Part shown: piece after piece, positions 1 through 46,805 of the stretch
How the letters are laid out: each line of letters starts with the position of its first letter
How positions within the stretch are numbered: position 1 is the first letter of the stretch
Assembly (NCBI GenBank): GCA_964533145.1
Contig: CAZHLG010000002.1
Location: 1-46,805 of the forward strand
Origin: an uncultured Candidatus Saccharibacteria bacterium
GTDB taxonomy: Bacteria; Patescibacteriota; Minisyncoccia; Phycocordibacterales; UBA9973
Length of the DNA stretch: 46,805 nt
Direction: 5' to 3'
Position numbers and translations under genes: made by a program
The notes under the pieces: generated by a model
Told to the model about the DNA's origin: nothing
The model's input: the letters and a program-made list of their open reading frames with translations, nothing else
Databases searched by the model: none

Positions 1-3000
1 AGACCGGACGGCCGAGCGCGTCGTATGCGGTCGTGGCATACAGCGCAGCCGTGCCCGTCGGAGCGGTGCGGGCAGAGCCGGCCGATGCGTATGGCAGGGA
101 TTGCTTCACAGCGCGTCCGAGCTGGTCGTAGACGGTGTCTGTCGCGTCGTAGCTGCCAGCCGTCTCACTTCCTGTGCGAGTCTGGATAGTGCGGCCGAAT
201 CCATCAAGATACTGATAACTGTCGACGGTACTGACAGAATCCAAATAATCAGTGCGGCGCACCGAGAACAATCCTACCGCGTCCGTGTAGGCATAGGCCG
301 TCTTAATCACCGGCGCATGCGTGCCGCCGCGATCGGGCTCGAGCTCTGCGAGCACGCGGCCGAGGCCGTCGTAAGTCGTCTTGTGCACAAAGAGGTTCGG
401 GTCAGTGGTATCGGACGGCTTGCCGTGCGCATAGTCGTACACGTAGCTCGTCGTCTGTCCGAGCGGGTTCGTCATGCTTGCCGGGTATAGATGATAGGCG
501 TCGGGAGCATAGGTCACAGTGTTTCCATTTGCGTCTTTGGATGAGGTCACGAATCCGTATGTGTCGTATGCCTTCTCGGTCGAGACATAAATCGTGCCGA
601 ATGCGAGTTCGCTCGTCTTGGTCGCATTGCCGAGCGAAACGGAGCCATGCGTGAGACCGTCGTAGTAGGTCTTAGTCTCGCGGACGGTAGCGCCTGACTG
701 GTCGGCAAGAATGTCGGTAGCTGCCGCGCCTCTGACAGCACTGCCACTCGTCGGGATCGCGTACGCGATAGTCTCAACGGACTTGTCCATGCCGGTATCG
801 GCAAAGGAGCCATCCGGGACAGCATTCACCTCTCCCCAATCGACGATCTTCGTCAGGTTTCCGTTTGCCGAATCATACTCGTATTCGCGGGCCATGTCTC
901 GGTGTGTGGCGTTGCCGTCGTAGTCGAGCATGGTCTCGCGTTCGAGCTGGACAAAATGGTGCCCGCCGCCGGCATCGTGATCAGCCCATTTGTTTGCGGT
1001 CAGTCGATACAGACTGCCTGAATCGTCGTATTCCTCGATGCGATATACCTTGCCGATCTTCCCGAATGTGTCGGCATATTCGCCTCGCGCAGCGTCGGTC
1101 GCGTTGCCCTGGTGATAGTAGGTCTTAGTCACGTTGCCGAGTGCGTCGGTCTTGGCGACGATCTGGAATCCAGCGAAGCGCCTGCCGTCGGCGAGCGAGC
1201 CGTAGTTCGCGCCGTGTTCGTACGAGTAGGTTTCGACGTATGGAAGGCCAATGTCCGGCGTGGTCGCGATCGACGAGACTGCATACCTCATTTCCGTGGC
1301 CGAATCGCTGCTCCCAGCCTTTTCGCGGAGCGGGATCTGCTTGTACGAGATGTCGGCCGAAATGCCGTTCTGTGCAATATGGCTCAGAAGGTCGCTCTTT
1401 TTTCCTGAGCTGACGGCGATGTTCGTGCCGTAATTGTTTCCGACTGTGCGCACGTAGTCAATGATGCCATCGTTGTTGATGTCGTACGGCCGGGTGTTGT
1501 CTCCGAGCGTGGACGAGAACTCCGAGCCCGATAAGGCGTACATGATCGTATCGTCAGGAATGTTGTCTCCGACGCTTATATAGACCATAGAATCCACCAT
1601 GTCCGGCAACCCGTCGGCATTGGCATCAATGACGCGCACCATGCCGTCACGCGTCTCGCCAGCGCCGAAGGCAGTGGTGACGAATCCGAAAGTGCGGCTC
1701 TCTCCGCTCGCGCCAAGGCCGCGCTCTGGGAAGATCCAGTCAGGCGAGGAGAAAGCTCCTTCGAGGCCTGTTCCAGTGTTTATGTAAAAAGCGCTCTCGT
1801 TCGTTCCTGCCGTCGGCGAGCCGCTCGGGCCGCGCAGGCTGTTTGCCTTGATGGCGTCCGGGAGGCCGTCCCCATTCACGTCCGCGAACTGAGTGTCGAT
1901 GTCTGGCGCATACGCCGGAATGACGATGCAGTCAGGCACCCATCCGGCGCCGGCATTCCTGAAGTAGAGCGAAAGTCCCGTCGGGCAGGTGACGGTCGGA
2001 AGCGAGGCCGCCCTATCCAGGATGTCCGGCAAGCTGTCACCGTTTATATCCACGAGGTCGGCGCCGTTGAAGTACGAGGCGAAGTTCGGCCTGTCGTACG
2101 GCGGCGTGGTCGTTGTGACGGGTAGCTGCCAAGAGGGGTCGATACTCCATCCCGAACCGGTGTTTATGAGCACGGCACTCATGCCCGCATAGCCGTAGTA
2201 GGCGCTCGAGCCGGTGGCGTAGACGATATCGGTCAGGCCGTCGCCGTTGACGTCGGCGAACTTGGTCGGGTTGCCGTCGAAGCCAAACGAAGATCCCAGA
2301 TACTGCTTGAAGCGTATGGCATTGCCGCCTCCGATAGCGGGCAGGGCGTACGCCGTACTCTCGGTCCAACCGGTGCCGTCCGCATTGTTCAGAAAGACGG
2401 CTGAGCGGCTCCAGTAGCATGAAGTTCCCGTCACTGCGTCCAGGCAGCCGTCGCTTGAGATCACATCCATGTATCCGTCGCCGTTGACGTCGACGAACCG
2501 GACGTTTCCGGTCTGGAGGGCGAACGTGTACGGCACGGAACTGGCGACATAAAGGAGCGGGAACGTGTAGGCCGTGTCACGAGTCCATCCGCCGGAGCCG
2601 TTGTTAATCCAGACTTGGAGCGGATACGAGTATCCGCCCGCGGAAGGCCCGCCGATCTCCCCGTTCGGACCGTTCGAGACTACGTCTTGCAGGCCGTCTC
2701 CGTTGACGTCCACGAGCGTGCCCCATGAGCGCGGCGAGAAAGAAATCGTGCGGCCAGCCAGGATCGAGGCCGTGTCTGTCGTGTCGAGGACAGGCAGGGG
2801 CCATCTGGTCGCGCTCGGCCCGCTGACAGACTGGTATGAGTACGTCGTCGGAGGCAGGGTCACGACGCTTCCGGACAGAGGGTCCCGGCCAGAATCCGTA
2901 ATGCTTGCGATGAGATATCGGGAATGGTTTGCGCCGAGCGCGTATGTAATGTCATTCCGGCGTGTCCAGGCGCCGCTCGTCTTGGTCTCGATGCGGTTGA

Positions 3001-3982
3001 TGCGGTAGTTCGTCGTCACCGGAAAGCCGGGCGTGTATATCGGGAAAGATGCCGGAGCTGACTCACGGATAAAGGCTACCTGATACAGCCCCGCATACGA
3101 AATCGTATCAGGGTATACCTGTCCGCTGTCTTTGAAATATGAGTATGAGATTGCGTTGCCGTTCGTATCGGTCATGCTCGAGAGATACCATCGGTAGACA
3201 TGGGTCGCATCGCTCGGATCGTCCATTCGTGAGGCCGCCGTGGCTCCGAAGGTGTACACGGTGCCGGATTTGTCGGTCATCGTCCACACGCCGCTTGAGA
3301 ACGAATATGCATGCGCGCTCCCCTCGTCGGTCTTGGCGGCATACTGGCTGCCGGAGAGGTATACGAGCGTGTCGTCGAAGGAGGAAGTGAATTCCGTGGC
3401 TGTTCCGGAATACATGGCGCCCAGGCCGTGCCTGTTGTCTCTTTCGATATATGGCACGGCGAGCCGCCAACCGTACCCAACGATGCTGTCTTGGCGCTGG
3501 TCGGAGCTGTCATACGTCAGCGAGACATCTGGCTTAACGCCGCCAAGTCCTGAAGGAAACTCAAGCGGATACGAGATGCGCAGGGTCCCGGTATTGCCGG
3601 CCACCGCAGCATTCAGATTGTTTTTGATGCTCTCTGTCTTATATGTCAGATGCTGATCCCCCGTATCGAGACCTCCTGAGGAAAGCGGCATCGGAATCGA
3701 GCCTCCCTCTTCCTCAGGCTCCACTGCAAGCGGCGGCAGGCGTCCGAAACGGTCGGCGTCGCGAGGATCAGGAAGCGCGCCCTCAGAGGCAGACTCTAAT
3801 CCTTCTTCGTACGGCGATTTTGCGGGCAAGGCCTCCGAGCGCTTGCTGTCGAAATACGCGTCGCTCTCGGCGCGGCTGCCTTCGGGTAAGCCTTCGGCCA
3901 AGACAGACGCGAGCGGCGCTCCGAGCATGGAGAGTATTATGAGAAAAACTGCGGGAATTCTTGCAGCAGAAGATACGGTCAT
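1..3982 (-). CDS. Secreted Tc-toxin (TcB/TcC)-like Rhs-family protein, N-terminal 1327 aa only; the 3' end lies beyond the window start
   Basis: Absent from the ORF track because this minus frame is open from ATG 3980-3982 to the window edge with no stop; an in-frame TAA lies 21 nt upstream of the ATG. Hand translation: MTVSSAARIPAVFLIILSMLGAPLASVLAEG (signal-peptide-like). Then LRISYPLEFPSGLGGVKPDVSLTYDSSDQRQDSIVGYGWRLAVPYIERD (SpvB/TcdB N-terminal signature). Then repeated FG-GAP/VCBS motifs (LVDVNGDGLQDVV, FVDVNGDGYMDVI, FADVNGDGLTDIV, FADVNGDGLPDAI). Then YD/RHS repeats (YEYDSANGNLTKIVDWG, TTYDGLGRVLAE, YQYLDGFGRTIQT). Confidence 0.8.
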   Translation of the reverse strand, partial: MTVSSAARIPAVFLIILSMLGAPLASVLAEGLPEGSRAESDAYFDSKRSEALPAKSPYEEGLESASEGALPDPRDADRFGRLPPLAVEPEEEGGSIPMPLSSGGLDTGDQHLTYKTESIKNNLNAAVAGNTGTLRISYPLEFPSGLGGVKPDVSLTYDSSDQRQDSIVGYGWRLAVPYIERDNRHGLGAMYSGTATEFTSSFDDTLVYLSGSQYAAKTDEGSAHAYSFSSGVWTMTDKSGTVYTFGATAASRMDDPSDATHVYRWYLSSMTDTNGNAISYSYFKDSGQVYPDTISYAGLYQVAFIRESAPASFPIYTPGFPVTTNYRINRIETKTSGAWTRRNDITYALGANHSRYLIASITDSGRDPLSGSVVTLPPTTYSYQSVSGPSATRWPLPVLDTTDTASILAGRTISFSPRSWGTLVDVNGDGLQDVVSNGPNGEIGGPSAGGYSYPLQVWINNGSGGWTRDTAYTFPLLYVASSVPYTFALQTGNVRFVDVNGDGYMDVISSDGCLDAVTGTSCYWSRSAVFLNNADGTGWTESTAYALPAIGGGNAIRFKQYLGSSFGFDGNPTKFADVNGDGLTDIVYATGSSAYYGYAGMSAVLINTGSGWSIDPSWQLPVTTTTPPYDRPNFASYFNGADLVDINGDSLPDILDRAASLPTVTCPTGLSLYFRNAGAGWVPDCIVIPAYAPDIDTQFADVNGDGLPDAIKANSLRGPSGSPTAGTNESAFYINTGTGLEGAFSSPDWIFPERGLGASGESRTFGFVTTAFGAGETRDGMVRVIDANADGLPDMVDSMVYISVGDNIPDDTIMYALSGSEFSSTLGDNTRPYDINNDGIIDYVRTVGNNYGTNIAVSSGKKSDLLSHIAQNGISADISYKQIPLREKAGSSDSATEMRYAVSSIATTPDIGLPYVETYSYEHGANYGSLADGRRFAGFQIVAKTDALGNVTKTYYHQGNATDAARGEYADTFGKIGKVYRIEEYDDSGSLYRLTANKWADHDAGGGHHFVQLERETMLDYDGNATHRDMAREYEYDSANGNLTKIVDWGEVNAVPDGSFADTGMDKSVETIAYAIPTSGSAVRGAAATDILADQSGATVRETKTYYDGLTHGSVSLGNATKTSELAFGTIYVSTEKAYDTYGFVTSSKDANGNTVTYAPDAYHLYPASMTNPLGQTTSYVYDYAHGKPSDTTDPNLFVHKTTYDGLGRVLAELEPDRGGTHAPVIKTAYAYTDAVGLFSVRRTDYLDSVSTVDSYQYLDGFGRTIQTRTGSETAGSYDATDTVYDQLGRAVKQSLPYASAGSARTAPTGTAALYATTAYDALGRPV

Positions 3983-4320
3983 AAAATATGATGTGATTAA
4001 GACTTATAAGAAAAATTCGCTTACCGCGGCAGTATCGCACCAATCAGTTCGGGGCCTTTAAAATAGAGCTTTTTAGTATACACTCTTAATTACAACCAGA
4101 ACAAGCTCGAAATCGATAGCCTGTGAGCAATCTTTTTTCTGCACCCTGAAAAAACCTCGCTCCAACCTGACAAGATTGGCGCATCCGCACAAAAGCCCTC
4201 CGGTCTGTCTTCTTCAAAAACACCTGGAAAAATTTTATCAAAAGCACCCGCTCTTCCTTGGCACACAAATACCCAGCGATACGTATCGATCAATGAGCAG
4301 CTATATCATACACGGCATTA

Positions 4321-4349
4321 TTGAACGTTAAAATTTTTTATTGTATAAT
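4321..4349 (+). promoter_or_regulatory. Sigma70-type promoter upstream of recG
   Basis: TTGAAC (4321-4326), 17-nt spacer, TATAAT (4344-4349), in an AT-rich divergent intergenic region about 30 nt before the recG ORF. Confidence 0.5.
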
Positions 4350-4382
4350 ATTTTACATATAAAGTCAGTGTTCAGAAAATGA

Positions 4383-6575
4383 TTGTCCGTATGGGATAAT
4401 CAGGCGCATATGCATCCCGCCGACGATCTCTCCAAACATTTCCGCATGCAGGAACCGCAAAAGGCGGGACTGGCGCGCCTTGGCCTGCGCACGGTGCGCG
4501 ACCTGCTGTACTACTTCCCTGTCCGCTACTCGAACGTCTCGGAGATCAAGCTCGTCCGTGACGCTGCTGCCGGCGACACCGTCACGCTCTACGGCCGCAT
4601 CGGCAAACTCAAGGCGCGCAAAGCGTTCACGACAGGCCGCGCCATGGGCGAGGCGGAGCTCGAAGACAGCTCGGGCACGATCCCTGTCGTATGGTTCAAC
4701 CAGGCATACATGGCCAAGATGGTCCGCGACGGCGACATGGTCGAGCTGTCGGGCAAGATCGCCGAAGGCAAGAACGGCCTCTTTTTGTCGAACCCGGAGC
4801 TCAAAGAGAAGAATGCGCTGCCGATCGACACGCACGGCTCGCTCTTCGGCCAAGGCGCCGAGGCGGCCGAAGTGTACGGTTTCCCGATCTACCGCGAAAC
4901 GCGCGGCGTGACCAGCCGCTTCATCTACCACAAGATCCAGGAGATCCTCAAGGCCGGCGTCGTGCAAGACATGCACGACTACCTGCCTGCGGACATGCTC
5001 AAACGGTACAATCTGCCGAAACTCTCGACCGCGCTCGTCTGGATGCACTCCCCCATGACCGAGAACGACGCACAGGCCGCACGCAAGCGTTTTTCGTTCG
5101 AAGAAGTGTTCTTCATCCAGCTCGCCCGCAAGATCGAGCGCGAGAATTATCTCGAGAACAAATCATATCCGGTCAAGGACGATCCGGCCGACATCGCCGA
5201 TTTCACCGGACGTTTTCCATTCGAACAGACAGACGCGCAGAAACGCGCCATCAGGACGATGCTCGCCGACATGAGCAAGCAGCATCCCATGGCCCGTCTC
5301 CTTGAAGGAGACGTGGGGTCGGGCAAGACAGCCGTGGCCGCCACGCTCGCCTATGCCGCCATCAAGACCCGTCCGGACGGCAAGAGTTTCGGCAACCTGC
5401 AGGTCGCATACATGGCACCGACGGAGATCCTCGCCACGCAGCATTTCGAGAATTTCATCCAGTACTTCAAGCACACGGGCATCTCGGTAGGGCTCATCAC
5501 CGGCAGCGGCTGCCGCAAATTCCCGACCAAGGTCGCAAGCTCCCGCGAGCCCTGGACGAACATTTCGCGCGCGCAGCTCCTCAAATGGGTCGCGAACGGC
5601 GAAATCCCGATCCTCATCGGCACGCACGCCCTCATACAAAAAAGCGTGCGGTTCAAACACCTCGCGCTCGCCATCATCGACGAGCAGCACCGCTTCGGCA
5701 CGATGCAGCGCAAAAAGCTCGTCACGAAGGAAGGCTTCGCGCCGCACCTGCTCTCCATGACGGCAACGCCCATCCCCCGCACGCTCGCCCTCACGATATA
5801 CGGAGACCTCGACCTGTCCGTCCTCGACCAGATGCCGGCGGGACGCAAGCCGATCGTCACGGAGATCGTCCTGCCCGCGAAACGCGACGAAACGTACGCG
5901 GCGATCCGCGCCGAGATGCGCGCCGGCCGGCAGCTCTACGTGATCTGTCCGCGCATCGACGAACCTGACCCGGAAAAAGAGCTCGCCGTGCAAGCGCGCT
6001 CCGTGACCGCCGAAGCGAAGCACCTGCAGAATGTCTTCCCCGAATATTCCGTCGGTATCCTGCACTCGAAGATGACGCCGAAGAAAAAAGACGAGGTCAT
6101 GGAGGCATTCGCGAGGCACGACATCGACATCCTGTGCGCCACGAGCGTGGTCGAAGTCGGCGTGAACGTACCCAACGCGACGATCATCGTGATCGAAGGC
6201 GCCGAACGCTTCGGTCTGTCGCAGCTGCACCAGCTGCGCGGCCGCGTCATCCGCGGCACGCACCAGGCCTACTGCTATCTCTTCGCCGAAACGAAGTCAG
6301 ACAAGACCGCCGAACGCCTCAAGGCGCTCAAGACGGCCAAGAACGGCTTCGAGCTCTCCGAACTCGACCTTGCCCTGCGCGGCGCGGGCGAGCTCGGCGG
6401 CACCCGCCAGTGGGGCATCACCGACATCGGCATGGAGGCAATCAAGAACATCAGGATGGTCGAAGCGGCCCGCGCCGAAGCGGCTGCCGTCGTGTCGGCA
6501 GACCCGTCTCTGGCAGACCATCCGGTAATGAAAACAATCCTCGAAGCAAAGAGCCTTGAGCTCCATTTTGAATAA
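4383..6575 (+). CDS. recG: ATP-dependent DNA helicase RecG
   Basis: 730-aa ORF. N-terminal LARLGLRTVRDLLYYFPVRY and wedge/OB region; Walker A GDVGSGKT; DEQH box IIDEQHRFG; TATPIPRTL; QLHQLRGRVIRG. The ORF opens with TTG at 4383; the true start could be ATG 4410 or the later MQEPQ. Confidence 0.9.
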   Translation: MSVWDNQAHMHPADDLSKHFRMQEPQKAGLARLGLRTVRDLLYYFPVRYSNVSEIKLVRDAAAGDTVTLYGRIGKLKARKAFTTGRAMGEAELEDSSGTIPVVWFNQAYMAKMVRDGDMVELSGKIAEGKNGLFLSNPELKEKNALPIDTHGSLFGQGAEAAEVYGFPIYRETRGVTSRFIYHKIQEILKAGVVQDMHDYLPADMLKRYNLPKLSTALVWMHSPMTENDAQAARKRFSFEEVFFIQLARKIERENYLENKSYPVKDDPADIADFTGRFPFEQTDAQKRAIRTMLADMSKQHPMARLLEGDVGSGKTAVAATLAYAAIKTRPDGKSFGNLQVAYMAPTEILATQHFENFIQYFKHTGISVGLITGSGCRKFPTKVASSREPWTNISRAQLLKWVANGEIPILIGTHALIQKSVRFKHLALAIIDEQHRFGTMQRKKLVTKEGFAPHLLSMTATPIPRTLALTIYGDLDLSVLDQMPAGRKPIVTEIVLPAKRDETYAAIRAEMRAGRQLYVICPRIDEPDPEKELAVQARSVTAEAKHLQNVFPEYSVGILHSKMTPKKKDEVMEAFARHDIDILCATSVVEVGVNVPNATIIVIEGAERFGLSQLHQLRGRVIRGTHQAYCYLFAETKSDKTAERLKALKTAKNGFELSELDLALRGAGELGGTRQWGITDIGMEAIKNIRMVEAARAEAAAVVSADPSLADHPVMKTILEAKSLELHFE

Positions 6576-6595
6576 TCGCGCGAACAGAATATGCG

Positions 6596-9500
6596 TTAGT
6601 TAGCGCAACCGAGGATCGCGTTGGCCTTGGCGCGAGTGTACCCATAGATCGTACCCGTCGCGTTCTTAAGGCCGCCCGGAGTCAGGACCTCTGCCTTATA
6701 TTTCGTCTGAAACTGGCGCGTCGCGGCCATCGTCAGCGGTCCGAAGTATCCCGTGACAGGAAGCTTGGTCCCGAGTTCCTGGTTGTAGAATGCCTGCCAC
6801 TGCTTCACCTCATCGATGTTGTTACTCTTCGCAGCAGAGACGAAGTTACTCACGAACGCAGGGCATTTCTTTACGGACTGATCGACGGGAGATACGTATG
6901 TCGTACCGGGCTGGCCGCCGGACTGCGACGGCTTCGCCGCCGCCTGCTGCTGTGCAGCCTGCAAGGCAAGAATGTAGTTGACCGATGTGCGGCGCGTCGT
7001 GGTCGTCGGAGCCGGTGCCGGTGCGTCAACCGGCGTTGCCGTTGCGGTGGACGAGGCGCTGCCCGAGCCGTTGATGTTCACCGCCGTCACGCGAAAGTCG
7101 TAAGAAGAATCATTCGTCAGACCGGTCACGACAGCGCTCACCGCTGCGGACGTACCGTCAGCGAAGGTAGTCCAGACGGAATCGGCGGACAGCTTGTATT
7201 CGATCAGGTAATCGGTGATGGCAGAGCCGCCGCTCGAAGCAGCAGTCCACGAGAGCGTGACCTGCTCGTCGCCAGCCGTTGCGGCAAGGCCGCTCGGCGT
7301 TCCCGGAGTGGTGGACGGCGTTGCCGTTGCGGTGGACGAGGCGCTGCCCGTACCGACGCCGTTCACCGCCGACACGCGGAAGTTGTAGCTTGATCCGTTC
7401 GAAAGACCGGTCACCGTCGTCGAGGTTGATGTCGACGTGCCGTCGGAGAACGTGGTCCAAGAAGAATCGGTCGAGAGTTTGTATTCGACGATGTAATCGG
7501 TGATGGCATCGCCGCCGTCAGAAACAGGCGCGCCCCAGGAGAGTCCGACCTGTCCATTGCCGGCCGTCGCCGAAAGCCCTGTCGGAGCGGACGGGACTGC
7601 AAGCGGCGTATCCGTCGCCGGCGAAGAGGCGGTGCTCGTACCGGCTCCGTTCACTGCATACACGCGGAAATCGTAGGATGAACCGTTGGTAAGCCCGGTC
7701 ACCGTGGCCGAGGTCGAAGTCGACGTGCCGTCGGAGAACGTAGTCCATGAAGAGTCGGCGTGCAGTTTGTATTCGATCACATAGTCGGTGATGGCAGAGC
7801 CGCCGTTAGAGACAGGCGCAGTCCAGGCAAGAGCGACCTGCGAATCGCCGGCAGTCGTACCGAGGCTCGTCGGCGCTCCCGGGGTCGTGCGCGGTGTCGC
7901 CGATTCGGTACTCGAGACCGTTCCGGTGCCGACACCGTTCACGGCGGACACGCGGAAATCGTACGCTGTGCCGTTTGAGAGACTTGTCACTGTCGCACCG
8001 GTCGCCGTCGAGGTGCCATCGGAGAACGTGCTCCAGGATGTCGCCACTGATGTCTTATATTCAACGACGTAGTCAGTGATGGCATCGCCGCCGTCAGAAA
8101 GCGGTCCCAGCCACGTCAGGACCACTTGCGTATTGCCCGGCGTTACGGAAAGGCTGATCGGTTCGTCCGGCGTGGTCGCCGGAGTGCCGGTCGTCGAGCT
8201 TGATCCGCTGCTCGTGCCGATGTCGTTCACGGCATATACGATAAACGTATACTCAACGCCGTTCGTAAGACCGGTGATCGTCGCCGAGGTCGCGACCGAA
8301 ATGCCGTCGGAATATATCGTGAAGTATGTCGCCGGCGCGACCTGATACTGGATGACATAGTCGGTGATCGCGCTGCCGTTGGCTGCGGGAGCCGTCCATG
8401 AGAGCGTGATCTGCATGTTGCCGGACACGGCAGCAAGGCTGGTCGGCGCATCCGGCACCCCGGACGTGGTCGCGTTCGCAGTGCTCGACGCGCTCGATGT
8501 GCCCGAGGCGTTCACTGCGTACACCCGGAAGTTGTATGCTGTGTTGTTCGAAAGCCCCGTCACGATCGCATTGGTCGAAGTCGATGTGCCGTCGGAGAAC
8601 GTGGTCCACGTCGAATCCGTCGAAAGCTTGTACTCAATCACGTAGTCGGTGATCGGCGACCCCCCGTCGGACGGTGCCGTCCAAGAAAGCGATGCCTGCG
8701 CGTTGCCGCCGGTCGCGGAAAGACTGGTCGGTGCGTTCGGAGCGCCGCCCGGCGTCGAATACGCAACGGCGGACGGGTTACTGCGCCCCACGGAGTTCAC
8801 CGCGGAAACGCGGAATGCATACAAGGTTCCGTTGGAAAGACCGGTCACTGTTGCGGATGTCGCCGTCGATGTGCCGTCGGAGAACGTGGTCCAGGAAGTG
8901 GCAGTACCAGTCTTGTACTCAACGATGTAGTCAGAGAGCGAATCGCCGCCATCGACCTCCGGCTCGAGCCACACAAGCGTAGCCTGCGTGCTTGCGGGGG
9001 TGACGGCAAGGCTCGTCGGAGCGTTCGGGTACGTCGTCTCAGTGATTTCCTCGTCGAAGCTCACGCTCCAGTCGTACAGCGCGATGCCGGTACCGTCAGA
9101 CGACGGCGAAGTCGAGGTGTCCGTGTCGCGAATGTTGCCGCCAACGGCCGTAGAGTCAGTCGGATCGCCGCAGGCCGCGTACGCAGCATCGTCCGGGTGG
9201 TACGAGCAGGTCCATGCATACCGAATACGCGGGTCTGTTCCGTCAGGAACGCCGGAGAGCGTGATCGCCACTTTTTTATTGGAATCGGTCAGGTTGACGC
9301 TCGTGATGGAAATCGCACTGCCGCCCGTCTGCGTGAACTCAAAGCCCTTGTTCGTGTGCGAAGCGACGTTCGTCGTATCGACAGCAAGCGTGCCGTACGG
9401 GATATGGTAGTCGACAAGGACGGTCGTACCTGAGCGCGTCACAGACACCGGCATAAGCGGATCCCACGTAGCGCCGTCGAGCAGCACTTTTTTCATGACC

Positions 9501-12370
9501 TTGGCGTATAGTTCGCCCATGTACTTCGAAGCGGTATTCGTAAGGTGGAGGTGGTCGGCGCCGTAGCCAAGCTGGTATTTCGGACCGACAAGGATGACCT
9601 TGCCCGGATTGTTCTTATGCGCGGTGAACTGCGAGACGCCGATGGTTCCGAGCGAATTGGTGTTCATCTGGGACAGGAACAGCGGAATGCTGTCAGACCG
9701 TCCGGTCAAGGCGTTCCAGTCACTCTCGTAATCGCTCTGCAGCTCAGCCATGTCGGCAGCATATGTCGCAGCCGTCGTGCCTGCGATCGCATCCGACTCA
9801 CCGTGCACGATCGTGACGGCATACGGCTGGTAGTATGCGCCGTCTGCCTCGGTCAGCGTCTTAGCGGTCGATGCCTGCGTCTGACCGGTCGTGTAGTAGC
9901 CGCCGGTGCCTCCCTTCTTGATGGACGCGTACGTCTGTCCTCCGCCGGCATGGATGGAGGCGATGATCGGGCGGGCAAGCACGGAGTCGGCAGCACGGAG
10001 GCTGTTCGCCATGCCGGACGCGGGAGATTCGCGCGCGACGAATCCTTCGATGAGCGAAATGAGCGGACCGCTCGTGCCGGCGATAGGGCTGTTTGAAAGG
10101 CTGAGGTTGTTGTACGGCTGCGTCGTCGAAAGCGCAGGGTCCGAGTTGACGCCTTCGGCGAGACTCTGACCCGTCGAGAGGATATGCAGGTATGTAGCAC
10201 CGCCGACGCCGACGGTGATCGCGCTCGAATACGAGCTTGTCCCGACGCCGTTCACGGCAGCGACGCGGAAATTGTAGCCGGTGCCGTTCGTCAGGCCGGT
10301 CACGGTCGCCGCAGCCGTGGTGCTCGTGCCGTCAGAGAACGTGGTATAGGAAGTCGCCGTGAGCGTTTTGTATTGGATCACATAGTCAGTGAGCGCCGAT
10401 CCCCCGTTGGCAGGAGCCGCCCACGTGAGCGACACTTGGCCGCTCGAAGCGGTGCCGGAGAGCGCAGTCGGAGCATTCGGAGCGGTCGGCGTGCTCGACG
10501 GCGTCCGCGAGATCGTGCTCGACGGCGTACCGGCGCCGGCATAGCTCACGCCGGACACCCGAAAATCATACGCCGAGCCGTTGGCAAGACCCGTGACGGT
10601 CATCGTAGTGCCTGTCGCAGCCGTGTGCGGGAACGCGGTCCATGTCGAATCGGCAGAAAGCTTGTACTCAACCAGGTAATCCGTAAGCGAGTAGTCTCCC
10701 TCCAAAAGCGGCGCAGACCACGAAAGCGCGACCTGCGCATATCCGACCGTGCCGGACAGGCTTGTCGGCTGGCCAGGAGCGGCGAGCGTCGTAAACGTCG
10801 AATCCGATCCGCAGCCGGTGCCGGCAGTGTTCACTGCGCACATGCGATAGTGGTACGTAGTCCCCTGCGCGAGGCCGACAGCGCGAGACGTGAAGCTGCC
10901 CGTCGCGAACGAGCCACTCTCGGTCGTGCTCGATCCATAGCTCGTCGTCAGGCCGTACTCGACGTAGCGAGAGGTCGGATCCTCACCGCCAGTGCTTGAG
11001 ATCGTGCCGGAAAGCGTGACCGCGCCGTACGAATAGCGGGTCGCCGTGCCCGTGCTGACCGTCGGCGCGACCGGACAGGTGCTCGTAGTGAACGAAGTGT
11101 CCGAACCGTAGCCGGTACCGGCGGTGTTCGTCGCATACGCACGGTAATGATAGCCGGTGTTGCACGTAAGACCCGTGACATTGATGGCGAACGGCGTCGC
11201 AGCGAAGCTGCCGGTCGCGAAGATCGTCTGGCCGTAGCTCACAGACGTGCCATACTCGAAACCGCGAGTGGTCGGCGTCGCGTTGCCTGTCGAACTGATC
11301 GTACCGTTAAGCGTGACGGTCGTCGTGGTGATCGAACTTGCGCTCTGCGTCGTGACTGTCGGAGCGACTGCCGGCGGCGTGCCCGACGTCCAGATGCCCG
11401 TGTTGGTGCCGCCGACGACCATGTATGCGCCGTCGCTCGACATGGCAGCCTTGCGCCAGGTAGCCGTGCCCGGAGCAGATTCGGTCGACCAGCTCACGCC
11501 GGAGTTGGTCGAGGTGCGGACGATGGCCGTCGAGACAGCGAGGAGCTTCGAACCGTCACTCGACATCGCGACCGACTGCCACAAGCCGGCGCCGCCAGTG
11601 CCCGCATCGGCTTGGTCGGTCCACGTCGAACCGCTGTTCGAAGATGTGGAAAGCGGGCCGCCGAAGGAAAGCGTCGAGGCAAGTTTTGAGCCATCGCTCG
11701 ATGACGCGACACTCGTATAGAAGCCGGAGGTAGAGCCGGTAAGCGCGCCCCAGTTCGCACCCGTGTCGGTCGAACGATAGATGTAATCGCCGAACATGCC
11801 GACAATGATCTTTGAACAGTCGCTCGAACAGGCGATCGCGTTCGGAGTGGTACTGCCGAGGCCGGACGGATTGCTCCAGGTCGAGCCGCTGTCGGTGGAT
11901 TTCCAGAAACCGACCTTGCCGCCGCCGTTCGCGATGGCAACCATCGTCGTGCCGTCGTCGGACATATCGACGCCGGTCCACTGACCGGTGCCGATGGTCG
12001 CGGCCGTCGCCCACGTAGTGCCTGAGTTTCCCGAATACCACAGCCAGCCATCGAGCTCGCTCACGAGCATTTTGGTACCGTCAGAAGAAATAGCCGCATG
12101 CTTCCATCGGCGCACCCCAGCACCCGTCAGCGCATTCCAAGTAGCGCCTGCATCCGGGGAAAGATACATGCTGGCAGACGTGTCGGTGTTGTCGACGGCG
12201 AGGATCTTTCCGCAGTCGCTCGAACAAGCGATGCCGTACCAGGTGCGCGTTCCGGACGTCGCACTGCGATCTGTCCATGTCGCAGCCGATACGAAAAAGA
12301 TGACCGCGAGGGTCGCCGAAAGAGCAGCTACTGCTCCGACAAGCGGTTTCTTGATCCGTGACCACGGCAT
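6596..12370 (-). CDS. Giant (1924 aa) cell-surface protein: N-terminal anchor/signal, BNR/Asp-box propeller, 2 Fn3-like FEYG domains, 2 Fn3, SGNH/SASA-like esterase domain, 7 Fn3, peptidoglycan-binding-like C-terminus
   Basis: Hydrophobic N-terminus KKPLVGAVAALSATLAVIFFV. Six Asp-box motifs (SPDAGATW, SGNSGTTW, STDSGSTW, STDTGANW, SSNSGSTW, STNSGVSW). Nine Fn3 modules of about 95 aa (xLSWxAPxxDGGSxITDYxIEYK...FRVxAVN). Central HILSTGQSLAEG / IVHGESDA / GADHLHL resembles the GQSN / QGE / DxxH motifs of sialate O-acetylesterase-type SGNH hydrolases. C-terminal VKQWQAFYNQELGTKLPVTGYFGPLTMAATRQFQ resembles PG_binding_1. Confidence 0.9.
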   Translation of the reverse strand: MPWSRIKKPLVGAVAALSATLAVIFFVSAATWTDRSATSGTRTWYGIACSSDCGKILAVDNTDTSASMYLSPDAGATWNALTGAGVRRWKHAAISSDGTKMLVSELDGWLWYSGNSGTTWATAATIGTGQWTGVDMSDDGTTMVAIANGGGKVGFWKSTDSGSTWSNPSGLGSTTPNAIACSSDCSKIIVGMFGDYIYRSTDTGANWGALTGSTSGFYTSVASSSDGSKLASTLSFGGPLSTSSNSGSTWTDQADAGTGGAGLWQSVAMSSDGSKLLAVSTAIVRTSTNSGVSWSTESAPGTATWRKAAMSSDGAYMVVGGTNTGIWTSGTPPAVAPTVTTQSASSITTTTVTLNGTISSTGNATPTTRGFEYGTSVSYGQTIFATGSFAATPFAINVTGLTCNTGYHYRAYATNTAGTGYGSDTSFTTSTCPVAPTVSTGTATRYSYGAVTLSGTISSTGGEDPTSRYVEYGLTTSYGSSTTESGSFATGSFTSRAVGLAQGTTYHYRMCAVNTAGTGCGSDSTFTTLAAPGQPTSLSGTVGYAQVALSWSAPLLEGDYSLTDYLVEYKLSADSTWTAFPHTAATGTTMTVTGLANGSAYDFRVSGVSYAGAGTPSSTISRTPSSTPTAPNAPTALSGTASSGQVSLTWAAPANGGSALTDYVIQYKTLTATSYTTFSDGTSTTAAATVTGLTNGTGYNFRVAAVNGVGTSSYSSAITVGVGGATYLHILSTGQSLAEGVNSDPALSTTQPYNNLSLSNSPIAGTSGPLISLIEGFVARESPASGMANSLRAADSVLARPIIASIHAGGGQTYASIKKGGTGGYYTTGQTQASTAKTLTEADGAYYQPYAVTIVHGESDAIAGTTAATYAADMAELQSDYESDWNALTGRSDSIPLFLSQMNTNSLGTIGVSQFTAHKNNPGKVILVGPKYQLGYGADHLHLTNTASKYMGELYAKVMKKVLLDGATWDPLMPVSVTRSGTTVLVDYHIPYGTLAVDTTNVASHTNKGFEFTQTGGSAISITSVNLTDSNKKVAITLSGVPDGTDPRIRYAWTCSYHPDDAAYAACGDPTDSTAVGGNIRDTDTSTSPSSDGTGIALYDWSVSFDEEITETTYPNAPTSLAVTPASTQATLVWLEPEVDGGDSLSDYIVEYKTGTATSWTTFSDGTSTATSATVTGLSNGTLYAFRVSAVNSVGRSNPSAVAYSTPGGAPNAPTSLSATGGNAQASLSWTAPSDGGSPITDYVIEYKLSTDSTWTTFSDGTSTSTNAIVTGLSNNTAYNFRVYAVNASGTSSASSTANATTSGVPDAPTSLAAVSGNMQITLSWTAPAANGSAITDYVIQYQVAPATYFTIYSDGISVATSATITGLTNGVEYTFIVYAVNDIGTSSGSSSTTGTPATTPDEPISLSVTPGNTQVVLTWLGPLSDGGDAITDYVVEYKTSVATSWSTFSDGTSTATGATVTSLSNGTAYDFRVSAVNGVGTGTVSSTESATPRTTPGAPTSLGTTAGDSQVALAWTAPVSNGGSAITDYVIEYKLHADSSWTTFSDGTSTSTSATVTGLTNGSSYDFRVYAVNGAGTSTASSPATDTPLAVPSAPTGLSATAGNGQVGLSWGAPVSDGGDAITDYIVEYKLSTDSSWTTFSDGTSTSTSTTVTGLSNGSSYNFRVSAVNGVGTGSASSTATATPSTTPGTPSGLAATAGDEQVTLSWTAASSGGSAITDYLIEYKLSADSVWTTFADGTSAAVSAVVTGLTNDSSYDFRVTAVNINGSGSASSTATATPVDAPAPAPTTTTRRTSVNYILALQAAQQQAAAKPSQSGGQPGTTYVSPVDQSVKKCPAFVSNFVSAAKSNNIDEVKQWQAFYNQELGTKLPVTGYFGPLTMAATRQFQTKYKAEVLTPGGLKNATGTIYGYTRAKANAILGCAN
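7031..9031 (-). repeat. Seven tandem, diverged Fn3-coding repeats (about 279-288 bp each) inside the giant surface-protein gene
   Basis: Module lengths are 96, 95, 95, 96, 96, 96 and 93 aa, counted from the translation. The periodicity also shows as four consecutive 89-94-aa antisense ORFs (7788, 8076, 8364, 8649 +). Confidence 0.85.
10199..10780 (-). repeat. Two further tandem Fn3-coding repeats upstream of the esterase-like domain
   Basis: Modules APGQPTSLSG...SRTPSS (96 aa) and TPTAPNAPTA...TVGVGG (98 aa), with the same consensus as the 7031-9031 array. Confidence 0.8.
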
Positions 12371-12451
12371 ATCTGAGTACTATAGTACGCGAAGCCCTCA
12401 ACGATGTCTACTTGACCGCAGTGGATTTCCGCGGCTGAAGCACAATACATG

Positions 12452-12525
12452 TCCGCCCGCCTGGACTCGAACCAGGGACCCTCGAGGTATAAGCTCGATG
12501 CTACTACCAACTGAGCTACGGGCGG
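12452..12525 (-). tRNA. tRNA-Ile, anticodon UAU (reads AUA); no encoded CCA
   Basis: Hand-folded 74-nt cloverleaf: acceptor CCGCCCG/CGGGCGG, TA, D-arm GCTC-AGTTGGTAG-TAGC, A26, anticodon stem TCGAG/CTCGA with loop CTTATAC (U33, anticodon TAT, A37), variable GGGTC, T-arm CCTGG-TTCGAGT-CCAGG, discriminator A. Confidence 0.85.
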
Positions 12526-12545
12526 CTACGGATACACTATAGCAT

Positions 12546-14501
<1,956 letters not shown>

Positions 14502-14576
14502 ATATATGTATGTGACGCGCCGCGCCGCTTATAAGTGACGAGCTTGGCACGGGTGCGTCCCGACAGTATAGCAAAC

Positions 14577-15101
14577 CTACGCTGCCCGCCGATACAACAC
14601 GCCGGAAAGAGCAAACAGTCCGGCAAAGAATGCGCTTGTCGCAAAGACACGGATGCTGTTCGGGCCGAGCTCGATCAGTCCGGCAGCGAACGCAACGGGC
14701 GGCGCAAGCAGGACACAGGCGCTCGCGACAAATGCCGCGAGCGCCATTCCTCTCGGAGAGAAACGTGCAAGCAGCGTGCCGCCGATGCCGATGACGGTCG
14801 GAATGAAATACAGCACGTTGGCCGGATTGTCCTCGCCGCCGATCCACCCGCCGACGACCGTCCCCCATGCGAGCATGAGGCACGAGAGCACGGCGATACT
14901 GGTGGCGACGCGATACGCGCGGCTTTTCCCTTTCGAGGCAACAAACTCATACACGAGCCCGATCGCGAAAAGGATCATGCCGACACGCAGAAAACCGCCG
15001 GCCGGCCAGTTGAAGCCGGGCACGAATAATTGCGCGACGACCGCGGCGAGCACTATGCAGGCCACTACGAGAGCGATGCGGATGATGTTTTTCTGTTGCA
15101 T
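14577..15101 (-). CDS. Polytopic membrane protein, unknown function (third gene of the DUF2975/HTH operon)
   Basis: ORF 14577..15173. Internal ATG at 15101 (MQQKNIIRIALVVACIVLAAV...) is chosen because it follows the stop of the upstream HTH gene (15124). About 5-6 hydrophobic helices. Confidence 0.6.
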   Translation of the reverse strand: MQQKNIIRIALVVACIVLAAVVAQLFVPGFNWPAGGFLRVGMILFAIGLVYEFVASKGKSRAYRVATSIAVLSCLMLAWGTVVGGWIGGEDNPANVLYFIPTVIGIGGTLLARFSPRGMALAAFVASACVLLAPPVAFAAGLIELGPNSIRVFATSAFFAGLFALSGVLYRRAA

Positions 15102-15123
15102 ACGAAAAATGTCTGGGAGATGA

Positions 15124-15336
15124 TCAGCGCACATCGCCGCGGTATTCCAGAATGTCTCCCGGCTGACACTCAAGCGCGGCGCAGATCGCCTCGAGCGTCG
15201 AGAGCCGCACCGCTTTTGCTTTGCCGTTCTTCAGGATGGAGAGATTGGCCATGGTGATGCCGACCCGCTCCGAAAGTTCGGTCACGCTCATTTTGCGCTT
15301 GGCGAGCATCACATCTATGTTGACGATGATGGCCAT
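15124..15336 (-). CDS. Small XRE/Cro-type helix-turn-helix regulator (YozG-like)
   Basis: 70 aa from internal ATG 15336: MAIIVNIDVMLAKRKMSVTELSERVGITMANLSILKNGKAKAVRLSTLEAICAALECQPGDIL. This is the typical partner of DUF2975 membrane proteins. It starts 4 nt after the upstream stop. Confidence 0.8.
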   Translation of the reverse strand: MAIIVNIDVMLAKRKMSVTELSERVGITMANLSILKNGKAKAVRLSTLEAICAALECQPGDILEYRGDVR

Positions 15337-15340
15337 ACGA

Positions 15341-15802
15341 TCAGACAGTAAGTTCGTTCTCCGACTTGATCTCGATGGCCGTACGCACGAGCTTCTGCAA
15401 GACAGCAGCAAAAACGGCGATCACGGCCGACGCCGCCACGATCATGAGCCCGAGCAAGATGACTCCCGGCGCATCGTCGATCTCGGCCGCACGGTGGATG
15501 TACGGCATCCCGGCGGCAAAGAGCGCCGCGATGGCAATGGCGCAGCCCTTGATGTTGCGGAGCGCCCGGACCGACAATTCCGAGAAAGCCGTACCCTTGT
15601 CTATATATATGAGCAGCTTGAACGCCTCTCCGAGAGCGATGAGAAACGGCACGACTCCGAGCGCAATGAGCAGCACGACCGGATAATACGGACCGGCAGC
15701 AGCAGGCCGGATGCTTGCGAGCATATATATGACAATGCCGAGCGAGCCAAGACCGATAAAAGCCACGGTGCTTTTGAGGAACAATGTTGATCCTGATTTC
15801 AT
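15341..15802 (-). CDS. DUF2975-like four-TM membrane protein
   Basis: 153 aa, four hydrophobic helices, directly upstream of a YozG-like HTH gene (a conserved gene pair). Confidence 0.7.
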   Translation of the reverse strand: MKSGSTLFLKSTVAFIGLGSLGIVIYMLASIRPAAAGPYYPVVLLIALGVVPFLIALGEAFKLLIYIDKGTAFSELSVRALRNIKGCAIAIAALFAAGMPYIHRAAEIDDAPGVILLGLMIVAASAVIAVFAAVLQKLVRTAIEIKSENELTV

Positions 15803-15935
15803 AATTTCAGCCTAGCACATGATTTATCGTAAATCAATAAATTTGTATTGTTTTATGTAAAAAATACAGAAGAACCTGCAAAGGCTGCTTGAAAAGGATA
15901 CAGAAAAATACCTTGATAAATAAGGTTAAAAAGTG

Positions 15936-16331
15936 TGGTGGAGATGGAGGGTAGCGAACCCTCGTGCAATGGGCGGCCCGATGCGGATCTACGTGCGTAG
16001 TCTGTTTCGGTTTTTTGAGAGCGTGCGCTTTGAAAGCGACAAAACGCGCATGCTCCGAGCCTCGAAGTTTCGGGTCGAGCCTGAGGCGAGACTCTTCCCT
16101 ATCCTGAAACTATTATGCCCCTCGCCGCGTATCAGGAATCGGCGGGAGAGACATCGCGATGGCCTGTTTTGTTAGGCGAGCGCGAAGGCGAAATCTTTTG
16201 CCGTGAAGTACGGCGATTCCGTCTTTCCAGTTGCGTTTGCAATTGGGAGGTTGGAACGGCGATTAACGAGATGCGTTCCCTGCTCGGCGCGCGCGAACCG
16301 TGCGTGCCCAGTGTCTATTCATTTCATCCCC
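15936..16331 (-). ncRNA. ssrA: tmRNA (ssrA), 396 nt, encoded CCA; tag ORF 16240->16175 with stop TAA at 16174-16172
   Basis: The 5' GGGGATG pairs with the 3' CATCTCC-A-CCA, including the G3:U wobble used for alanine charging. T-arm GAGGG-TTCGCTA-CCCTC. Resume codon GCA, followed by ANATGKTESPYFTAKDFAFALA-stop. It lies 50 nt downstream of smpB on the same strand. Confidence 0.85.
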
Positions 16332-16381
16332 AGTATTCTGCTGTCAAAGCGGCGGGCGCGCAGGCATTCGCTGCGCGCCTC

Positions 16382-16825
16382 CTAGCGTTTTGCCAGGCGG
16401 CGGAGATCGCGGTCGGTCTCGCGCTTCTTAATCGTCTCGCGCTTGTCGAATTTCTTCTTGCCGCGGGCGACGGCGAACCGGACCTTGATCTTGCCGCCTT
16501 TATTATACAACGCAATGGGCACTATAGTCAATCCTTTGGTCGAATCGGCGTCCATGAGCTCGCGGATCTCCTTTTTTGTGACGAGAAGCCGGCGGGTGCG
16601 CAGCGGATCGTGGTCGGGCGGGATATTGCCCGGCTGGTACGGATCGATGCGCAGGCCGGTGATGAAGACCTCCCCGCCCCGGGCAATGACGTACGAACCC
16701 GTAAGGGATCCGTGGCCGGCGCGGACGGATTTGACCTCGTGTCCGAGGAGTTCGATGCCGGCCTCGTACTCCTCGCGGAGTTCATAGTCGAATCGGGCTT
16801 TGGGATTGTCCAGATAATTGCTCAT
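16382..16825 (-). CDS. smpB: SsrA-binding protein SmpB
   Basis: 147 aa; NPKARFDYELREEYEAGIELLGHEVKSVR...ARGKKKFDKRETIKKRE is typical of SmpB. Confidence 0.95.
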   Translation of the reverse strand: MSNYLDNPKARFDYELREEYEAGIELLGHEVKSVRAGHGSLTGSYVIARGGEVFITGLRIDPYQPGNIPPDHDPLRTRRLLVTKKEIRELMDADSTKGLTIVPIALYNKGGKIKVRFAVARGKKKFDKRETIKKRETDRDLRRLAKR

Positions 16826-16979
16826 GGCGCTTGAATGAGTATAGGGTATTTCTCCGGATTACGGAACAGGAGCCGTATGTCATACCGCCAGCCGCGAAAC
16901 GTTATGAATGCATGAGAATACCGAAACGTATTCATATGGTCGCACTCTAATCCGCGAAGCTCGCGCTTCGCCAAACACT

Positions 16980-17378
16980 ATGACAAAAACACTTGCACGC
17001 GCAGCGGGAGCCATCCTGCTCCTGGCCGGGATCGCCGGTTTCATTCCCAACGGGTTCATGAGCGACAGCGGGTACTTCTACGCAAACGCGGGTATCGGCA
17101 TATTCAGCATTGCGGCCGGCCTGATCCTGCTCGCCGTATCATCCGATGAGCACGGGGCAGCGCTCTGGCTCAAAATCCTAGGCGCCGCCTATTTCCTGGC
17201 TGCACTGGTCGGATTCGGTGTCATGACCGGAGCCGGCACCGCCACTGTTCTCGGGTTCATGGGCATGAACATAGCTGCGGCCTGGCTATATCTCGCATTT
17301 GGCACGGTCATGTTCCTGTCCGGATTCGCCGAAGACCGGGACCTGCCGCCATTTGACGCGCGGCCCAAAATGCGATAG
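16980..17378 (+). CDS. Small four-TM membrane protein (DUF4383-like topology)
   Basis: ORF 16908..17378; the internal ATG at 16980 (MTKTLARAAGAILLLAGIAGFIPNGF...) removes a non-hydrophobic leader. Family assignment is tentative. Confidence 0.5.
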   Translation: MTKTLARAAGAILLLAGIAGFIPNGFMSDSGYFYANAGIGIFSIAAGLILLAVSSDEHGAALWLKILGAAYFLAALVGFGVMTGAGTATVLGFMGMNIAAAWLYLAFGTVMFLSGFAEDRDLPPFDARPKMR

Positions 17379-17420
17379 TATAAGCCTCGTACAGCTCCGC
17401 CCCGGCGGGGCCGAAAGCCA

Positions 17421-17933
17421 TTGAAAGCACGAGTACGAACCAACCTATATATCCGCGCAAGCGAGCTTCGCGTCCTTGACGAAGAGGGCAAAAACCTCGG
17501 CGTCATGCCGCTCAAAGAAGCTCTCTCCCTTGCCCAGTCCCAGAACCTCGACCTTATCGAGATTGGTCCCAACGCCGTACCCCCGATCGCAAAGATCATG
17601 GAGTTCGGCAAGTACCAGTATCTTGAGAGCAAAAAGGAAAAAAAGATGAAGCAGGGCGCCAAGCGCACCGAGACGAAGTCCATTCAGATCAAAGTCGCCA
17701 CCGGCGAGCATGACCTGGAACTCAAGGCCAAACAGGCCTCGAAATGGCTCGCCGAGGGGCATCGGATCAAGGTCGAACTCTATCTTTCCGGGCGAACGAA
17801 GTACCAGGCAGAGCAGTTCCTCAAGGAGCGCCTCGACCGTGTCCTTCACTTTATCACCGAACCGTTCAAGATCGCCGAAGAGCCGAAGCGCGGCCCGAAA
17901 GGACTCGCGCTCGTGATCGAAAAGGCGAAGTAA
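17421..17933 (+). CDS. infC: Translation initiation factor IF-3
   Basis: 170 aa; IRASELRVLDEEGKNLGVMPLKEALSLAQSQNLDLIEI...KEKKMKQ linker and C-domain. Non-ATG (TTG) start, consistent with IF-3 autoregulation. Confidence 0.95.
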   Translation: MKARVRTNLYIRASELRVLDEEGKNLGVMPLKEALSLAQSQNLDLIEIGPNAVPPIAKIMEFGKYQYLESKKEKKMKQGAKRTETKSIQIKVATGEHDLELKAKQASKWLAEGHRIKVELYLSGRTKYQAEQFLKERLDRVLHFITEPFKIAEEPKRGPKGLALVIEKAK

Positions 17934-17938
17934 GCAAG

Positions 17939-18124
17939 ATGAAAACGAAGAAATCAGTCACGAAGCGCCTCAAGATCACCAAGAATGGCAAGATGAAGGC
18001 CCGCACCCCGGGATTCAACCACTTCAACGCCAAGCAGTCTCGCAAGAAGCAGCTTGCCGGCAAGGTCTCCCAGGACTTCTCCATGAGCAACAAGGACAAG
18101 AGCCGCGTCCTCCCCTACAACTAA
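17939..18124 (+). CDS. rpmI: 50S ribosomal protein L35
   Basis: 61 aa, MKTKKSVTKRLKITKNGKMKARTPGFNHF...; internal ATG of ORF 17744..18124, 5 nt after the infC stop. Confidence 0.95.
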   Translation: MKTKKSVTKRLKITKNGKMKARTPGFNHFNAKQSRKKQLAGKVSQDFSMSNKDKSRVLPYN

Positions 18125-18142
18125 CGGCTCACCGAAACCACT

Positions 18143-18487
18143 ATGTCACGCGTAAAACGAGGTACAATCAAGAATAAGCGCCGCCGCAACATCCTCAAGG
18201 CGGCCAAGGGCTACCGCTTCGGCCGCAGCACCAAGAAGCCGATGGCAAAGGATGCGCTCCGCCACGCCGGCAAGCACGCCTTCGCGCACCGCAAGCAGAA
18301 GAAGCGCACGAACCGCGGCCTCTGGCAGACCAAGATCTCCGCTGTCGCCAAGGCAAACGGCACGTCCTTCTCGAAGCTCATGGGTTCGGCAAAGGAAAAA
18401 GGCATCGTTCTCGACCGCAAGGTCCTCGCCTACCTCGCCGAGCACAAGCCTGAGACGATGGATCGTCTCATGAAGACGCTCGCGTAA
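18143..18487 (+). CDS. rplT: 50S ribosomal protein L20
   Basis: 114 aa, MSRVKRGTIKNKRRRNILKAAKGYRFGRS... Confidence 0.95.
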   Translation: MSRVKRGTIKNKRRRNILKAAKGYRFGRSTKKPMAKDALRHAGKHAFAHRKQKKRTNRGLWQTKISAVAKANGTSFSKLMGSAKEKGIVLDRKVLAYLAEHKPETMDRLMKTLA

Positions 18488-18501
18488 AATACCCGCAAAC
18501 G

Positions 18502-18530
18502 AAACGCCGCCCGTCAGGGCGGCGTTTCTT
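18502..18530. terminator. Bidirectional intrinsic terminator between convergent rplT and the 18529-19125 gene
   Basis: Stem AAACGCCGCCC (18502-18512), loop GTCA, stem GGGCGGCGTTT (18517-18527), then a T-rich tail. Confidence 0.7.
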
Positions 18531-19125
18531 ATTGGCCGAAAGATCTCCGGCGCAGCGTCTCTGATATATTCGCGACAAGCAGGTCGGGGTCGTCTGAGAT
18601 ACGTACGCGGCCGCGCAGCTCCGGACGGGCCGCATGCAGGCGTTCTGAGAGCGGCACGGCGGGCTCCCGCGTAAGAATGCCGAGCACGCAATCCGCTTGT
18701 TCCGCCTGGGAAAGGATGTGATCGAGCGCAGCATGCTCCGAGCCGAGAATGACGGCCGCGGCGGCCGAGCGCATGGCCATGGCGTCCGCGCCCGTTCCGC
18801 CGCGGCCCGTGTAGACAGTCGACGCAGGAAGATGCGGCAAGCGAAAGCCCTCCGCATGCTCGCGAGCCGTCGCAGCCGGAGAGAGCACGAGCGCGCAAGC
18901 GCGGTCCGAGCCCGCAAGCACCGAAACGGCTTCAGCGACGAGCGGCGAGCCCTGCCGCGCGACAATCTGCATGCCGGACCGAGCGATGGCATTGGCGAGG
19001 ACACGAACGTCTTTATACAGCGAAGCGTCCGCAAAATGCGCGCCGCCCGGATACGCGTCGTAGAGAGCTATGAGAACCGGCTGGCGCTGTGTCATATGTG
19101 TCAACAGTATATCATTCGCACTCAA
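18529..19125 (-). CDS. Hypothetical Rossmann-like protein (weak LOG/DprA/TIGR00725-like resemblance)
   Basis: 198-aa ORF. The alternative start ATG 19095 (MTQRQPVLIAL...) would avoid the 14-nt overlap with the upstream gene. Family call is weak (GSPLVAEAVSVLAG..., TGRGGTGADAM). Confidence 0.45.
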   Translation of the reverse strand: MSANDILLTHMTQRQPVLIALYDAYPGGAHFADASLYKDVRVLANAIARSGMQIVARQGSPLVAEAVSVLAGSDRACALVLSPAATAREHAEGFRLPHLPASTVYTGRGGTGADAMAMRSAAAAVILGSEHAALDHILSQAEQADCVLGILTREPAVPLSERLHAARPELRGRVRISDDPDLLVANISETLRRRSFGQ

Positions 19126-20506
19126 GAATAATGCTCTTCCCTCCCTCGGGCGCCTCGGCGGGAATGCCGAGTTCGTTCTTGATGCGCTGCGCGAGATAGG
19201 TCGTGGATTTGGGTTCGCCGAGCACCGTGTACACTTTTTTCAGGGTGTCTTGAGCGCTGGAAACAAAACTGACGAGCGCATCCGAATCTTTGTGTCCCGA
19301 GTAGCCACTGATCTTCTTGACCGCGGCGCGCACCGGCACGGACTGCCGGTTGATGGTCACGACTTTTGCGCCTTCGTCGAGCTTGCGTCCGAGCGTGCCA
19401 GCCGCCTGATAGCCGATGAGCAGCAGCGTGTTGTTCGGGTCGGAAAGATAGTTCTGTTCGTGATGGATGACGCGCCCGCCGCTCGACATGCCCGAACCGG
19501 CAATGATGACTTTCGGATCGGGCTTGCGGAGGATAGCCTTCGAATCCTCGGCTTCGGGAGTCTGCACCAGACCCGGAAAGACGAACGGATCGTCCCCGCT
19601 GGCGATGCCGTCGCGGATCTCTTTGTTGAAATATCCGGCGAACCGCCGGTAGATGTCCGTGACCTTGATGGCAAGCGGCGAATCGAGGTAGACCGGCATG
19701 CGCGGCAGCTGTTTGCCTTCCACCATCTCGTCTATTTCATACAAAAGCTCCTGCGTGCGCTCGAGCGAGAACGCCGGGATGATGAGCGTGCCGGCCTTTG
19801 TGTAATTCTCAAGAAGCACGGCCTTGAGCAAGTCGCGGCGTTCGTCGCGGTTTTCGTGATTGCGGTCGCCGTACACGCTTTCGACGAGCAAGTACTGCGC
19901 ACCGGCAAGCGGCGTGGTGTCGGGCAAGATCGGCGACGGAGAGTTTCCGAGATCGCCGGAAAACACGAGCTTGGTCGTACCGAGCATGAATTCGACATAT
20001 GCCGATCCGAGGATATGCCCGGCATCGCGCAGCGTGACGGAGACGCCCGGCACAAGCTCGCGGGGTGTCCCGTATTCGAGCTCTTCCCAGCCGCGCGAGG
20101 CGCGGTCGATCATCTCAGGCGCGTAGATGCTATTGAGGCCGTGCTCCTCCGTCTTGCCGAGAATGGCGCCGGTGTCCTCGAGCATCGGTCTGGCAAGAGC
20201 ACATGTCGGCGGCGTGGCGATGATCTTCCCCGCAAAACCGTCATGGATGAGTTTCGGGATGCGGCCGATGTGGTCGATGTGCGAATGCGTGACAAAAAGA
20301 TAGTCGATGGTCTTCGGGTCGAACGCGAACGGCTCCCAGTTCATGTCGTCGGCGAGCTTCTCGCCCTGCACGAGGCCGCAATCGACAAGGATGCGCAGGA
20401 GCGGCGCGCCATCCGCGCCGAGCGGACCCTCGAGCAAGAAATTGGAACCGGTCACCGTCTCGGCGCCGGACGCGAACGTGAGCTTGTAGCGGGCTGTCAT
20501 ATGCAA
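19112..20506 (-). CDS. MBL-fold beta-CASP family RNA-processing nuclease (CPSF73/RNase J-like)
   Basis: 464 aa; metallo-beta-lactamase motif HSHIDHIGRIP; beta-CASP region; C-terminal GYSGHKDSDAL (motif C histidine). Confidence 0.8.
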   Translation of the reverse strand: MHMTARYKLTFASGAETVTGSNFLLEGPLGADGAPLLRILVDCGLVQGEKLADDMNWEPFAFDPKTIDYLFVTHSHIDHIGRIPKLIHDGFAGKIIATPPTCALARPMLEDTGAILGKTEEHGLNSIYAPEMIDRASRGWEELEYGTPRELVPGVSVTLRDAGHILGSAYVEFMLGTTKLVFSGDLGNSPSPILPDTTPLAGAQYLLVESVYGDRNHENRDERRDLLKAVLLENYTKAGTLIIPAFSLERTQELLYEIDEMVEGKQLPRMPVYLDSPLAIKVTDIYRRFAGYFNKEIRDGIASGDDPFVFPGLVQTPEAEDSKAILRKPDPKVIIAGSGMSSGGRVIHHEQNYLSDPNNTLLLIGYQAAGTLGRKLDEGAKVVTINRQSVPVRAAVKKISGYSGHKDSDALVSFVSSAQDTLKKVYTVLGEPKSTTYLAQRIKNELGIPAEAPEGGKSIILECE

Positions 20507-20509
20507 CGA

Positions 20510-20914
20510 TTATACACGAGACGGAGCGGCAGCATTCAGAATCGGCATCGCACCATACGCCGCGAGGCACAGGCCGGCGATGTCGAAGCACACGTCGGAC
20601 AGCGAATCGACGGCAGAGAACGGCGGGAAACCGTACCTCATGTACAGATACAGTTCGAAGGCCTCCCAGAGCACGCCGATGAGCAGTCCTCCAAGCACGC
20701 AATCAAACGCGAAACGGCCAAGCTGCATCCGTTCGCGCAGGGGCAGCACTATGACAGCAGAAATATAAAAAACCGCCATGCCGCCAAGGAAATGCATCGG
20801 CATATCGAACCACCACACGAGCGAATACCAATGCAGGAACGTCGCAGCGACATGCAGGACGAATACTGCGAGCATTATGAGGCCCAAACGGCGCATGAGA
20901 CGGTCGCGAATCAT
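20510..20914 (-). CDS. Small (134 aa) four-TM membrane protein, unknown function
   Basis: Internal ATG at 20914 of ORF 20510..21091 (MIRDRLMRRLGLIMLAVFVLHV...FDMPMHFLGGMAV...LWEAFELYLY). The longer N-terminal extension overlaps a terminator-like hairpin and looks non-coding. Confidence 0.6.
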   Translation of the reverse strand: MIRDRLMRRLGLIMLAVFVLHVAATFLHWYSLVWWFDMPMHFLGGMAVFYISAVIVLPLRERMQLGRFAFDCVLGGLLIGVLWEAFELYLYMRYGFPPFSAVDSLSDVCFDIAGLCLAAYGAMPILNAAAPSRV

Positions 20915-20936
20915 GCGTACAGTGTACCATCCGCGC

Positions 20937-21133
20937 AAAAGAAAATCCCTCCCGCGCGGGGAGAGATGTTCTTTAGGACTATCTGCTGTATGGTACCCTA
21001 GCCAAAGGCCAGGTGGGTATCTTGCGCGAGAGGCCACGGCCTCATGCGACGGAGATTCCCTGAAACAGCGTGTTCTAGGTACCAGATGCAAATAATCCTA
21101 ATCACATAGTACGCCTCTCAAAGCGATGTGCAA
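20937..21133 (-). ncRNA. Candidate structured RNA unit (orphan riboswitch-like leader or small RNA): promoter, 92-nt closed helix element, terminator
   Basis: Read on the minus strand. TTGCAC (21133-21128), 16 nt, TACTAT (21111-21106). Then element 21083-20992, closed by GGTACCTAG / CTAGGGTACC and containing the inner hairpin GAGGCC-GT-GGCCTC. Then CTCCC-CGCGC-GGGAG followed by GGAUUUUCUUUU (20963-20937), ending 23 nt before ATG 20914. No known Rfam family recognised by eye. Confidence 0.35.
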
Positions 21134-21249
21134 GTTTTTTTTCCAAAAAACCACGCGGCCGCCGAGGGAGCAAGGCTCGCGCGCATCCGACACTGGAGCA
21201 TGCGCGAGCATACAATGATACGGATACGGAATGTTCTTGTGACAATCCG

Positions 21250-21280
21250 CAAAAAATCCCCGCACTGCGGGGATTTTTTG
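21250..21280. terminator. Bidirectional intrinsic terminator downstream of ndk
   Basis: AAAAAA-TCCCCGC-ACT-GCGGGGA-TTTTTT, a perfect hairpin flanked by A6 and T6. Confidence 0.8.
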
Positions 21281-21301
21281 AAAAACAGACTTCAACGGCT
21301 G

Positions 21302-21766
21302 TTATTTTTTGTGCTCAGCGTACACAAAATCCGTATCGATCTTCTGGTAGCTGAAGATTTCGCCGTCCTTGAAGAAACGTGCGATCTCGGCCTGGCCCGC
21401 TTCGACGGAATCGGACGCATGCACGATGTTCGACTGGGTCGAAAGCGAGAAATCGCCGCGGATCGTGCCGGCAGTTCCCTCCCACGCCTTGGTCGGGCCG
21501 ACGAGCAAACGGATGGAACTGATCGCATTGATGCCTTCGAGCGCCATGACGACGACCGGAGTGGCCTTCATGAAGTCGCGGATGCCCGGGAAGAACGGCT
21601 TGTCCTTGATATGCGCATAGTGCTCCTCGATGAGCGCGTCCTCGAGCGACATCATCTTGACCCCGAGGATCTTGAGGCCCTTCTGCTCGAAGCGGCGGAC
21701 GACCTCGCCGACGAGATTGCGCTGGACGGCGTCCGGCTTGATGATAATGAGAGACTGTTCGTGCAT
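21302..21766 (-). CDS. ndk: Nucleoside diphosphate kinase
   Basis: 154 aa; SLIIIKPDAVQRNLVGEVVRRFEQKGLKI...GTIRGDF...NIVHASDS (catalytic His). Confidence 0.95.
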   Translation of the reverse strand: MHEQSLIIIKPDAVQRNLVGEVVRRFEQKGLKILGVKMMSLEDALIEEHYAHIKDKPFFPGIRDFMKATPVVVMALEGINAISSIRLLVGPTKAWEGTAGTIRGDFSLSTQSNIVHASDSVEAGQAEIARFFKDGEIFSYQKIDTDFVYAEHKK

Positions 21767-21824
21767 AGTATATGTATACGAAATTACCTGCTAGTGCGCT
21801 GATACTAACAAAAAAGCGAGGCAT

Positions 21825-22061
21825 TTACAAACCTGCCAGTTTCTCAGACAGCTTATGCGCATTGCCATGACTCACGAGTCCCCGGTACGATTGCACGGTC
21901 TCGGTTTTTCCATTCGCCGCAACGATGCGCTTGAGCATGCGACGCTTGGTCGCGGTACGCATGACTCTATATTTCGGAAAATGCACCCAACCGAGAAAGT
22001 CCACTCCGGAACTGAGCCGCCGGATGAAGACTTTGTCCGGATGCAGTGAAAGCCGCAGGAG
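21825..22061 (-). CDS. C-terminal (thumb) segment of the DGR reverse transcriptase, in the same frame immediately after the in-frame TAG at 22062-22064
   Basis: Hand translation: LLRLSLHPDKVFIRRLSSGVDFLGWVHFPKYRVMRTATKRRMLKRIVAANGKTETVQSYRGLVSHGNAHKLSEKLAGL-TAA. The LxLHPxK...GxDFLGW pattern is the conserved RT region that follows YADD. It is missing from the ORF track because the longest start-codon-initiated piece is under 60 aa. Confidence 0.75.
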   Translation of the reverse strand, partial: LLRLSLHPDKVFIRRLSSGVDFLGWVHFPKYRVMRTATKRRMLKRIVAANGKTETVQSYRGLVSHGNAHKLSEKLAGL

Positions 22062-22928
22062 CTAAGTAAGAAAATCGGAGATATCCGGCAGCATGGCTTC
22101 AAGGCAGGCGCGATCTTCATTCAGAATGACGAAATCGTCAGCATACCGAATATACCGCCGCGCATTCAACTTGCGCTTAATGAATTGGTCGAAGCGGTTC
22201 ATGTAGACATTCACGAGCAATTGGCTCGTCAGATTCCCGAGCGGCAGACCGACGCCAGGCTTCCCGGCAGTATGAAAGCTGTCTATCACCTGCCCGAACA
22301 GCCAAAGAACATCGGGTTCTTGTATGTGTGTCGCCAAAATAGCTTTAAGGACGGCATGATCGATGCTCGCGAAGAATTTCCGGATATCGCATTTCAAGAC
22401 CCAGCATGTCCGTGTATCGTTCTTCGACACTTCCTTTGAAAAACGCTCGAAACGACGCAGAGCCTTGTGCGTCCCTTTTCCGATGCGGCAGGAATAGGAG
22501 TCGTATATGAACAGTCTGTCGAAGCGCGAGTACAAAATGCGATAGACGGCATGGTGAACCAGACGATCGCGCACTGTCGCCTTATGGATATCGCGTGGCT
22601 TAGGGTCGTTGATGCGGAATGCGGCATACCCTTGATGCACATATGTTTTAGTTTTAAGTTCTTTCCGCAAAGCCGCGATGTTGTCCGACAGGCGCAGAGA
22701 AAATTCGCCGACGTCTTTCCGCTTCTTCTTTCCCACAATGAACTCCCGCCAGCTTTGAAGCAGGTTTTCAAAAGATGCTATACTTGCGAGATCATGGCAA
22801 AACCGCTTACTCCTCTCTCTCTCTCGAAAACGCAAGCGTAGTCTTGAGAACAAAAGAGGTGTTCGCACTGTGGTCGAGTAATATCGTTCCTCATATGCCG
22901 CGGACAAGCCGGTACACGACCGGCGCAA
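22062..22928 (-). CDS. DGR-type reverse transcriptase, fingers/palm portion, ending at a premature in-frame TAG
   Basis: FENLLQSWREFIVGKKKRKDV, NDPKPRDIHKATVRDRLVHHAVY, DSYSCRIGKGTHKAL, LKCDIRKFFASIDH, GLPLGNLTSQLLVNVYM (DGR-specific xGxxxSQ), IRYADDFVIL. The real start may be TTG 22835 (LRFRERE...), which gives a combined RT of about 336 aa and no overlap with avd. Confidence 0.85.
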   Translation of the reverse strand: MRRSCTGLSAAYEERYYSTTVRTPLLFSRLRLRFRERERSKRFCHDLASIASFENLLQSWREFIVGKKKRKDVGEFSLRLSDNIAALRKELKTKTYVHQGYAAFRINDPKPRDIHKATVRDRLVHHAVYRILYSRFDRLFIYDSYSCRIGKGTHKALRRFERFSKEVSKNDTRTCWVLKCDIRKFFASIDHAVLKAILATHIQEPDVLWLFGQVIDSFHTAGKPGVGLPLGNLTSQLLVNVYMNRFDQFIKRKLNARRYIRYADDFVILNEDRACLEAMLPDISDFLT

Positions 22929-23200
22929 GGATAGAGACGCATCTGCTCGACTTGCTTGAGATCATATACAAAGCATATTACGCATCGCTCGAAAACAAAA
23001 ACGTTCTCATTGTCGCAGCCATATCCAAAGCCGACCTGGTGAAATATTTCCTGCAGATCGCCTGGGAGAACAAGCTCATGAAGGACAAGCCCTACGGTGA
23101 GATATCGGAGAAAATACAAGAGGTCGGCAGAATACTCGGGGGATGGAAAAACAATGTCGCCGCCAAGCTTTCCCGCGCAAAGCAAAGCCCCGCCGGATAG
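22775..23200 (+). CDS. avd: DGR accessory variability determinant (Avd, four-helix-bundle protein), opposite in orientation to RT/TR/target
   Basis: ...FALWSSNIVPHMPRTSRYTTGARIETHLLDLLEIIYKAY...KPYGEISEKIQEVGRILGGWKNNVAAKL. The C-terminal motif nearly matches BPP-1 bAvd. The likely true start is TTG 22844 or GTG 22859 (about 113-118 aa). Confidence 0.85.
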   Translation: MLYLRDHGKTAYSSLSLENASVVLRTKEVFALWSSNIVPHMPRTSRYTTGARIETHLLDLLEIIYKAYYASLENKNVLIVAAISKADLVKYFLQIAWENKLMKDKPYGEISEKIQEVGRILGGWKNNVAAKLSRAKQSPAG

Positions 23201-23220
23201 GCGAGGCTTCCATATGCGGT

Positions 23221-23331
23221 TTCGAAGGAAAGAAGGATATTGCCCTCGTTCCAGTCATTGCCGTTGTCGAAATCGTTGGCATTGAAGTTCCACTCGTCGT
23301 CGTTCCAGTACACGTTCACGGCGACTCGTTC
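23221..23331 (-). repeat. DGR template repeat (TR)
   Basis: 111 bp, aligning without gaps to 23640-23750 (offset +419). Rich in AAC/AAT codons in the VR frame (NVYWNDDEWNFNANDFDNGNDWNEGN). The 3' block ATATCCTTCTTTCCTTCG is invariant between TR and VR (IMH-like). Confidence 0.9.
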
Positions 23332-23565
23332 CGTGCGGCGGGCCATCTGTGCCACTGGATGATGATGGTGCATCAATTCCTGCATACGCATGCCGCATCT
23401 TGAATGCGCCAGCGCGCCGCACCTACTGCATATGTTTGAAGAGAATGGCGGAGCACTGCTCTTGTCCAAGAACATTCCGGGACAATTCTGAACGCTTCGC
23501 ATCCTTGACGCTCGCCTCCAAGACTTTCGGCCGGTAGATCTTGTAACGTCAAGATTCAGTATATG

Positions 23566-23601
23566 CAAAAAGGACCCAAGATTCAAAGAATCTCAGGTCC
23601 T
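23566..23601 (-). terminator. Intrinsic terminator after the DGR target gene (strand-specific: two G:U pairs form only in the minus-strand RNA)
   Basis: Minus strand: AGGACCUGAGAUUC-UUU-GAAUCUUGGGUCCU followed by UUUUU, beginning 24 nt after the TAG stop. Confidence 0.7.
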
Positions 23602-23624
23602 ATGATTTTAGCCCGATTGCTCAG

Positions 23625-24284
23625 CTACTTTGCAGCAGTAGCGAAGGAAAGAAGGATATAGCCCCCGCGCCAGTCACCGCCGTCGTCGAAAGCGTCGGCA
23701 CCGAAGCGCCACCCGCCGTCGTCCCAGAACACGCGCACGGCGACTCGTACGCTACCAGGCAGTTCAACATGACACAAGTACCATTTCTCCTTGCGTATCT
23801 CATACCCAAGAACTTGTTTGCCAAGCTCGGGATTGAAGATGAGCATAAACCAAAGAAGGAAAAAGGTATCGATATCCATAAAGCCCGGATTGCCCGCCTC
23901 GCTTTGGATAGTGCTGTCATTCATGTTGCGTGGCAATCTGAACTCAGACACCGCTCCGAGGTCGGTGCGAATGGCGACGGTATGCTTCAAGTACGGAGCA
24001 ACGCACCATGCCTTGAACTGGTCGCCGAAATACAACCGGCGGTCGCCTTTTTCGGCACGATGACGGAATATCTGCTCGACCACGAAACCGTTGATCAGGT
24101 TATAGGAGAGCCGGCATCCGTTGTTTATCCATTTGATGAACTCTTCCTGGGTTATCCCCTTTCCGAGCTGATCGATGGCATTCTGGATCTGCGCGCCGTC
24201 TATCGTTTCGATGGCGCTGTCTGTGGTGGTGTTCAAGCCACCGATGAGGTTACGGAACTGACCGCCTGATGCAGCTTTTCCCAT
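23625..24284 (-). CDS. DGR target (variable) protein, 219 aa, no recognisable signal peptide; fold not recognised
   Basis: The ORF carries the VR in its last ~40 codons. It has its own promoter (24355-24383) and terminator. Confidence 0.85.
   Translation of the reverse strand: MGKAASGGQFRNLIGGLNTTTDSAIETIDGAQIQNAIDQLGKGITQEEFIKWINNGCRLSYNLINGFVVEQIFRHRAEKGDRRLYFGDQFKAWCVAPYLKHTVAIRTDLGAVSEFRLPRNMNDSTIQSEAGNPGFMDIDTFFLLWFMLIFNPELGKQVLGYEIRKEKWYLCHVELPGSVRVAVRVFWDDGGWRFGADAFDDGGDWRGGYILLSFATAAK
23640..23750 (-). repeat. DGR variable repeat (VR) at the 3' end of the target gene
   Basis: Differs from TR at 22 positions, all corresponding to A in TR (minus strand), for example AAC->CGC/GAC, AAT->GGT/TAT, GAG->GGG, TAC->TTC. 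Encodes VAVRVFWDDGGWRFGADAFDDGGDWRGGYILLSF. Ends 12 nt before the stop codon. Confidence 0.9.
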
Positions 24285-24354
24285 AAACGCGTGCGTTCAG
24301 TACTCCTTTCGGAACCCTGTCCCCGGCTTTGTTATGAATGAATGTATCGGTTAC

Positions 24355-24383
24355 ATTATATCACCTTTCGATATATAAGTCAA
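24355..24383 (-). promoter_or_regulatory. Sigma70-type promoter for the DGR target gene
   Basis: Minus strand: TTGACT (24383-24378), 17 nt, TATAAT (24360-24355), about 70 nt upstream of ATG 24284. Confidence 0.6.
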
Positions 24384-24384
24384 G

Positions 24385-27132
24385 CTACTGCGCGGCGCGG
24401 TAACGGGCCATGATCTCCTCTTCCACGTCGGCGCGGTCGCGGCCGAATTTGAGGTACGAAAGTTCTTTGATCTTCTCCACCACGTCCGCATTGCCGCGCG
24501 GCGGGAACGGCGTATGGCTGTTGAACGGCTTCACAGGCATGCCGCCGGCGAGCATCTTCACGTAACAGTTGAGGTTCTCGAGCTTGAGGATATCCTGCGC
24601 GGAGAAGGACGGTTCGAGCTGCTTGGCGAAGACTTCTGCGTTCTCCGGCGAGACGCGATGGATTGCCATCGAGCCGACGTTGCCGAAGACGGCGTTGCGG
24701 ATTCCCTCTTCGAGCTGCTCCACGTACTGATGCGCGACCGTGAGCGAGAGGCGGTATTTGCGGGCCTCGGACAGGATCGAAGCGATCGACGGCGTGGTGA
24801 CGTTCTGGAATTCGTCGATGTACAGATAAAAGTCGTTGAGCGGCTGCCCGAACATATCCACACGGCTGAGCGCGGCCATCTGGATCTTGCCGACCAGAAT
24901 GAGGCCGATCAGGTTGGCATTGATGTCCCCGAGCCTGCCCTTGGCGAGATTGACGAGCAGGATCTTCTTCTCGTCCATGATCTTGCGGAAATTGAATACG
25001 GATTCCTGCTGAGCGATGACCGGACGCATGATGTCGTTCGAGACGAAGACGTCGAACTTGTTGGTCACGTACGGCACGAAGTTGGCGAGCGACTGCTCGC
25101 CCGTGGTCTTCTCGGCGTTCTCCCAGAACTGCTTGATGATCGGATTCTTGCAGCGCGAGAGTTTGAGGTCGCGGAACGATTTGTCGGCGAGCACGCGGCC
25201 GATCTCGAGCAGCGTCGAGCCCGAGGCCGGGTCTTCCATGACGAGCAGGGCCGAGTTGCGGAAATACTGCTCGAAAGCCGGGCCGCCGGCCGTCTTCATG
25301 TCGAAGAGCTTGTTGAAGATGGCGAGCAGTTCGTTGACCACGAACGTCTTCTGTTCCGGGAAGCGCTCGTCATATTCGAGCATGTTCAGGCCCATCGGGC
25401 GCGCAGTGTACGCGGGATCGAAATAAATCACATCGTCGAGACGCTCACGCGGGATATTGGCCAGGATATCCTGGATGTCGGTGCCGTGCGGATCGATGAA
25501 GCAGCAGCCGTCGCCGTTCTTGATGTCCTGGATGATCATGTTCTTCAGGAACACGGTCTTACCGGTGCCGGTCTGGCCGATGACGTAGAAATGGCGCATG
25601 CGGTCCTCGCGCGACATGCGGACCTCCTTGCGCTCGCCGCGGTACTCGTTGTAGCCGAGCAGGATGCCATCCTGCTTCGATACGAGCTCCTGCGGCAGCG
25701 GCGCGACGGCGGCCTGGGCCTGCTTGAGCTGGGAGATTTTTGAAATGCCCGACGGAAAATGAAACACGGTCGAAAGCTCCTTGAGATTGAGCGGCAGGGC
25801 TTGGCTTTCGGAGAAAAGCCGGTACGAGAACTCGCGCAGGAACTCATGCAGCGCCGCGCCTTCGGCGCGGCGCCACGCGAACCCGTTCCGCCCGGCTTCC
25901 GTGAACTGATTGAACGATGATTCGATCTCGCCGAGTATGGCCTTCGAGCGCTCTCGCGTCGCGCCGGAAGCCACGATGCGGATATTCGCGGCGACAAGCG
26001 TGCTCGTGAGCTTTTCGGAGATATGCGCGACGGCCTTTTCGTTCGGCTTGCCATCGTTCAAAGCCTTTTGCGGCGTCCCGGTAAACAGCTCGGCTCCCGC
26101 CTTGAGAAACTCGAGTCCGATCTGCCGGCCCGTGCTCTGCGCCGTTTTGACCGAATAGCCGGCCTTCACGTTGTCGAGCACGCGCTTGATGCGGTGCGTC
26201 AGCGCGTCGTCTTCCGGACGGAGCACGAACTGCACGGCCGCACCCTCCCCTGTGGCTTTGAGCTTGGAGAACGTGCTGAGGATCACGTTCATCGGATCGT
26301 GATCGAACGATTCATAGGTCTTGATCGGAAACACTTCGGCGTCAGTGAACACTGCGGACGACGCCGCCGCGTCGTCCGCGCCTTCGGCGAAGATATTGTA
26401 GTCGTCGGTCACTTCGGCGAGCTTGGCATCCGGCTGCACGGCAAGGAGCTGCTTTTCGAACAAGTCGGTCTTGCCGTCAGGAACGGCCGCATACACCACA
26501 AACTGCTCGCCCTGGTTCGCAAGCGCGATCTCAAGCGTGAAATGACTCTTGTCGTAATTTTCGCGCCCGTATCCGACGGAATGCATGCCGGCATAGAACT
26601 GCTCCATCATCGAAAGCAGTTCTTTGAGGCTTTTTTCTTTGCCGGGCTCTGTCTCGGGAAGCGCGACCTCGAACAGCCGCATCTTGAGCGCCTTATAGAG
26701 CGGACTCGACTCCTTGAGGCCAGGCAGACTTCCTGCCGTCTGGAGATACTGCACGAGGAAGCGATGAAAATCGTCGTCCACATGCGGATTGTGCATGCTC
26801 TCGGCAAGATTCATGGCGTTCTTGATGCCGCGCTCGAGCAGCACGCCGAGCAGCTCTTCCATGACGGTATCGTGCGGCTCAGGCGAAAGGCGCAGCACGA
26901 AGCCCTCCTGTTCGGCGGTCTCCATGCGCTGCGCCGGATGCAGCGCCGACTCGGTCGGCATCTCCCGATATGCGCGGATGGTCTCATGGGCAAGCTGCTC
27001 CCGGACAGCTTCGGTCGCGCCGCCGCCGAGCTCGCGCTCTTTGTGCGCAAGCTGCTCGCGCAGATACGCGACCTCCTCCTCCGCGGAAGAGAACTGCGGC
27101 ATCGGTTTTGCTTCGAACGATTCCATACGCAT
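24385..27132 (-). CDS. VirD4/TraD/TraG-like (type IV coupling protein-like) P-loop ATPase with a ~480-aa N-terminal region of unknown function
   Basis: 915 aa; Walker A GQTGTGKT; Walker B YLYIDEFQNV; LSEARKYRLSLTVAHQYVEQL (TraG/TraD C-terminal signature). No TM segments are obvious. Stop codon TAG. Confidence 0.75.
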   Translation of the reverse strand: MRMESFEAKPMPQFSSAEEEVAYLREQLAHKERELGGGATEAVREQLAHETIRAYREMPTESALHPAQRMETAEQEGFVLRLSPEPHDTVMEELLGVLLERGIKNAMNLAESMHNPHVDDDFHRFLVQYLQTAGSLPGLKESSPLYKALKMRLFEVALPETEPGKEKSLKELLSMMEQFYAGMHSVGYGRENYDKSHFTLEIALANQGEQFVVYAAVPDGKTDLFEKQLLAVQPDAKLAEVTDDYNIFAEGADDAAASSAVFTDAEVFPIKTYESFDHDPMNVILSTFSKLKATGEGAAVQFVLRPEDDALTHRIKRVLDNVKAGYSVKTAQSTGRQIGLEFLKAGAELFTGTPQKALNDGKPNEKAVAHISEKLTSTLVAANIRIVASGATRERSKAILGEIESSFNQFTEAGRNGFAWRRAEGAALHEFLREFSYRLFSESQALPLNLKELSTVFHFPSGISKISQLKQAQAAVAPLPQELVSKQDGILLGYNEYRGERKEVRMSREDRMRHFYVIGQTGTGKTVFLKNMIIQDIKNGDGCCFIDPHGTDIQDILANIPRERLDDVIYFDPAYTARPMGLNMLEYDERFPEQKTFVVNELLAIFNKLFDMKTAGGPAFEQYFRNSALLVMEDPASGSTLLEIGRVLADKSFRDLKLSRCKNPIIKQFWENAEKTTGEQSLANFVPYVTNKFDVFVSNDIMRPVIAQQESVFNFRKIMDEKKILLVNLAKGRLGDINANLIGLILVGKIQMAALSRVDMFGQPLNDFYLYIDEFQNVTTPSIASILSEARKYRLSLTVAHQYVEQLEEGIRNAVFGNVGSMAIHRVSPENAEVFAKQLEPSFSAQDILKLENLNCYVKMLAGGMPVKPFNSHTPFPPRGNADVVEKIKELSYLKFGRDRADVEEEIMARYRAAQ

Positions 27133-27145
27133 CCAGTATACCCTA

Positions 27146-27535
27146 CTAATGCCCGTCTTTCATGTGATGTACCTGGTAATGCACGAGTTCCTGCAAAGCG
27201 ACGTACGCAAACCGCAAAAATACGGCCGCCCACGCGATCGACATCCAGGAAAGCACTGCGTGGACGACAGCCGAACCGACCACGCCGCCAGGAACGCTCA
27301 CAGCAAGCAATCCGTCAAACGGCCGAAGCATGCACACGGCGGCAAGTGACAGCCAGTACGTGAAGCAAGATCCGCACAGCAGAACTTTATTGTATCCGCC
27401 AAGCGCCGCGCGGATGCCGCGCTCGGCTCGAGGATGGTCGGCAAGCCAGTTGCGCCAGAGCACTGCAGCGCCGGCCACGGCCATAGCCGTAAAAAAGAGC
27501 ACGGTGAGCAGCTGAGAACCCGAGTATATGGTCAT
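27146..27535 (-). CDS. Small membrane protein with a CxxC-x3-W motif (DUF1360-like)
   Basis: 129 aa, 3-4 hydrophobic helices, LLCGSCFTYWLSLAA. It ends 14 nt upstream of the ATPase gene start. Confidence 0.55.
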   Translation of the reverse strand: MTIYSGSQLLTVLFFTAMAVAGAAVLWRNWLADHPRAERGIRAALGGYNKVLLCGSCFTYWLSLAAVCMLRPFDGLLAVSVPGGVVGSAVVHAVLSWMSIAWAAVFLRFAYVALQELVHYQVHHMKDGH

Positions 27536-27582
27536 ACGATTGAAAGCCCTGCGTTCGCAGGGCTTTTGATTAATTGATCAGC

Positions 27583-28365
27583 TTACGGCACCTCGACGCC
27601 GAAAAGCTCCTGCGCCTCTTTGGTTATGGTGTATTCGAACGGAAGCCTGCGATTCAGGATCAGTTCGGATTCCGCGCACAAGTGCGTAAAGAGCGATTGC
27701 GTCGCTTCAGGATGCAGCGCCCGCGGCAGCGGCGCGTTGACCGACCCGGAGACCGCGAGCAGATTGACGAGGCTGCAATTGCAATCGCAATTGTGATTAA
27801 GCACTCTCCCCGTCCGCGTGAATACCGCCGACTGCACGTGCAGCATGAGCGAGTACACTTTGCCAAGCGCATGCAGATGCGTATCGACGACGGCGTAGTG
27901 ATGCGGCAATGCCGCCGCCTCCTTGAGGATGGACCGGCTCTCTTCGGGCGCTTCGCGCGACCCGAGATACGCGAGAGAATCCCACAGCACGCTCGAAACG
28001 CGGTCACCGAACTCGTTCGCGAGGTCCGAGATTGCCGCGAGGAACGCATGCTTCATGCCGGCATGCGGATCTCCGGCAAGCGGCATGAACGGCGCCGCAT
28101 CGAACGGCTGCATGAATCCTTTTGCCAGAGCGGACACGAACGCCCTTGCATTGCCCTGCGCGACCGCGGAATACGGCGTGCCGGCATACGTACGTTCGGT
28201 CCACGCCAGGTGCGCGTATGCGCGGTCGATGATATCCTCATGATCGAACCCTGCGGCAATAAGGTCCTGCCAGGCTTTCGGAAGCACGAGATTCTGTTTG
28301 ACTGCCGCGATGTCAAGCGGCTGGAGCGGCATGCTGATGCCGGCGATTTGGCATGTTTTGCACAT
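27583..28365 (-). CDS. Hypothetical Cys/His-rich protein, divergent from the fur-family gene
   Basis: 260-aa ORF; N-terminal MCKTC and an internal HNCDCNC cluster; no family recognised. Alternative start at ATG 28332. Confidence 0.55.
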   Translation of the reverse strand: MCKTCQIAGISMPLQPLDIAAVKQNLVLPKAWQDLIAAGFDHEDIIDRAYAHLAWTERTYAGTPYSAVAQGNARAFVSALAKGFMQPFDAAPFMPLAGDPHAGMKHAFLAAISDLANEFGDRVSSVLWDSLAYLGSREAPEESRSILKEAAALPHHYAVVDTHLHALGKVYSLMLHVQSAVFTRTGRVLNHNCDCNCSLVNLLAVSGSVNAPLPRALHPEATQSLFTHLCAESELILNRRLPFEYTITKEAQELFGVEVP

Positions 28366-28393
28366 ATGGTATTTTTTTGTACTGGTTCACAAT

Positions 28394-28410
28394 ATGCAAC
28401 TTAGTTGCAT
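28394..28410. promoter_or_regulatory. Palindromic operator candidate 1 (ATGCAA-N5-TTGCAT)
   Basis: ATGCAACTTAGTTGCAT in the divergent intergenic region between 27583..28365 (-) and the fur-family gene (+). Confidence 0.5.
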
Positions 28411-28440
28411 TTATACGACTCTAGCATGCCGCCATAATAA

Positions 28441-28457
28441 ATGCAACTTATTTGCAT
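28441..28457. promoter_or_regulatory. Palindromic operator candidate 2 (ATGCAA-N5-TTGCAT)
   Basis: ATGCAACTTATTTGCAT, 47 bp from copy 1; the two copies are identical at 16 of 17 positions. Confidence 0.5.
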
Positions 28458-28504
28458 TTATTGCCGTTTACGTCCGGCGGCCGGAATGGTAGCATGCTCA
28501 GTAT

Positions 28505-28930
28505 ATGCAGAAACACCCCACTGAAGCGGTCCTCGCGCGCGCCGGGCTTCGGGCGACCGAAACGCGCTCTTCCCTGCTCGAGCTGCTGTCCCGGTCGAAA
28601 CGCCCCCTCTCGGTCAAACTGCTGACAGAGAAACTCGCCGCATGCGGCACCGACCGCGTGACCATCTACCGCACGCTCGAGACATTCATGGAAAAAGGCG
28701 TCGTGCGGCGAGTCGACCGCGGCACGCGCGAAGCCGAGTATGAGCTGGTGGACGAGCACGACCACCATCACCTCATCTGCCTCTCCTGCAAGAAAGTGAG
28801 CGATTTCACCGGCTGCGACGCCGACAATCTCATCAAAAAGGCCCTCAAACAGACTAGTGATTTCAGCTCTGTATCGCACCACTCATTCGACCTCTACGGC
28901 ACATGCCGCGCATGCGCCATCAAACAATGA
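28505..28930 (+). CDS. Fur-family metalloregulator (Fur/Zur/PerR type)
   Basis: 141 aa; winged helix RATETRSSLLELLSRSKRPLSVKLL...DRVTIYRTLETFMEKGVV; HDHHHLICLSCKK...CRAC (two CxxC pairs). Confidence 0.85.
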   Translation: MQKHPTEAVLARAGLRATETRSSLLELLSRSKRPLSVKLLTEKLAACGTDRVTIYRTLETFMEKGVVRRVDRGTREAEYELVDEHDHHHLICLSCKKVSDFTGCDADNLIKKALKQTSDFSSVSHHSFDLYGTCRACAIKQ

Positions 28931-30108
28931 CGCTGCCTGCGCCGATCCGAACACTTGTCCTGACAGCCATGCTCGCCCTCGGAGCGTCATGCCCATTCGG
29001 AGTAACAGCACATGCCAATGCAGCAGAAGTGCTCCAAGATTCCGTCACGACGGTGCGGGCCCGAGTCATCGAAGCGACGGACACGGATGCACTGCCGCTG
29101 CCCGGCACAGACGTCGCGACCTCGCGGCAGACCCTCGTCGCAGAAATACTCAAAGGCCCCCGCACAGGAGAACGTATCACTCTCGAAAATGACTATGTCC
29201 ATCTCGAAGCCGGCGACGCCTTCTTTCTGAGCATCACCGACAGGACGGATGGCGGGCCGACGATCTACCGCATGGAAGAGCCGGACCGCCTGCCCCTGCT
29301 TGCCGGACTCGGCGCGCTGTTTATTCTGCTCGTTTTGGCCGTCGGCGGCATCCAAGGTTTGCGCGGTCTTGCCAGCCTTGCCGGCAGCATGCTGCTCATC
29401 CTCTTTGTCCTGCTGCCGGGCATACTCGGCGGACACTCTCCCGTGCTCGTCTCGATCGGCGTTTCGGCGCTCATCGTCATTCTCGGTTCGTATGTCACCC
29501 ACGGATTCAACCGGACGACATCGGCCGCCGTGCTCGGCATGCTCGCGACCGTCCTTGCCACCGGCGCGCTTGCCTGGGCGGCCGTCCGGCTCGGACGTTT
29601 CGGCGGATACGGATCAGAGGAAGCAGTCTACCTGCAGCTCAACATGCGCGGCGGCATCGACCTGGTCGGCGTGCTGTTCGGCGGCATCATGATCGGCCTG
29701 CTCGGCGCGCTGTATGACGTTGCCATCGGCCAGGCGGTCGCCGTGGACGAGCTGGCCCGCATCGCGCCGCACGTGCATCGCCGCGCCATATGGAAGCGCG
29801 CCATGCGCATCGGCCGCGAGCACATCGGCGCGCTCACCGACACTCTCGCCATCGCATACGTCGGCGCATCGCTGCCGCTGTTCCTTCTTTTTGCCATGCC
29901 GCCGGTCAATGTCCCGATGACCATGAACCGGGAGATTTTCGCAGCGGAGATCGTGCGCATCCTGGCCGGCAGCATCGGTCTTGTACTGGCAGTGCCGATC
30001 ACGACGGCGCTCGCCGCGGCCATGCTCGTCCGACCACACGAGAACGCAACAGAGACAGAACGCCACGCCGAAGAACGTGCGCTTGATGCTGCGCGGCATA
30101 CGCACTAG
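28927..30108 (+). CDS. YibE/F-family membrane protein
   Basis: The start is placed at ATG 28927, overlapping the fur-family stop (ATGA). Signal/anchor, periplasmic beta-rich domain, then about 6 TM helices (GGIQGLRGLASLAGSMLLILFVLLPGIL..., DVAIGQAVAVDEL, typical of YibE/F). Confidence 0.75.
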   Translation: MTLPAPIRTLVLTAMLALGASCPFGVTAHANAAEVLQDSVTTVRARVIEATDTDALPLPGTDVATSRQTLVAEILKGPRTGERITLENDYVHLEAGDAFFLSITDRTDGGPTIYRMEEPDRLPLLAGLGALFILLVLAVGGIQGLRGLASLAGSMLLILFVLLPGILGGHSPVLVSIGVSALIVILGSYVTHGFNRTTSAAVLGMLATVLATGALAWAAVRLGRFGGYGSEEAVYLQLNMRGGIDLVGVLFGGIMIGLLGALYDVAIGQAVAVDELARIAPHVHRRAIWKRAMRIGREHIGALTDTLAIAYVGASLPLFLLFAMPPVNVPMTMNREIFAAEIVRILAGSIGLVLAVPITTALAAAMLVRPHENATETERHAEERALDAARHTH

Positions 30109-30153
30109 CGTCCGCCGATTGACAGCGGCACGCGCGCACGCGACAATGAGTCA

Positions 30154-30504
30154 ATGAGAGACATGCTCCCCCGCGAAGACCGCGCCGCACTCAAAAAACG
30201 CAACGCCCTGCATGCGGCGGAGCTGCACATCGAGCTCGGCAACGCGCCGAAGATAGCCGAATCACTCAAAGACATTCCGACGCTCGAAGCCCTCGAATAC
30301 CTTTTTGAGCAGGCAGAGCGCCATCGCCTGGCGGGCAAGCATGGCAAGGCGGCGAACATCATCGAAGCGGCGAAGCTCGTCGACCGGAAGACCGGCGACA
30401 CCACGCTGCTCGGCATCGCCATCGACGGCGAGGGGAAAAACGAAAAGACGACGCTGCTCGTGCGCCGCCTCACTCCCAAGGAGCTGTTCGAGAATCCGAT
30501 CTAA
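30154..30504 (+). CDS. Hypothetical protein (116 aa)
   Basis: ORF only; helical, charged; no family recognised. Convergent with map. Confidence 0.45.
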   Translation: MRDMLPREDRAALKKRNALHAAELHIELGNAPKIAESLKDIPTLEALEYLFEQAERHRLAGKHGKAANIIEAAKLVDRKTGDTTLLGIAIDGEGKNEKTTLLVRRLTPKELFENPI

Positions 30505-31271
30505 ACTTCGGTCAGGATCTCGTAGCCGGTCTCAGTGACCAGGACCGTGTGCTCGAAATGAGCCGCGCAGGAACCGTCGGCGGTCTTGAGCGTGTAGCCG
30601 TCGCGGCCTTCGGTCACGTCTTCGGAGCCGAGCGTCAGCATCGGCTCGATGGCGATGACCATGCCCGGCACGAGACGCTCGCCCGTGTTCTTGCGGCCGA
30701 AGTTCGGCACGAACGGATCTTCATGGATATGCCGACCCACACCATGGCCGGAGAGCACGCGCACGATGCCGTACTTCCCCGCCTTCTTCACGTATGACTC
30801 AACGGCATGGCCGATATCGCCGACACGGTTCTCCGGAGAGACGGCGGCAATGGCCTGATAGAGCGCCTCGCGCGTGTCGCGGATGAGTTTCTCTTTTTCT
30901 TTGGAAACCGCGCCGACGGCGACAGTGACCGCATGGTCAGTGAAAAGACCCTCGTGCTTGAGGCCGAGATCGAGGGAGACGACGTCGCCCTCCTTAAGGA
31001 TCTTGGCGGCCGTCGGAATGCCGTGCACGACTTCCGAATTCACGGAAACGATGAGCGCAGCCGGATACGCGACCCGGTGACCGGCAGGCTTGTAGCCAAG
31101 GAATGCCGGCTCGTCGCCGAGTTCCTTGATGCGCTTTTGCGCGTACGCATCGAGCTCAAGCGCGGAAACACCGGCCACCGCACGCTCCGAAATCTCGGCA
31201 AGCAGCATGCCGAGCCGTTTCCCGCCCTCGCGGAGCTTCGCTATCTCTTCTGCTGTCTTGATGATGATCAT
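30501..31271 (-). CDS. map: Type I methionine aminopeptidase
   Basis: 256 aa; MIIIKTAEEIAKLREGG...VHGIP...DVVSLDLG...GHGVGRHIHE...IEPM...HFEHTVLVT metal ligands. Confidence 0.95.
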   Translation of the reverse strand: MIIIKTAEEIAKLREGGKRLGMLLAEISERAVAGVSALELDAYAQKRIKELGDEPAFLGYKPAGHRVAYPAALIVSVNSEVVHGIPTAAKILKEGDVVSLDLGLKHEGLFTDHAVTVAVGAVSKEKEKLIRDTREALYQAIAAVSPENRVGDIGHAVESYVKKAGKYGIVRVLSGHGVGRHIHEDPFVPNFGRKNTGERLVPGMVIAIEPMLTLGSEDVTEGRDGYTLKTADGSCAAHFEHTVLVTETGYEILTEV

Positions 31272-31952
31272 TTATGAAATCACGGTGCCCTTGAATGCCC
31301 CGCCATCGAGGTACGATTCGAGGTTGGCAAGGTCTTTGCCGTTCATGATGGCGACGGTGATGCCATGCTCTTCGGCGTACTTCGAGGCGATCGGGTCGAA
31401 CGGCGCGTTGATGCCGCTCGTCCACTCGCTCGGGATGATCTTGCGGTAGTCGGCCCAGCTCGAGCGCTCGATCTTCTCGGCGTCCGGATTGGTGCGCGGA
31501 TCGGCGGTGTACACGTAATCGATGTTCGAGAGGTTGATGATGGTCTTCGCGCCGGTGGCGACGGCCATCTCGATGGCGTCGTAATCGGTGCTCCAGCCCG
31601 GCTTCCAGCCGGCCCCCACGATGATCTTCGCGTCCACTCCTTTGGCATCCGCCGGATCGAGGATGATCTCCCCGTGCGCGTCTTCCTTGAAGAGCAACTT
31701 CACGAGCATGGCATTGGTGCGGGTCGTGGCGATGCCCATCCAGTCGAGATCGACTGTCTCCACGGAGCGGAGCGACTTGAGCGCTTCCTGATAGTAACGG
31801 CACGAACGGCCGCCTCCGGTGATGAGCACGAATGTGTCCCCTGCGCCGACGCGGCGGAGCAGCATGTCGCGAAACGCGCCGAGGAATGCGGTGTCGATGC
31901 CGTCCGGATAGATGAGCGAGCCCCCGAGCGAGATGATGATGCGTTCTTTCAT
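31272..31952 (-). CDS. pyrH: UMP kinase, short archaeal-like type (amino-acid kinase fold)
   Basis: Internal ATG 31952 of ORF 31272..32300: MKERIIISLGGSLIYPDGID...VLITGGGRSCRYYQE...GWKPGWSTDYDA. Its stop abuts the map start codon. Confidence 0.7.
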   Translation of the reverse strand: MKERIIISLGGSLIYPDGIDTAFLGAFRDMLLRRVGAGDTFVLITGGGRSCRYYQEALKSLRSVETVDLDWMGIATTRTNAMLVKLLFKEDAHGEIILDPADAKGVDAKIIVGAGWKPGWSTDYDAIEMAVATGAKTIINLSNIDYVYTADPRTNPDAEKIERSSWADYRKIIPSEWTSGINAPFDPIASKYAEEHGITVAIMNGKDLANLESYLDGGAFKGTVIS

Positions 31953-31953
31953 G

Positions 31954-32550
31954 CTACAGTCCGATTTGGTTACTAATATCCTGATGGATCTCTTCGATGC
32001 TCCGCTCGCCGTCGATATCGAGGAAAACGTAACCGGGGCGGTTGCGGAACCATTCGATCGCCGGAGCGACCTCCGTATCGTACCAGTCGAGGCGGGTCTC
32101 GGCGTTTTCCGGAGTGTCATCATCGCGGCCGCGGGAGAGCATGCGGGCCTTCGAGCTTTCGCGCGAGACATTGAAATTGAGGACGACGATGTTCTCCCGT
32201 CCGTAAAAAGAAAGCAGCGAATCAACCGCGACAGATTCCTCGGCGCGGCGCGGATATCCGTCGATGAAGAGATGTGCCTCCGGGTCATAGCTTTCGACAA
32301 AACCTTTGGCCCACAGCCAGATCGTCAAAAAGAGCGGCTGGAGCTTGCCAGCGGCCGTCAGAGCCTGGGCGCGTTCGCTCGTATACGAATGCTCCGAGAA
32401 AAACGCCCGGAACATGTCTCCGGTGACGGATGCCGTGATGGGACGGGACGGATCGCTCGCGGCGAGCTTTTCGCGGAGCAGCTTGAGCTGCGTGCCCTTG
32501 CCGCAGCCGGAGCGGCCGGCAAAGATGAATGTACGAGGTGTGTGTTGCAT
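31954..32550 (-). CDS. adk: Adenylate kinase (short, lid-less form)
   Basis: Internal ATG 32550: MQHTPRTFIFAGRSGCGKGTQLKLL...FLIDGYPR-like FIDGYPRR...SRGRDDD. Confidence 0.8.
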   Translation of the reverse strand: MQHTPRTFIFAGRSGCGKGTQLKLLREKLAASDPSRPITASVTGDMFRAFFSEHSYTSERAQALTAAGKLQPLFLTIWLWAKGFVESYDPEAHLFIDGYPRRAEESVAVDSLLSFYGRENIVVLNFNVSRESSKARMLSRGRDDDTPENAETRLDWYDTEVAPAIEWFRNRPGYVFLDIDGERSIEEIHQDISNQIGL

Positions 32551-32618
32551 ATGTGTTCCGTAGTGACTATACCATGCCCGGGCTCGCATGAAAAAAGCCC
32601 GCCGAAGCGGGCAATTTC

Positions 32619-33893
32619 CTAATATTCGTGCATCGACACCTGGGCGTCGATCTTCTTGATGAGCTCAAGGATCACCGAAACAACGATGAGGAGCGCCGTA
32701 CCGCCGAGGGCAAGCGACGTGATGCCAGTGATCGCGCGGACGGCGAGCGGCAGGACGGCGATGACGCCGAGGAACAGCGCGCCGACGAGCGTGATGCGGG
32801 TGACGACGGCGCCGAGGTATTGCTCGGTCGCCTGTCCCGGACGGATGCCCGGGATGAACGCGCCGCCCTTTTGGAGGTTCTCGGACATCTGCTTCGGATC
32901 GAACGTCACGGCCGTGTAGAAGTACGTGAACACGAAGACGAAGACGAAGTACAGAATGCCGTAGAGCAGGCTCGTCTGGGAGAAACCCGCGAGCTTCTGG
33001 CCGATCGAGAGCAGCGTGCCGCCATGGGCGAACGAAGTGATGAGGTTGCCGAGGAGCTGCGGAACGAGCAGGATCGAGAGCGCGAAGATGATCGGGATCA
33101 CGCCTGCCTGGTTCACGCGGAGCGGAAGATATGTCGAGACGCCGCCGGTCGTGGAAGTGCCGCGCACCTGGCGGGCGTACGTGACCGGGATCGGCCGCTC
33201 GGCTTCGCTCACGTATACGACGCCGACGATAAGGGCGACGCCGAGCGCGAGGAAGAGCACGTACTGCGGGATCTGCGATACATCGAACGTGAAGAGTGCC
33301 TGGCCGATATGGCTCGGGAGCGCAGCCACGATGCCGGCGAAGATGATGATCGAAACGCCGTTCGAGACGCCGTATTCAGTCATGACCTCGCCGATCCACA
33401 TGAGGAGCATCGAACCGGCGATGGCGACGACCGAACCGAGCACGAAGTCTGCCATTGCGAGGCCCGGGAAGATGCCCTGCTGGCGAAGCAGGAGCAAGAA
33501 GCTCACTGCCTGCAATGCCGCAAGCGGGACCGCAAGGAGGCGCGAGTACTGCGCGTACGTGCGGCGGCCGGCCTCGCCTTCTTCCTGCGAGAGCGCCTTG
33601 AGCGACGGGAACATCATCGCGAGCAGCTGCATGATGATCGACGCGGTGATATACGGACCCACGCCGAGCATGAGGATCGAAAGCGTGGAGAGCCCGCCGC
33701 CCGAGAAGATGTTGAGCACGCCGAAGAACTGGTTGTTCGAGAGGAACTGGGCCAGCCGGGCGGAATCGACGCCCGGAATCGGGATTGCGGAGAGAAGGCG
33801 GAATGCGACCAAGAGGCCGGCCATGATGAGCAGGCGGTTGCGGAGGCCGCGGTCCTTCCATGCGATCTTAAGCTTTCGGACGAAGGTATTCAT
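32619..33893 (-). CDS. secY: Preprotein translocase subunit SecY
   Basis: 424 aa, 10 TM, IPIPGVD...GGGLSTLSILMLGVGPYITASII. Stop codon TAG. Confidence 0.95.
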   Translation of the reverse strand: MNTFVRKLKIAWKDRGLRNRLLIMAGLLVAFRLLSAIPIPGVDSARLAQFLSNNQFFGVLNIFSGGGLSTLSILMLGVGPYITASIIMQLLAMMFPSLKALSQEEGEAGRRTYAQYSRLLAVPLAALQAVSFLLLLRQQGIFPGLAMADFVLGSVVAIAGSMLLMWIGEVMTEYGVSNGVSIIIFAGIVAALPSHIGQALFTFDVSQIPQYVLFLALGVALIVGVVYVSEAERPIPVTYARQVRGTSTTGGVSTYLPLRVNQAGVIPIIFALSILLVPQLLGNLITSFAHGGTLLSIGQKLAGFSQTSLLYGILYFVFVFVFTYFYTAVTFDPKQMSENLQKGGAFIPGIRPGQATEQYLGAVVTRITLVGALFLGVIAVLPLAVRAITGITSLALGGTALLIVVSVILELIKKIDAQVSMHEY

Positions 33894-33908
33894 ATGAGTG
33901 CGGAAGCC

Positions 33909-34343
33909 TTAGGCTTCGATGGTGCCGCCGGCCTTCTCGATCGCCTCCTTCGCGGAAGCGGACGCGAAACATCCGGTGACGGTGAGTTTTTTGAGGAGCG
34001 CGCCCGTGCCGAGGATCTTGACGATCGGCATGCGGCCGCCCACTTTCTTGACGAGGCCCTTCTTGGCGAGGATCGCCGGAGTAACGGTGTCCCCTGCCGC
34101 GAAATGCGCGTTGAGCGCAGCGAGGCTGACCGGCGCGTTCTCCATGTTCGGAGACGCGAAACGGTAGCCGCGGAGCTTCGGAAGCTTCTTGATCGCTTCG
34201 CGGAGCGCCGGACGGCGCTTGAAGCCGGCGCGGGCCGTAAGACCCTTACCGCCGCGTCCGGATGTCTTGCCGTGGCGTCCGCCGCGGCCGAGCTGGACGT
34301 GCTTCTTCTGCTGAGTATTGCGTTTGACGTTGTGCGTTTGCAT
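33909..34343 (-). CDS. rplO: 50S ribosomal protein L15
   Basis: 144 aa; GRGGRHGKTSGRGGKG. Confidence 0.95.
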   Translation of the reverse strand: MQTHNVKRNTQQKKHVQLGRGGRHGKTSGRGGKGLTARAGFKRRPALREAIKKLPKLRGYRFASPNMENAPVSLAALNAHFAAGDTVTPAILAKKGLVKKVGGRMPIVKILGTGALLKKLTVTGCFASASAKEAIEKAGGTIEA

Positions 34344-34361
34344 ATCGTACTTCTGTGTCGG

Positions 34362-35030
34362 TTAGGCTTTTGCCTCCTCCGGCTTGTCTTCCTTGACCGT
34401 CGCGCCAGCCTGAGCTGCGCGGTCGCTCTCGCTCTTGTGATGCATGACCTTGGAGCCGATGGTCGCAAGGGCCTTCATCGTCGCACGGGCGTTGTTGAGC
34501 TTGTTCTTGGAGCCGGAAAGGATCTTGGTGGTCACATCCTTCACGCCGGCGAGAAGGAGCATGTCGCGCGTGGCGGAGCCGGCGATCATGCCCTTGCCGC
34601 GGTTCGGCATGAGGATGACTTTGGCGCTGCCGAACTTGGCGGCGAGGTCATGCGGAAGCGACTGCGTCTTGGTGAGCTTGAGCTTGAGCATGTTCTTCTT
34701 GGCCGACTTCTGCGCTTTCTGGATGGCGAGCGAGGTGTCGATGGCCTTGCCGGTGCCGAGACCGACCATGCCCTTGCGGTCGCCGATGGCGAGCGCGACA
34801 GAGAAGGTCATGCGGCGTCCTCCGGAGACCACGCGGGTCACGCGGCGGATGGCGAGGATTTTCTGGTCGTATTCGGGCTTGGCACGCTCGAAGGTCGGGC
34901 GGCGTCCGCCCGGGCGCGGGCCGCCGCGGTGGCCGCCCGGTCCTCCCGGACCGCGGGAACCGCCGAACGGAGCTCCGCCGCGGAATCCTCCGCGCGGTGC
35001 GCCCTGCTTGGTTGTCGTTGTGTCTGCCAT
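34362..35030 (-). CDS. rpsE: 30S ribosomal protein S5, with an RGG-rich N-terminal extension and a charged C-terminal extension
   Basis: 222 aa; core ILAIRRVTRVVSGGRRMTFSVALAIGD...; N-terminal GAPRGGFRGGAPFGGSRGPGGPGGHRGGPRPGG. Confidence 0.95.
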   Translation of the reverse strand: MADTTTTKQGAPRGGFRGGAPFGGSRGPGGPGGHRGGPRPGGRRPTFERAKPEYDQKILAIRRVTRVVSGGRRMTFSVALAIGDRKGMVGLGTGKAIDTSLAIQKAQKSAKKNMLKLKLTKTQSLPHDLAAKFGSAKVILMPNRGKGMIAGSATRDMLLLAGVKDVTTKILSGSKNKLNNARATMKALATIGSKVMHHKSESDRAAQAGATVKEDKPEEAKA

Positions 35031-35034
35031 ATGA

Positions 35035-35382
35035 TTAGAAGGTGAGGCCCGCGGCGCGCGCTGCGTCCGCGAGGATCTTTACGCGACCGGCGTAGCGGAA
35101 ACCGCCGCGGTCGAACACGACCTGGGTAATGCCTTTCTCCTTGAGCGCCTTGGCGATGGCAGCACCGACAAACTCGGCGCCGGAGACCTTGGTCCCCTTC
35201 TGCGCAGCGTCGCTTGCGGACGCGATCGTCGTCTGCGTGCCGTCGTTGATCGCCTGGGCGTAGATGAAACGGTTGGAACGGAAGACGGCGAGGCGCGGGC
35301 GCTCGGCGGTACCGGCGATGCGCATGCGGATCTTCTTCTTCAGGCGGAGGCGCTTTTCTGTTTTTGCGTTTGTTGCTTTCAT
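35035..35382 (-). CDS. rplR: 50S ribosomal protein L18
   Basis: 115 aa; RPRLAVFRSNRFIYAQAI...FDRGGFRYAGRVKILADAAR. Confidence 0.95.
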   Translation of the reverse strand: MKATNAKTEKRLRLKKKIRMRIAGTAERPRLAVFRSNRFIYAQAINDGTQTTIASASDAAQKGTKVSGAEFVGAAIAKALKEKGITQVVFDRGGFRYAGRVKILADAARAAGLTF

Positions 35383-35400
35383 ATCGTCACTTCAAAAAGA

Positions 35401-35937
35401 TTACGCGGCCTTCTTGCCCTGCTTGCGGCGGATGACTTCGCCGTCATAACGGAAACCTTTGCCCTTGTACGGCTCCGGCTTCTTGAGCGCGCGGACAGAA
35501 GCGGCGAACTGGCCGACCTCTTCCTTGTCGATGCCGCTGATGGTGATGTTGTTCTTCTCCGCGGTGACCGTCAGGCCTTCCGGGATCGGAACAGAGACGC
35601 CGTGCGAGAAACCGAGGGCGAGCTCGAGGCTCTTGCCTTTGACTTCCGACTTGAAACCGACGCCTTCGAGGATGAGCTTCTTCTGATAGCCGACGGTGAC
35701 GCCCGCGAGCATGTTCTTCACATGCGATGCGTACGTGCCCCAGAGAGCGCGCGAGAAGATGTCCGACTCATTGCGGGGCTTGAGGATGACGTTGCCGCCT
35801 TCGATGATGATGACGACGTCGTTCTTGACCGCGCGCGTAAGCGCGCCCTTCGGGCCCTTCACAGTGAGGATTCCGTCTGCGAGCGAGACTTCCGTCTGCG
35901 CCGGGATCGGGATTGGTTGTTTTGCTATGCGTGACAT
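35401..35937 (-). CDS. rplF: 50S ribosomal protein L6
   Basis: Internal ATG 35937: MSRIAKQPIPIPAQTEVSLADGILTVKGPKG... Confidence 0.95.
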   Translation of the reverse strand: MSRIAKQPIPIPAQTEVSLADGILTVKGPKGALTRAVKNDVVIIIEGGNVILKPRNESDIFSRALWGTYASHVKNMLAGVTVGYQKKLILEGVGFKSEVKGKSLELALGFSHGVSVPIPEGLTVTAEKNNITISGIDKEEVGQFAASVRALKKPEPYKGKGFRYDGEVIRRKQGKKAA

Positions 35938-35944
35938 ATACGTT

Positions 35945-36331
35945 TTACCAGATGCTGAAAAGTATCTCGCCGCCGACGTGTTCCTTGCGAGCTTCCTTGT
36001 CCGTGAGAATGCCTTTCGGCGTCGAGAGCACGAGCAGACCGCGGCCGTTCTTGACGGACTTGATGTCGTGCACGCCCGCGTACATGCGGCGGGACGGCTT
36101 CGACACGCGGACGACCTCGCTGATCTTCGGCACGCGGTTCTCGGCGATGAGGGACACCTCAAGCACCGGGCGGCCGCGGCGGGTCTTCTGCGCAACCGGA
36201 CCGACGAAGCCTTCCTGGGAAAGCTTCTCCGCGATCGCGAGGCAGAGTTTGGACTGGGGAACGATGACGCTCTCGCGCAGGGCGCGGTTGGCGTTCTTCA
36301 TTCCGTTGAGCATGTTTGAGACAGGATCCAT
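35945..36331 (-). CDS. rpsH: 30S ribosomal protein S8
   Basis: 128 aa; MDPVSNMLNGMKNA... Confidence 0.95.
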   Translation of the reverse strand: MDPVSNMLNGMKNANRALRESVIVPQSKLCLAIAEKLSQEGFVGPVAQKTRRGRPVLEVSLIAENRVPKISEVVRVSKPSRRMYAGVHDIKSVKNGRGLLVLSTPKGILTDKEARKEHVGGEILFSIW

Positions 36332-36353
36332 AGTGATGTTGGTTAGCGAACGA

Positions 36354-36539
36354 TTACCAGCTGGACTTGCGCACGCCCGGAATCATGCCTTCGTTGGCAA
36401 GTTCGCGGAAGCAGATGCGGCAGAGACCGAAGTCGCGCATGAATGCGCGGCCGCGGCCGCATTTGAAGCAGCGGTTTTTCGACCGAGTGGAAAACTTAGG
36501 CTCGCGCGTAGCGCGGTATTTTGTTGATGTCTTTGCCAT
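36354..36539 (-). CDS. rpsN: 30S ribosomal protein S14, type Z (zinc-ribbon)
   Basis: 61 aa; [23 protein letters not shown]. Confidence 0.95.
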
Positions 36540-36658
36540 AGTTGATTAAAAAGAGGCCCGGCCGGACCGTATCACGCTCCATTCCTGCATTTCCCTTGCG
36601 AAACAAGGAAATAAAGGAGAAAAGCGGACGTTTCCGGCACTAAACTGCCTCGGCAATC

Positions 36659-36686
36659 ATATTAGCAGATTTTATAGTCCTGTCAA
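36659..36686 (-). promoter_or_regulatory. Sigma70-type promoter for the rpsN-to-map transcription unit
   Basis: Minus strand: TTGACA (36686-36681), 16 nt, TAATAT (36664-36659), about 120 nt upstream of the rpsN ATG. Confidence 0.6.
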
Positions 36687-36697
36687 TAAACTACGTG

Positions 36698-37432
36698 TCA
36701 TGCGGACTCCCCTATTTCCGTGCGGACGAGCGAGTAGAGACAAGCGCCCGTGCCGAGGGCTCGGCCGAGGTCTTCGGCGAGCTGACGGACATAGAAGCCG
36801 CTGCCGGTCTTGAGCGTCACCGAGACCAATGGGAGCTTTTCGGGCAAGTCCAGGGAAGACCAGCCGTGGGCGATTTCCGCCAGGCGGAAATCGCCCGTCA
36901 CCGCCGACACCACTTCCCCGACGCGCGTCAGCAGATCTTCGCGGGAGACGTCTTCAAGCGTCAGATCATCGTAGGCGCGGAGCGTCACCTCGTGTTCCGG
37001 GAGATCGACCGAATTGCCGAGGCGCGTATGCGTATGGAGCTGCGTTCCATCCACGGTCTTAGACGAGTACGGCGGATATTTCTGTGTGCGCGTGCCAAGC
37101 TGCGATTCGAAAAACGCCGTAATGGCCGCGCCGATCGCCTTCGGCTCAGCGCTCGCGCCGCCAAGCACGGGCACACCGAGCAGATCGAAGCTGTCCGTCG
37201 AGACACCAAGCACGATCTCGGCAAGATACGTCTTGTCGAGCCCCGAGTACTCATCCTTGTTCTTGCATTCGTCGCCGGCGAGGATGATGAGCACGCCTTC
37301 GGCCGCCGGATCAAGCCGGCCCGCATAGGTCATCGGCACGTCCGCCGCGATCCCCTCCTCGGCGCGCAGCCGCTCGAGCGCTTCGAGCGGCGTCTCACCG
37401 AGCGATTTCCAAACGGTATGTCTTTTCTCCAT
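36698..37432 (-). CDS. truB: tRNA pseudouridine synthase, TruB family
   Basis: 244 aa; YAGRLDPAAEGVLIIL (catalytic Asp); DKTYLAEIVLGVSTDSFDLLG; YSSKTVDGTQLHTHTR. Confidence 0.8.
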   Translation of the reverse strand: MEKRHTVWKSLGETPLEALERLRAEEGIAADVPMTYAGRLDPAAEGVLIILAGDECKNKDEYSGLDKTYLAEIVLGVSTDSFDLLGVPVLGGASAEPKAIGAAITAFFESQLGTRTQKYPPYSSKTVDGTQLHTHTRLGNSVDLPEHEVTLRAYDDLTLEDVSREDLLTRVGEVVSAVTGDFRLAEIAHGWSSLDLPEKLPLVSVTLKTGSGFYVRQLAEDLGRALGTGACLYSLVRTEIGESA

Positions 37433-37446
37433 ATGCGAATACGAAC

Positions 37447-38010
37447 CTAGCGTAGAAATTTCTCGAGGGCACGGCGTGTCTCTTCGACCGCCGTCTCAAG
37501 GTCGATGTTATGCACCACGACGTCTGCCTTGTCGGCATAGGTCATCTCTTCCGGGAAACGATCGATACGGACCTGGATCGACTCCGGCGAATCAGTGGCG
37601 CGAGCCTTGAGGCGCGAGATGATGATCTCCGTCGGCGCCGACACGAAGATCATGAGCGCGCGCTCGCCGAACTGCTGCTTGAGATTCCACGCACCCTTCA
37701 CGTCGATGTCGAAGACCGGCGTCTTGCCGAGCGCAGCGAGGCGGTCGAACTCGCGACGGAGCGTGCCGTAATACCGGCCCGGATACACCTCTTCCCACTC
37801 GACGAATTCGCCCGCGGCGGCCATCTCTTTGAATTGCCCGGTCGAGACAAAGTGATATTCAACACCGTCCCGCTCCGTGCCGCGCGGTTCGCGGTTCGTC
37901 GCGCTGATCGAAAACGCAAGCTCGGGAAAAAGCGCCATCATGCGCCTGGTGATGGTCGTCTTGCCCGCACCCGACGGCGCGCAGAAGATCACGAGCTTGG
38001 GTTCCTGCAT
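37447..38010 (-). CDS. gmk: Guanylate kinase
   Basis: Internal ATG 38010: MQEPKLVIFCAPSGAGKTTI...SATNREPRGTERDGVEYHFV... Confidence 0.9.
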   Translation of the reverse strand: MQEPKLVIFCAPSGAGKTTITRRMMALFPELAFSISATNREPRGTERDGVEYHFVSTGQFKEMAAAGEFVEWEEVYPGRYYGTLRREFDRLAALGKTPVFDIDVKGAWNLKQQFGERALMIFVSAPTEIIISRLKARATDSPESIQVRIDRFPEEMTYADKADVVVHNIDLETAVEETRRALEKFLR

Positions 38011-38089
38011 ATGGACACACACTACCATATGCATCCAAAAAAATCCCGGACAAAAAACCGCACCCTCAAGGATGCGGTTACTGCTGCAA

Positions 38090-38881
38090 TCACACATGCG
38101 GCACATGGAAATGTTCGAACGGCACGTGCTGGTTTTGCCACCGATTCGTCAATTCTTCAAAAAATTGACCTTGCGGTGCAAGTGTAGCCAGAGCGGCTTT
38201 AAACTGCTCGGGATGCGGTCCGTCTGGAAGATTCTTCCATGCATCGAGCTGCTTATTCCACAATAGTTTATTCAGGCTGTTTATTGCGCTGCTATGCACT
38301 CGAACAATTTTTTCTGAGTAATACAGGACCAATACAGTGTCGAGAAACGCGACTATTTCTTTGAGCTGCAGCAAGGTATCTGTACCGAAACCGGCAGGAT
38401 GTGAAGTTATTCTCGCCATGAGCTGGTCATATGCGGGAGATTCACAAAACCCCCGAACACGGTGGCCAATCAGCACGTACAGTTCCTTGCGAGCAGTGGA
38501 ACATTCCTTACTGCTGCCTGATATGACTTCAATGAATTCCGCAAATTCTTTACGGGAGGACTCCGCGAACACCGTCCGTTTGTCTTGAGAAAAACGTTCT
38601 AACTCGGCGACCACATCTTCGGAGAGTTGCCTGAATGCCAGGGAGCGCCGATATCGAGCATAGTCCGTGAGCAGATACAAACGGCTGGAAAGAACCATAC
38701 TCTTCCACAAAAAGAAACTGGCGTTGTTCACCGCGTCGCCAAAAGAATTGAGCGGACGATTTTTCTGCAGCTGCGACCGAGCTACGCTACGCTTATACCA
38801 ATACGTGATCGAGGCTATGATGAGTATCCCAAGGACCATTCCGGCCCATGACCCTGTGAAGAACAGTATGAAATTTTCCAT
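38090..38881 (-). CDS. Hypothetical N-terminally membrane-anchored protein, lower G+C than neighbours
   Basis: ORF 38090..38914; ATG 38881 gives MENFILFFTGSWAGMVLGILIIASITYWY (a single TM), then a ~235-aa helical domain with no recognised family. Sampled 60-nt lines are about 38-48% G+C, versus over 60% in flanking genes. Confidence 0.6.
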   Translation of the reverse strand: MENFILFFTGSWAGMVLGILIIASITYWYKRSVARSQLQKNRPLNSFGDAVNNASFFLWKSMVLSSRLYLLTDYARYRRSLAFRQLSEDVVAELERFSQDKRTVFAESSRKEFAEFIEVISGSSKECSTARKELYVLIGHRVRGFCESPAYDQLMARITSHPAGFGTDTLLQLKEIVAFLDTVLVLYYSEKIVRVHSSAINSLNKLLWNKQLDAWKNLPDGPHPEQFKAALATLAPQGQFFEELTNRWQNQHVPFEHFHVPHV

Positions 38882-38931
38882 ATGTACGTGTTTTTGTTTG
38901 CACGAAAAATACACTATTTTTTCCCATACGG

Positions 38932-38962
38932 CAAGAGCCGCGCCCGAAGGGCGCGGCTCTTG
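38932..38962. terminator. GC-rich hairpin just downstream of rplE
   Basis: CAAGAGCCGCGCCC-GAA-GGGCGCGGCTCTTG (14-bp stem). The T-rich tract lies only on the plus-strand side, so function as the rplE terminator is uncertain. Confidence 0.4.
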
Positions 38963-38974
38963 TGTTTTCGTTCT

Positions 38975-39529
38975 TTATTTCTTGTCGCCGTCTGCCGACT
39001 TGAACGGCACGCCGAGGAGTTCGAAGAATGCCTGACCTTCGGCCTGAGTCTTGGCCGAGGAGACGAGCGTCACCGCGAGGCCGAAGACATCCTTGATGTC
39101 TTCATCCGCGGTCTCCGGGAAGATCGTGTGCTCCTTGATGCCGAGCGTGAGGTTGCCGATGGCGTCCACCGCGGTGCGGTTGAAGCCGCGGAAGTCCTTC
39201 GTGCGCGGAACTGCGATGTTGAAGAACTTCTCGAGGAAGGCGTACATGCGCGGACCCCGGAGCGTGACCGTGAGGCCGACCGGGTCGCCCTGGCGGATCT
39301 TGAACGAGGCGATCGACTGCTTCGCGCCGCGGAGCGCCGGCTTCTGGCCGGTGATCTTGGTGAGGCGGTCGGCAACGAGCTCGTTGCGCTTCGGGTCGCG
39401 CTTCATGGCGCCGCCCGTGCCGGACGAGACGTTGACCTTGAGCAGGCGCGGTGCGGCCATCACGTTCTGGTAGCCGAACTTTCCCTTGAGGGTCTCGTAC
39501 GATTTCTGTGCTTTTTCTTTGACGGTCAT
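38975..39529 (-). CDS. rplE: 50S ribosomal protein L5
   Basis: 184 aa; NVMAAPRLLKVNVSSGTG... Confidence 0.95.
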   Translation of the reverse strand: MTVKEKAQKSYETLKGKFGYQNVMAAPRLLKVNVSSGTGGAMKRDPKRNELVADRLTKITGQKPALRGAKQSIASFKIRQGDPVGLTVTLRGPRMYAFLEKFFNIAVPRTKDFRGFNRTAVDAIGNLTLGIKEHTIFPETADEDIKDVFGLAVTLVSSAKTQAEGQAFFELLGVPFKSADGDKK

Positions 39530-39596
39530 AGTGTGTGGAGGATTCAGGTCGAGGGCATCCCCCTCACCTGGTACCTTGTTAGTTTCTAAACGAGGG

Positions 39597-39902
39597 CTAG
39601 ATTTCCTGGCCGCTCTTCTTTGCGACGCGGACTTTCTTGCCGTTCACGTCCTTGGCGCCGATGCGGGTCGGCTTGCCGGACTTCGGATCGATGAGCGCGA
39701 CATTGGAGCGGTTCATCGGATGCGCCATGTCGACAATCTGGCCCTTGCCGCCGCGAGTCTTGGCGCGCATGTGGCGCTTCTTCATGTTGAGGCCCTCGAC
39801 GAGGACGCGGTTCTCTTTCGGGAAGACGGACAGGACCTGGCCTTTCTTGCCGGCGTCCTTGCCCTTCGTCACGATAACAGTGTCTCCTTTCTTGATGTTC
39901 AT
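39597..39902 (-). CDS. rplX: 50S ribosomal protein L24
   Basis: Internal ATG 39902: MNIKKGDTVIVTKGKDAGKKGQVLSV... Confidence 0.95.
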   Translation of the reverse strand: MNIKKGDTVIVTKGKDAGKKGQVLSVFPKENRVLVEGLNMKKRHMRAKTRGGKGQIVDMAHPMNRSNVALIDPKSGKPTRIGAKDVNGKKVRVAKKSGQEI

Positions 39903-39906
39903 GGCA

Positions 39907-40284
39907 TTAAATGACCTCCGGCGCGAGGGAGATGATCTTCTGGTAACCGCGCTCGGCGAGCTCGCGCGGGATCGGGCCGAAGATGCGGCCGGCGATCGGC
40001 TCGAACTTCTGCTTGCCCGTGCCCACGAGCACGACGGCGTTGTCGTCGAACGAGATGTACGATCCGTCCTTGCGGCGCATCGGCTCGCGCTGGCGGACGA
40101 CGACGGCGCGGTGGACGCCTTTCTTCTTGACGCCCTTGCGCGGCTCGGCGATCTGGACCGAGACGATGACGAGATCGCCGATCTCGGCATAGCGGCGCTT
40201 CGAGGAGCCGAGCACCTTGAACACGCGGCCGATCTTGCCGCCGGCGTTGTCTGCGATCTTCACGATGGACTGTGGCTGAATCAT
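39907..40284 (-). CDS. rplN: 50S ribosomal protein L14
   Basis: 125 aa; MIQPQSIVKIADNAGGK... Confidence 0.95.
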   Translation of the reverse strand: MIQPQSIVKIADNAGGKIGRVFKVLGSSKRRYAEIGDLVIVSVQIAEPRKGVKKKGVHRAVVVRQREPMRRKDGSYISFDDNAVVLVGTGKQKFEPIAGRIFGPIPRELAERGYQKIISLAPEVI

Positions 40285-40305
40285 AGGTTACTTCTCGAAC
40301 GTTGC

Positions 40306-40566
40306 TTACTCGGTGACGAGGGTGAAGCGCTTGTCCTTGGAGATCGGGCGAGTCTCGGCGATATTGACGGTCTCGCCGACCTTTGCCGCGCCGTTCTCGT
40401 CGTGGACTTTGTACTTCTTGGTGATCTTCTGGTACTTCTGGTACTTCGGGTGCTTCACGTAGCGGGTGACCGCCACGGTGACCGTCTTCTGCATTGCGGC
40501 CTTGACGACGGTGCCGGAGAGCACGGTTCCCTTCTTGGATTCGGTTGTGGTTTTCTTGGTTGCCAT
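40306..40566 (-). CDS. rpsQ: 30S ribosomal protein S17
   Basis: 86 aa; LSGTVVKAAMQKTVTVAVTRYVKHPKYQKY. Confidence 0.95.
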   Translation of the reverse strand: MATKKTTTESKKGTVLSGTVVKAAMQKTVTVAVTRYVKHPKYQKYQKITKKYKVHDENGAAKVGETVNIAETRPISKDKRFTLVTE

Positions 40567-40575
40567 ATGCTTGCT

Positions 40576-40995
40576 TTATGCGCGCGTAACGACGCGGGTC
40601 CGGACCGGGAGCTTGGTGCCCGCCTTGCGGAGCGCCTCGCGGGCCGTCTTCTCGTCGATTCCATCGAGTTCAAAAATGACACGACCAGGGCGAATCTCGG
40701 CGCAAAAGCCCTGCGGGTCGCCCTTACCCTTACCCATACCCACCTCAGCCGGCTTTGCCGTATACGGTCGGTCCGGGAAGATGCGGATCCATGCCTTGCC
40801 GGTCTTGGTCATCTGGCGGGCCATGGCCTTGCGGGCTGCCTCGAGCTGGTTGGAGCGAATGCGGCCTGCGGTCTCGGCCTTGAGGCCGAAGGAACCGTAC
40901 GCGAGCGTGATACCGCGGGTATCAGGCTTCTGACTGGTCATGTCCTTGCGGCCGGTGTGCCACTTGCGGTGTTTGACTTTCTTGGGGAAAAGCAT
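40576..40995 (-). CDS. rplP: 50S ribosomal protein L16
   Basis: 139 aa; MLFPKKVKHRKWHTGR... Confidence 0.95.
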   Translation of the reverse strand: MLFPKKVKHRKWHTGRKDMTSQKPDTRGITLAYGSFGLKAETAGRIRSNQLEAARKAMARQMTKTGKAWIRIFPDRPYTAKPAEVGMGKGKGDPQGFCAEIRPGRVIFELDGIDEKTAREALRKAGTKLPVRTRVVTRA

Positions 40996-40998
40996 GGG

Positions 40999-41673
40999 TT
41001 ACTTCTTGGGAGCTTCTTTCTCGTTAAAGACCTCGCCGCGGTAGATCCAGACCTTGATGCCGATGTCGCCGTAGGTCATGTGCGCGCGCTCGCGAGTGTA
41101 ATCGACGTCGGCGCGGAACGTCTGCAGCGGAATGGATCCGCGCTTCTGCTCTTCGATGCGGGCGATCTCGGCGCCGCCGAGACGGCCGGAAAGGACGATC
41201 TTCACGCCTTCGACACCGCGCGTGGCGATGACGCGCTCAACAGCCTGCTTCATGACGCGGCGGAACGGCAGGCGCTTCTCGAGCGCCTCGGCGACCGAGT
41301 AGGCCACGATGTGCGCGTCTGCGTCCGGATTCGCAACCTCGACGATGTCGAGCTTGAGTTCCTCCGGGACAGGGATGCCCTTCTTTTTCATGAAGGTCAC
41401 GATCTCCTGCTTGAGCTTGGTCGAACCTTCGCCGGAGCGGCCGATGACCATGCCCGGGCGGGACGTGCGGATGATGAAGCGGGTGCTCTTCGGGCTGCGT
41501 TCCATCTCGATGGACGACACGTAAAAGCCGCGCATGCGCTTCTCGAGGTACTCGCGCACGAGAACGTCGCCCTTGAGGTACTCCTTGTACTTCTTGGGGC
41601 CGGCAAACCAGCGCGACTTCCAGTCACGGAGGATTACGAGGCGGTGCGCATACGGATGGACTACTTTAGACAT
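40999..41673 (-). CDS. rpsC: 30S ribosomal protein S3
   Basis: 224 aa; KVVHPYAHRLVILRDWKSRWFA... Confidence 0.95.
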   Translation of the reverse strand: MSKVVHPYAHRLVILRDWKSRWFAGPKKYKEYLKGDVLVREYLEKRMRGFYVSSIEMERSPKSTRFIIRTSRPGMVIGRSGEGSTKLKQEIVTFMKKKGIPVPEELKLDIVEVANPDADAHIVAYSVAEALEKRLPFRRVMKQAVERVIATRGVEGVKIVLSGRLGGAEIARIEEQKRGSIPLQTFRADVDYTRERAHMTYGDIGIKVWIYRGEVFNEKEAPKK

Positions 41674-41676
41674 ATA

Positions 41677-42135
41677 TTACTCCTTGGTTTCTTTGGCTGC
41701 CTTCTTGGTAACGGCCTTCTTCGCAGCCGGCTTTTTTGCGGCAGCCTTTTTGGCAGCCGGAGCCTTGACGGGCTCTGCCTTCTCGGCAGCAGCCTTCGGA
41801 GCCTTCTTCCCTGCCTTCTCAGCAAGAATGATGGTCACATGGCTGGCATGCTTGTGGATCGAAGACGCACGGCCGAAGGCGCGCGGCATGTGGCGCTTGA
41901 GCACGATGCCCTTGTCCACCATGACCTCTTTGACGATGAGGTTCTCGGCGTCAGCACCCGCGACTTTCGCGTTTGCGACAGCGGAAGCAAGCAGCTTCTC
42001 CATCGGGAGAGCGGCGCGCTTGGCGAGGTGCTTGAGCTCGAGCTCTGCGCGAGCGACCTGCTTGCCCTTGATGAGGCCGGCAACGAGGCGGACCTTGCGG
42101 GGGGCTTGTCTGTAGTTCTTGAGATAGGCTTTCAT
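41677..42135 (-). CDS. rplV: 50S ribosomal protein L22, with a Lys/Ala-rich C-terminal extension
   Basis: 152 aa; the core through HVTIILAEK, then KKAPKAAAEKAEPVKAPAAKKAAAKKPAAKKAVTKKAAKETKE. Confidence 0.95.
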   Translation of the reverse strand: MKAYLKNYRQAPRKVRLVAGLIKGKQVARAELELKHLAKRAALPMEKLLASAVANAKVAGADAENLIVKEVMVDKGIVLKRHMPRAFGRASSIHKHASHVTIILAEKAGKKAPKAAAEKAEPVKAPAAKKAAAKKPAAKKAVTKKAAKETKE

Positions 42136-42162
42136 GGCTTCAAAATAGGGCGCTGGGAGGGA

Positions 42163-42507
42163 TTATTTCTTCTTGGCGTCGCCGGAGTCCTTGGCTGCCT
42201 TGGCAGCTGCGATCTCGCTTTCTTTCTGCTTCTGCTCGAGCTCCTTCTGCATCTTACCGCCGTGCTTGCGGAAGGTGCGAGTCGGGGAAAACTCGCCGAG
42301 GCGGTGGCCGACCATGTCTTCGGTAACGATGACCTCGACATGTGTTTTGCCGTTGTGCACACCAAAAGTGAACCCGACCATTTCCGGGGCAATCTGGCAG
42401 GCACGGCTCCATGTCTTGATCATGGGAGTCTTGGACGGCTCTTTGCCCTCAATCTTCTTCATGAGGCGCTCGTCGAGATAGGGACCTTTTTTGAGTGATC
42501 GTGTCAT
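42163..42507 (-). CDS. rpsS: 30S ribosomal protein S19, with a charged C-terminal extension
   Basis: Internal ATG 42507: [20 protein letters not shown]...[17 protein letters not shown], then a [27 protein letters not shown] tail. Confidence 0.95.
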
Positions 42508-42546
42508 ACGGTAATTAAAAAGCTGGCGAGATAGCCAACGCAAGAC

Positions 42547-42574
42547 ATACTAGCAAAAACACGGAGAATGTCAA
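42547..42574 (-). promoter_or_regulatory. Sigma70-type promoter directly upstream of rpsS
   Basis: Minus strand: TTGACA (42574-42569), 16 nt, TAGTAT (42552-42547), about 40 nt before the rpsS ATG. Confidence 0.6.
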
Positions 42575-42588
42575 ATATCGGCCGCGGC

Positions 42589-42621
42589 CCGGGCAGGGCG
42601 GGCTTCGCCCGCCCTGCCCGG
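42589..42621. other. Perfect 15-bp GC-rich hairpin
   Basis: CCGGGCAGGGCGGGC-TTC-GCCCGCCCTGCCCGG. It lies between the rpsS promoter and the promoter of the antisense ORF; there is no U-tract on either side. Confidence 0.6.
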
Positions 42622-42624
42622 ACA

Positions 42625-42652
42625 TTGCCAATACCCCACACTGTGGTAATGT
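42625..42652 (+). promoter_or_regulatory. Sigma70-type promoter for plus-strand ORF 42676..43182
   Basis: TTGCCA (42625-42630), 16 nt, TAATGT (42647-42652), 23 nt before the ATG. Confidence 0.5.
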
Positions 42653-42675
42653 GACTGCAAACAAAATTTAAAACT

Positions 42676-43182
42676 ATGAGCACAGTAACAGCGAAAGAAA
42701 CGTTTCTCCGGTTTGCAAAACCGCTCGACAATGCGATCAGCAGTATCGAAGAAAAAAATGCTATCGCAGAGTTCGGGATCGGAAATTACGCTGAAATGAC
42801 AGGAATATTCTTTGATGGACGCTACCAGAAAGTCTTTTTCTCAAAATCCGACACAGAAATCATCGAATCACTCTTCTGTCACATCAGTCACGCAATGAAA
42901 TTGCCCGGGACAGGAAGTAGTCCGCGCGAAAAAGTTATCCGGGAAATAAAAGAGAAGTACAAGAAAATTCTTAGCGCATACGACCTGGTTACGAACAATC
43001 TAAACAGATCTGTCCGAACAACGATGTGGAACCATCAGTACGAGATCTACCGCACAAGCCTCGAGCACGATCTTAAAGACCTCATGGCAAAATCAGATCT
43101 TGCGGACACGTACAAGAAAGCTGTGCAAGCGATCGTACGATACGAGGTCGGTTACTACGTAAACGATGTTGATGGAGACTAA
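42676..43182 (+). CDS. Hypothetical 168-aa protein encoded antisense to the S10 operon, lower G+C
   Basis: Clean ATG ORF with protein-like composition (MSTVTAKETFLRFAKPLDNAISSIEEKNAIAEFG...YEVGYYVNDVDGD); own promoter and terminator. Sampled lines are about 40-48% G+C. No family recognised. Confidence 0.65.
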   Translation: MSTVTAKETFLRFAKPLDNAISSIEEKNAIAEFGIGNYAEMTGIFFDGRYQKVFFSKSDTEIIESLFCHISHAMKLPGTGSSPREKVIREIKEKYKKILSAYDLVTNNLNRSVRTTMWNHQYEIYRTSLEHDLKDLMAKSDLADTYKKAVQAIVRYEVGYYVNDVDGD

Positions 43183-43185
43183 CTG

Positions 43186-43213
43186 AAAGCGCCGGAATGT
43201 TCCGGCGCTTTTT
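43186..43213 (+). terminator. Intrinsic terminator of ORF 42676..43182
   Basis: AAAGCGCCGGA-ATGT-TCCGGCGCTTT followed by TT, starting 4 nt after the stop. Confidence 0.75.
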
Positions 43214-43237
43214 GCTATACATACAGAGTCGAGCAAG

Positions 43238-43265
43238 GGAAAACCCGCCGTACGGCGGGTTTTCC
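43238..43265 (-). terminator. Intrinsic terminator immediately downstream of rplB
   Basis: Minus strand: GGAAAACCCGCC-GUAC-GGCGGGUUUUCC followed by CUU, 22 nt after the rplB stop. Confidence 0.65.
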
Positions 43266-43286
43266 TGGAAACATATCGGAAACGAA

Positions 43287-44132
43287 CTATCCCTTGCGCT
43301 TCTTGCCGGTCGAGCGGCGGGAAACGATGAGGTGGTTCGAGTACTTCTTTGGAGTGCGGGTCTTGCGTCCGCCGGTGACCTTGCCCCACATGGTCTTGGG
43401 GCGGCGGGTACCGCGGCCCTGGCGGCCTTCGCCGCCGCCGTACGGGTGGTCTACCGGGTTCATGGCAGTACCGCGGACCGTCGGGCGGATGCCCTTGTGG
43501 CGCGAGCGGCCGGCCTTACCCACGTTCACGAGGTGATGCTCCTCATTGGAGACCTCGCCGATCGTGGCCCAGCAGTTCTCGGAGACCTTGCGGACCTCGG
43601 AGGACGGGAGCTTGATGAGCGTGTATCCGTCGGCGTTCGCGATGACCTGGCCGAAGTTGCCCGCGGAGCGGACAAGCTTGGCGCCGCCATTCGGTTTGAG
43701 CTCGACGTTGTACACGAACATGCCGACCGGGACCTTGCGGAGCGGGAGGCGGTTCGGGGTGACGAGGTCTGCCGTCTCGGAGACGACAAACGTCGCGCCC
43801 GGACGGACCGACTTCGGCGTGAGCATGTAGCGCTTCTCACCGTCCTTGTAGGTCACGAGCGAGATAAACGACGTGCGGAACGGGTCGTACTCGACGGAGA
43901 CGACCTTGGCCGGGATGTCCTTCTTGTCGAACATGAAGTCCACATCGCGGTAGAGCTTCTTGTTGCCGCCGCCCTTGTGGCGCGTCGTGATGCGGCCCTG
44001 GCTATTGCGGCCCATATCGCGCTTGCCGCCCTTGGTGAGGGGCTTATGCGGTTCGGTATGGGTGATCACGCCGCGGTACGTGACGGTCGTCATGTTGCGG
44101 CGGGACGGGGTTGTCGGTGAATATTTCTTCAT
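43287..44132 (-). CDS. rplB: 50S ribosomal protein L2
   Basis: 281 aa; GGGNKKLYR...NPVDHPYGGGEGR. Confidence 0.95.
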   Translation of the reverse strand: MKKYSPTTPSRRNMTTVTYRGVITHTEPHKPLTKGGKRDMGRNSQGRITTRHKGGGNKKLYRDVDFMFDKKDIPAKVVSVEYDPFRTSFISLVTYKDGEKRYMLTPKSVRPGATFVVSETADLVTPNRLPLRKVPVGMFVYNVELKPNGGAKLVRSAGNFGQVIANADGYTLIKLPSSEVRKVSENCWATIGEVSNEEHHLVNVGKAGRSRHKGIRPTVRGTAMNPVDHPYGGGEGRQGRGTRRPKTMWGKVTGGRKTRTPKKYSNHLIVSRRSTGKKRKG

Positions 44133-44161
44133 ATGCTGAACGATTTCGCAATCCGGAGGGA

Positions 44162-44440
44162 TTACAGGACTTCGATCGTATCGCCCTTCTTAAGCTGCAC
44201 GTAGGCCTTCTTGCCGCCGCCCGCCGTGCCGATCTTGCCCTTGCGGGTGCGCGGCATGACGCGCTTGGTCGGGATGGTGACCGTGCGCACGGCCGTCGGA
44301 GTAACCTTGTACTGCGCTTTGACGGCCTTGATAATCTCGTTCTTGGTCGCGTTCTTCGGCACGTCGAACGTGTATGCGTTCTGGGCCGAGAGCGACGCTG
44401 CCTTTTCCGTGATGCGGGGATTCTTGAGGATGGTCGTCAT
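44162..44440 (-). CDS. rplW: 50S ribosomal protein L23
   Basis: 92 aa; ILKNPRITEKAASLSAQNAYTFDV. Confidence 0.95.
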   Translation of the reverse strand: MTTILKNPRITEKAASLSAQNAYTFDVPKNATKNEIIKAVKAQYKVTPTAVRTVTIPTKRVMPRTRKGKIGTAGGGKKAYVQLKKGDTIEVL

Positions 44441-44443
44441 ATG

Positions 44444-45127
44444 CTACTTCGCCTGTGCCTTAGAGTACGCGAGACGCTTCTCGAGCGCGGCGACGCTGGT
44501 CTCCGCATCGACGATGATCACGTACTGGTGATTGAGCACGTCGAGGGTGTTGAGGTCCTTTGCAAGACCGACCTCGACCTGCGGGACGTTGCGGAAGCTC
44601 TGGGCGAGCGCGCGGTCCACGGACGGGATGATGAGCATCGCCTTCGGCGTGCGTGCCTTGGCGAGCTTCTCAAAGCCCTTGATGGCGGCAAATGCCTGCA
44701 CCATGGCAGCGGCATCCGCGGTCTTAGGGGTCTTGAAAGAAAGCGCCTCGGTGTAGAGGATCTCGCCGGCTTTCTCCTTGGCGGAGAGCGCGGTAGCGAG
44801 GGCCTTCTGCGACATCTTCTTGTTCACCTTCTGCTTGTAGTTCTTCTCGGAGAGCGGTCCGTGCGCGACGCCGCCGCCGACCCAGATCGGGCTGCGGGAC
44901 GAACCGTGACGGGCGCGGCCTGTTCCCTTCTGCTTCCAGGGCTTCTTGCCGCCGCCGCTCACTTCTGCGCGGCCCTTGGTGTCGGCCGTGCCGGCGCGGG
45001 TGTTTGCGCGGATGGCCGTCAGGACCTGATGCACGAGGTCGCCGTTCCAGGAAAGGCCGAAGACGGACTCCGGAAGAGTCACTTCGCCGGCTTTCTTGCC
45101 TGATGCGTTGTATGTCGTGTTTTTCAT
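44444..45127 (-). CDS. rplD: 50S ribosomal protein L4
   Basis: 227 aa; RAEVSGGGKKPWKQKGTGRARHGSSRSPIWVGGG. Confidence 0.95.
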   Translation of the reverse strand: MKNTTYNASGKKAGEVTLPESVFGLSWNGDLVHQVLTAIRANTRAGTADTKGRAEVSGGGKKPWKQKGTGRARHGSSRSPIWVGGGVAHGPLSEKNYKQKVNKKMSQKALATALSAKEKAGEILYTEALSFKTPKTADAAAMVQAFAAIKGFEKLAKARTPKAMLIIPSVDRALAQSFRNVPQVEVGLAKDLNTLDVLNHQYVIIVDAETSVAALEKRLAYSKAQAK

Positions 45128-45131
45128 ATGC

Positions 45132-45749
45132 TTACTTCGCGACGATCTCGAGCGTGGTGCCGCGGCGACCAGGGACGGCTCCCGAGAGAAGAATAGTGTT
45201 GGTCTCCGCGTCGACCGCGAGGACCGTGAGGCCCGGGACGGTGATGCGGTCGCCGCCGGTGCGGCCCGCCATGCGCATGCCTTTCGGAACGCGGTTGCGG
45301 AGGCCGCCGCCGATCGAACCCGGAGCGCGCTCGGAGTGCTTCTGGCCGTGGGAGCGCGGGCCGCCGGCGAAGCCGTGGCGCTTGATCACGCTCTGGAAGC
45401 CTTTGGCTTTCGAGATGCCCGAGACGGTGACCTTGTCGCCTTCGGCGAACGAGCTCACGTTGAGGGCATCGCCGGCGTTCATTGCCGCAGCCTCTTCGGC
45501 TGTGACGCGGAACTCGCGGGTCTCCATGAAGGAGCCCTTGCCTGCGAAGTGGCCCTTCTGCGGCTTGGTAACGTTCTTTTCCTTGCGGATGCCGTATCCG
45601 AGCTGGACGGCGGTGTAGCCGTCCTTCTCGGCGGTCTTGACCTGCGTAACGACGACCGGATCGACGGAGACGATCGTGGCCGCGTGCATCTTGCCGTCTG
45701 CGGCAAAATACTCGGTCATGTTCTGTTTGGTGCCCAGGATGAATTTCAT
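45132..45749 (-). CDS. rplC: 50S ribosomal protein L3
   Basis: Internal ATG 45749: MKFILGTKQNMTEYF...FAGGPRSHGQKHSERAPGSIG. The ORF track's longer start at 45782 is also possible. Confidence 0.9.
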   Translation of the reverse strand: MKFILGTKQNMTEYFAADGKMHAATIVSVDPVVVTQVKTAEKDGYTAVQLGYGIRKEKNVTKPQKGHFAGKGSFMETREFRVTAEEAAAMNAGDALNVSSFAEGDKVTVSGISKAKGFQSVIKRHGFAGGPRSHGQKHSERAPGSIGGGLRNRVPKGMRMAGRTGGDRITVPGLTVLAVDAETNTILLSGAVPGRRGTTLEIVAK

Positions 45750-45804
45750 AGTGTCAGCGGAGCGGAACGGAGTTCCGTTCATAACTAAATCTTTCTAATG
45801 TTCC

Positions 45805-46152
45805 TTACATCATTTTCACGTCGACTTCGACTCCGGACGGGAGAGAAAGATTCGTGAGCGCCTCGATGGTCTTGGCGCCGGGATTCAGGATGTCGATCAC
45901 GCGCTTGTGCACGCGGATCTCGAACTGCTCGCGGGTGTTCTTGTAGATGAACGGCGAGCGGTTGACGGTGTACTTCTTGATCTCAGTCGGGAGCGGGGTC
46001 GGGCCGGCGATCACCGCGTCGTGGCGGAGCGCCGTGTCCATGATCTGCTTGACGGAGTTGTCGAGAATCTTGTTCTCGTAGGCGCGGACGCGGATGCGCA
46101 GGCGCACCGCCGCTTCGCCCTCGCCCTTCTTTGTTTTGGTAGCTGTAGCCAT
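45805..46152 (-). CDS. rpsJ: 30S ribosomal protein S10
   Basis: Internal ATG 46152: [31 protein letters not shown]...GPTPLPT... Confidence 0.95.
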
Positions 46153-46181
46153 AAGTGGGTGCGGTATTCGCTTCTCGGTCG

Positions 46182-46208
46182 GGGGCGCGGGCCGAAGGCC
46201 CGCGCCCC
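46182..46208 (-). other. 12-bp GC hairpin between tuf and rpsJ (possible attenuator/terminator)
   Basis: GGGGCGCGGGCC-GAA-GGCCCGCGCCCC; no U-tract follows on the minus strand. Confidence 0.35.
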
Positions 46209-46232
46209 GCATCGAGAAACGAGTCCCCGCGA

Positions 46233-46805
46233 TTACGCGATGATCTTCGTCACGGCGCCGGCGCCGACAGTCTTGCCGCCTTCGCGGATAGCGAAGCGCA
46301 TGCCCTGCTCCATAGCGACCGGAGTGACGAGCTTAACCTTGAGCGAAACAGTGTCGCCCGGCATGACCATCTCCTTTCCTTCCGGAAGGGTGACATCGCC
46401 GGTCACGTCCGTCGTGCGGACGTAGAACTGCGGCTTGTAGCCGGTGAAGAACGGCGTGTGGCGGCCGCCCTCGTCCTTGCCGAGGATGTAGACCTCCGCT
46501 TCGAAGTCGGTGTGCGGCGTCACGGAACCCGTCTTCGCGATGACCTGGCCGCGATGGACGTCTTCCTTCTTGGTGCCGCGAAGGAGGATGCCGGCGTTGT
46601 CGCCCGCCTGTCCCTCCTGGAGCTGGCGGTTGAACATTTCGATGCCGGTGATGGTCGTCTTCGTGGTCGGCTTGATGCCAACGATTTCGACTTCCTCGCC
46701 TACCTTAACGACGCCGCGCTCGATGCGGCCCGTAACGACGGTGCTGCGGCCTTCATTCGAGAAGATGTACTCGATGGGCATACGCAACGGCTTGTCGGTC
46801 TCGCG
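46233..46805 (-). CDS. tuf: Elongation factor Tu, C-terminal ~190 aa (the 5' end lies beyond the window end)
   Basis: ...[34 protein letters not shown]...[24 protein letters not shown]...[20 protein letters not shown]. Confidence 0.95.

Follow-up and report, generated by a model that had tools for sequence, protein, structure and literature searches.

A chromosomal diversity-generating retroelement of the Patescibacteria type, probably switched off by a nonsense codon in its reverse transcriptase

The described systems that come closest to the locus analyzed here include the diversity-generating retroelement (DGR) of Bordetella phage BPP-1, arranged as mtd-avd-TR-brt, and the DGRs common in the ultra-small CPR bacteria (Wu et al., 2018, PMC5758913, architecture B3; Roux et al., 2021, PMC8144416, clade 2). 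In architecture B3, written TR-(avd)-RT and reported for 90% of CPR DGRs (PMC5758913), avd is reversed between the template repeat (TR) and the reverse transcriptase (RT) gene. Handa et al. (bioRxiv 10.1101/2023.10.23.563531) report Avd-binding stem-loops as well as 'Stop' duplexes up- and downstream for a set of DGRs that extends to CPR members, based on the 40 nt before and the 100 nt after the TR. By homology with the Bordetella phage DGR, a complex of RT and Avd would copy the TR RNA into cDNA, misincorporating opposite adenines, and the cDNA would replace the variable repeat (VR), so that roughly 14 codons, AAY for the most part, would be rewritten over the ~40 C-terminal residues of a small binding protein.

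We analyzed a 46.8-kb stretch of DNA (the window) that carries such an element. At a probability of roughly 0.85, we read it as a chromosomal DGR of the Patescibacteria/CPR type that is switched off in this genome by a TAG codon in the RT gene and whose VR is frozen from earlier homing. Directly observed are the anatomy, a TR/VR signature confined to adenines, an RT affiliated with DGRs, a VR that occurs in two natural alleles, and adenine-only cassettes at six other loci. With the BPP-1 element it shares a DGR-clade RT (2e-39) that keeps the template- and dNTP-contacting residues, an Avd, adenine-only TR/VR changes in AAY codons, a VR placed 3'-terminally in the target gene, and, putatively, an IMH-like invariant boundary stretch with a candidate target-site hairpin downstream of the VR. 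It departs from BPP-1 in having an inverted avd placed between TR and RT, an IMH-like stretch rich in pyrimidines instead of G and C, and a conserved structured RNA 5' of the TR, whereas the Sp of Bordetella lies 3', with a terminator-like hairpin directly after the TR. The target is also small, with neither a recognizable signal nor a tail-fibre context and with no significant match to Mtd, and the element is chromosomal whereas that of BPP-1 is phage-borne. With the CPR DGRs (PMC5758913, PMC8144416) the element has in common the order and orientation TR-(avd)-RT, a target without recognizable transmembrane or conserved domain, and nearest cassettes in Saccharibacteria and Nomurabacteria metagenome-assembled genomes (MAGs). 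As a DGR it adds little, CPR being already known as rich in DGRs of this gene order with unannotated targets. What is new here is the 290-nt VR–TR spacer as a covariation-supported structured RNA, with an element order like that of the Bordetella Sp but 5' of the TR, which may prime DNA synthesis on the side opposite to that used in the Bordetella phage system.

Cassette layout and the TR/VR pair

Read along the minus strand, the cassette consists of the target gene with its C-terminal VR, a terminator-like hairpin, a predicted separate TR RNA of ~375 nt, avd and the RT gene (Table 1). TR, RT and target all lie on the minus strand, and avd, between TR and RT, lies on the opposite one; the sequence-only reading was silent on this point. 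By gene order and orientation, the cassette is of the CPR-type B3 layout, which recurs at loci L006, L007, L009–L011, L015, L016, L026 and L027, and the related cassettes that we located are in Saccharibacteria and Nomurabacteria MAGs. The cassette has a G+C content of 50–54%, compared with 60% for the window. The avd product carries the EVGRILGGW motif and adjoins the repeats, as had been reported from the sequence; it matches bAvd PF22296 (1.5e-14, 54.8 bits, above the 40-bit cutoff), NF033474 (6.4e-17, 61.8 bits, below the 80-bit cutoff) and phrog_3206.

Table 1. Coordinates of the features of the cassette in the window
Feature	Position	Strand	Basis
RT gene, interrupted by in-frame TAG; start uncertain (TTG at 22835 or 22928)	21825..22835	-	bRT, phrog_1423 and RVT_1 matches
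In-frame TAG in RT, equivalent to bRT E240 of 328 residues	22062..22064	-	alignment to bRT
avd (accessory variability determinant), opposite strand to all other parts	22775..23200	+	PF22296, NF033474, phrog_3206
Hairpin GCCUCGCC-UAUCC-GGCGGGGC then UUUGCUUUG; terminator-like; avd stop codon in loop	23178..23207	-	seven loci
Site directly 3' of TR (ACCGCA; ACUGNA in relatives), pairs with candidate primer strand	23215..23220	-	pairing, seven loci
Template repeat (TR)	23221..23331	-	gapless alignment to VR
Structured 5' domain of TR RNA, several helices	23333..23550	-	covariation, nine loci
5' strand of 12-bp duplex, 'cPRT-Stop'-like; partner 23333–23344 ends just upstream of TR	23411..23422	-	covariation
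Candidate primer strand UGCAGU (23430–23425), then invariant A 23424, G 23423; within invariant UAUNCAGUAGGUG block	23424..23430	-	pairs with 23215–23220
Promoter-like site for TR RNA (TTGAAT-17-TATACT)	23558..23586	-	TATACT/TATAAT-like -10 box in nearly all aligned loci (L001: TATGAT)
Hairpin then T-run, starting 24 nt past target stop; terminator-like, candidate DGR target-site hairpin	23571..23601	-	conserved inner stem
Target gene, 219 aa; N-terminal helical part, C-terminal alpha/beta domain, last ~40 residues = VR	23625..24284	-	ORF
Variable repeat (VR), 3' end of target ORF	23640..23750	-	gapless alignment to TR
17-nt stretch common to TR and VR, TATCCTTCTTTCCTTCG; IMH-like 3' boundary of mutagenesis	23642..23658	-	alignment and second allele
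Promoter-like site upstream of target (TTGACT-17-TATAAT, with TG)	24355..24383	-	11/12 consensus matches; consensus match only

Pairwise alignment of the two repeats over 111 positions, at an offset of +419 and without gaps, returned 22 mismatches at exactly the positions listed in the sequence-only reading. All 22 fall on adenines of the TR (plus-strand T being minus-strand A), comprising 13 A>G, 5 A>C and 4 A>T changes, and none of the 79 non-A positions differs, which upholds the claims that the mismatches are confined to A and that no C, G or T is altered; the probability that 22 mismatches would all land by chance on the 32 adenines among 111 positions is 6.8e-16. In keeping with the AAC/AAT-rich codons noted in the TR, ten AAY (Asn) codons are rewritten between TR and VR, and over codons 23755–23625, codon positions 1 or 2 hold 23 of the 26 changed adenines. 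The VR itself spans codons 179–215 of the 219-codon target. The same signature extends to seven cassettes of the target family (the window and six other loci), each of which has 12–20 TR-to-VR mismatches, all at A. Further copies of the VR had been suggested as something to search for genome-wide; our search covered both strands of the 46.8-kb window, within which we found no additional VR-like copies or targets.

The boundaries of mutagenesis called for two corrections. The invariant stretch at the end of the repeats is 17 bp rather than the 18 bp first proposed, its first A (23659) being changed in the second VR allele described below, and it is pyrimidine-rich, not GC-rich. In addition, although all 22 mismatches are on A, the outermost two, at 23221–23222, do not resemble free mutagenesis: the AA of the TR stands opposite CT in the VR, CT or TT recurs in aligned relatives, and the VR bases at these positions are the same in both natural alleles. 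We therefore think that this AA/CT pair looks like a fixed IMH/IMH* boundary difference. It lies just 3' of the 17-nt stretch and is kept in relatives, and beyond the VR follows the hairpin at 23601–23571, in which the inner GATTC-TTT-GAATC is kept and the outer stem shows compensatory changes across loci.

A structured RNA around the TR

The 290-nt spacer between VR and TR has a covariation-supported structure together with its own promoter-like site and terminator. Across nine loci, 94.8% of the cells in the 5' domain were paired, as against 41–49% when the partners were slid, and 28 pairs showed compensatory changes, as against 4–10 with slid partners; none of 500 shuffles reached the observed values. 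Comparison of the spacer with Rfam gave sub-threshold terminator-like matches only and no family match. On the other side of the TR, the terminator-like hairpin is present in seven of seven loci with a different stem sequence each time, followed in most by a U-run; in the Bordetella RNA this is where the Avd-binding stem-loop is located. We infer that the TR RNA is a separate transcription unit of ~375 nt, with the elements for priming and RT binding in its 5' domain. We rejected as spurious a 164-aa ORF that runs across the TR (23092–23586), in which the TR reading frame is extended into a region evolving as paired RNA.

The elements of Bordetella-type cis-priming can all be placed on this RNA, with covariation support, provided that the primer/Stop module lies 5' of the TR and is hence permuted. 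Their order (primer strand, A, 2-nt linker, duplex, short stem-loop, single strand, stem-loop) mirrors that of Bordetella Sp 47–139. The 12-bp Stop-like duplex has 97.6% of its cells paired and shows compensatory changes at 7 of its 12 pairs. The candidate primer duplex (23425–23430:23215–23220) is 6 bp long and has one covarying position among seven loci (GC, AU, UA); in the window it contains an A.C mismatch, offset in the centroid fold by an extra CAUAUGC:GCAUAUG pairing. These features suggest a tentative model, to which we give somewhat less than an even chance, in which this DGR lineage, and perhaps the B3 CPR DGRs generally, would carry the TR in an autonomous ~375-nt non-coding RNA related to the Bordetella DGR RNA by circular permutation. 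The counterpart of Sp 47–139 would lie 5' of the TR, A23424 would be the priming adenosine, and the RNA would end in the terminator-like, Avd-binding-like hairpin right after the TR. If true, such a permutation would account for cDNA priming despite avd being inverted directly downstream of the TR, and for the VR always having T at 23640, whatever the TR base there. Our literature search found no permuted or 5'-located DGR priming RNA.

The chances come close to even for an alternative in which the spacer is structured as RNA without being a permuted priming module. It could then act as a 5' leader that stabilizes or regulates the TR transcript, or as a docking platform for RT and Avd, with cDNA synthesis either target-primed or, as in Bordetella, started from sequence 3' of the TR that is antisense to avd. 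The helices are well supported while the primer duplex has just 6 bp with its single covarying position; stem-loops and 'Stop' duplexes around the TR are those that Handa et al. (bioRxiv 10.1101/2023.10.23.563531) describe, CPR members included; and folding of the window RNA as a single sequence gave z = -1.1, which is not unusually stable. What this alternative fits less well is the terminator-like hairpin and U-run that follow the TR in most of the seven loci, the pairing of the sequence just upstream of the TR with an upstream strand instead of a downstream one (the 7 covarying pairs), and the match in element order to Sp 47–139. Should the RNA be a permuted Bordetella priming module, it would supply a mechanism, open to testing, for the architecture predominant among CPR DGRs.

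An interrupted reverse transcriptase and two VR alleles

The best solved relative of the RT is Bordetella bRT (8ub7; 2e-39), with group II and retron-type RTs at about 1e-17 (1.3e-17 or weaker). The RT also matches RVT_1 in Pfam and phrog_1423 (4.7e-104, a match that spans the stop), keeps the bRT residues K29, F66, R74, I76, G182 and Q187 together with the catalytic DD, and has the motif 4 signature [LIV]GxxxSQ in the form LGNLTSQ, the DGR-specific motif noticed at the outset. By these comparisons the RT belongs to the DGR clade. A placement among group II introns or retrons, which the sequence-only reading had named as evidence that would overturn it, did not materialize: bRT leads by 22 orders of magnitude, and the NCBIfam models for group II RT/maturase (TIGR04416, 138.9 bits against a cutoff of 300) and retron St85 (51.6 against 235) stayed below their cutoffs.

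The element had been called complete, which is accurate for its anatomy, since it has a target with VR, a TR, an Avd and a DGR-clade RT, but not for its function, since the RT ORF is cut by an in-frame TAG that had been missed. The TAG is found in three independent assemblies (the window, L010 and L011), and we rejected a sequencing error for this reason. Recoding of TAG was rejected as well, because TAG terminates 7 of the 14 genes that we checked in the window, including those for the target, Avd and SecY, and no other long ORF is interrupted. L009 has TCG at the position of the TAG and CGC instead of CTC at the next codon, which encodes Leu in the TAG carriers and Arg in L009 and L006, and the RT ORF is intact in L009 and in the relatives L006, L015 and L016. 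The TAG would truncate the RT before motifs 6–7 and the thumb, so that the VR of the window would be the frozen product of earlier homing; because TAG is a normal stop in the window, this copy of the DGR is probably inactive. Broken RTs are common. In this case the near-identical cassettes that differ by the RT nonsense codon (window, L010 and L011 versus L009) provide a natural on/off pair for which a second VR allele exists.

That second natural allele (P0013/L012) sits on an identical scaffold and differs from the window VR at 18 positions, all within 23659–23745; relative to the TR it has 19 A>N changes and one T>G. Its presence on an identical scaffold indicates that homing did occur in the population. 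The L012 contig ends at the VR and does not cover the RT allele of that strain. Four assemblies, drawn from three or more samples, share the window VR sequence, and three of them carry the RT nonsense allele. The fourth, L009, has an intact RT and the same VR, and RT status and VR stasis are therefore not yet linked. Two VR alleles were seen in total in this comparison at the level of contigs and assemblies, in which the look-up of identical VRs by exact protein identity was blind to other alleles and the second allele surfaced only through a 90% cluster. The initial proposal of recent homing is thus supported for the population, by virtue of the second allele, but not for this genome, whose VR recurs in four assemblies of which three have the nonsense RT.

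An element that is fully active here, with its TAG tolerated by read-through, a suppressor or a second RT in trans and its VR still turning over, is unlikely. The second VR allele does come from a sample of the same accession series as the TAG-carrying contig L010, the RT shows no further decay downstream of the TAG, and low-level read-through or a second RT elsewhere in the genome could sustain function. Against these points, target, avd, SecY and other genes ordinarily end in TAG, the codon after it is also altered from Arg (L009, L006) to Leu, all three TAG-carrying assemblies share one VR, and the 46.8-kb window holds no second RT or VR. The notion that the TR is a decaying duplicate of the gene's 3' end beside an unrelated group II intron or retron RT and Avd has the existence of a repeat and the 138.9-bit group II score in its favor, but is effectively refuted by adenine-only mismatches here (P = 6.8e-16) and in six other cassettes, by group II and retron scores far below cutoff, and by the lead of bRT as best solved homolog.

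The diversified protein

The target has no match in Pfam, NCBIfam, PHROGs, PDB sequences or a PDB profile search. Its family, an unannotated one, comprises 208 cluster representatives, and none of 98 members has a Pfam match. Loci L001 and L005 hinted at a tie to type IV pilus genes, which we rejected as not general, the cassette occurring in many different housekeeping contexts.

A first structure model of the target, built from 12 sequences, reached a pLDDT of 62 and was too poor for fold assignment, and a second reached 88.6. Foldseek returned no match to the second model reaching 1e-3 in PDB or BFVD. The top PDB match, non-significant (E = 0.2, probability 0.51, TM 0.27/0.44), was the trimeric CLec domain of Bd2740, a domain that its own authors compared with Mtd. 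In common with the CLec-fold variable proteins Mtd, TvpA, TaqVP and AvpA, the target has a compact alpha/beta domain in its model, with the VR spread over strands and loops at the C-terminal end, but it has no significant match in sequence or structure to the solved CLec proteins. A family of ~200 clusters that has been repeatedly diversified, and that has a confident model without significant structural match, is relevant to the question whether every DGR scaffold is a C-type lectin fold. The VR motif of the target is W..(D/G)EW.F.A..FD.G..W..G..FL, which we take to be unlike the CLec VR consensus.

Anatomy of the retroelement

Pairwise alignment of the template repeat (TR) with the variable repeat (VR) at the 3' end of the 219-aa target ORF (plus strand, 23221-23331 against 23640-23750) was gapless at an offset of +419 and contained 22 mismatches, comprising 13 A>G, 5 A>C and 4 A>T changes, every one at a plus-strand T and hence at an adenine of the minus-strand TR. 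None of the 79 non-adenine TR positions was changed in the VR, and the probability of 22 of 22 mismatches falling on the 32 adenines by chance was 6.8e-16. The sequence-only reading had listed these same positions, and our re-alignment recovered all of them, as well as the AAY-rich design of the TR: ten AAY codons were rewritten in the target frame, with the changed adenines mostly at codon positions 1 and 2. The search for further VR copies that it had proposed, run here on the window, returned none on either strand. Seven independent cassettes of the target family each had 12-20 TR-to-VR mismatches, 100% of them at adenines.

The invariant 18-bp end described previously does exist but is 17 nt long (TR and VR agree over 23642-23658), since position 23659 is mutated in L012, the contig encoding the target-protein variant P0013. 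The outermost mismatches, at 23221-22, read AA in the TR and CT in the VR. In the relatives checked, CT or TT faced the TR AA at the equivalent position, in two loci the TR itself was AT, and both positions were unchanged between the two VR alleles. Judged from these sequences, the difference appears to behave like one between the homing-boundary sequences IMH and IMH* rather than like free mutagenesis.

The reverse transcriptase (RT) ORF matched RVT_1 (Pfam) and PHROG 1423 (4.7e-104, residues 36-364). Its best solved relative was the Bordetella phage enzyme bRT (PDB 8ub7; 2e-39), with retron-type and group II RTs at 1.3e-17 or weaker, and it scored far under the cutoffs of the NCBIfam group II and retron models. 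Residues that contact template or dNTP in bRT were kept (K29, F66, R74, I76, G182 and Q187), as were the catalytic aspartates, with Leu in place of bRT I181 and LGNLTSQ as the motif; the RT is of the DGR type, as had been claimed. The neighbouring ORF was likewise Avd by family matches; it separates TR from RT and is encoded on the other strand from these two and the target. [quoted passage not shown] The DGR identity of the element is confirmed and its anatomy was correctly interpreted; it belongs to the known CPR-type DGRs, and the parts worth following are its RNA organisation and its unannotated target family.

The start of the RT is ambiguous (window 22736-22928, minus, and 22775-22900, plus): apart from TTG 22835, the 17 codons ahead of the first conserved motif, SIASFENLL, contain no ATG, GTG or TTG, and gene callers start the RT at GTG 22736, within the conserved region. 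The RT and avd 5' ends overlap head to head across a (GA)n/(CT)n tract, and near these ends the related loci L015 and L016 have recurrent short out-of-frame ATG mini-ORFs.

Features of the cassette and its RNA
Feature	Position	Strand	Remarks
avd	22775-23200	plus	Avd family matches
219-aa target ORF	24284-23625	minus
In-frame TAG of RT	22062-22064	minus
Structured VR-TR spacer	23333-23564	minus	also in L001, L006, L015, L016, L022, L026, L027, L029
Promoter-like site TTGAAT-17-TATACT	23586-23558	minus	-10 box kept in nearly all loci
Hairpin after target gene	23571-23601	minus	15 loci
Candidate primer duplex	23430-23425 with 23220-23215	minus
12-bp duplex	23422-23411:23344-23333	minus
Hairpin directly 3' of TR	23207-23178	minus	followed by a U-run in most of seven loci
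164-aa ORF	23092-23586	minus
Cassette neighbours			L006: S7/EF-G; L008: S2; L025: Met aminopeptidase; window: T4SS-coupling-like ATPase/NDK

Interrupted RT and second VR allele

The element had been called complete, which is correct for its anatomy but unsupported for this genome, because the RT is cut by a nonsense codon. The minus-strand frame reads ...ISDFLT-TAG-LLRLSLHPDKV... and remains open on to the stop at 21825. The TAG aligns with E240 of the 328 residues of bRT, and a truncated RT would be short of ~1/4 of the protein, with motifs 6-7 and the thumb expected in the missing part. The same TAG was present in two further independent assemblies (L010 and L011), while L009, otherwise 99.95% identical, had TCG CGC in place of the window's TAG CTC. 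Because the related locus L006 shares the Arg that follows in L009, and because the RTs of relatives align end to end with no break, the nonsense allele is derived. Recoding of TAG was ruled out as the explanation, as TAG ends 7 of the 14 genes checked in the window, including target, avd and SecY. An interrupted RT is an ordinary situation in a DGR.

The 90% cluster of the target contained a second member, P0013, which was identical outside the VR and differed at 14 residues within it. Its contig has the same upstream gene as the window and ends right after the VR; 18 of its 19 DNA differences from the window fell within 23659-23745, and its VR departed from the window TR by 19 A>N changes plus a single T>G. 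One scaffold has therefore given rise in nature to at least two homing products. Four assemblies, drawn from at least three samples, carried the window VR itself without change, in a look-up by exact protein identity that is blind to variant alleles. Recent homing, previously argued from the lack of non-adenine drift, is thus a reasonable inference for the lineage, given the second allele, but not for current activity in this genome, given the nonsense codon; the window copy is probably frozen.

Compared with the window, L010 carried 15 substitutions within the final 320 nt of the ATPase gene upstream (L010 15-264 = window 24454-24703), 15 of 15 at third codon positions, whereas its 2.4-kb cassette differed by one base. 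A flank diverged at third positions beside a near-identical cassette suggests recent recombination or cassette transfer between diverged strains.

Structured RNA around the TR

The ~290-nt spacer from the target stop codon to the TR was strikingly conserved, although the targets are only about 50% identical between loci. Across nine loci, RNAalifold placed 51 pairs in nine helices, with 94.8% of cells paired (versus 41-49% when partners were slid by 1-3 columns) and compensatory changes at 28 pairs (versus 4-10 after sliding); none of 500 shuffles reached the observed pairing values. The strong covariation marks the spacer as a structured RNA, and it matched no family in Rfam.

In the full-length alignment, RNAalifold paired U-N-C-A-G-U, within the invariant block UAUNCAGUAGGUG, with A-C-U-G-N'-A immediately 3' of the TR. 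In seven loci, N and N', the sole covarying position of this candidate primer duplex, changed together as G-C, A-U and U-A. Next come A23424 and G23423, both invariant, and then a 12-bp duplex in which 7 pairs covary and whose 3' strand stops shortly before the TR; beyond it lie, in order, a short stem-loop, an unpaired stretch (rich in A in the L022, L026, L027 group) and another stem-loop. In the window the TR-flanking site is ACCG, not ACUG, leaving an A.C mismatch that extra pairing in the centroid fold offsets.

In the Bordetella RNP, primer strand 47-56 of Sp, the RNA region 3' of the TR, pairs with TR 117-129, with priming at A56 and a two-nucleotide linker; Sp 59-70 then forms the Stop duplex with avd sequence just upstream of the TR, followed by stem-loop 71-78, adenosines, the thumb ring and a bRT-binding stem-loop, and an Avd-binding stem-loop lies just 3' of the TR (bioRxiv 10.1101/2023.10.23.563531). 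The order of elements is alike in the window RNA, but the module lies 5' of the TR. By analogy, the TR RNA may be a circular permutation of the Bordetella DGR RNA, a reading to which we assign a probability of about 0.4; our literature search found no paper describing a priming RNA permuted in this way.

With a promoter-like site upstream and a hairpin and U-run 3' of the TR, the TR RNA looks like its own transcription unit of ~375 nt. The stem sequence of that 3' hairpin differed at each of the seven loci.

The hairpin that follows the target gene has a conserved UUU loop and inner stem and an outer stem that is free to vary; the inner stem is GAUUC/GAAUC or, by compensatory swap, GUUUC/GAAAC. 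Because this conservation persists even where a 16-nt insertion puts distance between hairpin and -10 box, serving as a -35 element is insufficient alone to explain it. The 164-aa ORF across the TR and structured spacer, an 84-aa piece of which callers annotate in L009-L011, is most likely an artefact of the TR copying coding sequence.

Target family and genomic setting

The target protein had no match in Pfam, NCBIfam, PHROG or PDB sequences, and 0 of 98 family members tested matched Pfam. A word-indexed search found 12 relatives and an exhaustive profile search 208 cluster representatives, mostly of 150-230 aa, with the C-terminal 40 residues of the family varying at A-templated positions. 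An AlphaFold model built with 98 sequences (pLDDT 88.6, and >95 over much of 85-205) predicted an N-terminal part made of helices together with an alpha/beta domain, whose final four strands, with their loops, would be formed by the VR. Foldseek returned no match to this model at E <= 1e-3 in PDB or BFVD. CPR DGR targets usually lack recognisable domains, and new C-type lectin (CLec) variants are suspected among them (Roux et al., PMC8144416); a divergent CLec fold is possible for the modelled domain.

The genes flanking the window cassette are housekeeping genes (NDK, beta-CASP RNase, T4SS-coupling-like ATPase, FtsH, RecG, SecY and L6), which places the element on the chromosome. Its G+C content is 50-54%, versus ~60% in the surroundings; other dips in the window occur at 38001-39000 (0.48) and 42001-43000 (0.52), against about 0.60. 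The ~2.5-kb target-TR-avd-RT unit is flanked by different housekeeping genes from one genome to the next, lying inside the S7-EF-G operon in L006, and so moves as a unit. Decayed or orphan family members also exist (L001-L004, at 6669-7110 in L001; L005; L028). L001, which adjoins type IV pilus genes (T2SSE, T2SSF and pilin-like ORFs), retains both the hairpin and the 5' RNA domain, as well as a TR remnant of ~70 nt, with avd and RT absent within 6 kb; L005 keeps part of the spacer only, and L028 no cassette whatever.

Elsewhere in the window, the only tRNA is tRNA-Ile (anticodon TAT; 12451-12525, minus), and 6596-12370 (minus) encodes a 1924-aa protein, presumably a giant surface protein, with at least 9 fibronectin type III repeats and a SASA-like esterase segment.
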